The notes beneath the pieces are model-generated. The model was given only the letters and a program-made list of their open reading frames with translations, had not been told where the DNA came from and did not search any database. Source: an uncultured Lentisphaeraceae bacterium (GTDB lineage: Bacteria > Verrucomicrobiota > Kiritimatiellia > RFP12 > UBA1067). Taken from it: DNA of 64,000 nt. A program made the position numbers and the translations under genes. Position 1 is the first letter of the stretch; every line of letters begins with the position of its first letter. The DNA is taken from contig CAYOQJ010000039.1 of NCBI GenBank assembly GCA_964406095.1, forward strand, positions 24,139 through 88,138, written 5' to 3'. Below, piece by piece: positions 1 through 64,000 of the stretch.

Positions 1-261
1 ATATCGGTTATGTTCAGCAATCAGGCGGCAGCGGCGGTCACTTCGCTGATTCTCTGCAGCGGCATGCCCATCGCCGTATATTTCGGAATTCTGGCCTGGA
101 TTCCCGTGGTACGTTCGGAGCTATCCTGGCTGCCGTTATTGGTACATATCGTTGATTTTTCAACTGGACTTTTCTCTACCGGGGTGCTGCTTTTTTACGG
201 TGTTCTGACAACTTTCTTTCTGTTTGCCTCATCCAAAATGCTGGCTTTACTTAGATTATAG
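1..261 (+). CDS. C-terminal fragment of an ABC-2-type (GldF-like) transporter permease; 5' end lies outside the window
   Basis: Frame 1 is open from base 1 with no stop before the listed Met at 10. The sequence is hydrophobic and TM-like (GILAWIPVV, VLLFYGVLTTFFLFA). A GldG-like gene follows 21 nt downstream, as in gldF-gldG-type operons. Confidence 0.5.
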   Translation: MSVMFSNQAAAAVTSLILCSGMPIAVYFGILAWIPVVRSELSWLPLLVHIVDFSTGLFSTGVLLFYGVLTTFFLFASSKMLALLRL

Positions 262-282
262 CGATTAAGAGCGAAATTAGCC

Positions 283-1746
283 TTGAGTATCAATAACCAC
301 AGTTTAAAAGTCAAACCGCCGCGCCGCGGATTATTAAGGTTCACCTCACGTTTAGCCGTGCTGCTTGGTGTGGTATTCTCTTTTCTGGTAATTGTCGTCG
401 GCTTCTGGTTCAACTTCACATGGGAGATACCGATTGGAGAGGTACGGGTGGTATCTGAACGGACAAAGAACATTCTCTCTGAAACGCAGGGACGCATCCG
501 GATAATTTGCTTTATGGATCGACGTGATCCGATTACCCGCCCGACCGCCCGACTACTGCGCGGGTTGGCGTCCGCATCGCGTAATGTGGCCGGAGCCGAG
601 ATAGATATTGATTACGTTGATCCACGCTGGGACATGACGCGTGCAGCTCAGCTTGTGGCACGCGGCGTACGTGAGAAATCACTAGAGTTTGAATATCAGA
701 GGCGCAGGTTGGTGGTCGCATTGAATGATGCATCGATCAATGACCGCAGGCGTGGTTTTCGGGCGGAGCAGTTGTGTGCTTCAGCCATTTCACGTCTTGT
801 GCTGCCGCATCGGCAGCTGAAAATCTGTTACTTGCAGGGGCATGGCGAGGTTGATTTTGATGATTATGATCAATTCAGAGGATTTTCAGATATTGCGCAT
901 GATTTAAAACGCTACGGTTTTTTATTAGAGAAGCTTTCACTGGCCGGATTGCGTGAGGTGCCCGCTGAATGCGGCGTTTTGGTCATAGCTGGCGCACGTC
1001 GGGAGATGCCGGAGCAAGAGATTAGGCTGGTTGAACAATACCTTGACCGGGGGGGCTGTCTGTTATATCTTGCAACCAGCGGGGCTCGCAGCGGATGTGA
1101 GCCGTTACTGGGTAAGTGGGGTATAGCGATAACCGCACACGTGGCGGTCAGCGACAGGACTCTGACCGGCAACGATATTGTAATTTCTGATTTCGCGGAG
1201 CATCCGATCACCCGTAACCTGCGGGGTTCCTCGATTGTTATGGGTTTGGCCACTTGCCTGAATGTACGTAAAACCAGTGAGGCTGAAGACTCCCTCGACT
1301 TGAAACACAGCATGATGATTGCGCAAAGTGATGAGCAGGGCTGGGGCGAGATATATCCTGAAATCTTTCCTCGTCGCTACGACCCCTCGCTTGATCTGCC
1401 CGGCCCGGTCTGTGTGGCAGCAGTTGCGGAACGCGGTGTCGCAGTCTCGCGCGATGTCGCCTACAAACCCACGCGCCTCTGTGTTTTTGGAGATGTCGAT
1501 TTTGTCATGAACCGGGCTTTAACCGGACGTGCCAACGCCAACCGCGATCTGTTCATCAATGCAATCGGGTGGCTGGCGGGCGTTGATGTGGGCAGTGCTT
1601 CATCGGTTGGCGGTGATGCCACATTGGCCACTGGTTTTGACCGGCAGCGATGGATAGCCGCCATGTTCTGGTCGGCGCTGGCTGTACCTGTGTTTACACT
1701 GCTTGTTTTTCGTTTGTTCGCGGTGGCTCAAGGCGGACGGAAGTAG
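283..1746 (+). CDS. GldG-like auxiliary component of an ABC-type transporter
   Basis: 487 aa. It has an N-terminal TM helix (LAVLLGVVFSFLVIVVGFWF), a C-terminal TM helix (AAMFWSALAVPVFTLLVFRLF) and an internal YLQGHGE motif that I associate with the GldG family. The track gives a TTG start. Confidence 0.7.
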   Translation: MSINNHSLKVKPPRRGLLRFTSRLAVLLGVVFSFLVIVVGFWFNFTWEIPIGEVRVVSERTKNILSETQGRIRIICFMDRRDPITRPTARLLRGLASASRNVAGAEIDIDYVDPRWDMTRAAQLVARGVREKSLEFEYQRRRLVVALNDASINDRRRGFRAEQLCASAISRLVLPHRQLKICYLQGHGEVDFDDYDQFRGFSDIAHDLKRYGFLLEKLSLAGLREVPAECGVLVIAGARREMPEQEIRLVEQYLDRGGCLLYLATSGARSGCEPLLGKWGIAITAHVAVSDRTLTGNDIVISDFAEHPITRNLRGSSIVMGLATCLNVRKTSEAEDSLDLKHSMMIAQSDEQGWGEIYPEIFPRRYDPSLDLPGPVCVAAVAERGVAVSRDVAYKPTRLCVFGDVDFVMNRALTGRANANRDLFINAIGWLAGVDVGSASSVGGDATLATGFDRQRWIAAMFWSALAVPVFTLLVFRLFAVAQGGRK

Positions 1747-1755
1747 GGATGGTTT

Positions 1756-3624
1756 ATGGAAAACCGAAGAGTAATTATATTTTTTATTACCGGCATCATC
1801 CTCTGCCTTATCATTCTTCTGGTGGGTCGGGAAAACCGTCACTTTCTGGTGGCACCGGATAAAAGCTCAACCTACTTAGTCACAGAGGTGCTTGATGATG
1901 TCCGGTCGGTGGTTATTGAACACTCGGGAACACGCATTGAGGTTCAGCGCGTGGGCAACAGCTGGCGAATGACAGCTCCCATAGAGGCGAGTGTTGACAA
2001 CAGCATGATGAACCGTTTGATCAAAGAGTTTGGCAGCGCAACCATCAACGATGCGCTGGACTTTGATGAAATCGACAGGCGCGGCTTATCGATCAACGAT
2101 TACGGGCTTCATCCGGCTCGCTGTCGCGTCATGTTTAACCTAACCAGGCACAAATTGAGTTTTCTTTTCGGTAAAAAAACAGCATCAGGCACGGATGTTT
2201 ATCTGCGCAAGGATAATGTAAACAATGTTCTGGTGGTATCACGAACTCTCTATGACGCAATCCCGGCGGGCGTGGACGAGTTACGTTCACGCCGCTTGAT
2301 TGAGTGTGAGCGAAGTCTGGTCAACGCTGTGACCATCCGCCGTCCGGGACACCCCTTCATAAAGTTGATTTTGAAAGAGAATTCCTGGGTTATGGAGGAG
2401 CCGGTTTGCGCCAGAGCTTCACAGGAAAAGGTATATGATTTTATTGACAATCTCGCCGTCGCACGTGTGCGTGAGTTTATTTGGCCCTCGTTATCCAACG
2501 TAATGGATGTTGCTGAATATGATCTGGCCTTAAAAACCCGCAAAGCTCTCTACGGGCTTGATGATGATACTGGCACCACCATAACCATTCAGACGCTTGA
2601 CGGCAAAGGCGATGTCGCTCTGGTAGTTGGTCGCGGGGGCGGTAATAATGGAGATGGGGTTTATATTCTGCTGGATAACGGGCGGGCCATCGGAAAAATC
2701 ACAGGTAGCATCGCGCATTTGATTGATGTAACTGCGGTCAGTTTCAGGAGTATGCGTATATTTGACGCATTACCCGAGCCCGTTAAACGCTTGGATATTG
2801 TTGTTGACACCGAGGCCTTCGTTCTGAGCCGTACCAATCAGCTTTGGCAAATAGACTCACCTGCTTCAGAACCGGCTGATCAACAATTTGTACAGCTGAC
2901 GATCGATACTCTTCTTTCCATGAAGGCGGAACAGATTAGGAGTCACGCACATGAAGAAGAAGCAAGTGCCCGGAAGGCGGATGCCAGTTATATTGCGCTT
3001 GCTGTGGGGGATCAAACAATTGTAGCTTCAATTAAAAAAACCGACTACCGGGAAGAGCTCTATGAATTTGAGTTTGCCGATCAACCGGAGGTTTATTATG
3101 TGGCTAAATCAAATATGCCACCGGCTGTGATTGACAGCGCGGCACTGCTTGATTTTCGTGACAAAACCATACTGGCAATTCCTGAACAGGCTATTCAGCG
3201 CGTGACCCTCAGAAAATTCAACGAAACTTTTTTTGCCGCCGAATTTATGGAAGACTCCGGCTCATGGCATCTTGGTGCCGGTGATTTCCAAGGTCGGCTT
3301 AATCAGCAGGCATTCAGTCGCTTTCTGGCATTGCTGGCTGACCTTAAAGCCGACCGAGTTGTCAAGGTTGGTTTTGAAACTTCTGATCTGGAGTATTACG
3401 GTTTCACGACTCCATGGCTTGAGGTCACGCTGGATTTGAATCTGGATGATGCGATCAGGCGCAGTCTGCTGGTCGGACGTTCAGACGGCAACAATCTGCG
3501 TTATGTAATGGCACGCGGTGATCAAAGTATATTTTTGGTTGAAGAGCAGAAGCTGGCGCTGTTCACATCCAATTTGACAGTTCAGGAAGGAGCGCAACAT
3601 GGCGAGGAAGCTGGTAGTTATTGA
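1756..3624 (+). CDS. DUF4340-like membrane-anchored protein (typical partner of GldG-like genes)
   Basis: 622 aa with an N-terminal TM helix (VIIFFITGIILCLIILLV). It sits 9 nt after the GldG-like gene. The family assignment comes from remembered gene context, not from a search. Confidence 0.55.
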   Translation: MENRRVIIFFITGIILCLIILLVGRENRHFLVAPDKSSTYLVTEVLDDVRSVVIEHSGTRIEVQRVGNSWRMTAPIEASVDNSMMNRLIKEFGSATINDALDFDEIDRRGLSINDYGLHPARCRVMFNLTRHKLSFLFGKKTASGTDVYLRKDNVNNVLVVSRTLYDAIPAGVDELRSRRLIECERSLVNAVTIRRPGHPFIKLILKENSWVMEEPVCARASQEKVYDFIDNLAVARVREFIWPSLSNVMDVAEYDLALKTRKALYGLDDDTGTTITIQTLDGKGDVALVVGRGGGNNGDGVYILLDNGRAIGKITGSIAHLIDVTAVSFRSMRIFDALPEPVKRLDIVVDTEAFVLSRTNQLWQIDSPASEPADQQFVQLTIDTLLSMKAEQIRSHAHEEEASARKADASYIALAVGDQTIVASIKKTDYREELYEFEFADQPEVYYVAKSNMPPAVIDSAALLDFRDKTILAIPEQAIQRVTLRKFNETFFAAEFMEDSGSWHLGAGDFQGRLNQQAFSRFLALLADLKADRVVKVGFETSDLEYYGFTTPWLEVTLDLNLDDAIRRSLLVGRSDGNNLRYVMARGDQSIFLVEEQKLALFTSNLTVQEGAQHGEEAGSY

Positions 3625-4231
3625 ACTGACAATGGTCAGCTGTTCACTGCTGAAAACGCTCAGCGGTAAAGGTGGAGAAAGCTCGCATTTGGCGCAGAGT
3701 GCCCTGATCTGGCCGAGAGCCGGTATCGCCTCTCGTTTCAGTGCTTCGCGCATTGATCTTGATGCTGGTAAATGCGATCTCAGCACCGTTGCCTGGACGC
3801 GCAGGATTGTTTTTAAGGAGAGTGTGGAGTCTACCTTCGGTCTGAAGGTTGACATTACCGAAGCGGTTGGCGGCGAGGAGCTCGAAGAATTTTTGAGGTT
3901 TATAGCTGGCACGGTGATCGGCATCGGTGCTGATGTGATTGATGATGTGGTTGTAGTTGGCAAGCTTGCATCGGCGCCGCTCGACTATCTGGCCGCTAAA
4001 CTCAAAAAATTACCTGAGCCTGATGTGATTGCATCCGGCAGCATCGATTTAAACGCTGAAGAGATACCCGCCAATAATGGCAAACTGCTTAAAGTGGAGC
4101 TGTTTTCACCGCGCGAATTTGTGAAAACATCGCGCCGGACGGTGAACAGAAAAACGGTCACACAACGCAGGGTGCTGATGAGTGAAGCAGAACCGAACGG
4201 AGAGATTATTCTGAGCGCGCGTCGCATCTGA
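3599..4231 (+). CDS. hypothetical protein (210 aa), last gene of the ABC-2/GldG/DUF4340 operon
   Basis: AAGGAG lies 6 nt upstream of ATG 3599. The start overlaps the upstream gene by 26 nt. Amino-acid composition is balanced and I recognised no motif. Confidence 0.5.
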   Translation: MARKLVVIELTMVSCSLLKTLSGKGGESSHLAQSALIWPRAGIASRFSASRIDLDAGKCDLSTVAWTRRIVFKESVESTFGLKVDITEAVGGEELEEFLRFIAGTVIGIGADVIDDVVVVGKLASAPLDYLAAKLKKLPEPDVIASGSIDLNAEEIPANNGKLLKVELFSPREFVKTSRRTVNRKTVTQRRVLMSEAEPNGEIILSARRI

Positions 4232-4243
4232 AAAGCGGAGGTC

Positions 4244-5893
4244 TTATTTCAGGCCGGCGACCGCTTCAGCAATATTCATCGCATGTGCTCTGATTTTACG
4301 GTATGACTGTAGCATGTCGATGATGATAAGGGTCAGTTGCGGGGATGTCTCCGGCTCTTCGATTCGATTCAGATGTTCATCCCGATAACGCTTGGCCAAC
4401 TCTGTAATCTGGGTTCCATGCGAGGTTGCCTTTGTCATGATATCGCTGTTGGATGTCGCCAGTGCGTCACCAATCAACGCCAGATATTGTGCAACCTTGG
4501 CATGTAGCATCTTGATATTGAGCAAATCCTGGCGAGCCAGATTTGAATTTTCAGCCGCCAGTCGATCACTTAATTTCAGCAGGCTGATCAGATAATCGCT
4601 CACCGATTCGTATTCATCTGCTATTCTGAGCTGGCGGCGTCCTTCGGCAATAACTTCAAAGGGTAGATTTTTCTGCAATATCCTGCTGATAAACTCGACA
4701 ATCTCTTTCTGCATAACATCCAGAATTTCTTCACGGTGCAGCAGTTTTTTGCGTCTTTGCGGATCAACACGGGGGTTTTCGAGTTCATCTCCCATCCACA
4801 TCAGCATCTTCGCCACGCTGTCGCGCATCTTGAGTATGGCATTTCCTGACTCTTGCAGGGCGATGGAAGGAGTTTCCGCCAGACCTACATCAAGGTAGGT
4901 AAGGTGCGGCACTTCTTTTCTGAGTTTACTTGGAAACAGGAAGATAAGCAGACGGCCCAGCGTGTTTGTCAAAGGGAGAAAAAGCAACACAATTATCACA
5001 TTGAAAAGCGTATGTGACAACGCGATTTGTTTGCCTAGATCACCACTGATTGCATCAGGCATGATCCACCCCAGAAATCTGAGATACCAGTAGAAGAAGG
5101 GGAAAACAACCGCCACGCCGATGATTTTGATCAAAATATGAGCGTACGCGGTGCGCTTGGCCGGTGTGGAACCTCCCAGAGACGCGAGATAGGCGGTGAT
5201 GGTTGTACCGATATTCTGCCCCAGCACCAATGCCACCGCCGTGTTGAAGCCAATCACACCGCTGTTGGCCAGCAGAATGGTTATCGCGATAGTTGCGGAA
5301 CTGGATTGCATGACTGCGGTAGTCACCGAACCAACGAGTACACACTTAAAAAGTCCCGGATAAGTTGCCGGATTGAAACGCGAAAACCAGCTTATAAACT
5401 CGGTACTTTCTCGCAGTGGGCTCATGCCCTGCTTCATTACTGAGAGTCCAAAGAAGATCATGCCGATTCCCAGCATAAACATAGAGGAAAATTTAACACG
5501 TTCATTACGCGAAAAAAGATAGAAGAAACCGGAGACGCCTAGAATCAGCAATCCATGTTCAGTTACATGCAAAGCCACAATCCAGGCTGTGATTGTTGTA
5601 CCTATATCAGCCCCCAGAATGATACCGATTGACTGCTGTAGCGTCATCAAACCGACATTAACCATTGATATCGCCATCACGGCGGTTACAGAGCTTGATT
5701 GAATCAGGCAGGTTACCGCAGCGCCTGTGGCACATGCGCCGATGCGGTTGTCGGTGACAGTGGCAATCATCCGCCGCAGACGGTTGCCGGCGACCGCCTG
5801 CATACCGTCGGACATATGACGCATTCCCAGCAGAAAAACACAGAGGCCACCGATAATGGCTGAAATCATCTCAAAAATTTGCGCAAAACTCAT
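4244..5893 (-). CDS. Na+/phosphate cotransporter family protein with C-terminal PhoU-like helical domain
   Basis: 549 aa. The duplicated Na/Pi-cotransporter signature is present (QSSSVTAVMAI... and QSSSATIAITIL...). The N-terminal half is polytopic and the C-terminal third is soluble and helical. Confidence 0.85.
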   Translation of the reverse strand: MSFAQIFEMISAIIGGLCVFLLGMRHMSDGMQAVAGNRLRRMIATVTDNRIGACATGAAVTCLIQSSSVTAVMAISMVNVGLMTLQQSIGIILGADIGTTITAWIVALHVTEHGLLILGVSGFFYLFSRNERVKFSSMFMLGIGMIFFGLSVMKQGMSPLRESTEFISWFSRFNPATYPGLFKCVLVGSVTTAVMQSSSATIAITILLANSGVIGFNTAVALVLGQNIGTTITAYLASLGGSTPAKRTAYAHILIKIIGVAVVFPFFYWYLRFLGWIMPDAISGDLGKQIALSHTLFNVIIVLLFLPLTNTLGRLLIFLFPSKLRKEVPHLTYLDVGLAETPSIALQESGNAILKMRDSVAKMLMWMGDELENPRVDPQRRKKLLHREEILDVMQKEIVEFISRILQKNLPFEVIAEGRRQLRIADEYESVSDYLISLLKLSDRLAAENSNLARQDLLNIKMLHAKVAQYLALIGDALATSNSDIMTKATSHGTQITELAKRYRDEHLNRIEEPETSPQLTLIIIDMLQSYRKIRAHAMNIAEAVAGLK

Positions 5894-6106
5894 CAGCGGC
5901 TATCCAAAATCAGTGCGGGTACATGCAAAGAGGGTGCAGGTCAGTTCCGGCAAGTTACGTACGGAAATGTCGACCTGCACTATGAATTTAACAAAATTAC
6001 AATAGGCCGACAAGCAAAGCCGAACGGATTTGCCAAAACCGTGTGAATTGGCAAAGTAACTGCCTCCCGGTTGAAAACCTTTGCAGTGATCTCTTGCCAG
6101 GGGGGT

Positions 6107-8161
6107 TTATTTGATCAATCGATAAAAACGCCGGGCTGGCAGCGGCCCTGGATCGATGAAGGCGGCGGTTCCGTTCGATGCAGTTGTGACTGTGCCGAGT
6201 GCCTGCCATGATGGACTCAGCAGCGAATCACAGGCCTCTACGCTGTACTGTTGACCGGCTAGTCCGGTGAACTCTATCAGGGCGGTATCGCCGCTCTGCG
6301 CGACGGCTGTGGCGCGCATGGCTTGACCTTCGATAACTGTCAGCAGTGTGGGCAGTTGTGTGCTGCCGGCACCATTGGTGTTCTCTTGGCCCGGGGGGGC
6401 GATATCAAAACAGAATTTTTTCAGGTAACTTTCAATCTGATCGGTTGTAAAGAAGGGGTAGGCTCCTTTTACCAAGGCTGCCAGCCCGGCGACATGCGGT
6501 GTGGCGGCGGATGTGCCGGAGAAGGAGGTATTGTAGACCACCGAGGTTGCTCCGGACGGGGCGCACAAATCCGGTTTGATTGCGGCTGTGCCGCCGGTGA
6601 AGGCGCGGTTATTAGGGCCGAGTGATGAGTAGTAGTCGACCGGTCCGTCGGGGTATTTGTTGAAGTCAACTGCACCGACGGTCAGGGCTGCTTCTGCGTC
6701 GCCGGGTATTGAAATCGAACCGGGCGCGGGATTACTGGCGTTGTTGTATTGCCAGTAGTATGGATAGACAACTCCGTAGTAGCGCAGAATAAACTCCGGC
6801 TGCGTGCTGCTGCTGCCGCTGCCGCTATAGTGATGCACCAGGGCGGCATAGTAGCCGCTTTGCTCGGTGATATATTCCAGCTCTTCTGTCGGGTAGCTGT
6901 CGGCGTCACCGTTTTGATACCAGATACTGCTGGCTACATCATCCCACATGTCGGTGTTTTCATTGTAACGGTACAGATAGAGATCGTAGTCTTCGTTTGT
7001 GACCGGCCAGCGGTTCCAGCTCATCAGCAGCGAGATGTAGGCCCCTGCCGGGAATTCGGTTGTAGAGTAATCGTAGTACAGATCGTTGAACTCTGTATTT
7101 TGCGAATCCCAGAGCAGCACCTCGTCGGAGCTGCCCCAGTTGATCAAGGTGTGCTGAAGTTGCTCGTTGCCAGCGGCTATCACGACAAGCGTACCGGCTT
7201 CACGCATCGAATTGACAGCGGTAATTGGATGGTCGCTGATATCGGTATATGGGTTTGGATAGGCTATGCCGTCATGAAAGTTGATCACATCAAAGCCCAG
7301 TGAAAAGGAGACTATGTCAACTCCAGCGGTTGCGCAATATTCAGCCACCGCGCTGACATCGGAGATGTCGTCAACTTTGATAAGATGCAATTCGGCATCC
7401 GGTGCGATGTCATACACAATCTCGGCACAAGCCGAACCGTGCGCATCGGTATCGCCAATATCCGGTGCCGCACTGAAATTAACCGCCACATAATCAGAGG
7501 GCAGCTCCCCGTCGCTGATCAGGGTGGCCAGCGTAGTGAAACCGGTGTCAACCACCGCTACCTTCACCCCTGAACCGGTGAATCCAAATGAGTGCCAGAT
7601 GTCAGCGTGCGTAGCCAGCACTCCCTCGCCGACGTAGGCTTTTCTGCGCGGTGGGCGCAGGGCACGGATTGAACGAACCTGAGAGAGAGAGGCGGCATTG
7701 CGCAGCTGCGTCAGCGGCATACTCATTTTCAAGGTGTCCCTACCGGCGTGGTGAAATCGGGCTCCGCCGATGTTGAGTTGATCTCTCAGATCATTGAGTT
7801 GGTCGGGCTGGACTGCACGCACCACAACCGGAACATTTTCGCTGTCGCTGTCCGGCACAGCGCCGCTGCTACGTAAACTGGCCAGCGCGGCGGCAGTACC
7901 TTTTGTTTCGGCTAGTTCAAGAGCTTGCCTCAGACGAGGACCCAAACTACGGTTGTCCCTGATTTTCGTCTTTTTTGCAGGAATTTCAATCTGCCGGTAA
8001 GCGGCTTGTGCGAGCTTATGCGCCGGTCGTGGTTTGATTACCGTTACCGCCCCTCCGTGTTCCGGTTGCGGTGCTGCCTTAAGTGAAACGGCTGTGATAA
8101 AAATTGTGACGGCTGCAAAAACGCCGAGCGGCCTGGCAGAGTGATTGAAGTGCTTCGTCAT
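6107..8161 (-). CDS. secreted subtilisin-like (S8) serine peptidase with C-terminal beta-rich domain ending RRFYRLIK
   Basis: Signal peptide MTKHFNHSARPLGVFAAVTIFITAVSLKA. The catalytic triad motifs are Asp in VAVVDTGF, His in HGSACAEIV and Ser in GTSAATPHVAGLAAL. Confidence 0.9.
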   Translation of the reverse strand: MTKHFNHSARPLGVFAAVTIFITAVSLKAAPQPEHGGAVTVIKPRPAHKLAQAAYRQIEIPAKKTKIRDNRSLGPRLRQALELAETKGTAAALASLRSSGAVPDSDSENVPVVVRAVQPDQLNDLRDQLNIGGARFHHAGRDTLKMSMPLTQLRNAASLSQVRSIRALRPPRRKAYVGEGVLATHADIWHSFGFTGSGVKVAVVDTGFTTLATLISDGELPSDYVAVNFSAAPDIGDTDAHGSACAEIVYDIAPDAELHLIKVDDISDVSAVAEYCATAGVDIVSFSLGFDVINFHDGIAYPNPYTDISDHPITAVNSMREAGTLVVIAAGNEQLQHTLINWGSSDEVLLWDSQNTEFNDLYYDYSTTEFPAGAYISLLMSWNRWPVTNEDYDLYLYRYNENTDMWDDVASSIWYQNGDADSYPTEELEYITEQSGYYAALVHHYSGSGSSSTQPEFILRYYGVVYPYYWQYNNASNPAPGSISIPGDAEAALTVGAVDFNKYPDGPVDYYSSLGPNNRAFTGGTAAIKPDLCAPSGATSVVYNTSFSGTSAATPHVAGLAALVKGAYPFFTTDQIESYLKKFCFDIAPPGQENTNGAGSTQLPTLLTVIEGQAMRATAVAQSGDTALIEFTGLAGQQYSVEACDSLLSPSWQALGTVTTASNGTAAFIDPGPLPARRFYRLIK

Positions 8162-8487
8162 AATTTATGTTCCCATCGATATAAAGTAAGTAGGCCTTCC
8201 CCCACTTAAACTTGTCACTATCATACCACTTTGCCCGTATGCCTGGCAAACCAAAGCTGCGGACATGTCGGGCGGCGAGCAAAAGGGGAAGATTATTTTC
8301 ATATGCACATTTGGGTGAGAAAAGGTTTTCACAACCTTGACTCCACTTCAGAACTTGAATTGAATATGATCTATTTGGTGACGGATTGTAAATTAAATCG
8401 GAGATTGCTTTCAAAGCGGCATAAAACTATTATGTCGAGCGGAGAGTGGTTGTCACGCTGACGGTATGAAGAAGAAGGACAGGCTAC

Positions 8488-11400
8488 ATGTTGAAATATT
8501 GGTTTTTGTGGATGGTGTGCATATCGGCTCTGACGGTTGAGGCCGATTTGCGGGTGAGTGCCGGGACACTAGAACTTGGCGCGCCACGGGCGCGCCTGCG
8601 GATCGCTCGTGCGGATGGAACGGTCGTGATTGTATCGGATGCAGATTCATCCGCTGTGTGGCGGGTTTCGGGTGCGGGGTTGTGGTCGGCTGAGATGAAC
8701 GGTGGCAGACTGGAGGCGGCGCAGTTCAAAGCGGGCGACAGCAACTATGCTTTTTCATTCAGTCAAACCGGCGCCGGATCAATAGATCTTCTTTACAGAT
8801 GCGCGACTCTGAAGGTGGTGGTGCATTTGAATGAGGCCGTCGACGGCTTTGATCTCAGCGCAAGCGTTTTTCCAATTGACGACACGTTGCGCGCCTTTGA
8901 ACTGCCCGCCAAAATCAGTTTTGATCTCTCTGCCGTTGAGCGCCTGATAATGCCGGCAATGCCCAATCACAGTGTAGGGCTGGCATTAAAACGTTCCTTT
9001 TTCACCCAGCAGCCGGAGGATAGTCCGGGCAGATGGCGTGTTTGCAGTGTGGGCCCTGCCGCCTTCATCGAACTTTTCGGTGCAGGTATCGCACTGTCGG
9101 ATGACAAGCAGCATAGTGTTGCCTTGAAGGTGACCGATGAGGGCGCACGCTGGTTTGACGCGCAACTGACCGGGAAAATCAATGCACTGAAACTGCCTTC
9201 AGTACGTGCCCAGCCGGAAAAACTGAGTGACATAACTCTAGTGACATCTTCTCGAGGCGCCTATTTTGCCGGTTCACGATTGGGTGGCGAGGGTGGTTGT
9301 CTGTGGCGGATCGGCGACGGTATTCGTGACGAAGAGCACTCTGTAATCGCCCGCCAGATAGTAAGTAGCACTGTGCGCAGAGTGATCAGGTTGTCCGACG
9401 GACAGCCGCGTCGACGCGTCGCACTGATCGACTTGAACGACGGACCTGAAACCGGAGGCTGGAGCACGATCAAGGTTGCGGAGTGGCGCGGTGTTTTGCA
9501 GCAGGCACTCACCGCGGTGAAGAGCGGGCAGACCGTGGAATCGTTACGGACGATCAATGCAATTGATGCAGCTTTGCAGAACACAGAGTATCTTTGCATT
9601 GTCAACCCTTATGGTGAGTATTTTCCCGCCCGCGATAAAGATTCGCTGCTCACCTCAATCGGGCGGCTCAGGAATTTTGTGCAGGCCGGGGGGAATTGGT
9701 TTGAAACTGGCGGCTACCCGTTCTATCAGATGCTTGTTCCGGAAAGGTATTTGAGTTATGCCGCGGACTATCCGCCGGCCTATGCGGACATGTTGCATTT
9801 GGAGTCGAACTCAACCACGCTGAGCTTATATCGGGCGCAGCCGCGTACTGCTGAAGCTCCGTGGCAGAGCGGTAAAGATCACGACAGGCTCTTTGTGCCG
9901 GCGCATCTTTTCTGTGGCGGCGATCAGCAGGGTGGCTACCTTGGTCGATCGTTTCTGACCTGGATTGAACCGGGCAGCAAGTGGACAACTCCGCAGTTAC
10001 GTTTGCGGGTCGGGTTGACGATGAACAGCATGGTATCCGACTATTGTGCAGCAAATTCGATTACAACAGCGTTGCATGCCAAGATTGACGGTGAAAGTCT
10101 GGCAAAATTGCGTCAGGCTCCGTTGCTTTATCTGAGTGGGAGCTGCGCGGATAAATTGCGTGCTCTAAAATATCTGCCGGCGCCGTCGCTGATTCATTTC
10201 GCTGATTATCTGCATGGCGGCTTCGATAAACAGTACCCCGATCATCTCCCGCCCGCCGGAGCATTCGGATCGATGGATGAGTTTAAGGCATTGGTGCATG
10301 AGCTACATGCTCGTGGTCATCTGTTTTCTCCCTACACTAATCCTACCTGGTGGTGTGATCAACCCAGGGGGCCCACCTTTGAAAGGGAGGGTGAAGCCCC
10401 GTTGCTGGTACAGGAAAACGGAAAAAAACGTTACGAGAAATATGGGGACAATCCAGGTTGGACCACCACCCTTTGGCACCCCGCTGTACAGGCGGTCAAC
10501 CGTGCGGTGCGGGATCAGTTTCGCCGGGAGCTGTCGGTGGATATTCTTTTTCAGGATCAATGCGGTGCCCGTGGCTTTCTATACGATTTCAACTTAGCAT
10601 CACCCACTCCGTATGCTTACTGCGCCGGGATGATCGCGATGAATGCCGAAGACAGCGCTCTGGTGGCACTGGGCACTGAGCACGGCTGGGATCGTATTGC
10701 TGAGTATCAGACCCTGCTGTGCGGATTGACCTGGGGAATTGTTCCGACTAGGGGCGGGCCGACCTGGCGCAGAAGTTTCAAGAGAGTTCTGCCGCCGCGC
10801 ACCTGGGAGATATACCCGCTGGCGCAGCAGATTTCGCATGATAAATGTGTTTTCGCACATCATGATCTCGGTCAGTTTGTGACAGACAACCGTTCGCTGA
10901 GCTGGTCGCTGGCACTGGGCTATCATCTCAGTTGGCGCGGTTCCTCTGATTTTACACAGCATCCGCCCAGCCGTGATTGGTACGCCTGGCTTTCAAGGCT
11001 ACAAAAAACGGTTGTTGCCCGTTACACCGGAGTTCCGTTACACGCTTTCAACCATGACCGCGCTCCTCTGTTTGTACGTGATACAGATTATACGGCGTTT
11101 GAGGACGACGGGATTATTACTGCTGTCTATGGGAGTCTCACGATTAGAGCCAATCTCGGCCCGGTTACACGTGTTGTCGATGGGTGGCATCTGGCACCAT
11201 ACGGGTTTTATGCTGAGGATGAGAATATGCGGGCTGGAATTCTGGTGCAGTGCGGGGGAGAGGAGTGTTCTTTTGTGCTCGAATACGGGCAATCAGGGGG
11301 AGATATCTGGCTTTTTGCTGAGCCGGGAAGACGACTTGAGGTGCCGCTGCTCTTCGAAGAGTCCTGTAAAATACGGTTTGATGGTTTGAGCGAGAAGCAG

Positions 11401-11502
11401 GTAGAGGTGGATGGCGGCGTGGCGGCAATCGATCTGCCGGCGGGGCATCAACACTCTCAAGGTTCCGGGCCAGTGCTCTGGCATGCCACGATAGAAAGAT
11501 AA
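8488..11502 (+). CDS. large secreted protein (1004 aa), possibly with a TIM-barrel glycosidase-like core
   Basis: Signal peptide MLKYWFLWMVCISALTVEA. The central segment FADYLHGGFDKQYPDH...LVHELHARGHLFSPYTNPTWW...ILFQDQCGARG resembles (beta/alpha)8 glycosidase strand patterns. I could not assign a family without a search. Confidence 0.6.
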   Translation: MLKYWFLWMVCISALTVEADLRVSAGTLELGAPRARLRIARADGTVVIVSDADSSAVWRVSGAGLWSAEMNGGRLEAAQFKAGDSNYAFSFSQTGAGSIDLLYRCATLKVVVHLNEAVDGFDLSASVFPIDDTLRAFELPAKISFDLSAVERLIMPAMPNHSVGLALKRSFFTQQPEDSPGRWRVCSVGPAAFIELFGAGIALSDDKQHSVALKVTDEGARWFDAQLTGKINALKLPSVRAQPEKLSDITLVTSSRGAYFAGSRLGGEGGCLWRIGDGIRDEEHSVIARQIVSSTVRRVIRLSDGQPRRRVALIDLNDGPETGGWSTIKVAEWRGVLQQALTAVKSGQTVESLRTINAIDAALQNTEYLCIVNPYGEYFPARDKDSLLTSIGRLRNFVQAGGNWFETGGYPFYQMLVPERYLSYAADYPPAYADMLHLESNSTTLSLYRAQPRTAEAPWQSGKDHDRLFVPAHLFCGGDQQGGYLGRSFLTWIEPGSKWTTPQLRLRVGLTMNSMVSDYCAANSITTALHAKIDGESLAKLRQAPLLYLSGSCADKLRALKYLPAPSLIHFADYLHGGFDKQYPDHLPPAGAFGSMDEFKALVHELHARGHLFSPYTNPTWWCDQPRGPTFEREGEAPLLVQENGKKRYEKYGDNPGWTTTLWHPAVQAVNRAVRDQFRRELSVDILFQDQCGARGFLYDFNLASPTPYAYCAGMIAMNAEDSALVALGTEHGWDRIAEYQTLLCGLTWGIVPTRGGPTWRRSFKRVLPPRTWEIYPLAQQISHDKCVFAHHDLGQFVTDNRSLSWSLALGYHLSWRGSSDFTQHPPSRDWYAWLSRLQKTVVARYTGVPLHAFNHDRAPLFVRDTDYTAFEDDGIITAVYGSLTIRANLGPVTRVVDGWHLAPYGFYAEDENMRAGILVQCGGEECSFVLEYGQSGGDIWLFAEPGRRLEVPLLFEESCKIRFDGLSEKQVEVDGGVAAIDLPAGHQHSQGSGPVLWHATIER

Positions 11503-11528
11503 GTTTCGGATGGGGAAAGGTTTTGTTA

Positions 11529-12935
11529 ATGAGAAGAACGCTTATATATGCTGCACTTGCATTGCTGGTTTTTAACTCAGGTTGCAATCATTTGAGATAC
11601 TTTCGCATCAGACGCGGCCAGGCGGACTATGTAGCGATGCAGTCCGCGGCGGCCGCAGCGGTGCGGCAGGTGGCCGACAGTGTTGTTCATATCGAACCAT
11701 CTCCCGCGCAGCCGGGAGCGAATGACAGCCGTGCGGAGGTGCTGGCCATCCGACGTAAAGCGGCTCGACTTAAACCGGTTGCAGGTGTTGTGTTAAGCGC
11801 GGAAGGCCATGTACTGATGCCTGGGGTGGTGAATCCCGAAGATGTGGAGCGGTTGATCATTTGGGTGGGTGCGAATGAATATCAGGCTACGGTGCTCAAG
11901 GTTGACGAACAGTTGCGGATGACAATCATCAAATTTAGGCCGGAAGGAGATGCGGTGCCGCTTTCATTTGAAAAGACGGCTGATTTGCGAAGCGGCTCTT
12001 GGTGTGTTTGCGTTCGTCAGAGTGGCGAGGACAATGAATTTGCACCTTTTGTGACCAGCGGTTTCTGCCGCGGCACGCAAGCCGCACGCTACAGGATTTT
12101 TGATGTGAACGATGCCTTTAAGAAAGAAAGCCTGGCACCGGTGATGACGATGAAGGGCGTTTTGGCTGGATTCGCAGTGAATGGCAATGTGATAGCCGCG
12201 AGTGATTTACGCACCGATCTGCTCGATTTTTTTAACGAGGCTGCTGGCGTGATCGCGCCCGAAGAGGCCGCGCGAAGGAAAGGATGGCTTGGTGTGATAA
12301 CACAGCCGGTTAATAAAAATTATGCCCGCGCGCATGGATTGCCGCGAGCTGCGCTGTGGGTTACACATGCGGTCAATAACTCGCCGGCCTTCAAAGCCGG
12401 CATACGAAGCGGCGATTTGATAACAGCGCTTAACGGAGAACCCCTTAGATTGAGCGGAGCTCGCGCTCAGAGTTATTTTCTGCAGTTGTTGCGTCCGCGG
12501 GTTGGTCGCGACTTTGAAATCACAATCAGACGTGATACCGAGGTTATAACCTGCAAAGGGGTTTTTGCTAAGAAGCCGGAAGATGAAAAATTTCGTGCCC
12601 GTGATATTGGTATCGAAGTAAAAACTATCACCGAACCGGATTACTTCTCGCACAAATTGCTGACATTAGAAGGAGTGCTTGTAACCGATGTAGAACCGGG
12701 GAGTGCGGCTGCTACCAGCTCTACTTTCCGTAGCGGACTACTTAGAGAGAATGATGTGATTCTGGAAATGGATGGTCAGCCGACACCTACACTAGATGAT
12801 TTCAAAAGGGTTATCGATGATGTGCGCAAACGCGAATTGAAGGTGTTGCTGATTTATTTTCAGCGGGGGAGTTATGGCGGCTATGCCGGACTTAATCTCA
12901 GAATAGGCGATGGTGCGGGCGGAGGTGAAATGTGA
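11529..12935 (+). CDS. lipoprotein with divergent HtrA/trypsin-like domain and two PDZ domains
   Basis: Lipobox LLVFNSG|C. PDZ-like segments are GWLGVITQPV...GDLITALNGEPL and EGVLVTDVEPGSAA...NDVILEMDGQP. KESLAP occupies the position of the canonical GNSGGP motif. ATG 11529 is preferred over TTG 11523. Confidence 0.7.
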   Translation: MRRTLIYAALALLVFNSGCNHLRYFRIRRGQADYVAMQSAAAAAVRQVADSVVHIEPSPAQPGANDSRAEVLAIRRKAARLKPVAGVVLSAEGHVLMPGVVNPEDVERLIIWVGANEYQATVLKVDEQLRMTIIKFRPEGDAVPLSFEKTADLRSGSWCVCVRQSGEDNEFAPFVTSGFCRGTQAARYRIFDVNDAFKKESLAPVMTMKGVLAGFAVNGNVIAASDLRTDLLDFFNEAAGVIAPEEAARRKGWLGVITQPVNKNYARAHGLPRAALWVTHAVNNSPAFKAGIRSGDLITALNGEPLRLSGARAQSYFLQLLRPRVGRDFEITIRRDTEVITCKGVFAKKPEDEKFRARDIGIEVKTITEPDYFSHKLLTLEGVLVTDVEPGSAAATSSTFRSGLLRENDVILEMDGQPTPTLDDFKRVIDDVRKRELKVLLIYFQRGSYGGYAGLNLRIGDGAGGGEM

Positions 12936-12994
12936 TTAGGAAAAAGAAACTTAATATCATCAAGTATTTTCCGATGATTTTTGAAAACAGAATT

Positions 12995-14878
12995 ATGCGT
13001 GCTGCAAGATTCCCGTGGTTTCCGGCATTGTTGCTGGCCGCGGCATTTTTACATATACCCTCCGCTGTGATGTCGCAATCTGCGGTGAAAGAAGATATTC
13101 CCGAGGAAATTGTCCGTCGGGTAGACCCTTCGGTGGTGGCGATTCAGCACAAACGCACGGCGGGCAGCGGTTTTGTGGTCACAGCCGACGGTTATATTAT
13201 CAGCAATGGCCATGTTGTTAAGGGCGACGATAAAGAGAATCCGATGCGAGCCGAAGAGGGAATCACCGTGATTCTCAACGACGAACGCAAATATTCCGCC
13301 AAGGTGATCGGTTTTTGTATGGACCCCGATGTGGCGCTGTTGAAAATTGAACCTGATGAGCCGCTACATCCGGTTGAGTTTGCCGATACACGCGGTGCTC
13401 AGATCGGCCAGCACTGCTTTGCAGTCGGAACACCAGTCGGGCTTAAACGTACTTTTACCAGCGGCATTCTGAGCAATGTGGATCGTACGGATCTCGGCAC
13501 CTTCACCACCGTTTTTCAAACCGACGCGGCCATCAATCCCGGGAACAGCGGAGGGCCGCTTTTTGACCGCGAAGGGCGAGTTCTGGGGGTTAACACCTAT
13601 GCCAGCCGCGGCAGTAACAATCTCGGTTTTACAATTCCATCACACGTGGTCAAAGTTCTGCGCGAGCATCTCAAGCGGTATGGGTGTTTCCGCAGATGTG
13701 ATATACCGTTTTTCTTTGTTTGTGAACTCTACGACGAACTGGCCTTGGCACTTGGTGTCGAACGCGGTTTGCTGCTCGCATACGTTATGGAGGATACCCC
13801 TGCCGCTGCGGCCGGTATGCAGCGCGGTGATGTGATTGTGGCGCTCGATGGCCAACCCTGCTCCGCCCGGACCCGCGCGGAGCTGATGGAGTTTGGATGG
13901 GACTTCGCCATCCGGGAACCAGGCACTCAGGTTGAACTGACAATTCTGCGCAGTGAGGCGAACAATCCCGGAAATTTTTCGCGCAAAGTGATCACAACCC
14001 AGATGGAAATTGATGAACCCCGTCCCGCGCTGGGCAGGTTCCCTGGTGAGGATTTGACCCTTTTCTATGACGCTTTGGGATTGGGCTATAAACGCATCCT
14101 GCGCCTGCATCGTGTTTACTACGGCTTGTCGGATCAGCTGGGGGTATTGGTCAGCAATGTGGAAGCGAACGGGGCCGCCGGCAAAGCCGACCTAGTTCCC
14201 GGTATGGTTATTACGCATGTGAACGGGAAAGCGACTGACGATATCAATGCTTTCCAGCGTGTGCTGGAAAAAGCTCTGGCCCGGCGTAAAAGGTTTATCG
14301 ATCTAGAAGTTCGACATGGACGCAACAGTTTCAAAACAGCGTTAGCACCCTATTACGATATGAAAGAGTGTGATCTTCTGCTGGTTGTGCCTGAAGGGGG
14401 TGTTAATGAATTGGAGCTGATAGTGCGGGAGTTGACCGCCGACGGAGCTTCAATAATTGTCGCGACCGCCGACGGCAACTGCAATTTTGTTGACAGCGCA
14501 ATGCGGGTGGTCAAACTGGCGGATGTGCAAGGTGCCGAATTTGATTTGCTGTTGATGGTTGACGGTCGTAAAGCCTCGGATTTGCAGAGTGATCGAGAGC
14601 TGCGGCGTGTTGTGCGGGAAAGTTATGGTGCGGGTGCGGTTGTCTCCGCTATTGGCAGTACTGCGATCACGTTGATCTTGGCTGACCCACAGATTAAAGA
14701 GAAGAAAATCACCACGGTCAAGGAGTTCTCCGGTGAAGCACTCCGGCTTGAAGCGCGTTATACCGGCAATAGTGTTGAAAAAGATGGACGTGTCCTAACC
14801 TGCACCGGTTGGACACGCGAAAATATCCGCGAATTTCTCGGCACGTTGCGCGGTATGCTACGTATTCATCCGCTCTGA
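12995..14878 (+). CDS. S1C (HtrA/DegP-type) serine protease with PDZ domain and a C-terminal DJ-1/PfpI-like domain
   Basis: His in ISNGHVV, Asp in DVALLKI, Ser in GNSGGPLFD. PDZ segment: GLLLAYVMEDTPAAAAGMQRGDVIVALDGQP. The C-terminal ~190 aa show a DJ-1-like pattern (LLLVVPEGGVNELEL, DLLLMVDG, VSAIGSTA). ATG 12995 gives a canonical signal peptide (MRAARFPWFPALLLAAAFL). An alternative GTG at 12932 overlaps the upstream stop. Confidence 0.75.
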   Translation: MRAARFPWFPALLLAAAFLHIPSAVMSQSAVKEDIPEEIVRRVDPSVVAIQHKRTAGSGFVVTADGYIISNGHVVKGDDKENPMRAEEGITVILNDERKYSAKVIGFCMDPDVALLKIEPDEPLHPVEFADTRGAQIGQHCFAVGTPVGLKRTFTSGILSNVDRTDLGTFTTVFQTDAAINPGNSGGPLFDREGRVLGVNTYASRGSNNLGFTIPSHVVKVLREHLKRYGCFRRCDIPFFFVCELYDELALALGVERGLLLAYVMEDTPAAAAGMQRGDVIVALDGQPCSARTRAELMEFGWDFAIREPGTQVELTILRSEANNPGNFSRKVITTQMEIDEPRPALGRFPGEDLTLFYDALGLGYKRILRLHRVYYGLSDQLGVLVSNVEANGAAGKADLVPGMVITHVNGKATDDINAFQRVLEKALARRKRFIDLEVRHGRNSFKTALAPYYDMKECDLLLVVPEGGVNELELIVRELTADGASIIVATADGNCNFVDSAMRVVKLADVQGAEFDLLLMVDGRKASDLQSDRELRRVVRESYGAGAVVSAIGSTAITLILADPQIKEKKITTVKEFSGEALRLEARYTGNSVEKDGRVLTCTGWTRENIREFLGTLRGMLRIHPL

Positions 14879-14901
14879 AATCGGCATCAGAGTGAACAAC
14901 T

Positions 14902-15795
14902 CTAAAAATTCAGCTCGTTGTATACTCTGATCACCGCCAGTTCCTTGGCTTTGGCTTCAATTTCAATTGTCAGATCAAGTTCGCGCCAGAACTCCGGAAA
15001 ATCGTTCATGTCGATGTAATCGTGGTGTTTGTGCGGCTGGCCGTTAGCCCATCCCTCCTTAGGGCTGGAGAGATGAAAGAGAGGCTCTCTGTTCCAAGTG
15101 CGGAGCGCTGCTGCGGTTGCCTCCTCCGCGCTCAGATTATCGGGCAGGCAGCGGTGATGATGCAGGTCGTACACTAGCGGAATACCTGTCTTCCGGCAGA
15201 GCGGCAGCAGGTCAGCGGGGGTGTAAACTCTGTCATCATTCTCGATTGTCAGAAGTTTACGGAGACCTTTGTCGAGTGCGTTGATGTTGCGCTCGACCCT
15301 TTGTAATGCCTGGTTTTTGTCACCATAGGCGCCACCGCCGTGAATATTGATTACATCCGCTCCAATCCAGCCAGCCACCTCAAGCTGATAGTGCAGCTCA
15401 TCAAGTGATCTGGCGGTTATCTCCGGATGTGGTGAGCTGAGCAATGTAAACTGATCGGGGTGAAATGTGAGCCGGATGTTGTGTTTTTTCGCGTTGAAGC
15501 CACACTCTTTAAAACTGTTTATTATCCGGTCACCCTCGGGCAGCTTGTTTACCGAATAACCCATATCGGGATGGGTTTTAAGTGGCAGAATGCGGCTGTT
15601 GACGCGAAATGCGCCGATTTTATTATGATGGCAGAACAGGATGGCTTGCTGTAGTGCCAGGGCGTTGGATAGACAGAGGGATGAGAGTTTTCGCTCTCGC
15701 TCGCTCTTTTTAAGAGTGGCAAGATGCTTGGCTGTTGTAGTACGGAATTTGATAGGGGCCTCGTGAAAGAGGCAGCATAGTCCTAATCGCAGCAT
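14902..15795 (-). CDS. uvsE: UV damage endonuclease (UvdE/UvsE family)
   Basis: 297 aa. The N-terminus MLRLGLCCLF..PIKFRTTT, the HPDQFTLL and NIHGGG motifs and the overall length fit UvsE. Confidence 0.85.
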   Translation of the reverse strand: MLRLGLCCLFHEAPIKFRTTTAKHLATLKKSERERKLSSLCLSNALALQQAILFCHHNKIGAFRVNSRILPLKTHPDMGYSVNKLPEGDRIINSFKECGFNAKKHNIRLTFHPDQFTLLSSPHPEITARSLDELHYQLEVAGWIGADVINIHGGGAYGDKNQALQRVERNINALDKGLRKLLTIENDDRVYTPADLLPLCRKTGIPLVYDLHHHRCLPDNLSAEEATAAALRTWNREPLFHLSSPKEGWANGQPHKHHDYIDMNDFPEFWRELDLTIEIEAKAKELAVIRVYNELNF

Positions 15796-15821
15796 AATTT
15801 GTTTTCTCTGGCAGTGCGTTG

Positions 15822-16625
15822 TCAGTCGTTGAAAAGTACCACACCCATCTCCCGGATCGAGGTGAATACCGGCGGATCGCTGTACGCTCTGCCCATGATA
15901 ATATGATCGCGAATCGGGATGTCCAGCAGTTTGGCGGCATCGATCATCCGGCGCGTTATGACGATATCCTGTGAAGATGGGGTTGGATCGCCCGAGGGGT
16001 GGTTGTGTGCCAGAATAATGGATTTGGCACGGTAGCGGATGGCTTCGGTGAATATCTCGCGCGGATGTACCGGTGTTGAGTCGATCAATCCCGTAGTCAC
16101 TTCCACCGGATTACGGATAAGCTGATTTTTAGTATCCAGCAACAGAACCCAGAATTTTTCCTGCTTCAGTTCAACGGTCAAAGGATTGAGCGCGTTGTAG
16201 GCATCGTGCGGGCTTTCGATTTTAAGATTGACCTGATTCTGCTGGCAACGTTTGGCTATGCGCAGTCCAAGCTCCATTGCTACGGAAAGCTCCATCGCTT
16301 TAACCCTGCCCAGTCCGGGAATCCTGTGCTGAATCAACTCATTGTGATCCGCCTGTGCCAGGTTTACCAACCCGTCGAAATCCGCCAGAATATGCCGGGC
16401 CAGATTGATGACATTTTTACCTTTGATTCCTGAGCGCAGCAGGACGGCAATCAGCGCAGCGTCGGATAAATTACTGCGTCCCAGGCATTCCAGCTCTTCA
16501 CGTGGTTTGAGGGAATCATGCAGATATTTAAGCGGGCTGCTCTCTGGTGCCTCACCGGCTGACCATCCGTGTCCTGATTCCGAATTGGAGTCAGTTGGTT
16601 CTGAGAGCTTTTTTTCCGTACTCAT
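15822..16625 (-). CDS. radC: RadC-like JAB-domain protein
   Basis: A helix-hairpin-helix N-terminal part is followed by the JAMM-like motif HNHPSGDPTPSSQD. Confidence 0.9.
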   Translation of the reverse strand: MSTEKKLSEPTDSNSESGHGWSAGEAPESSPLKYLHDSLKPREELECLGRSNLSDAALIAVLLRSGIKGKNVINLARHILADFDGLVNLAQADHNELIQHRIPGLGRVKAMELSVAMELGLRIAKRCQQNQVNLKIESPHDAYNALNPLTVELKQEKFWVLLLDTKNQLIRNPVEVTTGLIDSTPVHPREIFTEAIRYRAKSIILAHNHPSGDPTPSSQDIVITRRMIDAAKLLDIPIRDHIIMGRAYSDPPVFTSIREMGVVLFND

Positions 16626-17514
16626 GCCACAATTCTAACACTTTTGCGGCTGTTTGTTCAAGCGAATCGCCCTCATCGATTTGGCACCAGTGCGTTGCAA
16701 ACTGATGACGAAACCAGGTTTCCTGTCGTTTGGCCAGTTGACGTGTGCGTGCACAGATTCGTTCGATGGCCTCGTTTTCGGTGAGTTCACCGTTTAGCAC
16801 AGCAGTGGCTTCATGGTAGCCGATGGCCGCCCGGGCGGTTTCGGACCAGCAGGGGTAGCGTTCGCGCAGATGACGCACTTCATCAATCAAACCCTGTGCG
16901 AACATGCGCTCCACGCGCCGACGGATGCGCCGGTGCAATTGGGCACGGGGCATCGTCAGTGCGACAATCGCTGGCTTAGGAGCAACTTGCCAGTTGGTCG
17001 GTAACTCGCCGCACTCATCCAGATGGACAAGGGCGCGGATCAGGCGGCGCGGATTAGTTTCGTTTGAGATTGGATCAGCGGAACTTCCGAGTCGGCACCG
17101 CAGTTCGCGCTGCAGTGCCTGAATCCCATCGGTTTGCCAAATCTTCTCCCATTTTTCCCGGAGGTGCGGGTCAACCGCAGTGCTGTCCAGCCCGCTGGTC
17201 AGGGCTTTGATATACAAGCCGGTGCCGCCGGTTACAATAAGGTCGCCTGCTGAGTCGGCTAGACTCTGGCGTGCGCTTTGAAGCCAAATGCCGGTGCTGA
17301 AATTCTGATCGGGAGTCGCCAGGTCGATGCCGTAATAGGAGACAGCGTTACGCTCCGCGGGGGTTGGCTTGGCTGTGCCGATATCCATGTCTTTGTAAAC
17401 CAGCATTGAATCGGCGGATAAAATGGAGCAGTTTTCGCGTTCAGCGATTATCTGGCAGAGCGCGGTTTTGCCGGTTGCGGTGGCTCCGGCCAGTATCCGG
17501 AGCTCATTGATCAT
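16591..17514 (-). CDS. miaA: tRNA dimethylallyltransferase
   Basis: P-loop GATATGKTAL and the block DSMLVYKDMDIGTAKP. ATG 17514 (MINELRIL...) gives a normal ~308-aa length. The longer track ORF (to 17649) would run through lspA. Confidence 0.9.
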   Translation of the reverse strand: MINELRILAGATATGKTALCQIIAERENCSILSADSMLVYKDMDIGTAKPTPAERNAVSYYGIDLATPDQNFSTGIWLQSARQSLADSAGDLIVTGGTGLYIKALTSGLDSTAVDPHLREKWEKIWQTDGIQALQRELRCRLGSSADPISNETNPRRLIRALVHLDECGELPTNWQVAPKPAIVALTMPRAQLHRRIRRRVERMFAQGLIDEVRHLRERYPCWSETARAAIGYHEATAVLNGELTENEAIERICARTRQLAKRQETWFRHQFATHWCQIDEGDSLEQTAAKVLELWHEYGKKALRTN

Positions 17515-18004
17515 TCTGTTCCTTTTCAGCATTACGGCTGTGCATGAATTCGCAGAGAACAAAAAGAAAGGCACCGATGCAGATGGCGGAGTCGGCGATG
17601 TTGAAGGCGGGAAAATGACTTTCGCCGATGTAAAAATCAAGAAAATCAATCACGCGCGACAATCTTATTCGGTCAATCAGATTGCCGATGATACCGCCGC
17701 AGATGAGAGCCGGCAACAGGATCGGGAAGTGCAGCTTACCGAAGAGCTGTTTGCGCTGCGCTATGATGAAGATCAGCGAGAAAACAGAGAAAGCCACCAG
17801 CAGATAGCGCTGTCCACCCAGCATGCCCCACGCCGCACCGGGATTCTCAACATATGACAGATTGAAAAAGCCCGGTATAACCTCGACGGAGTGTAGCGGT
17901 TTGAGAAGGCTCACCGCCAGATATTTGGTCGCCTGATCCAGCGATACAATCAATGCGACCAGCGACAAACTCCTGAACAGCCCTGTACTATCATTGTTCA
18001 TCAT
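17504..18004 (-). CDS. lspA: lipoprotein signal peptidase II
   Basis: 166 aa with four TM segments. Conserved motifs are NPGAAWG and FPAFNIADSAI. Confidence 0.9.
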   Translation of the reverse strand: MMNNDSTGLFRSLSLVALIVSLDQATKYLAVSLLKPLHSVEVIPGFFNLSYVENPGAAWGMLGGQRYLLVAFSVFSLIFIIAQRKQLFGKLHFPILLPALICGGIIGNLIDRIRLSRVIDFLDFYIGESHFPAFNIADSAICIGAFLFVLCEFMHSRNAEKEQNDQ

Positions 18005-18095
18005 TGTTTTTGTTTCAGGTTAAAAAAACCGATATAGGCCGCGCCACTTCCGCAATGATTATCTCGGTCAATCCACACAGGACAAGTCTGACGTT

Positions 18096-19025
18096 TCAGC
18101 GGTGCTTTTTACGGCGGCCGCCGTTTTCCAGTTCAGATTTGCACTGAATGCAGAATTTGGCGAAAGGTCGCACCGTCAGACGCTGTCGGCTGATCAGACA
18201 TCCGCACATCTCGCAGACACCATAGGTGCCTTTGTCAATCGAATTAAGAGCGTCGTCAATCTCGGCAATAACCCGTTGCTGGTCATTCATCTGATTGAGA
18301 GCTTGCAGACGCAGAAAGGCGTCGGTGCCGTCCTCTTCAGGATTCATCTCGTCGTCACGCCGCAAAGCGTCATACTTCATGGCATGAGTTTGTCCCATGA
18401 AGTGATCGCGTGTGATTAGCAGCTCTTTGCGGAACTTGGCCAGAGTAGACTTACTAAACTTGGCACGAGCCTTTTTCGCTTTGCTTTTCGGGGATGATTC
18501 AATAACCTCCAGCTTTTGCTGAACCAGCGGCACAATTGGGACTGTATCGACCTTTGGTTTGTTTGCCCGTTTCGAGTTGGCTTTGGGCTTCCCTCTTTTT
18601 TTCACTGTGCCTGCAACATTGCCGCTGGCTGCGGTATCACGGGCTTTGATCGCTTTTAAGAGCTCGGAAGTTGATTTAACCCCTTTTGTCGGAGTTGATG
18701 TGGTTGCGGATGGTTTTCCGGGTGTAGCGGCCCGGTGTGCGGCTTTTAGCTTACCCTTAGCAGCTGCCGCGGTTTTTTTTAAAGTTTTTCCGGCGGTTAC
18801 CTGCTTGGCTTTCACGCGTGTCGCGGTTAATTTTGTGCCGCCGGATTTGGCGGAAGAACTTTTTGTCACAGCGGGTGTGCCCGTTTTGACGGCGGATTTG
18901 CTCTTTTTAACCGGTATTTTTTTCTTGGTACCGTTAGCCGCAGTTTTGGGCACGCTACGTCTTTTTGTGTTCTGCCTGCTCTTATTTGTTTTTGTGTCGG
19001 CGGTTTTTTTGGTTTTGACAGCCAT
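18096..19025 (-). CDS. DksA/TraR-family C4 zinc-finger protein with ~190-aa Lys/Ala/Thr-rich N-terminal tail
   Basis: The C-terminal CEMCGCLISRQRLTVRPFAKFCIQCK is a CxxC-N17-CxxC zinc finger, preceded by a coiled-coil. The N-terminal 190 aa are low complexity (KKTADTKTNK..., AAAAKGKLKAA...). Confidence 0.8.
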   Translation of the reverse strand: MAVKTKKTADTKTNKSRQNTKRRSVPKTAANGTKKKIPVKKSKSAVKTGTPAVTKSSSAKSGGTKLTATRVKAKQVTAGKTLKKTAAAAKGKLKAAHRAATPGKPSATTSTPTKGVKSTSELLKAIKARDTAASGNVAGTVKKRGKPKANSKRANKPKVDTVPIVPLVQQKLEVIESSPKSKAKKARAKFSKSTLAKFRKELLITRDHFMGQTHAMKYDALRRDDEMNPEEDGTDAFLRLQALNQMNDQQRVIAEIDDALNSIDKGTYGVCEMCGCLISRQRLTVRPFAKFCIQCKSELENGGRRKKHR

Positions 19026-19065
19026 TATCTGTTACCTCACTCTCTATTCAAGCAAAGGGTTTGTT

Positions 19066-21243
19066 TTAAGAATGCGCTCCGTTCGTGGTTGGCGGTGTTG
19101 CGGCAATCCATGTTCTGATTTCAGCGGAGAGCGGTTTGATACTTTTTATTTCAGCTTTGGTCGTACCGCCCGGAATAGGTATCATGGTGACATCACCGAC
19201 TTTTTTACCAATCAGACTTATCGCCATCGCGCTTTTGTTGGAAATAATGTTCAAATCTTCGTCACGATCCCATTCACCCAAGATAGTGTAACTTTGCAAG
19301 GTGCCCTTTTCCAGCAGCATTTCAACTGTTGTGCCTGGTGCAACTTCAGCTGTGGTGACACCGGCAAAGTCAGTTCCCCTGATGATTTCGAGTTCAAACT
19401 GAATCTCGGCCTGACGTTGAAGGAGTTGACGTTGGTAGTCCTTGGCGGCTTGATATTCAAAGTTTTCGCGCAAATCCCCGTAGCTGCGTGCGGTCGCGAT
19501 ATCCTTACTGTTCTTGGGCATGTCGACTTCAATGAGCTTCTTGTACTGCATCTGACGCTCGGTCAGGGAGCGCCAAGAGGTCAGGTGCTCTGGAGCTGTA
19601 TCTGCCTCCTGCACGGCACGCTTACGATCGGCCAGTGTTGCATCCAGCTTGATCATGCGCGCGAGTAACGTGCGGTGATTGGAGGGGTCCCAGGCTGGCG
19701 AAGCCTGGATTCTCTCGAAAAGCAGTTGACGGTGAGTTTCGCTCAGTTCGCCGAAGATCGCTTTAAGCCATTTAGCACTGGCAAAGAGTTTTTTGAGTGA
19801 ATTCTGCATGCGCAAATCCTCGCCGGTTAAATTACTTTCCACAACAGCAATTGCGTGGTGCAGCAGTTCCATCAGCGGTGGCAGCTTCCAGTCAACGAGT
19901 TCATTGCGGTATCGAAAAATCCAGTTTATCAGTGGAGGCGGCGCTTTGGGTGATCGCAGAATGCGGCGGCAGGTCTCAGCTGTACGTGGATCTTCACGCA
20001 GAGTCAGCAGGGTTTCACTTAGAAGGTTGTAGGGCATAAGTTCAAGGGCGTTCAGCAGTTTTTCAACAGCTGAATTACCCTCTGAGAGCAGAAATTCTAC
20101 CATAGCGGCCACATCTCTGACCGACAGATTTTCTGCTGCTCTGATAAAACGTCGGTTCTCCCACAGGTGGCTGAGTGGATCGTAAAGCACTCTGCCGTTG
20201 GAGGCGGAGTTGGCAAACTCCGGCTTAATATTGTTTTTATGAGCGAAGGTGACTAATTGCGCATAGAGTGCCGCATCGGAGTTATCAGCTCCGCGGATCG
20301 CGAAACTGAGCCGGTCATTGACAATTACCGCCTGTTTATCATCAAGCGTATCCAGCTTTTTCAGCGAGCGCAGTTCAGTCAGCGAGCTAAGAATCGAGCG
20401 CGGTTCTTTTTCTTCTTCAAACTGCTCAAACCACTTCTCGTCATAGGCGGCAGCCTGATCTAAAATTTCGATACACTCATTACGCCTGGCCGGCACTGTA
20501 ATAAGCGGGTCTTTTTTCAGAGCTTTGCGGGCGTTGTCCCAGAAGCTCTTCCAGTCGGAGGCTGCCAAGAGCTGCTTTTCAATCAGTGTTGTTTCAAGTT
20601 TGGCCACCGGCATGCGCCCGAAACTCCTGATTGTCAGCATCACCAGAGCGGCGGGCTCTTCCCGGATCAGTCGTTTAAGTTCCTCAGGATGATTGGCCTG
20701 GATCGTCAGCAGGTGGTCGGGTGGAGCGATGGTCAGTGTTTCAGCGGCGGTTTTAAAGGTCAGGTTGTGACCGGAACGGTCATTGAAATCCAAGGTGACT
20801 CGCTTGTAAAAGTTGTCCAGCTTTCGGACAACACCGAAGCCCCAGGTTTTGTCGATAACCTGTACACCGGGGGCGAGCGCCAGCAGGGTGTCCAGCTCAC
20901 GGAAGGATTTTTCCAGTGGCTGCGATTTGAATTCGATCGAGTCGATAAATGCCAGATTCAGTCGCTCCTTGCAGACACGTTTCAGGTCGTTGACGATCCC
21001 ATCAATACCCAGAGTGTTGAGAAACTGTCCGGTGCAACCTTTGAACAGTAGATAGAGTCCGTCGAAGTCCGAGTTGTCGATCAGCTCTTGGGCAAGAATA
21101 GCGGCCCACTCCTCGTTTTTGCCGTTGTTTTTCACCGGCACAGAGTGGATCAGAGCCAGTAAATCGTTTACCTTTAGTGGCTTGGAATCAAGCAGTGTTA
21201 CAAAGTTTGACTCTGCATCGGCAAAGGTCAGGGTTGCTTCCAT
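19066..21243 (-). CDS. greA: GreA-family transcript-cleavage factor with ~570-aa N-terminal extension
   Basis: The C-terminal ~150 aa (ARSYGDLRENFEYQAAKDYQRQLLQRQAEIQ... ISNKSAMAISLIGKKVGD) match the GreA coiled-coil plus globular domain. ATG 21243 is preceded by GAGGA 8 nt upstream. The track start, TTG 21267, is less likely. Confidence 0.8.
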   Translation of the reverse strand: MEATLTFADAESNFVTLLDSKPLKVNDLLALIHSVPVKNNGKNEEWAAILAQELIDNSDFDGLYLLFKGCTGQFLNTLGIDGIVNDLKRVCKERLNLAFIDSIEFKSQPLEKSFRELDTLLALAPGVQVIDKTWGFGVVRKLDNFYKRVTLDFNDRSGHNLTFKTAAETLTIAPPDHLLTIQANHPEELKRLIREEPAALVMLTIRSFGRMPVAKLETTLIEKQLLAASDWKSFWDNARKALKKDPLITVPARRNECIEILDQAAAYDEKWFEQFEEEKEPRSILSSLTELRSLKKLDTLDDKQAVIVNDRLSFAIRGADNSDAALYAQLVTFAHKNNIKPEFANSASNGRVLYDPLSHLWENRRFIRAAENLSVRDVAAMVEFLLSEGNSAVEKLLNALELMPYNLLSETLLTLREDPRTAETCRRILRSPKAPPPLINWIFRYRNELVDWKLPPLMELLHHAIAVVESNLTGEDLRMQNSLKKLFASAKWLKAIFGELSETHRQLLFERIQASPAWDPSNHRTLLARMIKLDATLADRKRAVQEADTAPEHLTSWRSLTERQMQYKKLIEVDMPKNSKDIATARSYGDLRENFEYQAAKDYQRQLLQRQAEIQFELEIIRGTDFAGVTTAEVAPGTTVEMLLEKGTLQSYTILGEWDRDEDLNIISNKSAMAISLIGKKVGDVTMIPIPGGTTKAEIKSIKPLSAEIRTWIAATPPTTNGAHS

Positions 21244-21505
21244 CGAGAAAATCCTCACTTCTTTCAAAAAAGAGTAAAAAGGATATCAAATCGATAAACA
21301 AAAAGGAAGCGAATGTTTGGTGTTTTTATTGCTGCCTGAAGTTGAAAGGGTTGCCCATATTATCAAGTTATGTCACGGGATTGCCATACGGCAGCATTTA
21401 TGAAATAATAAAACCGTTTTGAGGAGAGCTGGGGATGTTAGAAGCAAAGATTGATGAACCGGAAAATCTTTTTGTGATAAAGTTGAAAAGTGAGATTACT
21501 GTTTG

Positions 21506-22468
21506 ATGAGAATCTTAATTACCGGGTCGGCGGGGTTTATCGGTTTCCATTTAGCCAGGGCACTGCTGGAAGAGGGTTGCGATGTACTGGGCTTTGATAA
21601 TTTCAATGATTATTATGATGTCAGCTTGAAAGAGGCCCGCAATGCTGTTCTGCAGAGATACGCTCACTTTGAGTTGGTGCGTGGAGACATCTCGGATTAT
21701 GTGGCGATAAAATCTTCGGTGGAACGATACAAGCCTGACAGAGTATGCCATCTGGCTGCTCAGGCGGGGGTTCGTTACTCGGTTGATCATCCTTTCATAT
21801 ATCAGGAGAGTAACGTCAAGGGTCATCTCAACATTCTTGAGGCTTGTCGTCATGCGAGGATTGATCGTCTGGTTTACGCGTCAAGTTCCAGTGTATACGG
21901 AGGTAACACAAAGATACCCTTTCATGAAAAGGATAATGTTGACCGGCCAGTGAGTTTATATGCGGCGACAAAAAAGGCCTGTGAGTTGATGAGTTACACC
22001 TATGCCTCTCTGTACGGTTTGCAGACAATCGGATTGAGGTTTTTTTCCGTTTATGGGCCGTGGGGTCGTCCCGACATGGCATATTGGCTGTTTGCGGAAG
22101 CTATGATGAAAAATAAGCCGATCAAGGTTTTCAATAACGGCGATATGCATCGCGACTTCACTTATATCGATGATATCATCAGCGGAATAAAATCAGCATT
22201 GACCGCTAAGGAATTGGAAGTTTACGAGATTTTTAATTTAGGCGGTGGCGCATCGGAAAGACTCACGGATTTCATTGATTTAATCAGCAAATTTCTGGGA
22301 GTTTCTCCTAAGATCGAGATGTTGCCGATGCAACCCGGTGATGTTTATAAAACCTACGCGGATATTACTCTTGCCAGATGCAAATTGGGGTATAGTCCTG
22401 AAGTGCCGTTAGATCAGGGGTTGGAACATTTCGCTACATGGTTCAAATCATTTTATACGGTAGAATAA
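21506..22468 (+). CDS. NAD-dependent epimerase/dehydratase (UDP-glucuronate 4-epimerase-like extended SDR)
   Basis: Rossmann motif ILITGSAGFIG, catalytic YAATKKACE, and the block RFFSVYGPWGRPDMA typical of UDP-GlcA 4-epimerase-type SDRs. Confidence 0.8.
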   Translation: MRILITGSAGFIGFHLARALLEEGCDVLGFDNFNDYYDVSLKEARNAVLQRYAHFELVRGDISDYVAIKSSVERYKPDRVCHLAAQAGVRYSVDHPFIYQESNVKGHLNILEACRHARIDRLVYASSSSVYGGNTKIPFHEKDNVDRPVSLYAATKKACELMSYTYASLYGLQTIGLRFFSVYGPWGRPDMAYWLFAEAMMKNKPIKVFNNGDMHRDFTYIDDIISGIKSALTAKELEVYEIFNLGGGASERLTDFIDLISKFLGVSPKIEMLPMQPGDVYKTYADITLARCKLGYSPEVPLDQGLEHFATWFKSFYTVE

Positions 22469-22477
22469 AAGATAATT

Positions 22478-23626
22478 ATGTTTGATGGTATAATCAGTTT
22501 GATCAGGTCGTTATATGGCGCCGACGGTAAAATTGCTTTGCATGAGCCCCGGTTTGATTCATATGACAAAGAGTTGGTTTTGCATGCGATCGAATCGACC
22601 TTTGTATCCAGTGTTGGCGAGTATGTTAATCGGTTTGAAAGAGAGCTGGCTGAGTATCTCGGTGTCAAACATGCGGTTGTGACGGTCAATGGATCGGCTG
22701 CTTTGCATGTGGCTTTACGCCTGGCCGGTGTTGTCGCGGGCTCTGAAGTTCTTACACAGGCGCTGACCTTCGTGGCTACCGCCAATGCGGTTGCGTATAA
22801 CGGGGCTTTCCCGGTTTTTCTGGATGTTGATCGTGATCGGATGGGGTTGTCGCCGGACAGGGTATCGCATTTTCTGGAAGAAAATGCCGAACAGCGCGAA
22901 AATGGAGTGTTCAATAAAAAAAGCGAACGGAAAATCGCGGCCTTATTGCCGATGCACACCTTCGGGTTGCCATGCCGCATAGAGGAAATCTGTGATATCG
23001 GTCGTCAGTGGGGCATTCCGGTGATCGAGGATGCGGCTGAGGCATTGGGCAGCATTTGCGGTGGATGCCACTGCGGCAGTTTCGGTCTGATGGGAGTTTT
23101 GAGTTTCAATGGCAACAAAATCGTTACTTCCGGTGGAGGTGGTGCCATAGTGACCGATGATGACAGGCTTGCACACCTTGCTAAACATCTGACTACGACG
23201 GCAAAAGTTCCGCACCGGTGGGCGTTTGAACATGATATGATCGGTTATAATTACCGAATGCCCAATCTTAATGCGGCCTTGGCGTGTGCCCAGCTGCGGC
23301 ATCTACCCGCTTATCTTGATGACAAACGTGAACTTGCCGCTATTTATCAAAGGTTTTTTGCTGAATCAGAGTGGGCCGATTTTTTTGAAGAGGGGCAAGA
23401 GTGCACAAGTAACTACTGGCTTAATGCGATTGTTCTCGAGGCTGCAAGTCAGAGAGACCGTTTTTTGGAAGAGACCAACAGCGCCGGAATAATGACGCGC
23501 CCGATCTGGAAACTGATGAACGAACTCAAGATGTATGCAGGTTGCCAATGCGATGATCTGAATAATTCCGGATGGCTGCGGGATCGTGTTGTAAATCTGC
23601 CCAGCGGAGTCAGGAAGCATGAGTAA
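22478..23626 (+). CDS. DegT/DnrJ/EryC1-family PLP aminotransferase (LegC/PseC-type)
   Basis: 382 aa. N-terminal LHEPRF..E...V.HAIESTFVSSVGEYVNRFERELAEYLG and the lysine region SFNGNKIVTSGGGGAIV. The gene lies inside a neuB/neuC/neuA operon. Confidence 0.8.
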   Translation: MFDGIISLIRSLYGADGKIALHEPRFDSYDKELVLHAIESTFVSSVGEYVNRFERELAEYLGVKHAVVTVNGSAALHVALRLAGVVAGSEVLTQALTFVATANAVAYNGAFPVFLDVDRDRMGLSPDRVSHFLEENAEQRENGVFNKKSERKIAALLPMHTFGLPCRIEEICDIGRQWGIPVIEDAAEALGSICGGCHCGSFGLMGVLSFNGNKIVTSGGGGAIVTDDDRLAHLAKHLTTTAKVPHRWAFEHDMIGYNYRMPNLNAALACAQLRHLPAYLDDKRELAAIYQRFFAESEWADFFEEGQECTSNYWLNAIVLEAASQRDRFLEETNSAGIMTRPIWKLMNELKMYAGCQCDDLNNSGWLRDRVVNLPSGVRKHE

Positions 23627-24242
23627 ACCGCAGATAATTATTATTGGTGCCGGCGGACACTGCCACTCCTGCATAGATGTCATAGAGCAGGATAGTCGGT
23701 TTGAGATTGCCGGAATTGTGGACAAGGTATCGGATAAGAAACCGGGCGGTGTGCTTGGTTATCCCTTGCTGGGTTGCGATGAAGACATGGCTCTTCTGCG
23801 GCAGCAATATAACTATGCTTTTGTCGGGGTGGGGCAGATTCGGAATGTTGCAGTGAGACTCAAGTTGTTTAACAGATTAAACGAGCTTGGTTACTTGTTG
23901 CCGACTATTGTTTCTCCGCGTGCGTATGTTTCCGGACATGCTAAGATCGGTAGCGGATCGATTGTCATGCACAATGCAGTTGTAAACGCCCGTGCCTTTG
24001 TTGGGGCTGGCTGTATCCTGAATTCCAGCTCTCTTGTGGAACACGATGTGGTTGTTGGTGATTATACGCATGTGTCCACCGGAGCTGTTGTCAATGGTGC
24101 CGCCAGGATAGGGAATTGTTGCTTTATCGGATCAGGAGCCACCGTTGTACAAGGTGTTGATTTGCCGGATGGTTTTTTTGTAAAAGCCGGAAGCCTTGTC
24201 TGTTCGGCAGAGGTTTCTTCAAGAGGAAACGCACTCATATGA
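23619..24242 (+). CDS. NeuD/PglD-family sugar N-acetyltransferase (left-handed beta-helix)
   Basis: N-terminal IIIIGAGGHCHS followed by hexapeptide repeats (IGSGSIVMHNAVV.. VGAGCILNSSSLV.. IGNCCFIGSGATV). The start overlaps the upstream stop (ATGAGTAA). Confidence 0.8.
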   Translation: MSKPQIIIIGAGGHCHSCIDVIEQDSRFEIAGIVDKVSDKKPGGVLGYPLLGCDEDMALLRQQYNYAFVGVGQIRNVAVRLKLFNRLNELGYLLPTIVSPRAYVSGHAKIGSGSIVMHNAVVNARAFVGAGCILNSSSLVEHDVVVGDYTHVSTGAVVNGAARIGNCCFIGSGATVVQGVDLPDGFFVKAGSLVCSAEVSSRGNALI

Positions 24243-25252
24243 GTGACAGGTCTTATATAATCGCGGAGGCTGGGGTTAATCACAACGGCTCTCTTGCTCG
24301 GGCGCGCGAAATGGTTCACGCTGCGGCGGAAGCGGGGGCGGATGCGGTGAAGTTCCAGACATTCAAGGCTGAGGATTTGGTAGTTGAATCCGCGGAGAAG
24401 GCTGATTATCAGGTGCAATCGACAGGCAGCGAGGAGAGTCAGTTGGAGATGCTTCGTAAACTTGAACTTACAAATGATGAGTTTTGTGAATTACAGGGGG
24501 TTTGTGAGCGCAACGGTGTCGAATTCATCTCTTCTCCATTTGACCTGAAGGCAGTTGATTTTCTTGCGCAACTCGGTCTGCGCACCTGGAAGATTGCATC
24601 AGGCGAAATAACGAATCTGCCCTGTTTGCGCAAAATCGGTTTGATGGCACAGAAAGTTATTCTTTCCACCGGAATGTCTGACCTTCAAGAAATCCAAAGG
24701 GCTCTGGAAGTTTTGGAGTTTGCCGGTACTCCACGCGGTATGGTTGTGCTACTTCATTGTAATTCAGAATATCCCACCCCCATGTGTGATGTTAATCTGC
24801 GTGCCATGGAAACGCTGAAGTCCGCATTTCCCGGTTTGATGGGTGTGGGTTATTCCGACCATACCAGCGGCATTGAGATTTGTATCGCGGCTTGCGCTAT
24901 GGGTGCAGCAGTGATTGAAAAACATTTCACTCTGGATAAAAAATTGCCGGGTCCGGATCACAGTCTGAGTGTTGAACCGCCGGTACTGGCTGAAATGATT
25001 CGTTCTATTCGCAACGTGGAACTGGCGTTGGGCAGCGGCATCAAGCAGCCATCGGCATCTGAGCTCAAAAATATCGACAAGGTTCGCAAAAGCATAGTTG
25101 CATCCAGAAGGATAGTCGCCGGGGAGATTTTCAGTGAGGTTAATCTGACAGTCAAGCGGCCCGGCACCGGCATTTCCCCTATGAGGTGGGCAGAGGTTAT
25201 CGGTAAGTGCGCAGGACGTAATTATGAAAAGGATGATTTGGTCGATGCGTAA
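24239..25252 (+). CDS. neuB: N-acetylneuraminate/legionaminate synthase (NeuB family) with C-terminal SAF domain
   Basis: IIAEAGVNHNGSL..A..MV.AAAEAGADAVKFQTF, and a C-terminal SAF-like segment SIVASRRIVAGEIFSEVNLTVKRPGTGISP. Confidence 0.9.
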   Translation: MSDRSYIIAEAGVNHNGSLARAREMVHAAAEAGADAVKFQTFKAEDLVVESAEKADYQVQSTGSEESQLEMLRKLELTNDEFCELQGVCERNGVEFISSPFDLKAVDFLAQLGLRTWKIASGEITNLPCLRKIGLMAQKVILSTGMSDLQEIQRALEVLEFAGTPRGMVVLLHCNSEYPTPMCDVNLRAMETLKSAFPGLMGVGYSDHTSGIEICIAACAMGAAVIEKHFTLDKKLPGPDHSLSVEPPVLAEMIRSIRNVELALGSGIKQPSASELKNIDKVRKSIVASRRIVAGEIFSEVNLTVKRPGTGISPMRWAEVIGKCAGRNYEKDDLVDA

Positions 25253-26402
25253 TATTTGTATATTTACTTCAACGCGTGCTGAGTGGGGTTTGTTACGTGG
25301 AGTGGCGGAGCTGGTTGACAAATCTGACCGACTTTCACTGCGGCTACTGGTCAGCGGCACCCACTTGTCCGATGATTATGGCAGAACCGTACAGGAAATT
25401 GAACAGGACGGTTTTGCGGTGGAGGAGTGTATTGATATACTGAAGTTTGATGATACCCGCCAAGGTATATGTAACAGCATGTCACTGGCAATGTCCGGGT
25501 ACGGTGAAGCACTTGGAAGAATGCGCCCGGATATTCTGATTGTTCTGGGTGACCGTTTTGAAACTTTCTGCGCGGCAGCCGCAGCACAGGTTCAGCGTGT
25601 TCCTGTAGCCCATATTCATGGGGGAGAGATAACCGAAGGGGCTCTCGACGAGGCGTTTCGACACTCTATCACCAAAATGTCCCATTTGCATTTTCCATGC
25701 TGTGATGCGTACCGCCGACGTATTATTCAGCTGGGAGAAAACCCTTCCATGATTTTCAATGTCGGCTCTTTAGGAGCTGAGAATATTCGCAGCATGCCTC
25801 TGCTAAACAAAAGCGAGCTTGAAATTGCGTTGAACTTTGAGTTGGACAAGCCCTTTTTGCTGGTGACATATCATCCGGAGACTTTGATGCACTCCTCTGC
25901 GGCAGAGCAGGCTGATATATTAACCGGCGCATTGGATGCCTTTCCGATGTGCAAAATTATTTTTACCGCCGCAAATTCGGACACCGATGGAGTTGTGATC
26001 AACAGACGGCTCTCTCAATATACAGCGCGCAACCCGGGGCGTTGCCTGATGGCGCATTCACTTGGCGCACTCCGATATCTTTCCGCGATGAGTTTGTGTG
26101 CGGCGGTTGTTGGCAACAGTTCGAGCGGAATTCTGGAAGCTCCGGCTTTTCGTAAACCGACGGTAAACATAGGCGATCGTCAGAAAGGGCGTCTGCGTGC
26201 GCACAGTGTGATTGATTGTGCTGCCTGCGGGGAAGATATCATAAAGGCTTTGGAAAAGGCCTTGAGCCCATCGTTTGTTATGGCGATGGCTGGAATGTCG
26301 AATCCATTTGAAAAGGAGGGGACGGCTGCGGCTATTGTCAAGGTTCTGGCCTCAGTGGAGCAACGTGACCTGAGCAGGAAACATTTTTTTGATATTTGTT
26401 GA
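25245..26402 (+). CDS. neuC: UDP-N-acetylglucosamine 2-epimerase, hydrolysing type (NeuC family)
   Basis: ICIFTSTRAEWGLL, VLGDRFE and HIHGGEITEGALDE motifs. ATG 25245 overlaps the neuB stop by 8 nt. Confidence 0.85.
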   Translation: MRNICIFTSTRAEWGLLRGVAELVDKSDRLSLRLLVSGTHLSDDYGRTVQEIEQDGFAVEECIDILKFDDTRQGICNSMSLAMSGYGEALGRMRPDILIVLGDRFETFCAAAAAQVQRVPVAHIHGGEITEGALDEAFRHSITKMSHLHFPCCDAYRRRIIQLGENPSMIFNVGSLGAENIRSMPLLNKSELEIALNFELDKPFLLVTYHPETLMHSSAAEQADILTGALDAFPMCKIIFTAANSDTDGVVINRRLSQYTARNPGRCLMAHSLGALRYLSAMSLCAAVVGNSSSGILEAPAFRKPTVNIGDRQKGRLRAHSVIDCAACGEDIIKALEKALSPSFVMAMAGMSNPFEKEGTAAAIVKVLASVEQRDLSRKHFFDIC

Positions 26403-26411
26403 GGTGTTGTT

Positions 26412-27116
26412 ATGTATAAAGATAAAAGAGTTCTGGCAATCATTCCGGCTCGAGGAGGTTCGGAGGGTGTGCCGCGCAAAAACATCCGACTGTTGGCTGG
26501 AAAACCACTGTTGGCCTGGACGGTAGAAGCAGCCGGGGAGTCACGTTACATCGATCGTTGCGTGCTTTCCTCGGATGATATGGAAATCATTGCGGTCGCC
26601 AGGGAGTTTGGCTGTGATGTGCCATTCGTCCGACCTGCGGAACTGGCCAGCCATGATACGCCTGGCATCGCGCCTGTTTTTCATGCCGTTAATGCGCTAG
26701 ATGAACATTATGATGTCGTTGTTCTGTTGCAGCCCACTTCACCGCTGAGGAGTGCTGAAGATATCGATGGTGCCATAGAATGCTGCTTGAATTCCGGATA
26801 TGGAACATCTGTTTCCGTGACGGTGTCAGCCAAACATCCCGAATGGATGTTTTCCATTTCAGAGCAGGGGAGTCTGCTGCCTTTCCGTGAAAAAGAAATG
26901 GCTTTGTCACGTCAGCAACTCAATCCGGTTTATGTTTTAAATGGGGCGGTTTACGCCATTACAACTTCTTTGATGTCAGAGGAAAAGCGATTGGTGATAC
27001 CCGGAAAATCAGCGGCTTATGTTATGCCAGCGGAGCGTTCGATTGATATCGATACCATTATGGATTTTTGTTTTGCGGAGACCCTGATTTCGGAGAGAAG
27101 CAGACATGTACAGTAA
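26412..27116 (+). CDS. neuA: acylneuraminate cytidylyltransferase (CMP-nonulosonate synthetase)
   Basis: AIIPARGGSEGVPRKN and LLQPTSPLR motifs; 234 aa. Confidence 0.85.
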   Translation: MYKDKRVLAIIPARGGSEGVPRKNIRLLAGKPLLAWTVEAAGESRYIDRCVLSSDDMEIIAVAREFGCDVPFVRPAELASHDTPGIAPVFHAVNALDEHYDVVVLLQPTSPLRSAEDIDGAIECCLNSGYGTSVSVTVSAKHPEWMFSISEQGSLLPFREKEMALSRQQLNPVYVLNGAVYAITTSLMSEEKRLVIPGKSAAYVMPAERSIDIDTIMDFCFAETLISERSRHVQ

Positions 27117-28131
27117 GTATTGCATAGACCCTTGCGCAACGCTGTTGGAGGCGATGATCCGGATTGACGAAACAGCTACTGCCAGCGCTGTTGTGTGCAG
27201 CGATGGGATTGTGAAGGGAATTATTACAGATGGCGATATCCGCAGAGCTATCATCAAAGGGGCCTCTTTGCATGAGGCAATCAAACCGTATTACACCGCT
27301 GATTTCATCTCTGTCGGTCCGGAAGCGACCCGCTCCGATGTTCTGTCGTTGATGCAGGCCCATTTTATCGGGCAGATACCAATTGTTGATTCCAGGGGAC
27401 ATTTGCAGGGTATTCACACTCTGCACTGTCTGCTTGGCAGTGATATAAAACCTAATGCCGCCGTAATTATGGCTGGCGGCAAAGGTACGCGACTGGGCAA
27501 ATTGACGGAAAAAATTCCCAAGCCGATGTTAAAGGTCGCCGGACGCCCGATTTTGGAACATTTGATTCTTCACTTGATCAGCTATGGAATCAGAACTGTG
27601 TATATCGCGATCAATCACCTTTCTCATGTGATCGAGGAATATTTTGAAGATGGTGGAAAATGGGGATGCTCTATAGCATATCTGAAAGAGAGTTTTCCGC
27701 TTGGTTCGGGAGGTGCACTTGCCCTGCTGCCTGCTTCCATATCAGATGCTGTTGTCCTTTTGAACGGCGATGTGATGCTGGAAGCGAATATTGCGCAGAT
27801 GCTTTCATTTCACGAAAAGCATGATTATTATGCCACGATGGGAATTCATTATTACTCGCATGAGGTGCCGTTCGGTTGTGTTGAGTTTGATAACGGGCGC
27901 ATCACCGATCTTAATGAAAAACCTCTGATAACAAAGTGTGTTAATGCCGGTGTGTATGTTCTCTCTCCGGCGGCACTGGCGGAAATTCCATGCGATGAGT
28001 TCTACCCGATCACAAAACTTTTTGAGATCGCTCTGAAGAAGGATTTGGCTTTAGGCGCGTATCCGCTGGACGGCGACTGGTTTGATATCGGTCTGCCGGA
28101 TCAACTCAAACAGGTTAGAGGACAAATTTAG
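27106..28131 (+). CDS. CBS-pair + sugar-phosphate nucleotidyltransferase (PtmE-like)
   Basis: The N-terminal ~110 aa form a CBS pair (GIITDGDIRRAI, QIPIVDSRGHLQGIHT). This is followed by MAGGKGTRLGKLTEKIPKPML, the classic nucleotidyltransferase G-loop. Confidence 0.75.
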   Translation: MYSKYCIDPCATLLEAMIRIDETATASAVVCSDGIVKGIITDGDIRRAIIKGASLHEAIKPYYTADFISVGPEATRSDVLSLMQAHFIGQIPIVDSRGHLQGIHTLHCLLGSDIKPNAAVIMAGGKGTRLGKLTEKIPKPMLKVAGRPILEHLILHLISYGIRTVYIAINHLSHVIEEYFEDGGKWGCSIAYLKESFPLGSGGALALLPASISDAVVLLNGDVMLEANIAQMLSFHEKHDYYATMGIHYYSHEVPFGCVEFDNGRITDLNEKPLITKCVNAGVYVLSPAALAEIPCDEFYPITKLFEIALKKDLALGAYPLDGDWFDIGLPDQLKQVRGQI

Positions 28132-28143
28132 AGGTGCTGAAAA

Positions 28144-29028
28144 ATGCTGAATAGTTGGAAGCTGAAAAGAAAAATCAGGAGTGAATCTGCAAAATCCAGG
28201 GCCGTCCAGCGCGAAGTCTGTAGCCTTTTAAATACAGAACCCGCGACGTTTAAGAAGTTGCAGGGGTGTAAACGTTCAGATACCATCTTTATTTTTGGTT
28301 CCGGAGCAACAGTTGCTTGCCTGGGAAACCGGGCGTGGCAAGAGGTTGCCGGGCATGACTCCATCGGAGTGAACAGCTGGGTGGTTCATCCCCATGTGCC
28401 CAGTTATTACGCCTTTGAAACTCCAAGCATTGCCGAATATAAATTTCTCATCCTCGAGAACTTGAAGGCCAGAGCGGATGACTATAAAAATACCGCGGTT
28501 ATTATGAAGGCGGAGACCGGGTATGATGTGGATGTTCTTAATTATATAGCTGAATTGGTGGATAGGTATGAATTGTCGATCTCGGTTCCTGCCTACTACA
28601 CAGTTGCCGATCAGTCTCAGCTTGAGCTTCTTTTCAAGAATTACGAAGCCATAAAAAAAGGCTTTAACAAATTGGGTTACGATTTGTTTTTCCGAAAACG
28701 CGCCAGCATGGTTTTCGCGTCCATGCTGGCATATGATTTGGGATATCGGGATATTGTCTTTTGTGGTGTTGATGGTTTTGCCGGTTCGGGATATTTTTAT
28801 CAGACCATGAACAGAGCGGAACTTGCCGACAATGTGACCATACCTCCCACTTCAGGACAGAGAGCGGGGGCACTGCACAAAACTATGGATTACACCATCA
28901 ATCCCTTGACTGTGGAGCTCTGTTTACGTTTGATGTACGAGCATCTCTGCAAACGCAACCAGGTAAGAATGTGGGTCGGCACTCCAGAATCAATGCTTTC
29001 AGAGTGGATGCCTGCGTGGAAATGGTGA
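28144..29028 (+). CDS. candidate nonulosonic-acid transferase (Cst-II/GT42-like or DUF115/Maf-like pattern)
   Basis: TIFIFGSGATV...DSIGVNSW and RASMVFASMLAYDLGYRDIVFCGVDGFAGSGYFYQ...ALHKTMDY parallel the Campylobacter Cst-II blocks VIIAGNGPSL...DVFRCN and ITSGVYMCAVAIALGYKEIYLSGIDFYQNGSSYAF...HS as I remember them. It is the last gene of the NulO operon. Confidence 0.4.
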   Translation: MLNSWKLKRKIRSESAKSRAVQREVCSLLNTEPATFKKLQGCKRSDTIFIFGSGATVACLGNRAWQEVAGHDSIGVNSWVVHPHVPSYYAFETPSIAEYKFLILENLKARADDYKNTAVIMKAETGYDVDVLNYIAELVDRYELSISVPAYYTVADQSQLELLFKNYEAIKKGFNKLGYDLFFRKRASMVFASMLAYDLGYRDIVFCGVDGFAGSGYFYQTMNRAELADNVTIPPTSGQRAGALHKTMDYTINPLTVELCLRLMYEHLCKRNQVRMWVGTPESMLSEWMPAWKW

Positions 29029-29067
29029 AAAGCGCTCGATCCCTTTGCTGCTGTGATAACAGCGTCA

Positions 29068-30114
29068 TCATGTTTGACGGTTTTTATGCAGAAAGACGCG
29101 GCAGAGGATATCCGCGGCTTTGTGGGGGAGTTTGTTTTGACGGCTTGGCGGGCTTGATAATTGGCCTTGATGAAAAAGTTGCGTTATGAGCTTTGCAATA
29201 TTCTCGTATGAAAGAGGTTCCTGATATGGCGCAGGTGCGGCTGATGCCGGTATCGGGAATAACTTCTCCAAGTTGCCCAGGAAATAACGTTTCGCAACCT
29301 TCTGATTGGATAATTGATACCGTCGCAGAAATATCATCCGCTCCTCAATCGTGAAAAATCCGAAGGGGATGCCTCTGCCTTTCGGCATTGTCGCTTGAAG
29401 CGCACGTCGCAGTATTACTCTCTCTTCTTTATCAAGAAATGGATTACATGTTCTGGCTATCTCGAGTGCCTTGCGGGAGTAGCTGGGATTGTTATCATTT
29501 AAATTCAAAGCCTTTAACGACGGGCTGTTTATTATTTTCCCGAAGTCTTTCAGCAAACCTTGAGAGGCAGCAGCGTGGTAAGATTTGACGATCACATTCC
29601 GGTCACCGAAATAGTTGCGCAGATTGCTCAGCATACGGTCATAATCAAGCGCATCAGAGGTATCAAAGTTCTTTAAGAATTCGGGGAATGACAGATTGAG
29701 TCCTTCATGGATCATCTGGGTATACATTGATTCTACAAAACTGTCCTGGCGACGCAGATAGATTATGATTTTAACATTCAAGTGCTCTGTCGCATCACGC
29801 AGCATCGCGCAAACGGGAGCGTTGTTCACATAGCCCCTGACTGGAAATCCACTTAACGACTCGCTGCTCAAAATCACATTGTCGGCGCGGTGGCCGACAT
29901 TTTTCCGAATTGATTTATCGAGCTCTCTCCTGAGTTGCGCAACAAGAGGTTTGTCATACCTTTCAGATTGCTGCAACTGTCCAGCTGTTTCAGGCATCCC
30001 GATACGTTGCCACCCCTCTTTTTTTCTGGTTGTCTTAGGTATGCTTCGTAACGCCTGCTGAATGGTTGTCGTTCCCGTCTTATGTGTTCCGATATGGATA
30101 TAGATATCGCTCAT
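29068..30114 (-). CDS. sulfotransferase-fold-like protein
   Basis: N-terminal IYIHIGTHKTGTTTIQQAL resembles the PAPS 5'-phosphosulfate-binding loop (PKxGTTxL). ATG 30114 is preferred over the longer track ORF (to 30186). Confidence 0.35.
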   Translation of the reverse strand: MSDIYIHIGTHKTGTTTIQQALRSIPKTTRKKEGWQRIGMPETAGQLQQSERYDKPLVAQLRRELDKSIRKNVGHRADNVILSSESLSGFPVRGYVNNAPVCAMLRDATEHLNVKIIIYLRRQDSFVESMYTQMIHEGLNLSFPEFLKNFDTSDALDYDRMLSNLRNYFGDRNVIVKSYHAAASQGLLKDFGKIINSPSLKALNLNDNNPSYSRKALEIARTCNPFLDKEERVILRRALQATMPKGRGIPFGFFTIEERMIFLRRYQLSNQKVAKRYFLGNLEKLFPIPASAAPAPYQEPLSYENIAKLITQLFHQGQLSSPPSRQNKLPHKAADILCRVFLHKNRQT

Positions 30115-30192
30115 TTTTCTGTTTCTCCACATCCTTACGCACCCACTGTTTTCACACCGTTTCATAAAACTTCTGACAGTTTGCATCCTGGC

Positions 30193-30954
30193 TTACATGC
30201 GCCAGTGCTCTTTGACAAAGGGAGCATGTCTCCACCTTCCGAACCGTTTTTCGGCAACCTGAAGAGGAGAGGGATCGCCATGGAATGAAACGAGAGCGGC
30301 CTCATTCGGAACAACAGCACAGCCGAATTTGGCGGTGTTGACGATTTCTCGGCCGCAAATTTTCAGAACTCTGCCTTTAGCTTTGCAGTGACGTTTGTAT
30401 GAAACCACTTTGTTTTCCGGGAAGTGTTCAAAAGTTTCAAAGTGAGAGTTGAGCCAGTTCTGCTCGCCGACCAGTCGGTTTTTACCATGAAAGCAGTCGA
30501 TCGCCTTCTCAGGGTCAACAATAAAATCATTCCAGATTTCGGTATGCGATCCGACCTTGAGTCGGTAAAGGCTGCCGCTTCCCCGTGTTCCACCTTTAAC
30601 CCAGTTCTTTGCGATGATAAAATTTTTCTCCGGACGCTCGGCAAGAAAGTCGAGTGAACCCGTTATTACCACGTCAATATCGATGCTGACAACGAACTCT
30701 CCCTGCAATCCCAGGAAATTATTCTGAAAAGTCATTAGCTTCCGCCAGATACCCTCGAATCCAAAATCAGGGAGTTCATGAACCTTGATCTCCGCGGCAA
30801 GTCCGTCGCTGGAATCCGTAATACAATGAAATGTATGTGGCCACGATAAATGCCTGGCGACCATTGCCGCGAGAATATTGACATATTCAGCTGAGTAAAG
30901 CGTTCCCCATTTATAGCAGATTATATGCAGCGTTTGAATTGGTCGACTCCCCAT
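30193..30954 (-). CDS. putative glycosyltransferase (GT-A-like, DxD)
   Basis: 253 aa. The N-terminal block is LHIICYKWGTLYSAEYVNILAAMVARHL. A candidate DxD lies in VVSIDIDVVITG. It sits 3 nt downstream of hisS on the same strand. Confidence 0.35.
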   Translation of the reverse strand: MGSRPIQTLHIICYKWGTLYSAEYVNILAAMVARHLSWPHTFHCITDSSDGLAAEIKVHELPDFGFEGIWRKLMTFQNNFLGLQGEFVVSIDIDVVITGSLDFLAERPEKNFIIAKNWVKGGTRGSGSLYRLKVGSHTEIWNDFIVDPEKAIDCFHGKNRLVGEQNWLNSHFETFEHFPENKVVSYKRHCKAKGRVLKICGREIVNTAKFGCAVVPNEAALVSFHGDPSPLQVAEKRFGRWRHAPFVKEHWRM

Positions 30955-30957
30955 AGA

Positions 30958-32235
30958 TCAACTACTTCCGCTGAGAGATATTTGCCTTTGATGGCGGGTT
31001 GCAAGATTCTTGCGATAGGCAAAACCGCGTTCAACGTCGTCCGGGCCGATGAAAACGGCCTCGGCGGCATTGCTGTTGCCAGCACGTGTGAAAAACTGTT
31101 TTGGCTTTAGTGCTGTCAGCATCAGATCAACATTGCAACCCTGACGCCTCAGGCTGTCCGCAAGCCGCATGGCACTGCAGCGTTGTTCCGGAAACATATA
31201 ACCGACAATCACACCGCTGCGTTTATCCGCCTCGGTCGCGCTTTGATATTCATTGAGAATCTCCATGATTACAACGTCGCCGAAACCGAGACCGACGGCC
31301 GGAGTAGGTGCGCCCCCCACAGCCGTCAGCAGATTGTCATAACGACCGCCGCCGAAGAGTGCACGAAACTGCCTTTTCGTGTCGAATGCTTCAAAGACAA
31401 TGCCGGTGTAATAGGCCAGACCGCGGATAATCGAGATGTCGAAGCGCAGATTTGCGGAAATCCCGTAGATTTCCGCCAGTTCGAAAAGTTCTTTCAAGGC
31501 TGCTATGGCGGGCGACTCCGGGCCGGCCAGTTCAGCAGCCTGCTCAAGCGATTCAACGGCCAGCAGGTTGAAGGTCTCTGTAATTGCCTGAGCTGGCAGA
31601 TTTTCCTTTTCAAGCAGCGCCTTGATTTCGTCGTCATCTATTTTGCCACGCTTGTCCAGGGCCAGGAAAACTGCAGCATGATGATTTTCAGAGATGCCGG
31701 ATTTAGCCAGCAGTTCCGCGAGCAAAGCGCGGTTGTTGATGTGGATATTGTAGATATTATCGGTTAGACCCATCTCCCTGAGCGCTGCAACCGCGGCAGT
31801 CAGAATTTCGAGTTCGGCGGAGAGGGCGGATTCTCCGATGATGTCCAGGTTCCATTGATAGTGCTCGCGCTTGCGTCCGCGGGTCATGCGTTCATAGCGG
31901 AAGCACTGTGCGAGCGTGAACCATTTGAGCGGGAATTTAAGAGCCCCCTGCCGGGCGGCGATCATGCGTGCCAGAGTTGGAGTCATCTCCGGCCGCAGCG
32001 CCAGCCTGCGACCGCTTTTATCCTCGAAATGATATATCTGCTCGGCCACCTCCTCGCCGCTTTTACGCTGTAGCAGTTCAAGTGATTCGACCACACAGGC
32101 ATCATAAGGTTCAAAGCCGTAAGCAAGCGCAGCTCGGCGCCAGGCATCGAAGACGAGATTGCGCTGCCGCATATCCGCAGGATAAAAGTCGCGCATACCG
32201 CGCGGCGGAGCGAAAGAAGTTTTGGGTTTGTTCAT
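30958..32235 (-). CDS. hisS: histidine--tRNA ligase
   Basis: PRGMRDFYP, LRPEMTPTLARM and CFRYERMTRGRKREHYQWNLDIIG, the class II HisRS motifs. Confidence 0.95.
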   Translation of the reverse strand: MNKPKTSFAPPRGMRDFYPADMRQRNLVFDAWRRAALAYGFEPYDACVVESLELLQRKSGEEVAEQIYHFEDKSGRRLALRPEMTPTLARMIAARQGALKFPLKWFTLAQCFRYERMTRGRKREHYQWNLDIIGESALSAELEILTAAVAALREMGLTDNIYNIHINNRALLAELLAKSGISENHHAAVFLALDKRGKIDDDEIKALLEKENLPAQAITETFNLLAVESLEQAAELAGPESPAIAALKELFELAEIYGISANLRFDISIIRGLAYYTGIVFEAFDTKRQFRALFGGGRYDNLLTAVGGAPTPAVGLGFGDVVIMEILNEYQSATEADKRSGVIVGYMFPEQRCSAMRLADSLRRQGCNVDLMLTALKPKQFFTRAGNSNAAEAVFIGPDDVERGFAYRKNLATRHQRQISLSGSS

Positions 32236-32285
32236 GTTGGTTTATGAAATAAGTCTACACAAAGGTAATCAATGCCCTGACAACC

Positions 32286-32633
32286 TCACAATGGGGTGGG
32301 CTCCGGGTTGTTGAGCATCTCACGCATGCGTTTGCCGGGTTTGAATTTAATAACCTGACGGTTGGGGATGCGCACTTCATTCTCAGGTTTATTCGGATTC
32401 CTGCCGATACGGCCTTTGCGGGTCACCTTCTCAAAAACACCAAAATCGCGGAATTCGACATGTTTGTCCTGATTGAGGGCATCGACAATACCGTCCAGCA
32501 CCAGTTGCACAATCATGTGAATCTGCTGATGTGACAAATTTGTGTCGGTCACACCCTGGTGGGCCGCAATCCAGGCCACAAGCTCCTTTTTTGTCAACGA
32601 AACCCCGGGCTCAAATTTAATCTCTTTGTTCAT
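32286..32633 (-). CDS. HU/IHF-family DNA-binding protein
   Basis: 115 aa. The DNA-binding arm is FGVFEKVTRKGRIGRNPNKPENEVRIPNRQVIKFKPGK. Confidence 0.85.
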   Translation of the reverse strand: MNKEIKFEPGVSLTKKELVAWIAAHQGVTDTNLSHQQIHMIVQLVLDGIVDALNQDKHVEFRDFGVFEKVTRKGRIGRNPNKPENEVRIPNRQVIKFKPGKRMREMLNNPEPTPL

Positions 32634-32671
32634 AATAATTTCTCCTGTTTTTTTACCTTATGGGAAAGATA

Positions 32672-34390
32672 TTACGCCTTACATGCCGCTTTGAGTTGCT
32701 GCACCATATTCAGAATACCGGCGGCAACTTGGTCGGGCGGAAGATTCAGCATCTCTCCGTCGCGGCGTGCCTTTATTTCGACACGGTTTTCCGAGAGTCC
32801 GCGCGAACCGACAACCACACGGATGGGGCAGCCGATCAGGTCGGCATCCTTGAATTTCACGCCGGGCCTTTCATTGCGGTCATCAATGAATACATCAAGG
32901 TTGCTGGCGGTCAATTCCCGATCCAGAGCACTGACAATTTTATTGACGCTACTGTTCGCGGGGTCCAGATTGAGTATGGTGACGGCGAAGGGGGCGGTTG
33001 AAATTGGCCAGATGATGCCATCTTTGTCATTATTCTGCTCGATCACAGCCTGTAGGGTACGGGTAACTCCGATGCCGTAGCAGCCCATAACCATCAGAAG
33101 ACTCTCTCCAGCGGCATTCAGATAAGTTGCGTCGAAAGACTCGGAGTATTTGGTGCCGAGTTTGAAGACATGCCCGACCTCGATACCCCGTTTCATCTGC
33201 ATTTCAGCTCCGCAACGAGGGCAGCTGTCACCAGCGGTGACGGTTACGATGTCCTCAAAAATTTCAATTTTCGTGTCGCGGTTGATATCAACATTCCTGA
33301 TGTGCGTATCGGCTTTGTTAGCGCCGGTGATCAGGCCGGAGGCGTTCCTGAGCGAATTGTCGGCGTAAACTCTGATGCCCATTCCGACCGGTCCGGCAAA
33401 GCCGACCGGCGCTCCGGTTGCTTGCAGAATCGCAGCTTCATCGGCCGGTTCCAGAGTTTTCGCTCCCAGCAGCCGTTTGAATTTATGTTCATTCAGATCG
33501 CGGTTGCCGGGCAGGATGGCGGCGACAGTTTCACCGTCGGCCACATAAATCAGGGTTTTGATAAAGTGTGCGGCATCACATTCCAGAAAGGCGACCAACT
33601 GATCGATTGTTCTGACCTCGGGGGTTGCGATTTCCTCAATGGCCGGGCCTGCCGTTGGCGAACACGCTTCGACCCGGCGTTCAGCGCGTTCCTGGTTGGC
33701 GGCGTAGCCACAGGAGGCACACTCGATAATGCCGTCTTCACCGGATTCGGCCGGCACCATGAACTCGTGGGACCATTTGCCGCCGATATCACCGGTATCG
33801 GCTTCAACCGGGTGGGTGCTGAGTCCGCAACGTTGGAAAATTCTGACATAAGCGTCATACATAGCCTGATAGGATGCGTCGGCTGCTTCGAGGGTGGTGT
33901 CGAAGCTGTAAGCATCCTTCATGATGAACTCTTTGGCTCGCATGAGTCCGAAACGGGGCCGGATTTCATCGCGAAACTTTGTCTGAATCTGATAGACGGT
34001 GCAGGGTAGCTGACGGTAGGAGTTGATTTCACCCGAGAGCAGCTCGGTGACAACCTCCTCATGGGTCGGTCCAAGGGCCATCAGACGCTCAGCTCTGTCG
34101 CTGAGTTTGAACATACCCGCACCCATGGTGTCGAGGCGTCCGGAACGCTGCCAGAGTTCGGCGGGTTGCAGAGCCGGCATGAGAATCTCCTGTGCTCCGG
34201 CGCGGTTCATCTCTTTGCGTATGATTGCGCTGATCTTATGCAGTGAACGTAGACCTAAAGGCATAAATGTGTAGAGCCCGCCAGCGAGCTTGCGTGTAAG
34301 GCCCGCACGGATCATCAGTTTGTGACTGTTGATTTCGGCATCCTGCGGGTTGTCACGCAGGGTTGTTAAAAGTGTTTGCGACCAGCGCAT
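32672..34390 (-). CDS. proS: proline--tRNA ligase (bacterial type with INS editing domain)
   Basis: MRWSQTLLTTLRDNPQDAEINSHKLMIRAG..., QIQTKFRDEIRPRFGLMRAKEF, C-terminal anticodon-binding domain; 572 aa. Confidence 0.95.
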   Translation of the reverse strand: MRWSQTLLTTLRDNPQDAEINSHKLMIRAGLTRKLAGGLYTFMPLGLRSLHKISAIIRKEMNRAGAQEILMPALQPAELWQRSGRLDTMGAGMFKLSDRAERLMALGPTHEEVVTELLSGEINSYRQLPCTVYQIQTKFRDEIRPRFGLMRAKEFIMKDAYSFDTTLEAADASYQAMYDAYVRIFQRCGLSTHPVEADTGDIGGKWSHEFMVPAESGEDGIIECASCGYAANQERAERRVEACSPTAGPAIEEIATPEVRTIDQLVAFLECDAAHFIKTLIYVADGETVAAILPGNRDLNEHKFKRLLGAKTLEPADEAAILQATGAPVGFAGPVGMGIRVYADNSLRNASGLITGANKADTHIRNVDINRDTKIEIFEDIVTVTAGDSCPRCGAEMQMKRGIEVGHVFKLGTKYSESFDATYLNAAGESLLMVMGCYGIGVTRTLQAVIEQNNDKDGIIWPISTAPFAVTILNLDPANSSVNKIVSALDRELTASNLDVFIDDRNERPGVKFKDADLIGCPIRVVVGSRGLSENRVEIKARRDGEMLNLPPDQVAAGILNMVQQLKAACKA

Positions 34391-34563
34391 TATTGGCAGT
34401 CCTTCCTAACTTTCGCATTGATAAGAAATTAAACACTCATTTCAACTCAAATCCGTAAATTTTTCAAGGGAAAAATACAAAATAAAAACGCTTGCCATAA
34501 ATCCCAATAAAAGCGACAATAAAAGGATGCTAAAAGGCGGATCAGATGCGTGTTAGGAGTGTT

Positions 34564-35439
34564 ATGATTCTGAGAAGAGATGGATTTACCTTAATTGAGC
34601 TGCTGGTGGTAATGTCAATTATCGGTATCCTGGCGGCCGCGTTGACGGTGAGTATGCCCAAAGTGGCTGAGCGTGCGCGTGATATGAAATGCAAGACCAA
34701 TCTGAGGAATATCGGTCAGGCCGCGCTGGCCTATGCGGTTAATGTTGAGCACTTTCCGCACGCCTACTCGGGAGAGACCCGTAATTACGAGCCGGGTCGG
34801 GGAGTTCGTTACGGAGAGGTCAAAGCGTGGGTGAACTGGACCGGTAATGGTGTTTGGCCGAATTACAGCCCGCAGAAGTCCATGATGGCGACCCCGATAC
34901 TCACCGGCGACCTAGGTTATGAAGCGATTACGAATGGGGTTTTGTGGGACTACATCGGCAAGGATGCATCATCCTATCTGTGCCCGGCCTTTAAAAAGCA
35001 GGCCGTTGCGCAAGGATTGACCGATATCTGGCGTTCGTATGTGATGAATCGTTTTTTTCACTGGCATAACGGCGACGGCAACGCCTTTTTCTGGCACAGC
35101 GATTTTACCAGAGAGCGCAATTTTACCACCAATAACGGAAAACCTCCGATCCAGCGCAGCGCCGAAACCATTCTGATGTTTGCCGAACTGCCAGCAGAGC
35201 AGATCGACACCTCGACCGATGGCGGTGACGGCGTTCTGGATCCCTACGGCAAGAATGAGCATATCGGCTTTAATCACCGGGTAGGCAAGCGCAATATATC
35301 GCATCTCGTTTATGCCGACGGACATGTGGGGGTTCTGCTTGAGCCTTCGGGGGGTTCGCCGCAGGAGCTGGTCAATCTCACCAAGCAACTCTGTCACGGT
35401 GAGCCGCTGGATCGCAGCATGATGCAACAAATGCGCTAG
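34564..35439 (+). CDS. prepilin-type N-terminal cleavage/methylation-domain protein (DUF1559-like pseudopilin)
   Basis: Class III signal peptide ...RRDG|FTLIELLVVMSIIGILAA, with Glu at +5. The C-terminal segment NISHLVYADGHVGVL resembles the H-X9-DG-type end of this family. An alternative ATG lies at 34546. Confidence 0.8.
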   Translation: MILRRDGFTLIELLVVMSIIGILAAALTVSMPKVAERARDMKCKTNLRNIGQAALAYAVNVEHFPHAYSGETRNYEPGRGVRYGEVKAWVNWTGNGVWPNYSPQKSMMATPILTGDLGYEAITNGVLWDYIGKDASSYLCPAFKKQAVAQGLTDIWRSYVMNRFFHWHNGDGNAFFWHSDFTRERNFTTNNGKPPIQRSAETILMFAELPAEQIDTSTDGGDGVLDPYGKNEHIGFNHRVGKRNISHLVYADGHVGVLLEPSGGSPQELVNLTKQLCHGEPLDRSMMQQMR

Positions 35440-35507
35440 ACGGTTGGTATATTTTATGCTTTTACAGTTTTAAGGAACCTGAATCATAGATAGTGTGGAT
35501 TATTGTT

Positions 35508-38500
35508 ATGAGAGGTAATTTCAGGATATTAATTTTATTTTTGAGCTTTTTGTTCGGGTTCAGGGTTTTGGCTTACAACACTTTACCTAACAGCCGCTTT
35601 CTGACATTCGATGACTACGATGATTCGGTCTGGACCCATACTGGTGATCCTGCTCCGGGTTTTATCGGGGTTAATCTTAAAGATGGAACGGTGCATGAAC
35701 ATAACGCGGGATGGTTGCTTAACAATGTGCGGTCGGGTTACGCCGGATCGTATGGCAGAACCGTGCCACCCGTGGTAGCTACAAATTGTGCCGCGAACCT
35801 GCGCAACGCCGACGATGCCGAAATCCTGTCGCCCTACTATTCGGATGGCTTGGGGACGATTAACTTTGACGCTGTGAATTCAGAATCCGCTACCGCCATT
35901 GGAGTGTATATCGCTACCAATATGAATTACAGCGGTGGCGGTTTGGCCGAAATGCAGCCGCAAGAGGATGCCACGCACACCAACAACTGGAAGCTGGTCG
36001 AAACAATCGCACTCAACCACAGTGCTGATTTCGGCAGGTACAGTGTTGCGGTAAATTATACGGGCGCAGCACGCTTCAAAATCGTGCGACCCTCCGCAGC
36101 ATCCACATCTACGCTTGTGGACGATCAGTTTATTGTGGTGGATAACATCCAGGTATCATATGTGCCGCCCTATGTGGGGTTGTCACAAACAGCTTTCGAT
36201 CTTACCCCTGCCCCTGATTTTTCATCGGGTTCGCTGACACTGCGTTGTACGGTGGATCACTACAGTGCAACTCACAGCGATTTCAACAACACCACGGTTG
36301 AAGTCTGGTATCGGACAGCATCGGAAGCGGAGGGTTTATTCGGGGATTGGAACACTCTGCCAGCCGAATATGTTGCCGACACGGGTGATGCCAACGGAAA
36401 CGGGCGGGAATACGAGGTGATCATTGCTCTGGCGAAAGAGGGTGCAATCGAGTATTACTACTCCTGCAGCTTCGACGGACATTTTGTTCCTCAGGACTAT
36501 ACCGACACCGGTTACGACTATCCCTACTCCTCCGAATCGCTTGCGCCACAGCACCTCTACGCGGATGGCATGAATGGCAATACACCTTTCAGCGACGAGT
36601 GGGCCTTCGGCTCCACTCCGCCTGTAACCGAACTGCCGAACAGTCGAATTCTGATATTGAATGACTACACCGATCCAAGATGGACTCATCAGGGTGATGA
36701 TGCCCCTGCATTTGTGGGACAGGCTCTGCGCAACGGCACCTATCACTTCGATGATAACGGCTGGATACTAAGTGATGCCCGTTTCGGGTTTGCCAAAAGT
36801 TTTGGACGGATAGTTCCTCCGGTTGAGGGTTCCCCGTCGTTCTCTCTGTTCCCGCTTACGATCCCGACCAACAACGCCTGCTGTTTCAGAAATGTTGCGG
36901 GGGGATATATTGAGTCGCCGTACTATGAGGGCGGAGTGGGAACGGTGTATTTTGAGGCGGTGAATTCTGAAGCGTCCTCCAAAGTGAATGTGTATTGGGC
37001 TACGGATATGGATCTGACCAATACGCCGACATATATCGAACATGCCCCTATTATGCCGGAGGAGGGCGGAGGCTATGTTTACAACTGGCGGCTCCTGGAT
37101 GTCGTTGAGCTGAACTACTCTGTTTCGGGTGAATTTGCGCGATATCGCAGAAAACTCAACTACCGTGCCCCGGTAAAGTTTAAAATTGTGCGCCCGAAGA
37201 AAGAGTCAACCAGCTCAGATTTCGACGACCAGTTTGTAGTGGTTGACAATGTCAGAATTTCGCCGCCCCCAGCGGATGTGGTTATCACACGCTCCGAAGT
37301 TGTCCATAATCCCGGATATCCGAATGCCAATCAGGATTTCACCGTGCGTTGTACTGTCGATAACGCCGACCCGAATGAGCCTACCGAGATGCGCTCCGTC
37401 TTTCTGGTGTCGCGCTGGCGCTATCTTGACCAGACGGTACAGGAGTGGCAGACCAATCAGATGGAGTATGTGCAGGGAAGCGGCGATGCCGATGACAACG
37501 GTGAGGTATATCGGATCACTGTGCCACAGATTGGCCAGGAGGGCGACCTGGAGTATTACTTCACCTGCTTCTTCGGCGGTTTCGTCTATGAGTCGCCCGA
37601 TTATACCGCAAGCGGCGTAGATTATCCCTATCCCACCGAGAATCTTTCGCCGCGCACTCTGCGTCAGACGGGGCCGGACATGGGCGACTGGAGCATTCGT
37701 CTGCGTCCCTATGATTCCCGCTACGGAGCGGTTTACATCGTTGCCGATCAGTATGAAGAGCCGATCGGGATGCGATTGGTGGGTGACCACCAGTGGCAGG
37801 GAATGGTGCCGTTGCCACTGATATCACCGACCAATCTGACCTGGTGTCTGATGGCCGAGAAAGAACATCTGGACGGCGAGACGAGTTTCGAGACAAACCG
37901 GCTATACTGGGCGAACTCGGTTCCCTTTACCGGAGCCGTGCCGACGCTGCCGTACGGCGGACTCTGTGCGGAAACCAACAGTGCCGCGCGCATCGAAATC
38001 GCCGTGACAGACGGTGGCTATATGGAGGTTAATTTCAATACGGAAAACCTCGAATTTCTGGTCAACCGTGCCGAGTATCAGAACTTCAACTCGTGGACCG
38101 CCCGTGATGAATATTTTTCCGACAGTAGCGGACAGGTTGATAAACAGCGTTTTGAAAACACCTTCAACGAGTGGGAAATCAGCGAAGAGGATGTTTTCAT
38201 AGAACCCTTCACCTCGCTGAGCGTAACGGATTTCAATTACAAACGCGAACCGTTTGCAACACCGTCCGACTGGGTCGGAGGCAGTGCCCGCTATGCGCAG
38301 GAGAGAACCCTTGATCTCTTCTACAAGCCCGCGGGTATCCTGGACTACCGTAACCTGGCGCTGCGTTTGCGCGGCGGCGATCCGATTCTGGGTTTGGGAT
38401 ATGTCTACAATCAGGTTGCCGCGCTGCCCGACGGATTGAAGGAGGTCAGATTCAGGGCACGCATTGGCCAGAGCACCGATAATTTCGATATCAGCTACTA

Positions 38501-41500
38501 TAAGGACAGCTTTACCGAGTTCAACTACGTTTTTCAAGCCAGTGTACGATGTGGAAAAATATCACCGGAAAACCCCTCTATATCGGTTGTCGGCTACTAC
38601 TCCGATCCAGGCCAGTTTTATGAGTTACGGGTTACGCAGATCGAAGATGGCCGCGATACCGAGAACAACTTTCAGGACAAACGTGTCGAATTGGCTCTGT
38701 ACAAATGGGTCGGCGGCGTTTCAACCCGTCTGGGCAACAGTCAATTCTATAACAATTTCAATATGAAGGAAAAAACACTTCCGATCAGAATTGGCTTCTA
38801 CAATGTCAGCTCATCCCAAACACGCATCAAATGCTCCTATGGAACTGCCAGTTTCACTCAACTGGACTCTTCCAGCCCGCTCACAATGGGATCGTTTGGT
38901 GTGCTTTCATCCGAATGTGAAGCTTATTTTTCGGCGATGAGGACGTATGTGGCCAACTCGGATGCCGATCCGGCCAATACGTCGTATGCGAACCTGATGA
39001 CAGCGTCAGACTGGTTTACGCCGCTGAATGTCTATGAATACAGACCGTCGGGCAATCCGGAAGGAATCTACAAGATCATACCCGAGCAGCAGCTCGATAT
39101 ATATCTGCAGCCAGCTGACTATGAGACAACCACCGGAGCGTCGGTGCTTGGCACCCTCGACTGGGTTCTGCACGATCAAAAGACGGTAGCTAACTTCGAG
39201 TATGATGAGATAGTCCTGGATCTGAACGACTGGCAGGCTAATTATGTTCTGCTGCAGGTCGGTGCGGGCGGTAATGATGTGGCCGTCGATGAATTGCAAC
39301 TCACCTCCTGGCACGGCAAAAAAATCGGAATCGGCGACATCGACGATGATGAGTGGTACACTGCCGAGGGCTGGGTTGTGCCGGATCTGACAGCTCCGGA
39401 CATCACCAACAACCTGATGCGCCTTGATCTGACAAGAGCAGATCCGGATGTGGATCAGGCGATCAGATCGCGCTATCTGGATAACGGACTGGGCATGGTC
39501 GAGTTCAATTACAGGGTGATCACCCCTCCGGCCCGTATAACCGTTCAACACTCCCGCGAGTATGATCAGAATGATTGGTACGATGTGAAATCGTTCTATG
39601 TTTCAAATGTGACGGACTGGGCGCATGCCTCGGCCTATCTGGGTTCCAATACCAACGGGTATTTCCGCGTTCTAAACAACCGTGAGGGTGGTTACGCCAA
39701 TGCAGTGGTTGAGTTTGACAATGTGATCGTCTGGGATGAGCCGTATGTGGATATCACATCATGGAAAGCCTACAACACGCGGATAACCTCGACCGATCCG
39801 CAGCGTCTGTTGCTCGACGAGGGTAAGAGCTGTTATCTGAACAACAGCTATACCGACCAAGTCGATCCCACGCCGCTCGATCGCGACGCGCCCAACCTTC
39901 AGAGCCCGGTTCTTGTCAACGGTTTCGGCAAGCTCTCACTGCTGGCCAGAGCTTATGAACCCGGTGAACCGGTGTCGGTCTATGTGTATGCCTCCACAAA
40001 TGGCTGGCACCTGCCGGTCGAAGAGTGGCCTCTTATCCACACCTTTGCCGATATTGACCATGAATACTATAAGCCATACAGCTACAAACCGGTGGACGGC
40101 AGTATGTATGACGCTATCCGGCTTGAAACCGTTGCCGGAGTCGGCTTAAAACGAGCTTGCATCGATGAAGTTGTGATTTCCGAGCCGGTCTACCCGGGCT
40201 TCGATATCGTCAATGTAAATCTCAGGCTGATGGAACGCGACGGCAGTTTCGGTAGCCGCACACAGCCGCTGCCCTTCGAGGATGTTCATCTGGAGGCGAC
40301 GCTGGCCAATCAGCAGCTTTCACCGTCGAACATAGTTCTGTATGTCAGTTACTATATCGGTGACGACATTTGGGGGGCGGAGAACTGGTTCAACTCGCCG
40401 GAAGTGGTGACCAAGCGGATGCATCAGGTTGTCGGTGAGCCCAACCGGTATGAAACGCGGAATGATGACGGCGGTATCGCCGGTCTGCCGCAGAGTCAGA
40501 TCGGCGGCATAACCGGAACCGATGCCGGCGAGGTCGTGCAGTATCGGGTCTGGGCCAGCTATATGGGAGGTATTCCCCTCTATGAATATCAGGAGATATT
40601 CATCAACCCCCTCTGGTACTACCCGGTCAATTTCAATGTCTCGCGTGCCGCCGAAGGCTGGTCACCATATTATATCGTCTACAGCGTGCCACCTTCCACA
40701 GTCTGGGTCAACGAGGTCAATGGCAGCGATCTGATCTGGGACAGCAACTTCACAACCCAGCATGGAATCTGGGAGAATGCCTACATTGAGATCGCAGTGC
40801 CGGCCTGGCTGGATTTGGGCGGATGGAAGATCGATCTCGTGACCAGCAGCAGCTATAACAACCATACCATACAGATTCCCCCCGGGCTGCCCCAGCAGGT
40901 GGCGGTCACAAACGGCTATGCCTTTTTTGTCATCGCCGAGGCCATTCCTCCCTACCAGCAGACACCCGCACTGCCCAAGGTCGATTTCGCCTACGCCGGC
41001 CTGGCATCATTGATGCCTCAGATTGTGCCGGGCGGTATCCGCCTGCGTCGTCCCGAGGGCATGTATGAGCAGACAATCGCTTACGATGATGCCACCTGGA
41101 ATACCGGCGGCGATTTCTACGACGGCAGTGTCTGGGCCGCTAATGATCCGGAAGGCTTCTTCATCTATGTCGGAGCCGAGAAGAGTGATGGCTCGCTCTC
41201 ACGAGTCGGCCAGGGTGACTCAACCAACAGCTGGGTGTATCCGCTCTTCCCCGAATGGGGGCAGGAAGATCCGAATTTCGCTCTGAACTACACCCCGGGT
41301 ATGCCGAACGGAGCCCAGTGGCTGCCGGATGGCGACGAGTTGTTCCCCGGCACCTCCAATGTGATGATCCGCTCGAATATCACTCAGTTGCGTGCCAGTC
41401 AGAACGGCAAACGGGTGCTGGATTATTCGTTGCGGATGAGGGTCGGCTCACAGACCAATATCACCTACGATGTTGATTCCTGGTATCGGCTTGTGTCGGT

Positions 41501-42110
41501 TACCTCGAACGGGTTTGAGCAACTTCCGCCCGAGAGTGCTTTAACCGAGTACACCTACGGACTGAATAATATCGCCGGTGATGTCCATCTGCAGGCTACT
41601 ATCAATCTGCGTGAGGATTTGATCGATTATCAGGGCGACTCGTCGGTGTTGAACTGGATCATGGGCTTCCCTGAAGCGCCGCTGGTGCCGATGTTCTACA
41701 ACGGACACGAACTGAGTCTCAAAGAGCAGTTCTGGCTGGATGCCAATCCGACTGCCTCCAATGAGTTCGCCTGCGTGATTCGTAATTTCGAATTCGATGA
41801 TCAGACCAATCTGCATGTCAGGATTGAAATGCGGCTCAATGACAACAACATGACCAATATTCAAGGTGACGCCGTGTTGAAACTGGAGTCAAAAGAGGAT
41901 ATGCTCGCTGAAGAGTGGGATATGATCAAGCAATTTTATCTCACTCCGGATTCGTTTGATATCAACAATCAGTGTCATATGGTAATCAACAATCCCTTCG
42001 GATTCATTATCACCAATTATGGGCGTGAAAGCTTCTTCATGCGCATTGTGATCGAACATCAGGATCCGCGTGTCAGAATCTACGAACTTGAAAATGAGCC
42101 CCCTGATTGA
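35508..42110 (+). CDS. giant secreted protein (~2200 aa) composed of repeated jelly-roll/lectin-like and Ig-like modules plus a lamin-tail-domain-like segment
   Basis: One uninterrupted ORF. Signal peptide MRGNFRILILFLSFLFGFRVLA. It contains an internal tandem duplication and recurring SPxx..G.G...F...(V/I)(V/I)DN(I/V) modules. The track start is GTG 35493; ATG 35508 gives the canonical signal peptide. Confidence 0.85.
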   Translation: MRGNFRILILFLSFLFGFRVLAYNTLPNSRFLTFDDYDDSVWTHTGDPAPGFIGVNLKDGTVHEHNAGWLLNNVRSGYAGSYGRTVPPVVATNCAANLRNADDAEILSPYYSDGLGTINFDAVNSESATAIGVYIATNMNYSGGGLAEMQPQEDATHTNNWKLVETIALNHSADFGRYSVAVNYTGAARFKIVRPSAASTSTLVDDQFIVVDNIQVSYVPPYVGLSQTAFDLTPAPDFSSGSLTLRCTVDHYSATHSDFNNTTVEVWYRTASEAEGLFGDWNTLPAEYVADTGDANGNGREYEVIIALAKEGAIEYYYSCSFDGHFVPQDYTDTGYDYPYSSESLAPQHLYADGMNGNTPFSDEWAFGSTPPVTELPNSRILILNDYTDPRWTHQGDDAPAFVGQALRNGTYHFDDNGWILSDARFGFAKSFGRIVPPVEGSPSFSLFPLTIPTNNACCFRNVAGGYIESPYYEGGVGTVYFEAVNSEASSKVNVYWATDMDLTNTPTYIEHAPIMPEEGGGYVYNWRLLDVVELNYSVSGEFARYRRKLNYRAPVKFKIVRPKKESTSSDFDDQFVVVDNVRISPPPADVVITRSEVVHNPGYPNANQDFTVRCTVDNADPNEPTEMRSVFLVSRWRYLDQTVQEWQTNQMEYVQGSGDADDNGEVYRITVPQIGQEGDLEYYFTCFFGGFVYESPDYTASGVDYPYPTENLSPRTLRQTGPDMGDWSIRLRPYDSRYGAVYIVADQYEEPIGMRLVGDHQWQGMVPLPLISPTNLTWCLMAEKEHLDGETSFETNRLYWANSVPFTGAVPTLPYGGLCAETNSAARIEIAVTDGGYMEVNFNTENLEFLVNRAEYQNFNSWTARDEYFSDSSGQVDKQRFENTFNEWEISEEDVFIEPFTSLSVTDFNYKREPFATPSDWVGGSARYAQERTLDLFYKPAGILDYRNLALRLRGGDPILGLGYVYNQVAALPDGLKEVRFRARIGQSTDNFDISYYKDSFTEFNYVFQASVRCGKISPENPSISVVGYYSDPGQFYELRVTQIEDGRDTENNFQDKRVELALYKWVGGVSTRLGNSQFYNNFNMKEKTLPIRIGFYNVSSSQTRIKCSYGTASFTQLDSSSPLTMGSFGVLSSECEAYFSAMRTYVANSDADPANTSYANLMTASDWFTPLNVYEYRPSGNPEGIYKIIPEQQLDIYLQPADYETTTGASVLGTLDWVLHDQKTVANFEYDEIVLDLNDWQANYVLLQVGAGGNDVAVDELQLTSWHGKKIGIGDIDDDEWYTAEGWVVPDLTAPDITNNLMRLDLTRADPDVDQAIRSRYLDNGLGMVEFNYRVITPPARITVQHSREYDQNDWYDVKSFYVSNVTDWAHASAYLGSNTNGYFRVLNNREGGYANAVVEFDNVIVWDEPYVDITSWKAYNTRITSTDPQRLLLDEGKSCYLNNSYTDQVDPTPLDRDAPNLQSPVLVNGFGKLSLLARAYEPGEPVSVYVYASTNGWHLPVEEWPLIHTFADIDHEYYKPYSYKPVDGSMYDAIRLETVAGVGLKRACIDEVVISEPVYPGFDIVNVNLRLMERDGSFGSRTQPLPFEDVHLEATLANQQLSPSNIVLYVSYYIGDDIWGAENWFNSPEVVTKRMHQVVGEPNRYETRNDDGGIAGLPQSQIGGITGTDAGEVVQYRVWASYMGGIPLYEYQEIFINPLWYYPVNFNVSRAAEGWSPYYIVYSVPPSTVWVNEVNGSDLIWDSNFTTQHGIWENAYIEIAVPAWLDLGGWKIDLVTSSSYNNHTIQIPPGLPQQVAVTNGYAFFVIAEAIPPYQQTPALPKVDFAYAGLASLMPQIVPGGIRLRRPEGMYEQTIAYDDATWNTGGDFYDGSVWAANDPEGFFIYVGAEKSDGSLSRVGQGDSTNSWVYPLFPEWGQEDPNFALNYTPGMPNGAQWLPDGDELFPGTSNVMIRSNITQLRASQNGKRVLDYSLRMRVGSQTNITYDVDSWYRLVSVTSNGFEQLPPESALTEYTYGLNNIAGDVHLQATINLREDLIDYQGDSSVLNWIMGFPEAPLVPMFYNGHELSLKEQFWLDANPTASNEFACVIRNFEFDDQTNLHVRIEMRLNDNNMTNIQGDAVLKLESKEDMLAEEWDMIKQFYLTPDSFDINNQCHMVINNPFGFIITNYGRESFFMRIVIEHQDPRVRIYELENEPPD
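35583..37661 (+). repeat. intragenic tandem duplication: two ~350-aa units (35583-36632 and 36633-~37661)
   Basis: Colinear conserved blocks appear in both units: LPNSR(F/I)L, WTH(T/Q)GD.AP.F(I/V)G, SPYY..G(L/V)GT(I/V).F(D/E)AVNSE, NW(K/R)L(V/L), (R/V)FKIVRP, DDQF(I/V)VVDN(I/V), (L/V)RCTVD, EYY(Y/F).C.F.G, DYT..G.DYPY. Confidence 0.85.
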
Positions 42111-42256
42111 GAAGTGCCGCTGATATTAGCAGTTTACCAGACATCAATCCAGCAGGGCGAGACCGCTGATTTTCAGTAAAAAAGCTGAAAAATTAACAAA
42201 TTCCTTATTAACAATCATTTAACTCAGTTTCTGAATTTCAAATGCCGTAAATAGGT

Positions 42257-42397
42257 TTATCGGCTCCTGATCATCATTGTGAGAGTGCCCAGTATCAGCA
42301 GAAAGATAATGAGAAGGATGGTCCGGCGCTCGGCAGGAGTCGTTTCGGAACGTATTCTGTTATACAGTGCCGTTGCTATGCTCGAAACTCTTCGCAT
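42257..42397 (-). CDS. small single-pass membrane protein candidate (46 aa), below the ORF-track size cut-off
   Basis: My manual translation is MRRVSSIATALYNRIRSETTPAERRTILLIIFLLILGTLTMMIRSR. GGAGG lies 4 nt upstream of the ATG (plus-strand tcctcc at 42402-42407). It has one hydrophobic helix flanked by Arg residues. Confidence 0.4.
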   Translation of the reverse strand: MRRVSSIATALYNRIRSETTPAERRTILLIIFLLILGTLTMMIRSR

Positions 42398-42487
42398 TTG
42401 TCCTCCAAATCAGAGTGTTACAATCTCCGCTGTAGATATTAACTTAGCATTGTGATACCATACCCCCTTTAAAAACGAGGGTCGACT

Positions 42488-45058
42488 ATGCAAATAAAAG
42501 AGTATGATTTTACCGCAATCGAGCAGAAATGGCAACGCTACTGGGAAGTTAACAAAACCTTCAAAAGCGAAGATTTTGTCGCGGGCAAACCTAAATTCTA
42601 CTGTCTCGATATGTTCCCGTATCCCAGCGGCGCCGGACTGCACGTCGGTCATCCCGAGGGTTATACCGCAACCGATATCCTTTGCCGCTATAAGCGCATG
42701 CGCGGGTTTAATGTGCTGCATCCCATGGGGTGGGATGCCTTCGGTCTGCCTGCAGAGCAATATGCGGTTGAGACCGGAACTCATCCGGCTGTGACAACCG
42801 CGAAAAACATCGATAATTTCCGTAAGCAGATCAAGGCTCTCGGCTTCAGCTATGACTGGGATCGCGAAATCAATACAACCGATCCCGGTTATTATAAATG
42901 GACACAGTGGATTTTTGAGAAGCTATATGAGAAGGGATTGGCCTATATTGCTGAAGTGCCGGTGAACTGGTGTCCGGCACTGGGTACTGTGCTGGCCAAT
43001 GAGGAGGTCATAGACGGGCGTAGCGAACGGGGCGACCATCCGGTTGAACGGCGTCCCATGCGTCAATGGATGCTGCGCATCACCGAGTATGCCGAACGGT
43101 TGCTGCATGATCTCGATGCTTTGGATTGGCCCGAAGGTATCAAGGAGATGCAGCGTAACTGGATCGGTAAATCAAGCGGGGCCGAGGTTGATTTTGAAAT
43201 CGCCGGTGTGCCCGAAAAGGTAACCGTCTACACTACGCGACCGGATACTCTCTTCGGAGCGACCTACCTCGTTCTCGCGCCTGAACATCCTCTGGTTGGA
43301 AGGGTTACAACCGTCGACCGGCGCGATGCAGTGCAAACCTACTGCCGTGCGGCCGCCAATAAAAGCGATATGGATCGTACCGAGCTGAACACCGCTAAGA
43401 GTGGTGTGTTTACAGGCTCCTGCGCAATCAACCCCGTGACTGGAAATGAAATACCGATCTGGGTCGCCGATTATGTGCTGATTAGTTACGGCACCGGCAG
43501 TATCATGGCTGTGCCTGCCCATGACACACGCGATTTCGAGTTTGCACAGAAATTCAACCTTCCTGTTAAGTGCATTATCGCGCCCGATGCCGACGAATGC
43601 GCCGCCGTCGGAGTCAACATGGATGATGTGCTGGCCGGTAGGGTTTGTTGGAGCGGTAATGGAACCATGATCCACTCCGCTAACGACCGGGGACTCGATA
43701 TCAACGGACTCGCGGTAAAGGATTCCAAACAGCGCACAATTGAATGGCTCGAATCACAGGGCATCGGTCAGGCGTCGGTTAAGTATAAATTGCGCGACTG
43801 GCTCTTCAGCCGCCAGCGTTACTGGGGTGAGCCCTTTCCTGTGATCCACATGGAAGATGGCAACACGCGACTGGTGCCGGTTGATGATCTGCCGCTAATG
43901 TTGCCTGAAATGGCTGATTTTAAGCCCGGTGCCGACGGTGAACCGCCACTGGCCAAAGCCGCAGAGTGGCTGGAATATACCGACTTGCAATCCGGTTTGA
44001 GAGGACGACGTGAAACCAATACCATGCCGCAGTGGGCCGGTTCCTGCTGGTACTATCTGCGTTATCTTGACCCGTGTAATGAGCAGGCGGCGTTCGACTC
44101 GGAACTGGAGAAATACTGGATGCCGGTTGATCTTTACGTCGGCGGAGCGGAACACGCAGTGCTGCATTTGCTCTACGCCCGTTTCTGGCACAAGGTTCTT
44201 TTTGATCTGGGGTATGTTTCAACCTCTGAACCCTTCTGGAAGCTGGTCAACCAGGGTATGATTCTCGGCATATCATATAAGGATAGTCGTGGTGCCCTGG
44301 TGCCCATGGACAGTGTTGAAATTCGACCGGATGGCACTTTTCACAGAGAGAGTGGTGAAAAGCTGATCGAGTTTCCCGCTAAGATGTCGAAGTCGCTGAA
44401 GAATGTGGTCAATCCGGATGATATCATCCGGGAGTACGGTGCCGACAGTATGCGCCTCTATGAGATGTTTATGGGGCCACTGGAGTCGGTTAAGCCCTGG
44501 AATACCAAAGGAGTCGAAGGGGTCTTCCGCTTTCTGAAACGCTCACACCGTATGATCACAACCCAGACGCTGGTAGTAGAGCCCCTTGCAGATGAAGAGT
44601 TGCGGATTCTGCATGGCACGACAAAAAAGGTCACAGATGATCTCGAGTCGATGAATTTCAATACTGCCATCAGCCAGATGATGATCTTCATCAACCACTT
44701 TGCCGGCGCAAATAAAAAACTGAATTGCCAGGCAGCTGAAACTTATACTCTGCTACTTGCTCCGTTTGCTCCGCATCTGAGCGAGGAGCTCTGGCAGTTT
44801 CTGGGACATACCGAAACACTGGCCTACGCCGAATGGCCGCAATATGATGAGTCTGTCCTGAAAGTACGGCAGGTCGAGATTCTGGTTCAGATCAACGGTA
44901 AAGCTAAATCACGCATTATGATGGATGCCGACCTCGACCAGCACTCCATGCGCGAAATTGCTTTGCAGGATGAAGCGGTGCAGGTCGCCGTGCATGGCCA
45001 AAAAATCCAGAAGGTCATCTGTGTTCCCAAACGTTTGGTTAATATCGTCATGCTCTGA
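42488..45058 (+). CDS. leuS: leucine--tRNA ligase
   Basis: [17 protein letters not shown] (HIGH), KMSKSLKN (KMSKS) and a CP1 editing domain; 856 aa. Confidence 0.95.
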
Positions 45059-45060
45059 AC

Positions 45061-45110
45061 TGCGCCGACGTAGCCGGAACCTGCGCCGACGTAGCCGGAA
45101 CCTGCGCCAG
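45061..45110. repeat. 21-nt tandem repeat, two exact copies plus a partial third, starting right after the leuS stop
   Basis: tgcgccgacgtagccggaacc occurs at 45061-45081 and 45082-45102, followed by tgcgcc at 45103-45108. Confidence 0.9.
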
Positions 45111-45310
45111 TCGTGGCTCAGAAGTATGGAACATGAGACAAAATGACTCTGTGAAATGAGACAGAGAGACCTCCTGCACATTTAAAATGGGAATTAAAAC
45201 CGAGTTGAGCTCGCGAATCAGAGATATTTTTGCCAGTTGAATCCGCTGGTATATTTTCTGCTTGTTCAGCTGGTGATGTTTTTAGAGGCTTGCGGAAAGG
45301 TAAGTGAGAG

Positions 45311-46006
45311 ATGTTTTTCATAGATCCGTTTTATATTGTAATCATGATCCCGGCACTGGTTCTGGCCGGGGTGGCCTCGCTGACTGTTAAAACAACATTC
45401 AAAAAATACTCCAAGGTGCGCTCTTATTCCGGGATGACCGGTGCGCAGGCCGCCGAACGGATGCTGCAGCGTAATGGTATATTTGATGTACGGGTTGAAC
45501 AGACAAAAGGCTTCCTCTCCGATCATTACGATCCACGCGGTAAAGTACTGAGATTGTCGCCGGATGTTTTTAGCGGCAATTCGCTCTCGGCGATAGGTGT
45601 GGCCTGTCATGAGGCGGGACATGCCCTGCAACATGCTTCCGGTTACGTTCCGCTGAGTATCCGTTCGGCAATGGTGCCGGTAACCAGTTTCAGCAGTTCA
45701 CTCTCTTTCTATGTTTTTTTCGCAGGTATGCTTTTCCGGTCGCAGATGCTGATGTACGCCGGCATAATCATGTTTGCGGTGGCTTTTCTTTTTTCAGTTG
45801 TCACACTGCCGGTCGAGTGGAACGCCAGTGCGCGGGCAAAACAGTATATTGTCGATTCCGGTATCGTTTCGCCTTCACAGGCTGACGACAGCGGCAAGGT
45901 GCTGAATGCCGCATTTTTAACCTATGTGGCGGCGGCGGTCAGTTCATTGCTTACTCTGCTTTACTACCTGTTGCGCTCCGGTCTGCTCGGCGGCAGTGAT
46001 GATTAA
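45311..46006 (+). CDS. membrane zinc metallopeptidase (YugP/Zn_peptidase_2-like)
   Basis: N-terminal TM, then FLSDHYDPRGKVLRLS and HEAGHALQH (HExxH), then C-terminal TM helices; 231 aa. Confidence 0.8.
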   Translation: MFFIDPFYIVIMIPALVLAGVASLTVKTTFKKYSKVRSYSGMTGAQAAERMLQRNGIFDVRVEQTKGFLSDHYDPRGKVLRLSPDVFSGNSLSAIGVACHEAGHALQHASGYVPLSIRSAMVPVTSFSSSLSFYVFFAGMLFRSQMLMYAGIIMFAVAFLFSVVTLPVEWNASARAKQYIVDSGIVSPSQADDSGKVLNAAFLTYVAAAVSSLLTLLYYLLRSGLLGGSDD

Positions 46007-46030
46007 AAAAGAAAGGATTACAATTTAATT

Positions 46031-47908
46031 ATGGCTAGAAAGAAACATACCTTTAAAGCTGAAATTCAAAAGGTTCTCGATCTTGTTGTCCATTCGCTCT
46101 ATTCCAAAAAAGAGATTTTTCTGCGCGAGCTTATATCAAACGCCTCTGATGCGATCGACCGTGCCCAATACGCCGCATTGACCGATAAATCACTGCTCTG
46201 TGATGTTCCCGGCTGGGAAATCAAGATCGTGCTCGATAAAAAAGAGAACACCCTGATGATCTCCGACAACGGTATGGGTATGAGTGAAGATGAGTTGGAT
46301 AAAAACCTTGGGGTCATCGCCAGTTCCGGGACAAAAGCTTTTGTCAATGCCTTGAAGGCTGATAAAGAGGTTGACGTGCCCGAGTTGATCGGTCAATTCG
46401 GTGTTGGTTTCTACTCCGCTTTCATGGTCGCCGAGCAGGTGGAGGTCATAACCCTCCGGCGCGGCAAGAATCAGCAGGCTGTTAAATGGGTTTCCGATGG
46501 TATCGGTTCATATACAATCGAGCCTGCTGCCCGTGAGGTGCCCGGAACCACGATAGTTTTGAAGCTGCGTGAAGACCAAAAGGAGTATCTTGATCAGTGG
46601 AGGGTACGCGAGCTGGTCAAGAAATACTCTGATTTTATAGCCTACCCGATACGCTTAGGTGAAGATGGCGAACCGCCGAAAGATGACAGTGAGCCTCTCA
46701 ATGCGATGACGGCCCTTTGGAAGCGATCAAAGGAAGAGGTCTCCGAACAGGAGTACAACGAGTTTTACACCCATTTGTCTCATGATCATCAGCCGCCACT
46801 GAAATTGATTCATCTCTCGGTTGAAGGGGTTGTCGAGTTCCGTGCCCTGCTTTATATACCGGCCCAGGCCGGATTCGATCTGATGCTGCCCAATCAGAAA
46901 CATGGCTTGAATCTATATGTCAGAAATGTTTTGATCGGTTCCGATTTCGACATGCTGCTGCCCGATTACCTGCGCTTTGTCAAAGGTGTTGTCGACTCAA
47001 GCGATCTACCCCTGAATGTCTCCCGCGAAATGTTGCAGGATGATGCGGTTGTCAGAAAGATAAGAAGCAGTCTGACCGGTAAAATTCTGAATTCGCTGAC
47101 AGAGATGATGCGGGATGAATCGGAGAAATACAGAAATTTCTATGCTGCGTTCGGTCGCATCTTGAAAGAGGGTCTGCATAGCGACTGGGAAAACAGCGAC
47201 AAGTTGAAAAAACTGCTCATGTTTCCATCCGCCAAAACGGAACAGGGCTATCTGATCTCGCTGACTGACTATGTGCAGGCCATGCCGCAAAATCAGAGTG
47301 AGATATATTACCTGATTGCCGAGGATGAAAAAAATGCACGCCAATCTCCACTGCTCGAAATGCTCACCGAGCGCGGTTTCGATGTACTCTTTTTAGTTGA
47401 CCCGATTGATCAGTGGGTCGCGCAGTCATTGAATGAATTTGAGAATAAAAAATTCACGGCAATCGATAAAGGTGAACTGCAATTCGGTGACGAGAAAGAT
47501 CAGCAGGAACTCAAAGAGAAACTGCAACAGAGTACGGAGTCGTTCAAAGAGCTGATTGACTACATAAAAAATAAACTCAGCGATGATGTAAAAGAGGTGC
47601 GTCTGTCAGCGCGATTGAAGGGTTCTCCCGCCTGTCTGGTGGCCGATGAGAATGCCTTGAATCCGGCTATGGAACGTATGATGCGCGCGATGAATCAGGA
47701 GGTGCCCCGGCAACTGCGAATACTTGAGCTGAATGCCGATCACCCGTTGATCGACAAACTGAAAAAGCTGTTTGATGCCGATCCCGCCGACCGGCTGCTG
47801 AACGACTACATAGAGTTGATCTTCGGTTTGAGCCTGTTGAGCGAAGGCGCGGCTGTCAAAGACCCGCAACGCTTCAATCAATTTGTCTCCGAGCTGATGC
47901 TCAAATAA
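46031..47908 (+). CDS. htpG: molecular chaperone HtpG (Hsp90)
   Basis: FKAEIQKVLDLVVHSLYSKKEIFLRELISNASDAIDR and IGQFGVGFYSAFMVA; 625 aa. Confidence 0.95.
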   Translation: MARKKHTFKAEIQKVLDLVVHSLYSKKEIFLRELISNASDAIDRAQYAALTDKSLLCDVPGWEIKIVLDKKENTLMISDNGMGMSEDELDKNLGVIASSGTKAFVNALKADKEVDVPELIGQFGVGFYSAFMVAEQVEVITLRRGKNQQAVKWVSDGIGSYTIEPAAREVPGTTIVLKLREDQKEYLDQWRVRELVKKYSDFIAYPIRLGEDGEPPKDDSEPLNAMTALWKRSKEEVSEQEYNEFYTHLSHDHQPPLKLIHLSVEGVVEFRALLYIPAQAGFDLMLPNQKHGLNLYVRNVLIGSDFDMLLPDYLRFVKGVVDSSDLPLNVSREMLQDDAVVRKIRSSLTGKILNSLTEMMRDESEKYRNFYAAFGRILKEGLHSDWENSDKLKKLLMFPSAKTEQGYLISLTDYVQAMPQNQSEIYYLIAEDEKNARQSPLLEMLTERGFDVLFLVDPIDQWVAQSLNEFENKKFTAIDKGELQFGDEKDQQELKEKLQQSTESFKELIDYIKNKLSDDVKEVRLSARLKGSPACLVADENALNPAMERMMRAMNQEVPRQLRILELNADHPLIDKLKKLFDADPADRLLNDYIELIFGLSLLSEGAAVKDPQRFNQFVSELMLK

Positions 47909-48991
47909 TCAAGGTGTTATAAAACCGCTGCCGACCACGCAGTCGCCGCTGTATAAAACCAGTGCTTGGCCTGGAGTTACACCTAAGACCGGTGTTTCAA
48001 AATGCAGCTCGACCGAGTCATTTTCGATTGCTGTTATCACGGCCCGGATCGGGTGCTGGCGGTAACGAACCTGCGCATCGAGAGTTGTTCCAACCCTCGG
48101 CCTGTTACAATGCCAGGTGAAAGCAGAGGCCTTGCAGCAGCTGCTGCGGGCCGCTCTCTCATCCGCACTTACGGTAATGGCGCCGCTCCGCGGATCGATT
48201 GCCGTGATCTTGACCCTGCTGCCGGTTGCAAAATTCAAGCCGCGCCGCTGACCTATCGTGTATCGGTGGATGCCTGTGTGGTGACGCAGCACTCGGCCCT
48301 CTTCATCAATGAAAACACCGCAGACCCGAGACCCCGAAAATTTGCGGCAGAGAGAATCAGCAAAGTCACCCTGTTCTCCAGTAAAACAGAGGTCCTGGCT
48401 CTCCCGGAGCGCCGCGCTGGCCAGCGCATTTTCCGCGGCAAGTCTGCGCACCTCATCCTTGCGCATCTCTCCGAGAGGAAAGATGATCCGTTCCAGAATA
48501 TTCTGCGTTAGCCCGGCTAAAAAATAACTCTGCTCTTTGTCCGGATCAACCCCACGCTTCAGCAGGCATCTTCCTTGTGCATCGCGGCCTGTGCGGGCAT
48601 AATGACCAGTGGCGATCATGCGTGCCCCCACACGGTCGGCAACGCGGATCAGCTCGGCAAACTTGACGGCATAGTTGCAGATGTAACAGGGGTTTGGTGT
48701 GCTTCCCTGCTCAAACAACCGCCAGCATTGATGCAGCACTCTTTGCTGAAAAGACCCGGAACAGTCGACAATCTCCAGCGGTACGTCAAGCTCGTCCGCT
48801 GTGCGCTGTGCCCGAACTAATGCCTGCAAGTTGCCGCACTCCCGCTTGCTCGACCCCGGTCTCAGACCGCTGCTAATTTTCAGGGTAACCCCCAAAACAT
48901 TGAATCTCCGTTTGAGCAGCAGCACTGCCACCGATGAGTCAACCCCGCCCGACATCCCCACAACAACACGCTCTCTCTTGCACTCTGCCAT
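47909..48991 (-). CDS. mnmA: tRNA 2-thiouridine(34) synthase
   Basis: PP-loop VVVGMSGGVDSSVAV and ATGHYAR motif; 360 aa. Its stop abuts the htpG stop with no spacer. Confidence 0.9.
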   Translation of the reverse strand: MAECKRERVVVGMSGGVDSSVAVLLLKRRFNVLGVTLKISSGLRPGSSKRECGNLQALVRAQRTADELDVPLEIVDCSGSFQQRVLHQCWRLFEQGSTPNPCYICNYAVKFAELIRVADRVGARMIATGHYARTGRDAQGRCLLKRGVDPDKEQSYFLAGLTQNILERIIFPLGEMRKDEVRRLAAENALASAALRESQDLCFTGEQGDFADSLCRKFSGSRVCGVFIDEEGRVLRHHTGIHRYTIGQRRGLNFATGSRVKITAIDPRSGAITVSADERAARSSCCKASAFTWHCNRPRVGTTLDAQVRYRQHPIRAVITAIENDSVELHFETPVLGVTPGQALVLYSGDCVVGSGFITP

Positions 48992-49225
48992 TAACGCTCA
49001 TTGTCTCAACTTCACCGTGAAATACAAACAGAAAATTAACAAAATTTTTCAGGATTTATCCTTGCTTTTTTGCCTTAGAGAGTGATAAGTTAATCACTGC
49101 TAGGAAAATTGTACTAGATTTGAGTGGCGCAAGATAGCTACCGCTGTCTGTGCTGGATCGATTTAGATTTATAATCTCCTTGATGATTTTCCCGAAAAGA
49201 TGTTACTATCAATACGAATTTTCGA

Positions 49226-49954
49226 TTGATTGAAATTTTTGAATTTGCGAGAGATAAAAAGTTGAACCTGATATTGAGATTATGCGTTGCAGTGGCAATT
49301 GGTTTATCTGTTATCGGGCTCAGCGGATGCGCGACGATCAGTAAATTTGCCAGTAGTTTGAAAGAGCACAACCCGTCCGATGATCCGGGGTTCGGTGTAC
49401 AGGCGGAGTTTGTCGAGTTTAAAGAGGGCCAACCCCTGATCCGATCAGGACTGACACTGCGGATCGGAGTGACAGCTTCGGGCGACTCGGCCGTGCAGGA
49501 CGTGACCAAAGAGGTCGATCTCAACGGACAGGTGCTTATGCCGCTGATCGGCGCTGTCAAATGCGAGGGGTTGACGGTTATAGAACTGCAGGAGGTACTG
49601 ACCGAGGCATACAGAAAGTATTTTATCGAACCTCAGGTGACGGTCAACTTTATGTACCAGCCTGGAATGAAGTCCCCTTGGGGTACGGTGCTGATGACCG
49701 GTGAAGTTGCGAAGTTCGGTCCGGTGGATATGCCTTCAACCCGTGATTTGACGGTGACCCGCGCACTGATGATGGCAGGCGGAACAACCCCGCTGGCCAA
49801 CAAGAAAAAGGTGCTGGTCTGGCGCAGGAAAAAAAACGGAGAGCTGACAAAATTTGAAGTTGATATAGAAGCGATCGGCAAAGAGGGCAGGCAGGAGCTT
49901 GATATAAAGTTGAAACCGGGTGATGTGGTCTTTGTGCCCGAGTCGTGGTATTGA
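49226..49954 (+). CDS. Wza-like polysaccharide export lipoprotein (Poly_export + SLBB)
   Basis: Lipobox VIGLSG|C. Segments LNGQVLMPLIGAVKCEGLTVIELQEVLTEAYRKYFIEPQVTVNF and SLBB-like LTVTRALMMAGG...LKPGDVVFVPE. The start is uncertain (TTG 49226 or TTG 49262). Confidence 0.8.
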   Translation: MIEIFEFARDKKLNLILRLCVAVAIGLSVIGLSGCATISKFASSLKEHNPSDDPGFGVQAEFVEFKEGQPLIRSGLTLRIGVTASGDSAVQDVTKEVDLNGQVLMPLIGAVKCEGLTVIELQEVLTEAYRKYFIEPQVTVNFMYQPGMKSPWGTVLMTGEVAKFGPVDMPSTRDLTVTRALMMAGGTTPLANKKKVLVWRRKKNGELTKFEVDIEAIGKEGRQELDIKLKPGDVVFVPESWY

Positions 49955-49978
49955 ACCTTTACGTGAAGGAGTAGATAG

Positions 49979-50893
49979 ATGAAAAAATTGACATCAATAT
50001 GTGTGATTGCGGCATGTATCTTCAGTTGCCTCGGTTCGCTCGCTCAGGGCGTTGAGCTGAAAAGATCGCAGTGGCTCAAGAAAATCGGTGAGTCAGTTAT
50101 GGATGCAAAGATTCTTAACGACACCTTTGCTCAGATTCCGGATTCCGACAAAGTTGAGTTTGTCGAACGCATTATGAAGGCGGTATCGCGCATGCCGGTC
50201 GAACCGGAGAAAAAGGCGGCCACCTTTGTCAATGTTGCCGTTGATTGTATTCAGGGTGCCAGAGGCGATATTCGCTATGATGTAATCGCCGAGGTTTTTG
50301 CGACCGTTCCAGTCGTCTTTCTGCCGGTTGTCACCGAGGAGCTCTCCAAACGCTTCAATCAGGAGTTTAATAAACTTTCTGATGAAGACTATGAAAAGAT
50401 TGCCACATCGGTCATGCGGATTGCTGCTGAGCGCAACACCCGAACCGCTGATCCCGCCGTGCGGGATACCTTTGTGGCCCTTGCCTTTCTACGCGGCACG
50501 GATAATACAGCACTGGAAGCGAAACTGCTGGAACTTATCGGTGATGAGAGAACCGAAAGACTTGTCGCTGGATGGTTGCCCGCGGCGCTGAACGGTGACT
50601 ACGCCGCCCTGCTCGCCGCTGCCGATGTCGAACCACTCAAAATCAATGCTCGGGAGTTTCAACGCCAGGTTGGCCACTCCAATATAGAGGGGATGGTATC
50701 CACCCTCCGTTCCGGCAGTGTCATGGAACAGCTTTTCGTAGACACCTGGGTTACCGATACCACCGGTTTTAATGAGCCGACCGATTTCGGTGTCAACCGT
50801 ACACCGCGATACTATCCGGTTCCACAAGGTTACCAAAACCAGAAAATCAGCGTCATTAGATGCCCATGGTGTTCCCCCTGCAAAATAAAATAA
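49979..50893 (+). CDS. secreted hypothetical protein (304 aa), helical, Cys-rich C-terminus (RCPWCSPCKIK)
   Basis: GGAG lies 7 nt before the ATG. Signal peptide MKKLTSICVIAACIFSCLGSLAQG. I recognised no motif. It is embedded between the export-locus genes. Confidence 0.65.
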   Translation: MKKLTSICVIAACIFSCLGSLAQGVELKRSQWLKKIGESVMDAKILNDTFAQIPDSDKVEFVERIMKAVSRMPVEPEKKAATFVNVAVDCIQGARGDIRYDVIAEVFATVPVVFLPVVTEELSKRFNQEFNKLSDEDYEKIATSVMRIAAERNTRTADPAVRDTFVALAFLRGTDNTALEAKLLELIGDERTERLVAGWLPAALNGDYAALLAAADVEPLKINAREFQRQVGHSNIEGMVSTLRSGSVMEQLFVDTWVTDTTGFNEPTDFGVNRTPRYYPVPQGYQNQKISVIRCPWCSPCKIK

Positions 50894-51012
50894 CATCACC
50901 TTGAGCAGGTCTGCAGGCCTCTGACCGGATTACCATAGGCACACACCGTTTTTTAACGGTCGAAGGAGAGCGATATGATGCAGTTCCAACTATTTGAAGG
51001 AGTGCAAAAGTT

Positions 51013-52224
51013 ATGACAAATAAGAAACAATTAGTCGTGGGGATGATGGTTTTTACAGGGTTGTTGCTGAAAGCTCAATCTTCCGGCGCGGAGGAGCCGA
51101 ACGGGTTGAGATATAACAATCTTTCCGTTTCACCCTATGTGAATCTTGAGTATACCTATGACTCCAATGTGAACTACTCCAGTGATGACGAGGAGGATGA
51201 CAATATCTTTTCAATTCATCCGGGAGTCGATCTGAATTACAAGGGCAATGACTGGGGGCTCAACGGTACCGCCTGGTACCGTCGCGATTTCTATCAGGAC
51301 AACGACCGGCTGGATGAGGACAGCTACGGCGAAAGTGTCGACTTCTACTGGGAATCGCCGCGTGGTCTCAGCTTCCTGCTTGGGCAACGCTATGTGATGA
51401 GTTCCCAGAGCGATTCGCTGACCTCCGAGCCGAACGGACGGGGCATGTGGCGTGACCGCAATGAGTTTGAGCTCAGCGGCGCCCTATCCTACGCTTTCAG
51501 CGAGAGAACCCGCGCCACCATCAACGCCATGTACTACGACCTGTGGTACGATAACGATGGTGATCAGTACCGTCCGCTCTATGGCTGGGAGGAGTATTCG
51601 GTCGGGCTGCAGTTGGCCCGCCAGTTGACCGCCAAGAGCGATTTTCTTATCAATGGTTCGTATCAGGAGTATAAGAGCGACGGGGCGGTTCGAGGTGTAA
51701 GCTCCGACAGCTCCGGTTATACGCTCATGGCCGGTTTCGGTTCACGCGCCACCGAAAGAATCAAATACAATCTGCTGGCCGGTGCCTCGATGTTCGACTA
51801 CGCCGAAGGTGATCAGCTGTACGGTTTTGTCTATAATGCCAATGTAAGTTGGTTGCTCTCACGCAAGTGGGCCGCTACCTTCGCCGGGTCAAGTCAGTTC
51901 CAGCCCAGCGAACGCGAAGCCAATCAGGCTACCCAGAACTATACGGCATCTTGCGGTTTAACTTACAAAATGACCCGCCGTCTGACCGCTTCGATGGATT
52001 TGGCCTACCGCCGTGAGGAAAATGAGTACAGCTACGATTACGGCAACGGAGTAGAAAGTTCAAGCAGCGACGACCGCTACTCCGCGCGTCTGATGACCCG
52101 CTATCAGTTGAAGAAATACGCATCACTCTACGCCGGTGTTGAATATGAGGATCAACGCTCTGATGATGAGCAGAGCGAGTTTGACCGCTTTCGCGGGAAA
52201 TTGGGGTTGAGCCTGCGCTACTAG
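51013..52224 (+). CDS. outer-membrane beta-barrel protein of polysaccharide-export loci (BBP2-like)
   Basis: It has a signal peptide, alternating amphipathic strands rich in Y/G/S/D, and a C-terminal LGLSLRY ending in an aromatic residue. Confidence 0.7.
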   Translation: MTNKKQLVVGMMVFTGLLLKAQSSGAEEPNGLRYNNLSVSPYVNLEYTYDSNVNYSSDDEEDDNIFSIHPGVDLNYKGNDWGLNGTAWYRRDFYQDNDRLDEDSYGESVDFYWESPRGLSFLLGQRYVMSSQSDSLTSEPNGRGMWRDRNEFELSGALSYAFSERTRATINAMYYDLWYDNDGDQYRPLYGWEEYSVGLQLARQLTAKSDFLINGSYQEYKSDGAVRGVSSDSSGYTLMAGFGSRATERIKYNLLAGASMFDYAEGDQLYGFVYNANVSWLLSRKWAATFAGSSQFQPSEREANQATQNYTASCGLTYKMTRRLTASMDLAYRREENEYSYDYGNGVESSSSDDRYSARLMTRYQLKKYASLYAGVEYEDQRSDDEQSEFDRFRGKLGLSLRY

Positions 52225-52258
52225 GTAACAGCCGGTTTGTGATATCACTTTCGTAAAG

Positions 52259-52296
52259 GCGTCTGCGCGGTGTTGTGAGGCATGCCAGACGCTTTT
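52259..52296 (+). terminator. candidate rho-independent terminator after the beta-barrel gene
   Basis: The 7-bp stem is GCGTCTG (52259-52265) / CAGACGC (52286-52292), followed by TTTT (52293-52296). The 20-nt loop is long, which weakens the call. Confidence 0.35.
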
Positions 52297-52318
52297 CTGA
52301 TCGGAGTATTGTTCAGCT

Positions 52319-53725
52319 ATGCTTCAGAGACTATTTACAAAATATTGGCTCGCGTTCAATATCGGATTCACCGTTGTCCTGTCATGGCTGATTCTTCCGC
52401 GATCAATCAGGTCATCCAGTTTTTCTTTTCTGCTGTTGATGTCGTTTCTTATTGTCGAGATGACACTGTTGCTACCCTCGGTTTATCGCGGGGAGACGCT
52501 GCAAACCGCCAGGGTGCGCGTGCTCTCAAATTTAAAGCGTGATGGATTTACCTACGCCGCCCTTTTCATGCTTCTTTATCTTGGTGCCCAGTGGCTGAAT
52601 GGTGGTTTGGAATCAGTTTACGATATCAGGGCCGGAGTGTGGGGTTATCAGGCACCCGATGCCGCATGGCTGCCCAGTAGCATCAAAAGCGATGATGCTT
52701 TTCGGGCTTTCAATGTTGCCACTGCTCTGCTGATAATCGGGTGCGCTCTGCGCAATGCTGTGGGCAAACGGGCCAAACGGGCTTTGTTGCAATGGCTCAG
52801 TGTGTGTAGTGGGGTCTTCGCTCTTTTTGCCGTAGCCACGGGGTTGTTCGGCAGTGAGCCCTACTCTACCTATATGTATATGCCACTGACATGCGGCTGG
52901 GGCACCTTTTTCGGGTTCTGGATGATTGTTGCGATCGGAGCATTTGCAGAGTCCCTTTCGTCGCAAAGCGGCAGACCCTACCTGGTTTATATTTTAGGCA
53001 TAGCTTGCAATTTGATCGGAGTCCTGTTTTACGCATCGTTGCCGACTACGCTCTTCTATATCGGCTTAAGTATTATTCTGATGATTTACGCCGGTATATC
53101 CATCGCATTTCATACGCCTAAACATTTCAATGTCAAAATGTTCTTTCTTACCGTTTTTGTGTATCTCTCGATCTTAGGAACCGGTTTCTTTGCTTTGCCG
53201 GAAGGAGCGGTAGCAACCAAGATTAACGGTGCTTCAGAGATGACAGAGCACTTTGAGCAGCATGCCGCCACCAGATCAGCACGGATGGATGCGGCAATGC
53301 AGATATGGCAGGATCACATTTGGTACGGTAGCGGAGTCAACGGGTTCGAACACTATCTCGGCTCCGTGCTTGATAATCAGGCTTGGAGCAAGATACGTGC
53401 TGATAAAGGTTTTGTTTACAATGATATGGTGCAGATTCTCTGTGAGTTTGGTGTGCTGGGATCGGCGGCCTTGGCAGCCGTGATTGTCGTACTGCTTGTT
53501 CCGCTCTTTTATCGTGCCCATATCGCCTGGGTCAAAGATACCCGCGACGCTAACGCCGGACGCAAATATATGTTGAGGATTTCTCCCGTTGTCGTTACCG
53601 GTACGATCGCCATTCTGGTGTGCTTGGCGGAATCATTCGCCGCCAGCCCGTTCAGAATGCCGGCTATGGTTTTTTCTTTTTTTGTCGTCCTTTTAACAAT
53701 GCCGACCTTTCTGCCAGCTCGCTGA
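52319..53725 (+). CDS. O-antigen ligase / Wzy-like polytopic membrane protein
   Basis: More than 10 predicted TM helices. A periplasmic loop carries RMDAAMQIWQDHIWYGSGVNGFEHY, typical of the O-antigen-ligase (Wzy_C) domain. The start codon is uncertain. Confidence 0.7.
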   Translation: MLQRLFTKYWLAFNIGFTVVLSWLILPRSIRSSSFSFLLLMSFLIVEMTLLLPSVYRGETLQTARVRVLSNLKRDGFTYAALFMLLYLGAQWLNGGLESVYDIRAGVWGYQAPDAAWLPSSIKSDDAFRAFNVATALLIIGCALRNAVGKRAKRALLQWLSVCSGVFALFAVATGLFGSEPYSTYMYMPLTCGWGTFFGFWMIVAIGAFAESLSSQSGRPYLVYILGIACNLIGVLFYASLPTTLFYIGLSIILMIYAGISIAFHTPKHFNVKMFFLTVFVYLSILGTGFFALPEGAVATKINGASEMTEHFEQHAATRSARMDAAMQIWQDHIWYGSGVNGFEHYLGSVLDNQAWSKIRADKGFVYNDMVQILCEFGVLGSAALAAVIVVLLVPLFYRAHIAWVKDTRDANAGRKYMLRISPVVVTGTIAILVCLAESFAASPFRMPAMVFSFFVVLLTMPTFLPAR

Positions 53726-53758
53726 CTGTAAACGATTTTTTGAGTGAGGAGATGTTTT

Positions 53759-56284
53759 ATGAGTGATAACCACAATTCCGGCTCTGAGTCAAGAGCCAGT
53801 CGCCCGATCTATTATGGTGGACAGAACCCGGCGGCTGAGGCCGCTTCTTTACCACATTCTTCGGCTCTCTATTACGGCGGCCGAAGTCCGGCTGCTTACG
53901 CCACCACAGCCAGATCACCGGCTCTTTATTACGGCGGTGCTGCGCCGACGGCGGGATACCCTGGTGGTTATGGTTACGGTGCTGGCGGCTACTACTACGG
54001 CGGTGCTGGCAGTGGTATCAGCGACGATGATGATTCATTGACCGGCGCAATTACCATCGGTCGTATGATCCGTGTCTGCTCACAACGCTGGATAACGATT
54101 TTTGTATTCGTGATAATAGGGCTGGTTGCATCATTTGCAGTCTTTAAAATTTCCCCGGTTGTGTATGAAGCACGCGCCGTCTTTGAAATGAGCTTGCGTC
54201 GCCCCTCGGTGCTGGGTCTGCGCGAGGCGGTCATCGACACCTCTCAGGGAACAATGAGTGAAGTTTTCAATACGCGTTTGGCTCGTCTGCGTTCACGCGC
54301 CGTGATCGATCAGATTGTGACTCAGTACCGTAGCGATTACCCCAGTTCTACTGTCTCTGACGAGGAGCTGATCAGTACACTGGTCAACTCAGAAATGGAG
54401 TTGCAACGTCGCTCAATGCTGATCACCATCACTGTGCAGTCTACCGATAAAAAACTGGCGGCCGATCTCGCCAATGCCTACGCCAAGGCCGCCGAAACCT
54501 TCACCGCCGAACAGAACCGCAATCAGTCTGAAATGGCCGTCGCTTGGCTGCACACAACCACCGAACAGCAGAAACGCGCACTAGAACGCGCCGATAAGGA
54601 GATGCTGGAGTACCGCGTCGCCCACCAGCTCGACACAATGGAGAATGAAAGCGAAATCGCCAAACAGTCGCTGGCAAATGTTAATACCGAAATAATGTCA
54701 CTGCAAAGCGAGCTCACCAAAGCCCGCGAACTGCAGAAAACTCTGGAGGCAATCCAGAATGAGCCTGAAAAATTCGGCAGTCTGCCTGAGTCTATCCCGC
54801 GGACAGCCGAGATCGGAATAGCCTATGCCAAGCTACTCACCGCACTCGCTGATAAAAATTCACTGATGGCCCGCTATACCGCTAACCACCCCGAAGTGAA
54901 GGTTAAAGAGAAAGAGGTTGAAATATACCGACAGCAATTTGCCGATGTTGTCTATCGCGCCCTTGAAACCTGTAAGGCCAATGTCGATCTGTTGCAGCGC
55001 CAGCTGGGCCAGATGACCCCTGAACAGGAACGATTGATGAAAAAGATTTCCGATCTTGAACTTAAAACCGTTACAGCACAGATGAAACTTGATCAGCTGG
55101 CTCGAGAACGCGAGGTCGCCGATATCAACTATAAAGCATTGCTGCAGCGTACCAATGAAGCTCAGCTCGATGCCGATCAGAACACCGCCCTGATCAAACA
55201 GGTGGAACAGGCCTTTGAACCAAACCGGCCGGTCAAACCCAATCCGATGATTATCTTTCCCGCCGGACCAGTGCTTGGTTTGATTTTCGGGATCCTCTTT
55301 GTTTTGGTACTTGACCATCTGGAAGATAAGATCGTTGGTGTCTCCGATATCGAACAGCGCTTGCGTCTCAAAACACTGGCCGTTATTCCGCATGTGCGCC
55401 GAAAGAAAAGAGAGCAGCTCGCGCTTGCAGTCAAAAATGAAAAATTTTCACAGTTTGCCGAGGCCATCGCTGGCTTGCGCAATCTGCTGGATTCCCCGCG
55501 CTACGCTGAGATCAGCAAGGTCTGTCTGTGTATGAGCACCCAGCCAGGTGAGGGTAAAACTATCACCTCTAGCTCGTTGGCAATATCCTGCGCCCAGAGT
55601 GGACAGAAAACACTGCTGGTGGACTGCGATATGCGGCGCCCGCGCCTGGCCCGTATCTTCGAGAAAAAATCAGCGGAGTATAAAAGCTTGCCCCACCGCA
55701 TACGCGAAGGAGGCGTCAGCAGCTTCGATGATCTGTCGGTTGCCTCCGGCATCGAAAATCTTGACTTGGTGCTCTCAAAAGCCTCATCGGAAATCAATCC
55801 CGCCAACCTGATGGGTAGTGGCTCCATCAACGAGTTTTTCGCCTGGGCGCGACAGAATTATGATCGCGTCTTTATCGACTCGCCGCCCTACGGTATCGTC
55901 GGCGATGTTATGGTGCTGGCCTCACTCTCCGATGCGGTCATGATGATGTGCTGCCCGGATCGCACCCGCTTCCGCCCGATTAAACATGCCGCCAGAACCC
56001 TGACCGAATCCGGCGCCCGTGTGATCGGTGTCATCGTCAACGATGTCGACTTCGGACGGCGCAACCAGTTCAGCCAGTACGACTATCACTACCGCTATGC
56101 CTATCGCTATACCTCCCGCTACGGCGCGTACGGGCAAGGGAAAAAATTTGGCATCGGCGGAGTCGGCAAGAGTAAGAAACAATCACCCGAAACAGCTATG
56201 CTGGACGACGATGATCTCACCCCGTCCGCCGCGACTATGCCACGGGATGTCGTTGACCATTCAATGCTGGATGACGACGATTGA
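53759..56284 (+). CDS. Wzc/GumC-like polysaccharide co-polymerase fused to BY-kinase, with Tyr/Gly-rich N-terminal extension
   Basis: GAGGAG lies 7 nt before ATG 53759. Features are a TM helix, a long coiled-coil periplasmic region, a second TM, Walker A STQPGEGKTITSS, Walker B LLVDCD, and a C-terminal Tyr cluster YDYHYRYAYRYTSRYGAYG. Confidence 0.85.
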   Translation: MSDNHNSGSESRASRPIYYGGQNPAAEAASLPHSSALYYGGRSPAAYATTARSPALYYGGAAPTAGYPGGYGYGAGGYYYGGAGSGISDDDDSLTGAITIGRMIRVCSQRWITIFVFVIIGLVASFAVFKISPVVYEARAVFEMSLRRPSVLGLREAVIDTSQGTMSEVFNTRLARLRSRAVIDQIVTQYRSDYPSSTVSDEELISTLVNSEMELQRRSMLITITVQSTDKKLAADLANAYAKAAETFTAEQNRNQSEMAVAWLHTTTEQQKRALERADKEMLEYRVAHQLDTMENESEIAKQSLANVNTEIMSLQSELTKARELQKTLEAIQNEPEKFGSLPESIPRTAEIGIAYAKLLTALADKNSLMARYTANHPEVKVKEKEVEIYRQQFADVVYRALETCKANVDLLQRQLGQMTPEQERLMKKISDLELKTVTAQMKLDQLAREREVADINYKALLQRTNEAQLDADQNTALIKQVEQAFEPNRPVKPNPMIIFPAGPVLGLIFGILFVLVLDHLEDKIVGVSDIEQRLRLKTLAVIPHVRRKKREQLALAVKNEKFSQFAEAIAGLRNLLDSPRYAEISKVCLCMSTQPGEGKTITSSSLAISCAQSGQKTLLVDCDMRRPRLARIFEKKSAEYKSLPHRIREGGVSSFDDLSVASGIENLDLVLSKASSEINPANLMGSGSINEFFAWARQNYDRVFIDSPPYGIVGDVMVLASLSDAVMMMCCPDRTRFRPIKHAARTLTESGARVIGVIVNDVDFGRRNQFSQYDYHYRYAYRYTSRYGAYGQGKKFGIGGVGKSKKQSPETAMLDDDDLTPSAATMPRDVVDHSMLDDDD

Positions 56285-56419
56285 AGCCTGCGCTGAACAT
56301 AGCACGCCTGCGTCAATTGTGTATCACGGTGTGACATTGTGTCTGCCGCAATCAAGTAGTTACCGCTCCAAGTGGCCATTGTGGCGCTTGTTCTGTTGGA
56401 TTATTCTGTTTTTCAGGGA

Positions 56420-56435
56420 TGGCACGCCTTTTGCT
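56420..56435 (+). promoter_or_regulatory. sigma54 (RpoN) -24/-12 promoter
   Basis: TGGCACGCCTTTTGCT matches every specified position of the consensus TGGCACG-N4-TTGCW. GG is at 56421-56422 and GC at 56433-56434, exactly 12 nt apart. It lies 48 nt upstream of ATG 56483. Confidence 0.6.
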
Positions 56436-56482
56436 AAATATGTAAATTCACAGAGTTAAAGTATTACAAAAGGAGATTGAAA

Positions 56483-56710
56483 ATGAAAAACACGATGATG
56501 TATATGGCGGTAGTGGCAGCAATGTACATGGCACCTGCGGCGGTTGAAGCCCAGCAGTGTGGAGCACCTTGTAACAAGGCTGCCAAAGCGAGTTGCACTG
56601 TGCGTAAGAACTGTCCGGAAGGGGATAGCTGCAAAAAAGAGTGCAAAACTGAGTGCAATCAGAAAAAAGCAGCTGAGCGGAAATCATGCTGCCCTAGAAA
56701 CAAGGCTTAA
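56483..56710 (+). CDS. small secreted Cys/Lys-rich protein (75-aa precursor, ~52-aa mature, 9 Cys)
   Basis: AGGAG (56471-56475) lies 7 nt before the ATG. Signal peptide MKNTMMYMAVVAAMYMAPAAVEA|QQ. Mature part: QQCGAPCNKAAKASCTVRKNCPEGDSCKKECKTECNQKKAAERKSCCPRNKA. A strong terminator follows. Confidence 0.7.
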   Translation: MKNTMMYMAVVAAMYMAPAAVEAQQCGAPCNKAAKASCTVRKNCPEGDSCKKECKTECNQKKAAERKSCCPRNKA

Positions 56711-56737
56711 AAACAACTGTTGCATAAAGTCAGAAAA

Positions 56738-56769
56738 GCCGACCAAGTTCTGGTCGGTTTTTTGTTTTT
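56738..56769 (+). terminator. rho-independent terminator
   Basis: Stem CCGACCA / TGGTCGG (7 bp, plus a G-U closing pair), loop AGTTC, then TTTTTTGTTTTT. Confidence 0.8.
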
Positions 56770-56808
56770 AGCCTTGAACACTGCAGTTGCCCTTTTGACG
56801 CTAACAGA

Positions 56809-58176
56809 TTAAAACGACAGTGCGCTCAGGATGGAGTACGACCACTGCATAACCTGCTTGAATTGATCAATCCCGAAAGATTCGTTCGGGCAGTGAATGC
56901 GATCTTCTTCACGACCGAATCCCACCAGCAGCGGCGCCGCGCCTGAGTATTGCCGCAGGGTTGCGACAATGGGTATTGATGCGCCCTCCCATCTGAAAAC
57001 CGCTCCTCGGCTGTCTATGTCGCGCAAAACCCTTTCGGCAATCTGAAATATCGGTGTGTTCACAGCCAGTCGGAAACCGGGTGCTCCCGGTACAATCTCG
57101 GAAAACGAAATTTCAAGCCCGGGCGGACAGTTGCTGACAAGATGTTTCTTCAACGCATTAAGCGTTTGCTCAATCTGCTGACCAGGTACCAGCCGCATAC
57201 TCAGCTTGGCTGTGGCTTCGCTCGGAATAATGGTTTTAGGCCCCGTACCCGTATGACCTGAAAAAATGCCGTTCACCTCGATCGTCGGATAAAAGCCAGC
57301 TCGTTCCACAGGCGGCAGAGCACGTTCACCCCCCAGTGGCAAACAGCCGGTCTCAGCTTGATAAGCATCCGCGCTCAGCTGATCACGGTTGGCCAAAGAG
57401 TGCTCTTCTTCCGTCGGCGCTATCATGCCGTCACAGAACTCAGGCACGGCAATCGAACCGTCTTCATTATGCAAAGTCGCCAGTAATCGCGCTATTCCCA
57501 GTGCGGGATTCGGTGCAACGCCGCCATGTACGCCAGAGTGCAGATCATATTTCGGGCCCTTCAATGTTACGGTTATATTCTGTATGCCGCGCAACGCGGC
57601 TATGATGGCGGGCTGCCCGTTGCTGGCACAGCATGTGTCACTTACCAGCAGAACGTCGGATTTGATCCGATCGCCCAGATGCGGAGCCATCTCAAGGAGT
57701 CCGGCACTGCCGGACTCCTCCTGCCCTTCAATGATAATTCTGATCGTAGGGATGCTTTCACCCTCTTCAATCAAAGCCCGAAGACCCTGAATGAACGCAA
57801 AGCTCTGCCCTTTGTTGTCCTGCGCGCCCCTGGCGTAAACTCTGCCGCCACGCAGGCAAGGTTCAAACGGGGGGCTCTCCCATCTTTCAACCGGATCAGC
57901 AGGCTGTACATCGTAGTGGCCGTAAAACAATACGGTGGTGTCGCATTCGGATGAGACGCGTTCCGCAAAAAGTATCGGCACCGGCAGACCCTGATGCGGT
58001 ATTCGGATTTCAACCTCAAAACCCATGGCTTTGAGATACTTTTTAAGCCAGGATGCCGTGCGGGCACAGTCACTCAGACGCAGAGGATCGGCACCAAGTG
58101 ACGGCAGCTTGAGCAGTTTGAACCATTCAGATAAAATGTGTTCACGGTTCTTTTCAAAATAGTTGTCGATATTCAT
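56809..58176 (-). CDS. M20-family metallopeptidase (dipeptidase/ArgE-DapE-like)
   Basis: VLFYGHYDVQP, GAQDNKGQ and IIIEGQEESGS are the metal-ligand motifs of M20. ATG 58176 is preceded by an AGGAGAG-type RBS. The track ORF extends to 58227. Confidence 0.85.
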   Translation of the reverse strand: MNIDNYFEKNREHILSEWFKLLKLPSLGADPLRLSDCARTASWLKKYLKAMGFEVEIRIPHQGLPVPILFAERVSSECDTTVLFYGHYDVQPADPVERWESPPFEPCLRGGRVYARGAQDNKGQSFAFIQGLRALIEEGESIPTIRIIIEGQEESGSAGLLEMAPHLGDRIKSDVLLVSDTCCASNGQPAIIAALRGIQNITVTLKGPKYDLHSGVHGGVAPNPALGIARLLATLHNEDGSIAVPEFCDGMIAPTEEEHSLANRDQLSADAYQAETGCLPLGGERALPPVERAGFYPTIEVNGIFSGHTGTGPKTIIPSEATAKLSMRLVPGQQIEQTLNALKKHLVSNCPPGLEISFSEIVPGAPGFRLAVNTPIFQIAERVLRDIDSRGAVFRWEGASIPIVATLRQYSGAAPLLVGFGREEDRIHCPNESFGIDQFKQVMQWSYSILSALSF

Positions 58177-58241
58177 CACGCTCTCTCCTGAAATAAAAAA
58201 TCGCGCTTGGAAATTACAGAGAATCAATTAGCCGCACAAAC

Positions 58242-58271
58242 AAAAAACCGCAAACTCAATTGAGCTTACGG
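58242..58271 (-). terminator. rho-independent terminator downstream of tRNA-Cys
   Basis: On the minus strand the sequence reads CCGTAAGCTC-AATT-GAGTTTGCGG, a 10-bp stem including 2 G-U pairs, followed by TTTTTT. Confidence 0.6.
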
Positions 58272-58279
58272 TTGTAAAA

Positions 58280-58353
58280 TGGAGGTGCGAAGCGGAATTG
58301 AACCGCTGTAGGAGGTTTTGCAGACCTCAGCCTAGCCACTCGGCCATCGCACC
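58280..58353 (-). tRNA. tRNA-Cys (anticodon GCA), CCA encoded
   Basis: Reverse complement: GGTGCGATGGCCGAGTGGCTAGGCTGAGGTCTGCAAAACCTCCTACAGCGGTTCAATTCCGCTTCGCACCTCCA. It folds with acceptor GGTGCGA/TCGCACC, anticodon stem GAGGT/ACCTC with loop CTGCAAA, T arm AGCGG-TTCAATT-CCGCT, and discriminator U73. Confidence 0.92.
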
Positions 58354-58360
58354 TGTTCAG

Positions 58361-58456
58361 TTATTTGCTGATAGCAGCGCGGATACGCTCTTTAATGCGT
58401 TTTTTGTAAGCTTCACGACGCTGTCGTTTGGTTTTTTTTCTGTGTTGTTGTCCCAT
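58361..58456 (-). CDS. 31-codon ultra-basic small ORF candidate directly upstream of tRNA-Cys (not in ORF track)
   Basis: My manual translation is MGQQHRKKTKRQRREAYKKRIKERIRAAISK, with 15 of 31 residues K/R. There is no SD sequence. The ATG lies ~4 nt downstream of the predicted transcription start (leaderless-type), and the stop is 7 nt before the tRNA 5' end. Confidence 0.35.
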   Translation of the reverse strand: MGQQHRKKTKRQRREAYKKRIKERIRAAISK

Positions 58457-58466
58457 AAGAACTCAG

Positions 58467-58496
58467 AATATAACAAATAGACCCTTAGAGTGTCAA
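58467..58496 (-). promoter_or_regulatory. near-consensus sigma70-type promoter for the small ORF / tRNA-Cys transcript
   Basis: On the minus strand: TTGACA (58496-58491), an 18-nt spacer, then TATATT (58472-58467). Alternatively TTATAT with a 17-nt spacer. Confidence 0.55.
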
Positions 58497-58535
58497 CAAA
58501 CCGGATCAAATAATTTCTGATCGCAAAATGGGCAC

Positions 58536-58569
58536 TTAACTTTCTTGTCTTTTTCGGCAGAAGTTGAGA
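58536..58569 (+). repeat. 34-nt intergenic motif, copy A (upstream of hybrid sensor kinase)
   Basis: ttaactttcttgtctttttcggcagaagttgaga is 30/34 identical to copy B at 63407-63440, in the same orientation. Confidence 0.85.
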
Positions 58570-58650
58570 TGATGATAAATATCTTGGCTATAGGTACTGC
58601 CTAAAAGTGCCGCAACATAAGACCGCAATTGATAGTGGTGGCGACCCAGT

Positions 58651-61600
58651 ATGAAAAATCAAGCTCACAGTGTTGTCAGGTGTTTCCGGAAAGTAGCACT
58701 GATTGCGCGAAATGGCGGATATCTTGTGCTCTTGACCGGCTGGCTGTTACAGAGCGGTGGTTATGCTGCTGAAAATCCTGAGCTGACGGTCAGTGCCGGT
58801 TGCGAGGTCGACTATCCCCCTTTCTGCATTGTGCACTCGGATGGGAGATCTGACGGATTTGCGGTTGAGTTGCTGCGTGCGGCACTGAATAAAATGGATT
58901 ATCAGGTCACATTCCGGACGGGCGTATGGAGTTCGGTCCGGAGCTGGCTTGAGCGTGGTGAGGTGCAGGTGCTGCCGCTTGTGGGTCGAACACCCGAGCG
59001 TGAGCCGCTCTTCGATTTCACCTTCCCGTTTATGACCATGCACGGCGCGATCGTTGTTCGCAAGGATATGCGGAACGTGCATCAATTGTCCGATCTGAAA
59101 GGTTGTACTGTCGGTGTTATGCAGGGCGACAACGCGGAGGAGTTTCTGCGGCGTGGTCGGCGTGATTTCGGGATATTGGCAACACCGACCTATTTGGATA
59201 CCTTGCGTGCACTTCAATCGGGACAGTGTGACGCTGTTGTGTTGCAGCGGCTGGTGGCCGTGCGGCTGCTGGCCGAAAGCGGCCTGCACGATCTGCGTAT
59301 TGTAGAACGACCCATCCGTGAGTTTGCTCAGGATTTCTGTTTCGCGGTTCAGAAAGGCGATAGCCAAATGCTTTCCTTGCTCAACGAGGGATTGGCCCTG
59401 GTGATGGCCGACGGCACCCACCGCCATCTGCATGATAAATGGTTTGCTCACCTTCAACTGCCGCATGATCGACCGATCATTGTGGGAGGAGATCATAACT
59501 ATCCGCCCTTTGAATTTCTCGACGAAACAGGACGTCCCGCCGGTTTTTCAGTCGAATTGACGCAGGCGATTGCACGCGAGGCGGGGCTGAATGTCAGGAT
59601 TCGCCTCGAACCCTGGCAGAGTGTTGTCAATGGGTTGCACGATGGCAGTGTCGATGCACTTGAAGGTATCTTTTATACCCCTGAACGTGACGCTCTGCTG
59701 GATTTTTCACCAAAATACATAGTGGTCGATTGTGTGAGTGTTGTGCGTAAAGATGCCGGTAATCCGCCTGTCAGTTTTGAAGAGCTGCGTGGACGTGAGC
59801 TGGTTGTTCAGGCCGAGGATGCCATGTTCAACAAAATCATGGAGCACGGTCTTGATCAGCGGATCATAGTTGTCAAAACCCAGGAGGAGGTCGTGCGCAC
59901 GATTGCCGAAGGTCGCGGCGACTGCGGCCTGGTGACGCGCCTGAGTACTCTCTATACAATCCGGAAACATGGCTATACCAATTTGAAAGTCGCAGAAAAA
60001 GCGCTCTACTCCGGGCAGTACTGCTATGCGGTATTAAATGGTAACGATGCGCTTCTGACTAAATTTACCGAGGGACTGCAGGTTGTCAAGAATTCGGGGG
60101 AGTATCAGCGCCTCTATGAAAAGTGGATGGGTGTTTATGAACGTCATTTATCAATTGGCGAGGTTATTAGATATGTTGCCTCAGTCGCTCTGCCGCTGCT
60201 GTTGCTGGTGCTGCTTGTGCTGCTGTGGTCTTGGACTCTGCGGCGGCGTGTCGCGGCTAGGACATACGAACTAAGTGTCGCCAATCGACAGATGCAAGAG
60301 AGTAACGAGAGCTTGTTGAAGATACAGGAGACCCTGCGGCGTAGTGATGAACGCTTCAGCCTGGCTCAGGCACTCTCCGGTGTCGGCGCATGGGAGTGGA
60401 ATTTGAGCACCAATGAGGTTTACTGGTCCGACAAACTGATGGAGCTCTTCGGTTTCGCAGAAGATAAGGGTAAATTCAACGAGTCGTTCGATTCAGTGAC
60501 CGAGTGTATCTACCCCGATGATGTCTCCGCCTGGCGCGACAGCGTTCGGGAGTGTGTTGAGGATGGCCGTGAGCATTGCATGGAATACCGTGTTCTGCTA
60601 CCTGACGGCAGGCTTCGCTGGATCGGCGTTTTTGGTAACGCGCAGCGTGATGACGACGGTAAAGCGATTCGTCTGGTCGGAGTGGCAATGGATGTGACCG
60701 AACGTAAATTGGCCGAACAGGCCCTGAAAGAAGCATACGAAATTATTAACCGCAGTTTTTCCGTCGCGTTCACCTGGCGGAATGCCGAGGGCTGGCCAGT
60801 TGAGTTTGCCTCTGAAAATGTGCTGAAACTTCTGGGTCATAAAGCGGAGGATTTCACGGAAGATAGAGTTTCCTACCTGGAATGTGTGCATCCGGATGAT
60901 CTGCTACGCGTTAAACGGGAGTTCGCTGCTGTATTTGCCGACAGAAATATCGAAGAGATGGTTCATGAACCCTATCGTTTGACCGCCAAAGACGGCACAC
61001 TTAAAGTTGTACGCCACTGGACCTTTGTTATCAGAAACAACGAGGGTCGGGTCACTCATTTCAAAGGCATCGTCGAGGATATAACCAGCCAGCGCAATCT
61101 TGAGAATCAGCTGGCTCAGTCACAGAAAATGGAGGCGGTCGGCCGCTTGGCGGGCGGTGTGGCACACGATTACAATAATATGCTCAATGTGATTATGGGC
61201 TATACTGAGCTGGCCATGGAAAATGAGCAGTTGCGCGAACCGTTACGGGAATATCTGCAGGAGATAGCCGCCGCCGCCAACCGCTCCAAGGCAATTACAG
61301 AACAGTTGCTGGCTTTTGCCCGTAGAGAGACAATCGCTCCACAACTGATGGATATGAACACATCCGTGACTAAGATGCTCGCGATTATCCGTAAGCTTAT
61401 TGGTGAAAATATCGAGTTGTCTTGGTATCCCGGTGAAGGAGCACTGCCAGTCTTGCTCGACCCCTCGCAGCTCGATCAGATATTGGTGAATCTGTGCGTA
61501 AACGCGCGGGATGCCGTTGAGGATGTCGGCAGAATAACGATCGAAATAAGCAACGTTAAAATCGATAACGATTACTGTACCACGCATGCCGATTTCATAC

Positions 61601-62259
61601 CAGGTGATTTTGTCCAGCTGGTCGTCAGCGATGACGGTGTCGGTATGGATAACGAAACACTGGAACATATCTTCGAACCCTTCTTTACCACCAAAAAGAT
61701 TGGCGAGGGTACAGGGCTCGGCTTGCCAATGGTTTACGGAATTGTCAAACAGAATCATGGTTTTATCAATGTTTACAGCGAAATTGGTCGCGGTACAACA
61801 TTCCGGATATATCTGCCCCGTCAGATGGAAGAGACCCCTGAAGAAAATCAGAAGTTGCTTGCTCAACCGTTTAAAAGTGGCAGAGGCATCACAGTGTTGG
61901 TGGTTGAGGATGAGGAGTCGATCTTAAAACTGACAGATAAAATTCTCTCTCGCTGTGAATATGATGTTTTAACCGCCGATTCTCCCGCGAACGCGCTGGA
62001 AATCGCCCGCAGTTATCCCGGTGAAATTGTTTTGCTTATAACCGATGTTGTCATGCCTGAGATGAACGGCAAAGAGCTGGCAGACCAGTTGCGAAGACAA
62101 TATCCCGCTCTCAAGTGCCTTTTTATGTCGGGCTATACCGCCAATGTGATCGTCCAGCGAGGGGTGCTTAAAAAAGGTGTGGATTTCATCCAGAAACCAT
62201 TCGCGGTTAAAACATTTATCCAAAAGGTGAATGAGGTTCTGAACAAATCTGGCGACTGA
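58651..62259 (+). CDS. hybrid sensor histidine kinase: two periplasmic SBP_bac_3-like domains, TM, two PAS domains, HisKA-HATPase, C-terminal receiver
   Basis: Two solute-binding-like repeats (YPPFCIVHSDG..., YPPFEFLDETG...). TM helix VALPLLLLVLLVLLW. PAS blocks, H-box GGVAHDYNNML, and N/G boxes (NLCVNARDA, GTGLGL). Receiver VLVVEDEESIL...LITDVVMPEMNG...FIQKPF. Confidence 0.9.
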   Translation: MKNQAHSVVRCFRKVALIARNGGYLVLLTGWLLQSGGYAAENPELTVSAGCEVDYPPFCIVHSDGRSDGFAVELLRAALNKMDYQVTFRTGVWSSVRSWLERGEVQVLPLVGRTPEREPLFDFTFPFMTMHGAIVVRKDMRNVHQLSDLKGCTVGVMQGDNAEEFLRRGRRDFGILATPTYLDTLRALQSGQCDAVVLQRLVAVRLLAESGLHDLRIVERPIREFAQDFCFAVQKGDSQMLSLLNEGLALVMADGTHRHLHDKWFAHLQLPHDRPIIVGGDHNYPPFEFLDETGRPAGFSVELTQAIAREAGLNVRIRLEPWQSVVNGLHDGSVDALEGIFYTPERDALLDFSPKYIVVDCVSVVRKDAGNPPVSFEELRGRELVVQAEDAMFNKIMEHGLDQRIIVVKTQEEVVRTIAEGRGDCGLVTRLSTLYTIRKHGYTNLKVAEKALYSGQYCYAVLNGNDALLTKFTEGLQVVKNSGEYQRLYEKWMGVYERHLSIGEVIRYVASVALPLLLLVLLVLLWSWTLRRRVAARTYELSVANRQMQESNESLLKIQETLRRSDERFSLAQALSGVGAWEWNLSTNEVYWSDKLMELFGFAEDKGKFNESFDSVTECIYPDDVSAWRDSVRECVEDGREHCMEYRVLLPDGRLRWIGVFGNAQRDDDGKAIRLVGVAMDVTERKLAEQALKEAYEIINRSFSVAFTWRNAEGWPVEFASENVLKLLGHKAEDFTEDRVSYLECVHPDDLLRVKREFAAVFADRNIEEMVHEPYRLTAKDGTLKVVRHWTFVIRNNEGRVTHFKGIVEDITSQRNLENQLAQSQKMEAVGRLAGGVAHDYNNMLNVIMGYTELAMENEQLREPLREYLQEIAAAANRSKAITEQLLAFARRETIAPQLMDMNTSVTKMLAIIRKLIGENIELSWYPGEGALPVLLDPSQLDQILVNLCVNARDAVEDVGRITIEISNVKIDNDYCTTHADFIPGDFVQLVVSDDGVGMDNETLEHIFEPFFTTKKIGEGTGLGLPMVYGIVKQNHGFINVYSEIGRGTTFRIYLPRQMEETPEENQKLLAQPFKSGRGITVLVVEDEESILKLTDKILSRCEYDVLTADSPANALEIARSYPGEIVLLITDVVMPEMNGKELADQLRRQYPALKCLFMSGYTANVIVQRGVLKKGVDFIQKPFAVKTFIQKVNEVLNKSGD

Positions 62260-62325
62260 GCCTGTTGTCACCCTGGAAACAGTAAAACAGACAAAAACAA
62301 AGAGGAACTGCGGCTGAGAGCAGCT

Positions 62326-63270
62326 TTAAAAGCGACAGTTCAATTGTAGTGCTCCCGGGTTCAGATAACGTTGCGACAGTAGATATTGGTCATCGTGAAT
62401 CAGCGCGTAGTGACGTAGCAGCACCAGAGGTGCCAGTAGCGGGTAAATACCTTCGTGAAAGCCCGCAATCACATCATGAAGTTCCCGCTTCTCGGTTGCG
62501 GAAAGTAGCTTCTTGAAATAACCGCTGATGTGATCAAGGGTGTTCGTGTGCTTGCGTCTGGTGGCCGGCGTGGACAGTGCCTGCATAAGTGCGGCACGAT
62601 ACTGCGGTGCGATGCTTCTGGCACTACCGGAACTCTCTGCAAGCAACCGCCCAAGTCGGGAGACCTGCGCGGGGTTGTGCGCCATAATCAGATACTTGCA
62701 GGAAGCATGAAAATCCGTCAGAGCTCCGCGTTTAAGACGCGGAGTGTTAATCAGCTCCTGCAACTCTGCGTAGGTGCTGACCTTATCGATAAATGCTTCG
62801 CGCAGGGCCGGATCGTTCAAGCGCCCCTCCTCTTCCACCGGGATATCAGGAAAAGCCCGGATGAACGCCGCTGCAAAGATACCGGTTCCCTTTTTCTGCG
62901 GCATGCTGTCGGCTGAGGTGAAAACCTTGACGCGGTAAAGACCGGAACTCGGCGACTTGCTTTTGAAAACAAAACCGCAGAGTTGCTCGTCAGCCAGACG
63001 CCTCAAAGTAGGTTTGACCCAACGCCGCATCTGCGGAGTTATATCCTTTCCGCTCTTAATTGTCACCAGACGCGGATTCTCTACAGAACCTACCAGCCGC
63101 ATGGCATCACGTGGAATCGGCAGTCCGCACTCTGTTTCGGGACAGAGTGGCACATATTCGACAAAACGCCCCAGTGTGTCCATCAGAAATGAGTCGCGTT
63201 TGTGTTGCCCGTCAAAGCGTACCGGTTCTCCGGTCAAACAGGTGCTGATGCCGATCCGTATCTTTTTCAT
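62326..63270 (-). CDS. DUF523 (TudS/YbbK-like) + DUF1722 fusion protein
   Basis: N-terminal MKKIRIGISTCLTGEPVRFDGQHK is typical of DUF523. The C-terminal helical half resembles the YbgA/DUF1722 pattern (HY.LMAH). Confidence 0.7.
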   Translation of the reverse strand: MKKIRIGISTCLTGEPVRFDGQHKRDSFLMDTLGRFVEYVPLCPETECGLPIPRDAMRLVGSVENPRLVTIKSGKDITPQMRRWVKPTLRRLADEQLCGFVFKSKSPSSGLYRVKVFTSADSMPQKKGTGIFAAAFIRAFPDIPVEEEGRLNDPALREAFIDKVSTYAELQELINTPRLKRGALTDFHASCKYLIMAHNPAQVSRLGRLLAESSGSARSIAPQYRAALMQALSTPATRRKHTNTLDHISGYFKKLLSATEKRELHDVIAGFHEGIYPLLAPLVLLRHYALIHDDQYLLSQRYLNPGALQLNCRF

Positions 63271-63406
63271 ACCCCTGATTCTAACCTAAAGCAGCTTTCA
63301 GATGCAACCAATCTTGGCTCACTAAATTAGCGCACAAATTGTAATATTAGCCCGGACAGATGGAAAAGTGGGAAAAACCATGTTGATCCGCTCTGATTAT
63401 TTCAGT

Positions 63407-63440
63407 TTAACTTGCTTGTGTTTTGTGGCAGAAGTTGAGA
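63407..63440 (+). repeat. 34-nt intergenic motif, copy B (upstream of CinA-like gene)
   Basis: ttaacttgcttgtgttttgtggcagaagttgaga is 30/34 identical to copy A at 58536-58569. Confidence 0.85.
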
Positions 63441-63480
63441 ATATGGCAGCCAATGGTGGTATGCTGAGAGAGAGTTGAAT

Positions 63481-63957
63481 ATGAATAAAAAACCGGAGGA
63501 AGAACTTGTTCATAACCTCATGAAAAGCAATCTTACACTGGCGGTTGCTGAATCCTGCACAGGAGGATTGCTGGGAGCGGTGTTGACCTCGGTGCCGGGT
63601 GTTTCAAAGGTGTTCAAAGGCGGCACGATCTGCTATGCGAATGAAATTAAAAACAGAGTCCTCGGAGTTTCAAATAGAATCCTGGATTCAGATGGCGCGG
63701 TAAGTGATGCGTGTGCCCGGGCAATGGCCAGCGGTGTTCGTGAATTGTTTGCAACGGATGTTGCCGTTGCCGTCACTGGAATTGCCGGCCCCGGAGATGG
63801 CAGTGCGGAGAAACCGGTCGGATTGGTTTACATCTGCGTAACAACTGCGGCAAATACGATCAGTAGGAAATTTGAATTTTCTGGTGACCGTAAGATAATC
63901 AGAGAACACTCTGTGAGCTGCGCCCTGCATATGCTTGCGGAAATGTGTTGTTTATGA
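63481..63957 (+). CDS. pncC: CinA C-terminal-domain protein (PncC-type nicotinamide-nucleotide amidohydrolase family)
   Basis: [38 protein letters not shown] and [12 protein letters not shown] motifs. ATG 63481 is preferred over TTG 63475. Confidence 0.85.
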
Positions 63958-64000
63958 GTAACGCGATCCGCTCTGACAGCGGGTATGGTGCGAAATTATG
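63954..64000 (+). CDS. 5' end of an unidentified gene (15 codons visible), start overlaps cinA-like stop (ATGA)
   Basis: ATGAGTAACGCGATCCGC... is open to the window end. It is too short to identify. Confidence 0.3.

Follow-up and report, generated by a model that had tools for sequence, protein, structure and literature searches.

A conserved pseudopilin–giant protein gene pair in the Kiritimatiellia points to a possible undescribed export or display route for a giant surface protein

The locus analysed here raises the question of whether a single pseudopilin can be dedicated to one giant secreted protein encoded directly downstream of it. In the window (the whole 64-kb stretch of DNA that was analysed, from an uncultured bacterium of the Kiritimatiellia), a prepilin-type ORF on the forward strand (34546-35439) encodes 297 aa by translation, or 291 aa from the start used in the database (Met7, 34564). 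After a 68-nt spacer (35440-35507), in which no terminator-like site was found, it is followed on the same strand by the gene of the giant protein (35508-42110; 2200 aa from ATG). Database protein P0001 has this ATG start and is 100% identical to the giant over its full 2200 aa. A GTG codon at 35493 is an alternative start, and the two start codons confirm the same-strand gap of 53-68 nt (53 nt from GTG and 68 nt from ATG) reported in the first-pass annotation.

A possible promoter (TTGCCA-N17-GACAAT, 34492-34520, + strand) had also been proposed upstream of the pair. The site exists in the 155-nt intergenic region between the divergent proS and pseudopilin genes, with 9 of 12 matches in a consensus scan, but such sites are not enriched over shuffles (12 in the region versus 9.3±2.9 in shuffled sequence), and it is therefore weak evidence only. 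The GC content of the pair (0.51-0.54) is the same as that of the window, and the identities of the flanking genes, proS (divergent) and leuS (downstream), were confirmed. A Pfam scan of the other ORFs agreed with the annotation in finding no T2SS or T4P machinery in the 64 kb, from which genes for prepilin peptidase, ATPase, platform and secretin are absent; the pseudopilin carries the sole prepilin motif in the window.

The translated N-terminus of the pseudopilin is MRVRSVMILRRDG|FTLIELLVV; the residues at -1, +1 and +5 relative to the cleavage site (RRDG|FTLIE) are Gly, Phe and Glu, respectively. The protein has a class III leader (M1-G13, followed by F14), and its hydropathy profile shows a hydrophobic helix (aa 11-41). 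Both cleavage by prepilin peptidase and assembly into filaments require these leader features, which are intact and invariant throughout the alignment of the pseudopilin family. Both Pfam N_methyl (PF07963; 34.3 bits versus a cut-off of 21.2, E = 1.5e-8) and TIGR02532 (35.1 bits versus 16.3, E = 7.5e-9) match above their cut-offs. The earlier identification of a prepilin gene with a class III signal peptide and Glu+5 upstream of the 6.6-kb ORF holds, and by its N-terminal cleavage/methylation motif the product is predicted to be a prepilin-type protein.

In the family alignment, the globular part has three invariant cysteines (Cys49, Cys146 and Cys283) and contains the motif EHIGFNHRVGKRN..H..YADGHV. 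The protein resembles the DUF1559 and H-X9-DG families of Planctomycetes, Lentisphaerae and Verrucomicrobia in that a DUF1559-like start comes after the N-terminal prepilin motif and that the C-terminal ...H...(Y/F)ADGHV recalls H-X9-DG; JGI labels many relatives of the pseudopilin as DUF1559 / H-X9-DG prepilin-type. However, PF07596 (SBP_bac_10/DUF1559) matches at profile positions 5-50 of 268 only (27.9 bits versus 23.3, E = 3e-6), TIGR04294 (H-X9-DG) is absent among the NCBIfam matches at E ≤ 1, and the C-terminal spacing in the alignment is an H-X13-DG(H) variant. Furthermore, the DUF1559 family is expanded in PVC bacteria as scattered copies, whereas the pseudopilin described here is the single-copy conserved partner of one gene. 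A literature search yielded only passing mentions of the DUF1559 family, in four papers, and we know of no DUF1559-type pseudopilin that has been demonstrated in a filament.

Identities with T2SS pseudopilins were rejected. The pseudopilin scores 37.2 bits against GspG (cut-off 88.85; N-terminal 65 residues only), 32.1 bits against GspH (cut-off 80) and 20.5 bits against GspI (cut-off 44.35), the latter two being N-terminal matches only, and it is under the equivalog cut-off of GspK. It is approximately twice the size of GspG-type pseudopilins. The Verru_Chthon cassette A-D (TIGR02596, TIGR02598-TIGR02600), which is uncharacterised and also belongs to the PVC group, similarly includes a very large protein alongside pseudopilin-like ones, but it has four genes as opposed to the two-gene unit described here. 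In line with the first-pass annotation, the pair is distinct from this cassette: the pseudopilin is far under the cut-offs of protein D (TIGR02596; 17.9 bits versus 70) and protein C (TIGR02599; 14.8 bits versus 256.5) and does not match protein B (TIGR02598), and the giant, compared with protein A (TIGR02600), matches zero NCBIfam families at E ≤ 1.

The giant starts with the annotated Sec-type signal peptide (aa 1-22, cleavage VLA|Y by hydropathy; 35508-35573, + strand). This peptide, MRGNFRILILFLSFLFGFRVLA|YN, is the only hydrophobic segment of the protein, which has no further membrane segment, and A22 and Y23 at the cleavage site are nearly invariant among orthologues. The mature protein is ~245 kDa with a pI of 4.4. 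The family to which it belongs comprises about 436 clusters and is undescribed, and searches against Pfam and PDB sequences also gave zero matches. No catalytic domain was found in the 2200 residues (no GH, PL, CE or peptidase domain), and anchor motifs are absent.

The motifs quoted from the giant in the first-pass annotation are all present in the translation. Its count of four ~180-aa modules was overstated: four related modules can be recognised, but two are clear (J1 and J2) and two are shorter and remote (J7 and J8). J1 (aa 24-222) and Ig-like domain 1 (aa 223-356) constitute the first copy of a tandem duplication (35577-36575), and J2 (aa 374-586) and Ig-like domain 2 (aa 587-725) constitute the second (36627-37682), all modules being on the + strand. 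The two copies were detected by chunked BLAST (aa 26-354 versus 376-722, 33-46% identity) and by hhalign (probabilities of 100% for J1~J2 and 99.9% for Ig1~Ig2). The J1+Ig1 copy is missing from many ~1860-aa orthologues, and J2 marks the beginning of the family-wide conserved core; the J2+Ig2 region is modelled by AF2 as beta strands throughout. Next comes a central conserved all-beta region (aa 735-1272; 37710-39323), defined by AF2, Foldseek and invariant columns and holding the invariant RAEYQNFN motif. J7 (aa 1290-1412) and J8 (aa 1440-1562; together 39375-40193) are remote kin of the C-terminal halves of J1 and J2 (hhalign: J2~J8 91%, E = 9e-7; J1~J8 90%; J7~J8 88.5%; J1/J2~J7 about 60%). 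The C-terminal third (aa 1563-2200; 40194-42107) is predicted by AF2 and Foldseek to consist of Ig/FN3-like beta-sandwiches and includes the lamin-tail-like motif (aa 1733-1790; 40704-40877). The earlier lamin-tail assignment was also overstated, as Pfam LTD (PF00932) has no match in the window giant or in nine family members, no lamin tail was found in a PDB profile search, and LTD matched one of 10 orthologue slices, in register with the motif, at 13.3 bits versus a cut-off of 34.3 (E = 0.11).

AF2 models of the giant have a mean pLDDT of 56 and, for the C-terminal third, 53, and the fold assignments rest on about 400 residues with pLDDT ≥70; the best-modelled parts are jelly-roll domains at aa ~979-1270 (pLDDT 70-91). 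Foldseek searches with this core returned reelin repeats (1e-8), Vip3A C-terminal CBM-like domains, GH101 accessory domains and SGBP-B, together with CBM66 (TM 0.62, rmsd 3.7 Å), CBM22, a jelly-roll glucanase and ConA-like jelly rolls. The E-values of the best fold matches range from 1e-8 to 5e-4, but the sequence identity of the reelin, Vip3A, CBM and ConA folds to the giant is ~10% and the overall confidence of the giant model is low. The C-terminal third returned generic Ig/FN3 arrays only, and Pfam models of CBM, LamG, F5/8C and reelin have no match in the window giant. The giant has an all-beta multi-module architecture, which resembles, at low confidence, an array of jelly-roll (CBM/ConA/reelin-like) and Ig-like domains. 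By these models and by analogy, it is probably a sugar-binding protein and may be a lectin or an adhesin.

A scan of GTDB species representatives for homologues of the giant yielded 40 loci, 27 of which have a readable upstream region. A family pseudopilin is located directly upstream on the same strand in 18 of the 27, and among the high-scoring giants whose 5' end is intact and which include the C-terminal third, all 15 are paired. Because the 355,179 bp of flanking DNA contain one other pseudopilin-HMM match, adjacency by chance is expected at about 0.3% per locus; the pairing is not due to chance. The gap in homologous pairs ranges from -79 to +81 nt between maximal ORFs, apart from a single gap of 234 nt, and the two genes at L023 overlap by 4 nt. 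Every giant with an upstream pseudopilin and a readable 3' end contains the C-terminal third, which is lacking in the unpaired short paralogues (HMM coverage versus pairing). Also without a pseudopilin neighbour are a close paralogue located in a mobile or defence island (P0009) and most of the distant relatives of 3000-3700 aa. Therefore, a partner encoded in cis is not essential for the giant fold to function.

Most pairs lie within a conserved hisS-HU-proS / leuS neighbourhood. The pair occurs flanked by proS and leuS, by proS and another gene, or by another gene and leuS (L077), and a rumen clade (L013, L027, L029, L035 and L042) and L052 carry it with neither proS nor leuS. The pairing persists where either flank, or both, has changed. 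Since the adjacency is partly inherited synteny, the 18 pairs are not independent, whereas approximately 4-5 distinct contexts are. The identities of the pseudopilins and giants to the window proteins correlate (r = 0.97, 19 pairs); both proteins are 23-58% identical to those of the window where proS and leuS are 69-84% identical, with one pair at 96-97%. The pseudopilin and the giant form an operon-like unit, and their linkage is conserved class-wide in the Kiritimatiellia.

The same relationship was obtained starting from the pseudopilin. In a metagenome scan with its globular part, a giant comes next in all seven of the close relatives for which the downstream DNA can be read. Pseudopilins at 42% and 38% identity precede giants at 40% and 32% identity, which a word-index search had missed. 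That the two genes are genetically coupled, first tested here, is strongly supported. The first-pass annotation had named three findings that would speak against its interpretation: homologues usually lacking a pseudopilin neighbour, scattered paralogues, and modules matching CBM or GH families. Instead, pairing is usual for full-length giants; paralogues are sparse, with one pseudopilin in the window and one extra in the flanks; and CBM and GH families show no sequence-level match to any module. Overall, the earlier interpretation is partly supported.

In the next pseudopilin clade (27-33% identity), the pseudopilin gene ends operons that are led by GspG and comprise 5-7 prepilin-type genes and a gene for a protein of 950-1185 aa. 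Several genes of these operons have homologues in a pseudopilin operon at L010 that is contiguous with gspF and is adjoined by a distant giant and a divergent DUF1559-like pseudopilin. The only machinery gene adjoining the related operons is gspF, accompanied by a GspG-like pseudopilin carrying T2SSG. The cultured Kiritimatiella glycovorans possesses Sec, Tat and a T2SS (PMC5148204). This representative of the group is without TonB-dependent uptake systems (PMC5148204), and Kiritimatiella is saccharolytic, with export predicted for many of its hydrolytic enzymes (PMC5148204).

The conserved pair points to a possible undescribed export or display route for a giant surface protein. The T2SS uses a pseudopilus (GspG with a GspH-I-J-K tip complex) to expel cargo that has folded in the periplasm. 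The pair is similar to this system in the prepilin leader with Glu +5 and in the sister clade that ends a GspG-led operon related to the gspF-adjoining one, but its pseudopilin is under the equivalog cut-offs of GspG, GspH, GspI and GspK. To our knowledge, no T2SS has a pseudopilin that is dedicated to one cargo and co-encoded away from the gsp operon. Beyond the genetic coupling, we consider the chances about even that the dedicated pseudopilin couples the giant lectin-like protein to a T2SS-type pseudopilus. The first gene product would be a pseudopilin, a divergent DUF1559 relative cut by prepilin peptidase, and the second an acidic all-beta protein of ~245 kDa, without a recognisable catalytic domain, that would fold in the periplasm following Sec export. 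The pseudopilin would be assembled by T2SS-type machinery assumed to be encoded elsewhere in the genome and would link the giant to the pseudopilus. The pseudopilus might then take the giant through the secretin and hold it at the surface as a tip or anchor, as minor pilins do with PilY1, or hand it over as a specific cargo; a surface giant would most likely bind glycans or particles. Physical contact between the two proteins, use of the T2SS, surface display and glycan binding are elements that we infer, and, on the basis of modelling and analogy, the pseudopilin may present or anchor the giant at the surface. It is decidedly improbable, in our estimate, that the locus represents a hitherto unrecognised export and display device in the core genome of the Kiritimatiellia, in which one 245-kDa multi-lectin protein is linked to a T2SS-type pseudopilus through a single pseudopilin dedicated to it. 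If coupling of this kind is true, it would provide a filament-mounted apparatus for polysaccharide or particle capture in saccharolytic bacteria, the first pseudopilin specialised for a single giant partner, and a first clue to the function of the enigmatic DUF1559-type pseudopilins that are expanded in PVC bacteria.

Known systems suggest other explanations. PilY1 is a large Sec-exported non-pilin that serves as a tip adhesin carried by minor pilins (Pseudomonas FimU-PilVWXY1E and the minor-pilin/PilY1 clusters of Myxococcus), and, as in the pair, its gene lies directly beside a pilin-like gene. The pseudopilin could accordingly be a minor pilin of a type IV pilus system and the giant a PilY1-like tip adhesin for attachment or motility; the best NCBIfam E-value of the pseudopilin is indeed to Myxococcus PilA (1.1e-9, N-terminal part). 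That match, however, reaches 38.6 bits versus a cut-off of 400, and there is one pseudopilin here compared with four or five minor pilins. PilY1 is half as large as the giant, which gave no Pfam match to a PilY1/PilC domain and whose models are beta-sandwiches and not the C-terminal beta-propeller, and the machinery near the related operons is of the T2SS type. We regard this explanation as very unlikely. PilB and PilC of Streptococcus sanguinis are reported to be modular type IV pilins presenting a grafted lectin-type/adhesive module at the filament (PMC8179133, PMC9934059); the module there is fused to the pilin, whereas the candidate here is a separate 245-kDa protein.

The same genetic linkage is also consistent with a pseudopilin-like protein that does not enter a filament but, cleaved or uncleaved, remains in the inner membrane with its N-terminal helix as anchor and serves the giant as a tether, chaperone or assembly factor in the periplasm, the giant staying in the cell envelope (e.g. 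as a periplasmic or outer-membrane-associated scaffold). The large size of the protein, its N-terminally restricted GspG match, the DUF1559 paralogues without a demonstrated filament role and the absence of machinery genes from the window fit this explanation, but the invariance of the leader with Gly -1, Phe +1 and Glu +5 and the presence of the sister clade inside a multi-pseudopilin operon related to the gspF-contiguous one speak against it, and we consider it unlikely. Alternatively, the giant might act on polysaccharides as a free exoprotein of the usual T2SS or Sec kind, being either an enzyme whose catalytic domain is unrecognised or a soluble binder, next to a conserved but functionally unrelated pseudopilin gene. 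Jelly-roll/CBM-like folds are typical of polysaccharide-active exoproteins, many hydrolytic enzymes of the saccharolytic Kiritimatiella are predicted to be exported (PMC5148204), and gene order in the stable hisS-HU-proS / leuS region could persist by inertia. Yet the pair is kept where the flanks differ (the rumen clade, L052 and L077), its order, strand and short or overlapping gap are invariant, and pseudopilin-like genes are otherwise rare in the flanks; we consider this reading distinctly unlikely. GH, PL, CE and peptidase domains are absent from the relatives as well as from the giant, and no recognisable hydrolase was found among the relatives. These carry extra InlB B-repeats, PKD and CHB_HEX_C_1; Laminin_G_3 (P0135) and F5_F8_type_C_2 (P0012) occur in accessory regions of distant relatives only, and the paralogue P0009 additionally carries an FGE-sulfatase domain.

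The pseudopilin gene (34546-35439, + strand) and the gene encoding the giant protein (35508-42110, + strand; 2200 aa) form a conserved two-gene, operon-like unit. They are separated by a 68-nt spacer, on the + strand, that lacks a terminator-like site. A scan of GTDB species representatives with the giant protein yielded 40 loci (here given L numbers, as are loci from metagenomes), the ORFs of which were called and screened with HMMs of the giant and of the pseudopilin family. At 18 of the 27 loci having the 5' end of the giant gene and upstream DNA, a family pseudopilin lies immediately upstream on the same strand, with gaps of -79 to +81 nt between maximal ORFs and one exception of 234 nt. 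Pairing is complete, 15 of 15, among the high-scoring giants whose 5' end is intact and which include the C-terminal third (aa 1563-2200). The nine unpaired loci comprise four short paralogues whose match ends at approximately aa 1560 (L026, L037, L045 and L048), four distant relatives of 3000-3700 aa (L049, L053, L054 and L056), and L043, the contig of which stops at approximately aa 1260, too early to place it in either group. L052 is a distant relative (23% identity) and yet is paired. Only one other match to the pseudopilin HMM was found in 355 kb of flanking DNA, which puts chance adjacency at ~0.3% per locus; chance adjacency was therefore rejected as an explanation of the pair.

The association also holds when viewed from the pseudopilin. 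When its globular part was used as the query in a metagenome scan, seven of the seven close relatives with readable downstream DNA were found to precede a giant gene, and two pseudopilins with 42% and 38% identity to it precede giants at 40% and 32% identity, respectively. The source organism is a Kiritimatiellae MAG, and the pair is also present in the species representative JAGYOL01, where both proteins are 96-97% identical to those of the window. The order proS, pair, leuS is found at most loci; the proS side alone is kept at L011, L036, L040 and L044, the leuS side alone at L077, and neither flank is present in a rumen clade (L013, L027, L029, L035 and L042) or at L052. In the window itself, proS is divergent and leuS lies downstream, as the first-pass annotation had described. 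A horizontally acquired island was rejected, since the pair has the GC content of its surroundings and housekeeping genes on either side, which fits the impression in that annotation of a core-genome location.

DUF1559-type pseudopilins are numerous in PVC bacteria. The product of the upstream gene (297 aa) begins with MRVRSVMILRRDG|FTLIELLVV in translation, the sole prepilin motif within the 64-kb window, in line with the initial description. It scores above the cut-offs of two prepilin N-terminal models (PF07963, 34.3 bits against 21.2; TIGR02532, 35.1 bits against 16.3), and its match to PF07596 (DUF1559) is confined to profile positions 5-50 of 268. Scores against the NCBIfam equivalogs for GspG, GspH and GspI and against the Verru_Chthon C and D models are far under their cut-offs, Verru_Chthon B gave no match, and generic prepilin membership is the only assignment found, besides the partial DUF1559 match. 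As judged from its sequence, the protein carries all of the features required for prepilin processing and filament assembly.

The giant protein has a signal peptide (cleavage VLA|Y) as its sole hydrophobic segment, and the mature protein is ~245 kDa with a pI of 4.4. Pfam and NCBIfam scans gave zero matches, and a sequence-profile search of the PDB found no relative, its sole match (methyl-coenzyme M reductase, E=1.1) being noise; by sequence, the protein does not belong to PilY1, LTD, Verru_Chthon A or any CBM family. Plain self-BLAST returned the identity match alone, and the repeats were resolved by chunked BLAST and hhalign. Chunked BLAST identified a tandem duplication (aa 26-354 versus aa 376-722, 33-46% identity) of a unit consisting of a ~200-aa module and an Ig-like domain, for which hhalign gave probabilities of 100% (modules) and 99.9% (Ig-like domains). 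When an alignment of 19 family sequences was used, J7 (aa 1290-1412) and J8 (aa 1440-1562), which are shorter, also proved to be related to the duplicated modules J1 (aa 24-222) and J2 (aa 374-586), with hhalign probabilities of 91% for J2 and J8 (E 9e-7), 90% for J1 and J8, 88.5% for J7 and J8, and about 60% for J1 or J2 and J7. The four module copies noted in the first-pass annotation are thus present, but two are strong repeats and the other two are remote.

Two AF2 models of the giant are both all-beta; their confidence is low overall, with mean pLDDT values of 56 and 53, and aa ~979-1270 are well modelled. Foldseek matches of the core include reelin repeats (1e-8), the C-terminal CBM-like domains of Vip3A, GH101 accessory domains, SGBP-B, CBM22, CBM66 (TM 0.62) and ConA-like jelly rolls, with sequence identity of ~10% throughout. 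The C-terminal third was poorly modelled (pLDDT 53) and matched generic Ig/FN3 arrays only, and we claim no specific fold for it. The stretch described as lamin-tail-like in the first-pass annotation contains a motif (vWvNEiN...YiEiAvPa..dLsGW.vdLv) that is strongly conserved in the family. Pfam LTD did not recognise this stretch in ten orthologue slices, save one at E 0.11, and a PDB profile search with it gave no lamin-tail match; lamin-tail membership was therefore rejected and only the resemblance in motif is kept. Taken together, the analysis shows the giant to be a Sec-exported, non-enzymatic-looking array of beta-sandwich domains.

The giant belongs to a substantial family without Pfam or NCBIfam coverage. 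When the core (aa 370-1565) was used as the query of an exhaustive profile search, 436 representative clusters were recovered with E<=1e-3, of which 304 have E<=1e-30; the clusters, defined at the 50% identity level, share a conserved core of ~1190 residues. A word-index search yielded just 13-15 relatives, missed clear homologues and is not usable for estimating family size. The shortest members are fragments with a few hundred residues and the longest have >5200, most falling at about 1800-3500; the family is abundant in Kiritimatiellia of rumen, gut, digester and sediment. Extra domains detected by Pfam in relatives include InlB B-repeats, PKD, CHB_HEX_C_1/Fn3_assoc and Laminin_G_3, and no recognisable hydrolase domain was found in the relatives scanned. 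A Reelin_subrepeat-B match in one relative (P0012, aa 227-302) lies outside the part homologous to the window giant and was not transferred. Our literature search found no published description of the family. Distant family genes (~24% identity, 2000-3000 aa) also occur on short contigs binned as Alistipes onderdonkii (L046), a Methanomethylophilaceae archaeon (L047) and Faecalibacterium prausnitzii (L050), which most likely stem from Kiritimatiellia or Lentisphaerae and were mis-binned into gut MAGs.

In type IV pili, minor pilins are known to carry a large tip protein. The closest working likeness of the pair is a minor pilin with its large tip adhesin, or a T2SS pseudopilus with its cargo, and the coupling proposed here may be likened to that of minor pilins carrying PilY1. 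We give roughly an even chance to the reading that the pseudopilin links the giant to a T2SS-type pseudopilus, which would serve to export it, to display it at the surface or to do both, with the giant acting as a binder of glycans or particles. In proposing this, we infer the interaction of the two proteins, the machinery used, their localisation and the ligand. Among rival readings, a role of the pseudopilin outside any filament, as a tether or chaperone, seems to us rather unlikely; that the two genes are functionally unrelated neighbours, the giant being an ordinary exoprotein, is unlikely; and placement of the pseudopilin in a type IV pilus instead of a T2SS is quite improbable. Literature searches on DUF1559, on pseudopilins in Kiritimatiellia and on the Verru_Chthon cassette found no relevant study of the pair.

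Pfam scans of the remaining window ORFs detected no secretion or pilus machinery, in agreement with the first-pass annotation. The next pseudopilin clade (27-33% identity to that of the window, mainly from rumen samples) is DUF1559-like and forms the final gene of operons in rumen Kiritimatiellae (L015 2426-10927; also L066-L074, L076 and L078) that contain five to seven prepilin-type genes and a gene for a 950-1185-aa protein. Several of these operon genes are homologous to genes of a pseudopilin operon at L010, which has a GspG-like first gene and is contiguous with gspF. Next to that operon, on the far side of IS66 genes, lie a divergent pseudopilin of DUF1559-like type and a distant relative of the giant. 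The cultured representative Kiritimatiella glycovorans has Sec, Tat and T2SS, and TonB-dependent uptake systems were not found in it (PMC5148204). The 950-1185-aa proteins have no Pfam match and are not homologous to the giant or its C-terminal third (hhalign probability 0.1%), and the comparison revealed no pseudopilin-binding module common to both.

The identities of the pseudopilin and the giant to those of the window are correlated (r=0.97, 19 pairs), and both proteins are 23-58% identical to the window's (96-97% in one pair) while proS and leuS are 69-84% identical. An exception to the pairing is a close paralogue with 50% identity to the giant (P0009, 2453 aa; L007 10001-17362 and L008 3969-11330), which carries a C-terminal fusion of Flg_new_2 and FGE-sulfatase domains. 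It lies in an island that holds stand-alone FGE-sulfatase genes, phage integrases and genes for a helicase and a PglZ of BREX-like type, and a pseudopilin neighbour is absent. Besides defining an undescribed family of giant proteins, the pair provides a clean case of one DUF1559-type pseudopilin genetically locked to one identifiable partner, and with it a testable handle on the function of such pseudopilins. A physical coupling would carry over to a T2SS-type pseudopilus the pattern known from type IV pili, in which minor pilins bear a large tip protein, and would hint at how these polysaccharide degraders bind their substrates.

Elsewhere in the window, the GreA/GreB N- and C-terminal domains of a 733-aa protein (19066-21267, - strand) are confined to aa 569-711 at the C-terminal end, and the long N-terminal extension of ~560 aa has no Pfam match. 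A cluster for the biosynthesis of a nonulosonic acid, a legionaminic- or pseudaminic-acid-like sugar (21503-28131, + strand), encodes an NAD epimerase/dehydratase, a DegT aminotransferase, a PglD-type acetyltransferase, NeuB, Epimerase_2 (NeuC-like), CTP_transf_3 (NeuA-like) and an NTP_transferase with CBS domains. Sugars of this type decorate pilins and flagellins of other bacteria. Synteny between the cluster and the pair is not seen in other genomes. An exopolysaccharide export set (49226-56284, + strand), which relatives also carry downstream of leuS, htpG and mnmA, consists of a Wza-like Poly_export/SLBB protein, a BBP2_2 beta-barrel porin and a GNVR and P-loop tyrosine-kinase-like protein. 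A 46-aa ORF (42257-42397, - strand) lies in the interval between leuS and the giant gene, with which it is convergent. Its product has a conserved ...LTP(A/S)ER(R/K)... motif and, after it, a single hydrophobic helix. In L002, L004 and L005, gene callers annotated counterparts there with 46-54 aa, and the ORF probably encodes a real small membrane protein.

Follow-up and report, generated by a model that had tools for sequence, protein, structure and literature searches.

A conserved Kiritimatiellae gene for a small cysteine- and lysine-rich protein, probably exported and probably controlled by sigma54, beside a polysaccharide export cluster

The gap between the stop codon of a Wzc-like gene (56284) and a convergent M20 gene was analyzed (positions 56285-56769 of the window, i.e. 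the whole stretch of 64,000 nt of DNA under study). It contains a conserved, monocistronic single-gene unit. The open reading frame (ORF) (56483-56710, plus strand) specifies a precursor of 75 amino acids, which consists of a Sec-type signal peptide of 23 amino acids and a mature part of 52 amino acids (MKNTMMYMAVVAAMYMAPAAVEA followed by QQCGAPCNKAAKASCTVRKNCPEGDSCKKECKTECNQKKAAERKSCCPRNKA). As the best explanation we put forward, tentatively, that the product is a sigma54/enhancer-controlled, exported, metallothionein-like thiolate protein. The features of the locus and of its two neighbors are collected in Table 1.

Table 1. Features of the peptide gene, its flanking regions and its neighbors (coordinates refer to the window)
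Feature	Position	Strand	Remarks
Wzc-like chain-length determinant / tyrosine autokinase	53744-56284	+	Pfam GNVR, AAA_31, Wzz; NCBIfam TIGR01007 above cutoff
Direct repeat ATTGTGT	56316-56322 and 56336-56342	+	flanks / overlaps the dyad; not conserved
Dyad TATCACGGTGTGACA (TATCAC-GGT-GTGACA), candidate enhancer (bEBP) site	56322-56336	+	proposed from conservation
IHF-consensus-like element AATCAAGTAGTTA	56350-56362	+	between dyad and promoter; weakly kept in relatives
Candidate sigma54 -24/-12 promoter TGGCACGCCTTTTGCT (TGGCACG-CCTT-TTGCT)	56420-56435	+	GG 56421-56422, GC 56433-56434
Shine-Dalgarno motif AAGGAG	56470-56475	+	7 nt before ATG 56483; block CACAAAAGGAGA kept in relatives
Predicted signal peptide MKNTMMYMAVVAAMYMAPAAVEA	56483-56551	+	n-h-c layout, Pro at -6, V-x-A before the cut, Met-rich
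Predicted mature peptide of 52 aa QQCGAPCNKAAKASCTVRKNCPEGDSCKKECKTECNQKKAAERKSCCPRNKA, with stop codon	56552-56710	+	9 Cys, 10 Lys, 3 Arg
Tandem 12-nt unit TGCAAAAAAGAG / TGCAAAACTGAG / TGC (CKKE-CKTE-C)	56630-56656	+	one unit absent in the 8-Cys relative
Intrinsic terminator	56733-56769	+	13-bp stem, then T-run; -17.6 kcal/mol, z = -5
M20 dipeptidase-like gene, convergent downstream neighbor	56809-58227	-	used to walk to distant relatives

The coding capacity was evaluated by comparison with a lineage that has a 65% identical peptide (L002). Synonymous sites were saturated (pS 0.78), whereas the pN value was only 0.20, and the differences at the three codon positions were 10/16/38, i.e. the third position dominated. 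All eight shared cysteines were retained, four of them by changed, synonymous codons, and the sole internal indel had a length of 12 nt, a multiple of three. Because of these patterns, the ORF is almost certainly a real, translated gene under strong purifying selection. The codon-position pattern also ruled out a non-coding RNA, and no Rfam family reached the threshold at this locus. The conserved Shine-Dalgarno block and the conserved MK(N/K) start support translation from ATG 56483, rather than from TTG 56477 or as the shorter, 70-aa protein that is given in some public annotation. Three lineages have retained the terminator, and the hairpins of L001 and L002 are equally stable with different stem sequences. 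Probably it works in both directions and also serves the convergent M20 gene. The initial annotation had listed an AGGAG motif, ATG 56483, a signal peptide cleaved between VEA and QQ, a mature part of about 52 amino acids and a strong terminator that closes the unit, and all of these elements were recovered. The same was true for the nine-cysteine spacing, C-x3-C-x7-C-x5-C-x5-C-x3-C-x3-C-x10-CC, which was exact, whereas the number of lysines had to be corrected from 12 to 10 in the mature peptide (11 in the precursor).

Inspection of the N-termini revealed a basic n-region, a hydrophobic core of 12-16 residues and a small-x-small site in all orthologs; the site has the form A/V/I-x-A, and the n-h-c layout is the same throughout. 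Neither a lipobox nor a twin-arginine motif was seen in the signal peptides, and the cleavage region in the window reads AVEA/QQC. Export of the precursor by the Sec pathway is therefore predicted with good confidence, and cleavage of the signal peptide is predicted as well. A lipoprotein was rejected as there is no lipobox, and a Tat substrate or Fe-S protein was rejected as there is no twin arginine.

The mature peptide has a net charge of about +8 and ends with KSCCPRNKA. Cysteine makes up 17% and lysine plus arginine 25% of its residues, a single valine is the only hydrophobic residue, and aromatic residues and histidine are missing completely. As there is no hydrophobic core, only disulfides or ligands can hold the protein together. 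Its 52 amino acids, 17% cysteine and lack of F, W, Y and H agree with the part of the operational definition of metallothioneins that concerns size and composition, i.e. low mass, at least 15% cysteine and no aromatic residues or histidine; the definition further includes clustered CxC, CxxC and CC motifs and a high metal content in metal-thiolate clusters. The cysteine spacings of the window protein are chiefly C-x3-C and C-x5-C, with one CC, no CxC and no CxxC, a distribution that speaks against a metallothionein. A tandem 12-nt unit encodes CKKE-CKTE-C, and the absence of one such unit in the 8-Cys relative shows that the cysteine number can shift by whole C-x3 units. The AlphaFold model has a helix at residues 4-19, a turn and a second helix at residues 24-45, i.e. 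a helix-turn-helix hairpin of low confidence (pLDDT 62), and a Foldseek search with this model against the PDB gave no match. The predicted fold, which would also speak against a metallothionein, was set aside as evidence for both reasons.

The initial annotation had not recognized the peptide, and the searches likewise gave no known family. Word-indexed searches among 5.8 billion sequences, with the single sequence and with a three-sequence profile, retrieved only two related clusters, and a full HMMER scan of 1.84 billion representatives retrieved the identical two. One is 91% identical and stems from a Kiritimatiellae MAG (GCA_018399555.1), the other is 65% identical and metagenomic (P0002). 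A genome scan with the peptide profile, for which the chosen patterns represented the signal peptide, returned only the MAG already known. At E values up to 10, neither the window protein nor five orthologs matched a Pfam family, the metallothionein and Csp families included, and NCBIfam, with the TIGR02595-type and SCIFF/ranthipeptide models, gave no match. Searches of PDB sequences yielded noise or nothing, and a tblastn search of plasmids found nothing. This lack of similarity to metallothionein, Csp or any other family in Pfam, NCBIfam and PDB sequences is a further point against a metallothionein. P0002 reached 25.4 bits with the defensin-like family PF25052 (cutoff 25), but its mature part reached only 11.7 bits, so that the match rests on the signal peptide; the window protein gave no hit, and this assignment was rejected. 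A RiPP or SCIFF precursor was rejected as well, as there is neither an adjacent maturase gene nor a profile match. In the literature, no report on Kiritimatiellae together with sigma54, rpoN or cysteine-rich proteins was found.

None of the sequence searches detected the distant orthologs, which were reached only by synteny via the M20 neighbor. Five further lineages, the M20 proteins of which are 65-72% identical to that of the window, have a small ORF in the same slot, and each of these ORFs combines a homologous signal peptide (...A[LV]VAAM...) with a Cys/Lys-rich mature part. In total, positional orthologs were present in 8 Kiritimatiellae lineages (10 sequences), and thus a conserved peptide ORF in related genomes, which the initial annotation had proposed as a test, was indeed found. 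The mature parts of the 8 lineages comprise 47-73 amino acids with 8, 8, 8, 9, 12, 12, 15 and 15 cysteines, 13-20 lysines plus arginines, 0-3 hydrophobic residues and at most one histidine or aromatic residue. Only four cysteine columns are invariant, the cysteine number is even in some lineages and odd in others, and only half of the positions are conserved. The larger orthologs contain CKC, CxxC and CC motifs, several each in L017, L019, L021 and L023, and an internal repeat, CKDGCKCPKKAA, occurs twice in L021.

The genomic neighborhood is conserved. The Wzc-like gene is the last of a five-gene export cluster (49226-56284) that encodes a Wza-like protein, an unknown protein, an EpsL-like barrel, a Wzy-like protein and the Wzc-like protein. 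In 8 of 8 lineages the peptide gene is located at the 3′-end of such a Wza/Wzy/Wzc polysaccharide export cluster. The Wzc gene directly precedes it in six of them, while two sugar-nucleotide genes intervene in L021 and L023. In three relatives the M20 gene is located away from the export cluster, and no such ORF was found beside it, which shows that the peptide gene is linked to the export cluster and not to the M20 gene. The significance of the position behind the Wzc-like gene had initially been left open; the link is conserved in 8 lineages. Several proteins of the cluster scored best against models of the XrtA/PEP-CTERM system, though below the cutoffs. The window also contains a nonulosonic-acid pathway, and no exosortase was seen in it. 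No immunity, transporter or maturase genes are near the peptide gene, its neighbors being the Wzc and M20 genes.

The RpoN consensus with GG-N10-GC spacing that the initial annotation had proposed is present upstream of the gene. The exact consensus occurs once in 64 kb, compared to 0.16 expected occurrences, and at least one occurrence was found in 15 of 100 shuffled sequences; by itself, the match is not significant and only suggestive. It gains weight through its position and its conservation in relatives. The GG-N10-GC motif is located 56-77 nt before the ATG with the exact spacing in all 10 sequences of the 8 lineages, and the spacer between GG and GC has been rewritten, e.g. to TGGCACGTTCCATGCG, GGGCACGCAATCTGCT or CGGCATATAATGTGCT, and the flanks have changed, too. 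No sigma70-like promoter was found in positions 55800-57200 of the window. In three lineages the -24/-12 spacer contains TATAAT or TATAAA, which resemble a sigma70 -10 motif; sigma70 may contribute to transcription in these lineages, and this observation counts against the best explanation. An inverted repeat of the promoter and the Shine-Dalgarno motif was considered as a conserved switch and rejected, as L002 has not retained it. Transcription is predicted to start at about position 56446, some 12 nt behind the GC.

The intergenic identity to the 65% identical lineage is about 20-60%, except for four conserved blocks. These are a 19-mer, two parts of the promoter (TGGCACG and T-TGC), the ribosome-binding block and a part of the 3′-UTR. 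The 19-mer TGTATCACGGTGTGACATT (56320-56338) is the invariant block among close lineages, with 19 of 19 nucleotides identical between the window and the 65% identical relative although synonymous sites are saturated. It encloses a dyad, of which the window contains no second copy even if three mismatches are allowed. CAC-N3-GTGACA was found in 7 of 8 lineages (it is missing in L023), and the central triplet varies (GGT, AGA, ATA, ACA, TGA, AGG). The center of the dyad precedes the predicted start by about 117 nt. Such a distance is usual for the site of an enhancer-binding protein, for which about 80-150 nt are expected, and the dyad may be bound by a protein of this type. In relatives the distance to the promoter rises to 140-400 nt because extra DNA has been inserted. 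The initial annotation had also expected an enhancer site in this upstream region, and the position has stood, but the element is the conserved dyad and not the ATTGTGT direct repeat. The repeat does exist, but it reads TTTATGT and ATTATGA in L002-L004, and repeats of 7 nt are at chance level, as five such families occur within the same 198 nt. Between the dyad and the promoter, AATCAAGTAGTTA matches the IHF consensus, WATCAANNNNTTR, which weakly suggests an IHF site.

As noted before in the initial annotation, no bEBP gene is present in the 64-kb window, in which neither a GAFTGA-type activator nor an RpoN box is encoded. An examination of 244 kb of related DNA revealed neither rpoN nor an activator gene, and this also counts against the best explanation. 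A metagenome scan for the dyad plus promoter with a gap of 68-98 nt, which is too narrow for the distant lineages, returned one ortholog and five chance matches in coding regions, but no siblings of a regulon. This lack of any other combined site is a third point against it. Nevertheless, the purifying selection, the invariant GG and GC, the lack of a sigma70-like site and the kept terminator support the anatomy of a stand-alone sigma54 gene that the initial annotation had claimed, and control of the peptide gene by sigma54 and an enhancer-bound activator is likely.

We hypothesized the following course of events. A sigma54 activator would bind to the dyad TATCAC-N3-GTGACA at about -117 and, once bound, would open the complex of sigma54-RNA polymerase at TGGCACG-N4-TTGCT. 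The resulting mRNA of about 320 nt would extend from about 56446 to the terminator. Its 75-aa product would be exported by the Sec pathway and cut after VEA23, and the mature protein would act outside the cytoplasm, in the periplasm or in the polysaccharide layer of the adjacent Wza/Wzy/Wzc cluster. There, in surroundings rich in sulfide, the cysteine thiolates, charge-balanced by adjacent lysines, might bind soft metals or metal-sulfide/sulfane-sulfur species.

The exact window peptide was found on contigs from several metagenomes, including the Mahoney Lake run SRR2989655. This run is among the accessions of a study that sampled the lake at 8 m depth and its sediment (PMC4846661). The hypolimnion of Mahoney Lake is euxinic and contains 30-35 mM sulfide plus polysulfides (PMC4846661). 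At this concentration, sulfide should keep exposed disulfides reduced. Almost no soft metals are present in free form at 30 mM sulfide, and this is an additional point against a metallothionein.

Metallothioneins do not need a fixed, even cysteine framework, while a fixed disulfide fold would. It is a hallmark of metallothioneins that the composition is kept while the sequence and the cysteine number drift, and that lysines are next to cysteines. This is the pattern of the ortholog series, and therefore a metallothionein-like thiolate function is favored; judged from composition and conservation, it is possible, though somewhat short of probable, and the ligand proposed above is equally conditional. 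Among the roles listed in the initial annotation, the metallothionein-like one has gained most because the number and the parity of the cysteines vary and because the larger members carry CKC, CC and CxxC motifs, while the disulfide knot has lost ground.

Three other explanations have to be weighed. A disulfide-stapled helical hairpin of the twin C-x3-C type, which would be an antimicrobial or signalling peptide, would be in agreement with the three C-x3-C motifs, the predicted pair of helices (4-19 and 24-45), the strongly cationic character of the presumably exported peptide and a tight on/off promoter. A disulfide fold is disfavored because the fixed, even cysteine framework that it would require was not seen: the window protein has 9 cysteines, other members have 8, 12 or 15, and no more than four columns are invariant. 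Stable exposed disulfides are disfavored, too, because the habitat contains tens of mM sulfide. Moreover, the peptide lacks a hydrophobic face with which it could act on membranes, genes for immunity proteins, transporters or maturases are missing in the neighborhood, and the model has low confidence and no fold match. Taken together, we regard the hairpin as quite unlikely. Very unlikely, in our view, is the idea that the sigma54 motif is not a working promoter, and that transcripts of the gene instead arise by read-through of the Wzc operon or start at a sigma70 promoter, the dyad being a part of the 3′-end of the preceding operon. It is true that there is no terminator between the Wzc and peptide genes in the window, that the right half of the dyad in L017, L019 and L016 overlaps or precedes a T-run hairpin resembling a Wzc terminator, and that the spacers of three lineages are TATAAT-like. 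However, GG and GC are kept at the exact spacing in all lineages despite the rewritten spacer, and the motif is still kept just 3′ of the upstream terminators where lineages have them. In addition, the search of positions 55800-57200 for a sigma70-like site was negative.

The remaining alternative concerns the function of the peptide rather than the promoter. The exported +8 peptide could act as a matrix polycation or cross-linker in the polysaccharide layer of the adjacent cluster, in that the lysines bind acidic or sulfated glycans and the thiols link chains, and it would thus functionally resemble the sigma54-dependent PEP-CTERM floc proteins. This role is kept alive by the conserved link to the export cluster, i.e. 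the location at its 3′-end in 8 of 8 lineages and the missing ORF in the three relatives with a separate M20 gene, and by the charge of the peptide. Further arguments for it are that a PEP-CTERM gene is typically located near an exopolysaccharide locus and forms a sigma54 operon of its own, preceded by an activator motif (PMC1569441), and that flocs require an RpoN-dependent PEP-CTERM gene (PMC9850573). The best scores of the cluster proteins against XrtA/PEP-CTERM-system models, albeit below cutoff, and the nonulosonic-acid pathway would also fit. In contrast, the peptide has no PEP-CTERM tail, an exosortase was not seen in the window, the protein is very small and lacks a glycan-binding domain, the proteobacterial PrsR motif ends with TTTACA and is unlike the dyad, and the adjacency may only reflect a shared history. 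On balance, a matrix function appears rather unlikely. It is, however, compatible with metal binding by thiolates and could be either a rival or a complement of it.

Returning to the metallothionein-like reading, a more specific version of it would be a Sec-exported metallothionein-type family that has a dedicated sigma54 activator and is tied to a polysaccharide export cluster. With its help, anaerobic Kiritimatiellae in euxinic water would capture or retain trace metals, metal-sulfide clusters or sulfane sulfur within their periplasm or capsule. This version is doubtful. The known bacterial metallothioneins are few and cytosolic, we know of no natural bacterial metallothionein that is Sec-exported, which also counts against the best explanation, and the family, if it proved real, would to our knowledge have no precedent in bacteria. 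An exported thiolate-rich family in sulfide-adapted anaerobes would then bear on the uptake and buffering of trace metals where sulfide strips metals from solution, and also on the question of which small proteins enter polysaccharide envelopes. If the protein were merely a lineage-specific envelope filler, the interest would be modest and local. The locus is a clean and compact case in which sigma54 regulation could be tested in a phylum that has hardly been studied. It comprises a promoter with its dyad, a single short gene and a terminator, and the ortholog series provides natural variants in cysteine number and promoter architecture.

Among metal proteins, SmtA, MymT and Csp1 come closest to the peptide in kind, and none of them is matched by sequence. 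With the bacterial metallothioneins SmtA/BmtA and MymT, the peptide shares the very small size, the richness in cysteine, the lack of an aromatic core and cysteines next to lysines, and its family shares with them the fast evolution of sequence and cysteine number. These proteins are, however, cytosolic, and SmtA has a zinc-finger fold and histidine ligands, whereas the window peptide has a Sec signal peptide, no histidine, no CxC and no detectable sequence similarity. Another comparable system is ZraP of E. coli under the control of ZraSR, in which a stand-alone, sigma54-dependent gene encodes a small periplasmic metal-binding protein and has a dedicated activator. ZraP is rich in histidine and glycine, has about 140 amino acids and is encoded divergently to its regulator genes, whereas no regulator is adjacent to the window peptide gene. 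MymT of Mycobacterium is a 4.9-kDa, cysteine-rich binder of Cu(I), while the copper storage protein Csp1 is located outside the cytoplasm and has helices with cysteines, often as C-x3-C, lining a Cu(I)-storing core (PMC7558416). A dimer of the predicted low-confidence hairpin would resemble a mini four-helix bundle of this kind. In contrast to Csp1, which has about 120 amino acids, is exported by Tat and forms a pre-folded four-helix bundle with a hydrophobic scaffold, the window peptide has 52 amino acids, a Sec-type signal and no Pfam match.

With regard to gene organization, it is well established that single-gene sigma54 operons occur beside exopolysaccharide loci (PMC1569441, PMC3162934). 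PEP-CTERM genes with PrsK/PrsR share with the locus the single-gene operon, the long upstream region, the activator motif combined with a -24/-12 element and the location beside an exopolysaccharide export locus (PMC1569441). The window peptide differs by the lack of a sorting tail (PEP motif, transmembrane helix and basic tail), by having no exosortase seen and by another upstream motif, and it is Cys/Lys-rich, whereas PEP-CTERM proteins are Ser/Thr/Asn-rich. Chlamydial OmcA also belongs to the PVC superphylum and is a small Cys- and Lys-rich envelope protein, and omcA was reported to be a direct sigma54 target (PMC7482065). OmcA is a disulfide cross-linked lipoprotein in an aerobic host setting, while the window peptide has no lipobox (VEA/QQC), no Pfam match and no homology to OmcA, and its host lives in sulfide. 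The peptide thus represents a new, lineage-restricted family in which known kinds are combined in a new way.

In four related loci (L019, L020, L021 and L023), the spacer that precedes the peptide gene contains an additional sigma54 motif, TTGGCACGNCNGGTGCT, which is stronger than the first. After this motif comes a roughly 75-nt block, nearly identical across the four loci, that consists of a CA-rich segment (TCACACATAACGACACACCCATACACATAA), a hairpin (GAACGCGTCCTCATCCGGGGCGCGTTC) and a T-run, in this order. The block is far less diverged than the flanking proteins, and the M20 peptidase encoded at these loci is 65–71% identical to that of the window. A match of the block to an Rfam family was not found. 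The window lacks both the second motif and the block, and two further relatives, L016 and L017, retain only the hairpin part. The arrangement resembles a small RNA or leader under sigma54 control.

In L016, L017 and L019, the right half of the dyad upstream of the peptide promoter continues directly into a strong hairpin and a T-run, for example, GACAACATGAC...GTCATGTTGTC followed by TTTTTTT. Transcription of the Wzc operon probably ends at this element. The window lineage lacks it, and therefore, read-through from the Wzc-like gene is possible in that lineage. An inverted repeat, CCTTTTG/CAAAAGG (window 56427-56433 and 56467-56473), would allow the promoter spacer to pair with the Shine-Dalgarno region. 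Such pairing would be possible only in Wzc read-through transcripts, in which the ribosome site would then be masked. The repeat is not conserved in L002, the relative with a 65% identical peptide, and was therefore rejected as a functional element and attributed, probably, to chance.

Two further elements resembled promoter sequences. ATAGCACGCCTGCG (window 56299-56312) is similar to the -24 region ATGGCACGCCT, which lies 120 nt further downstream, and its AGCA...TGCG columns are kept in an alignment of five sequences; this may be either an additional regulatory site or a remnant. The sigma54-like site TGGCACCTCTGGTGCT (window 62420-62435, minus strand) has one mismatch, is located inside a coding region or at its end, and is probably due to chance.

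In the 3'-UTR of the peptide gene, the block CAACTGTT...AAAGTCAGAAAA (window 56711-56737) is 78% identical to that of the 65% relative, despite saturation of the synonymous sites, and it is not retained in more distant lineages. The signal peptide (window 56483-56551) has an unusually high methionine content, i.e., 6 of its 23 residues, in an MxM arrangement. The 65% relative has four of these methionine columns in common with the window lineage, and the signal peptides of more distant orthologs are likewise rich in methionine. This richness could be due to chance or tied to soft-metal handling.

Coordinates of features in the window and in related loci
Feature	Location	Strand	Composition
Second sigma54 motif and conserved block	L019:5776-5934; L020:3403-3565; L021:5848-6009; L023:5860-6020	all (-)	
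Strong hairpin and T-run joined to dyad right half	L017:5990-6045; L016:5830-5890; L019 equivalent	L017, L016 (-)	
Hybrid sensor kinase	window 58651-62259		two periplasmic amino-acid-binding (SBP_bac_3) domains, PAS, kinase, receiver
Nonulosonic (legionaminic/pseudaminic-type) acid pathway	window 21503-29028		eight-gene run

The hybrid sensor kinase gene lies two genes downstream of the peptide gene and is syntenic in L001. An ORF encoding 2205 aa (window 35493-42110), preceded by a gene for a protein with a prepilin-type N-terminal domain (34546-35439), had no NCBIfam match. The nonulosonic acid run includes genes for an epimerase/dehydratase, a DegT aminotransferase, a PglD-like acetyltransferase, NeuB, a UDP-GlcNAc 2-epimerase, a cytidylyltransferase and an NTP-transferase; the presence of this pathway implies acidic surface sugars.
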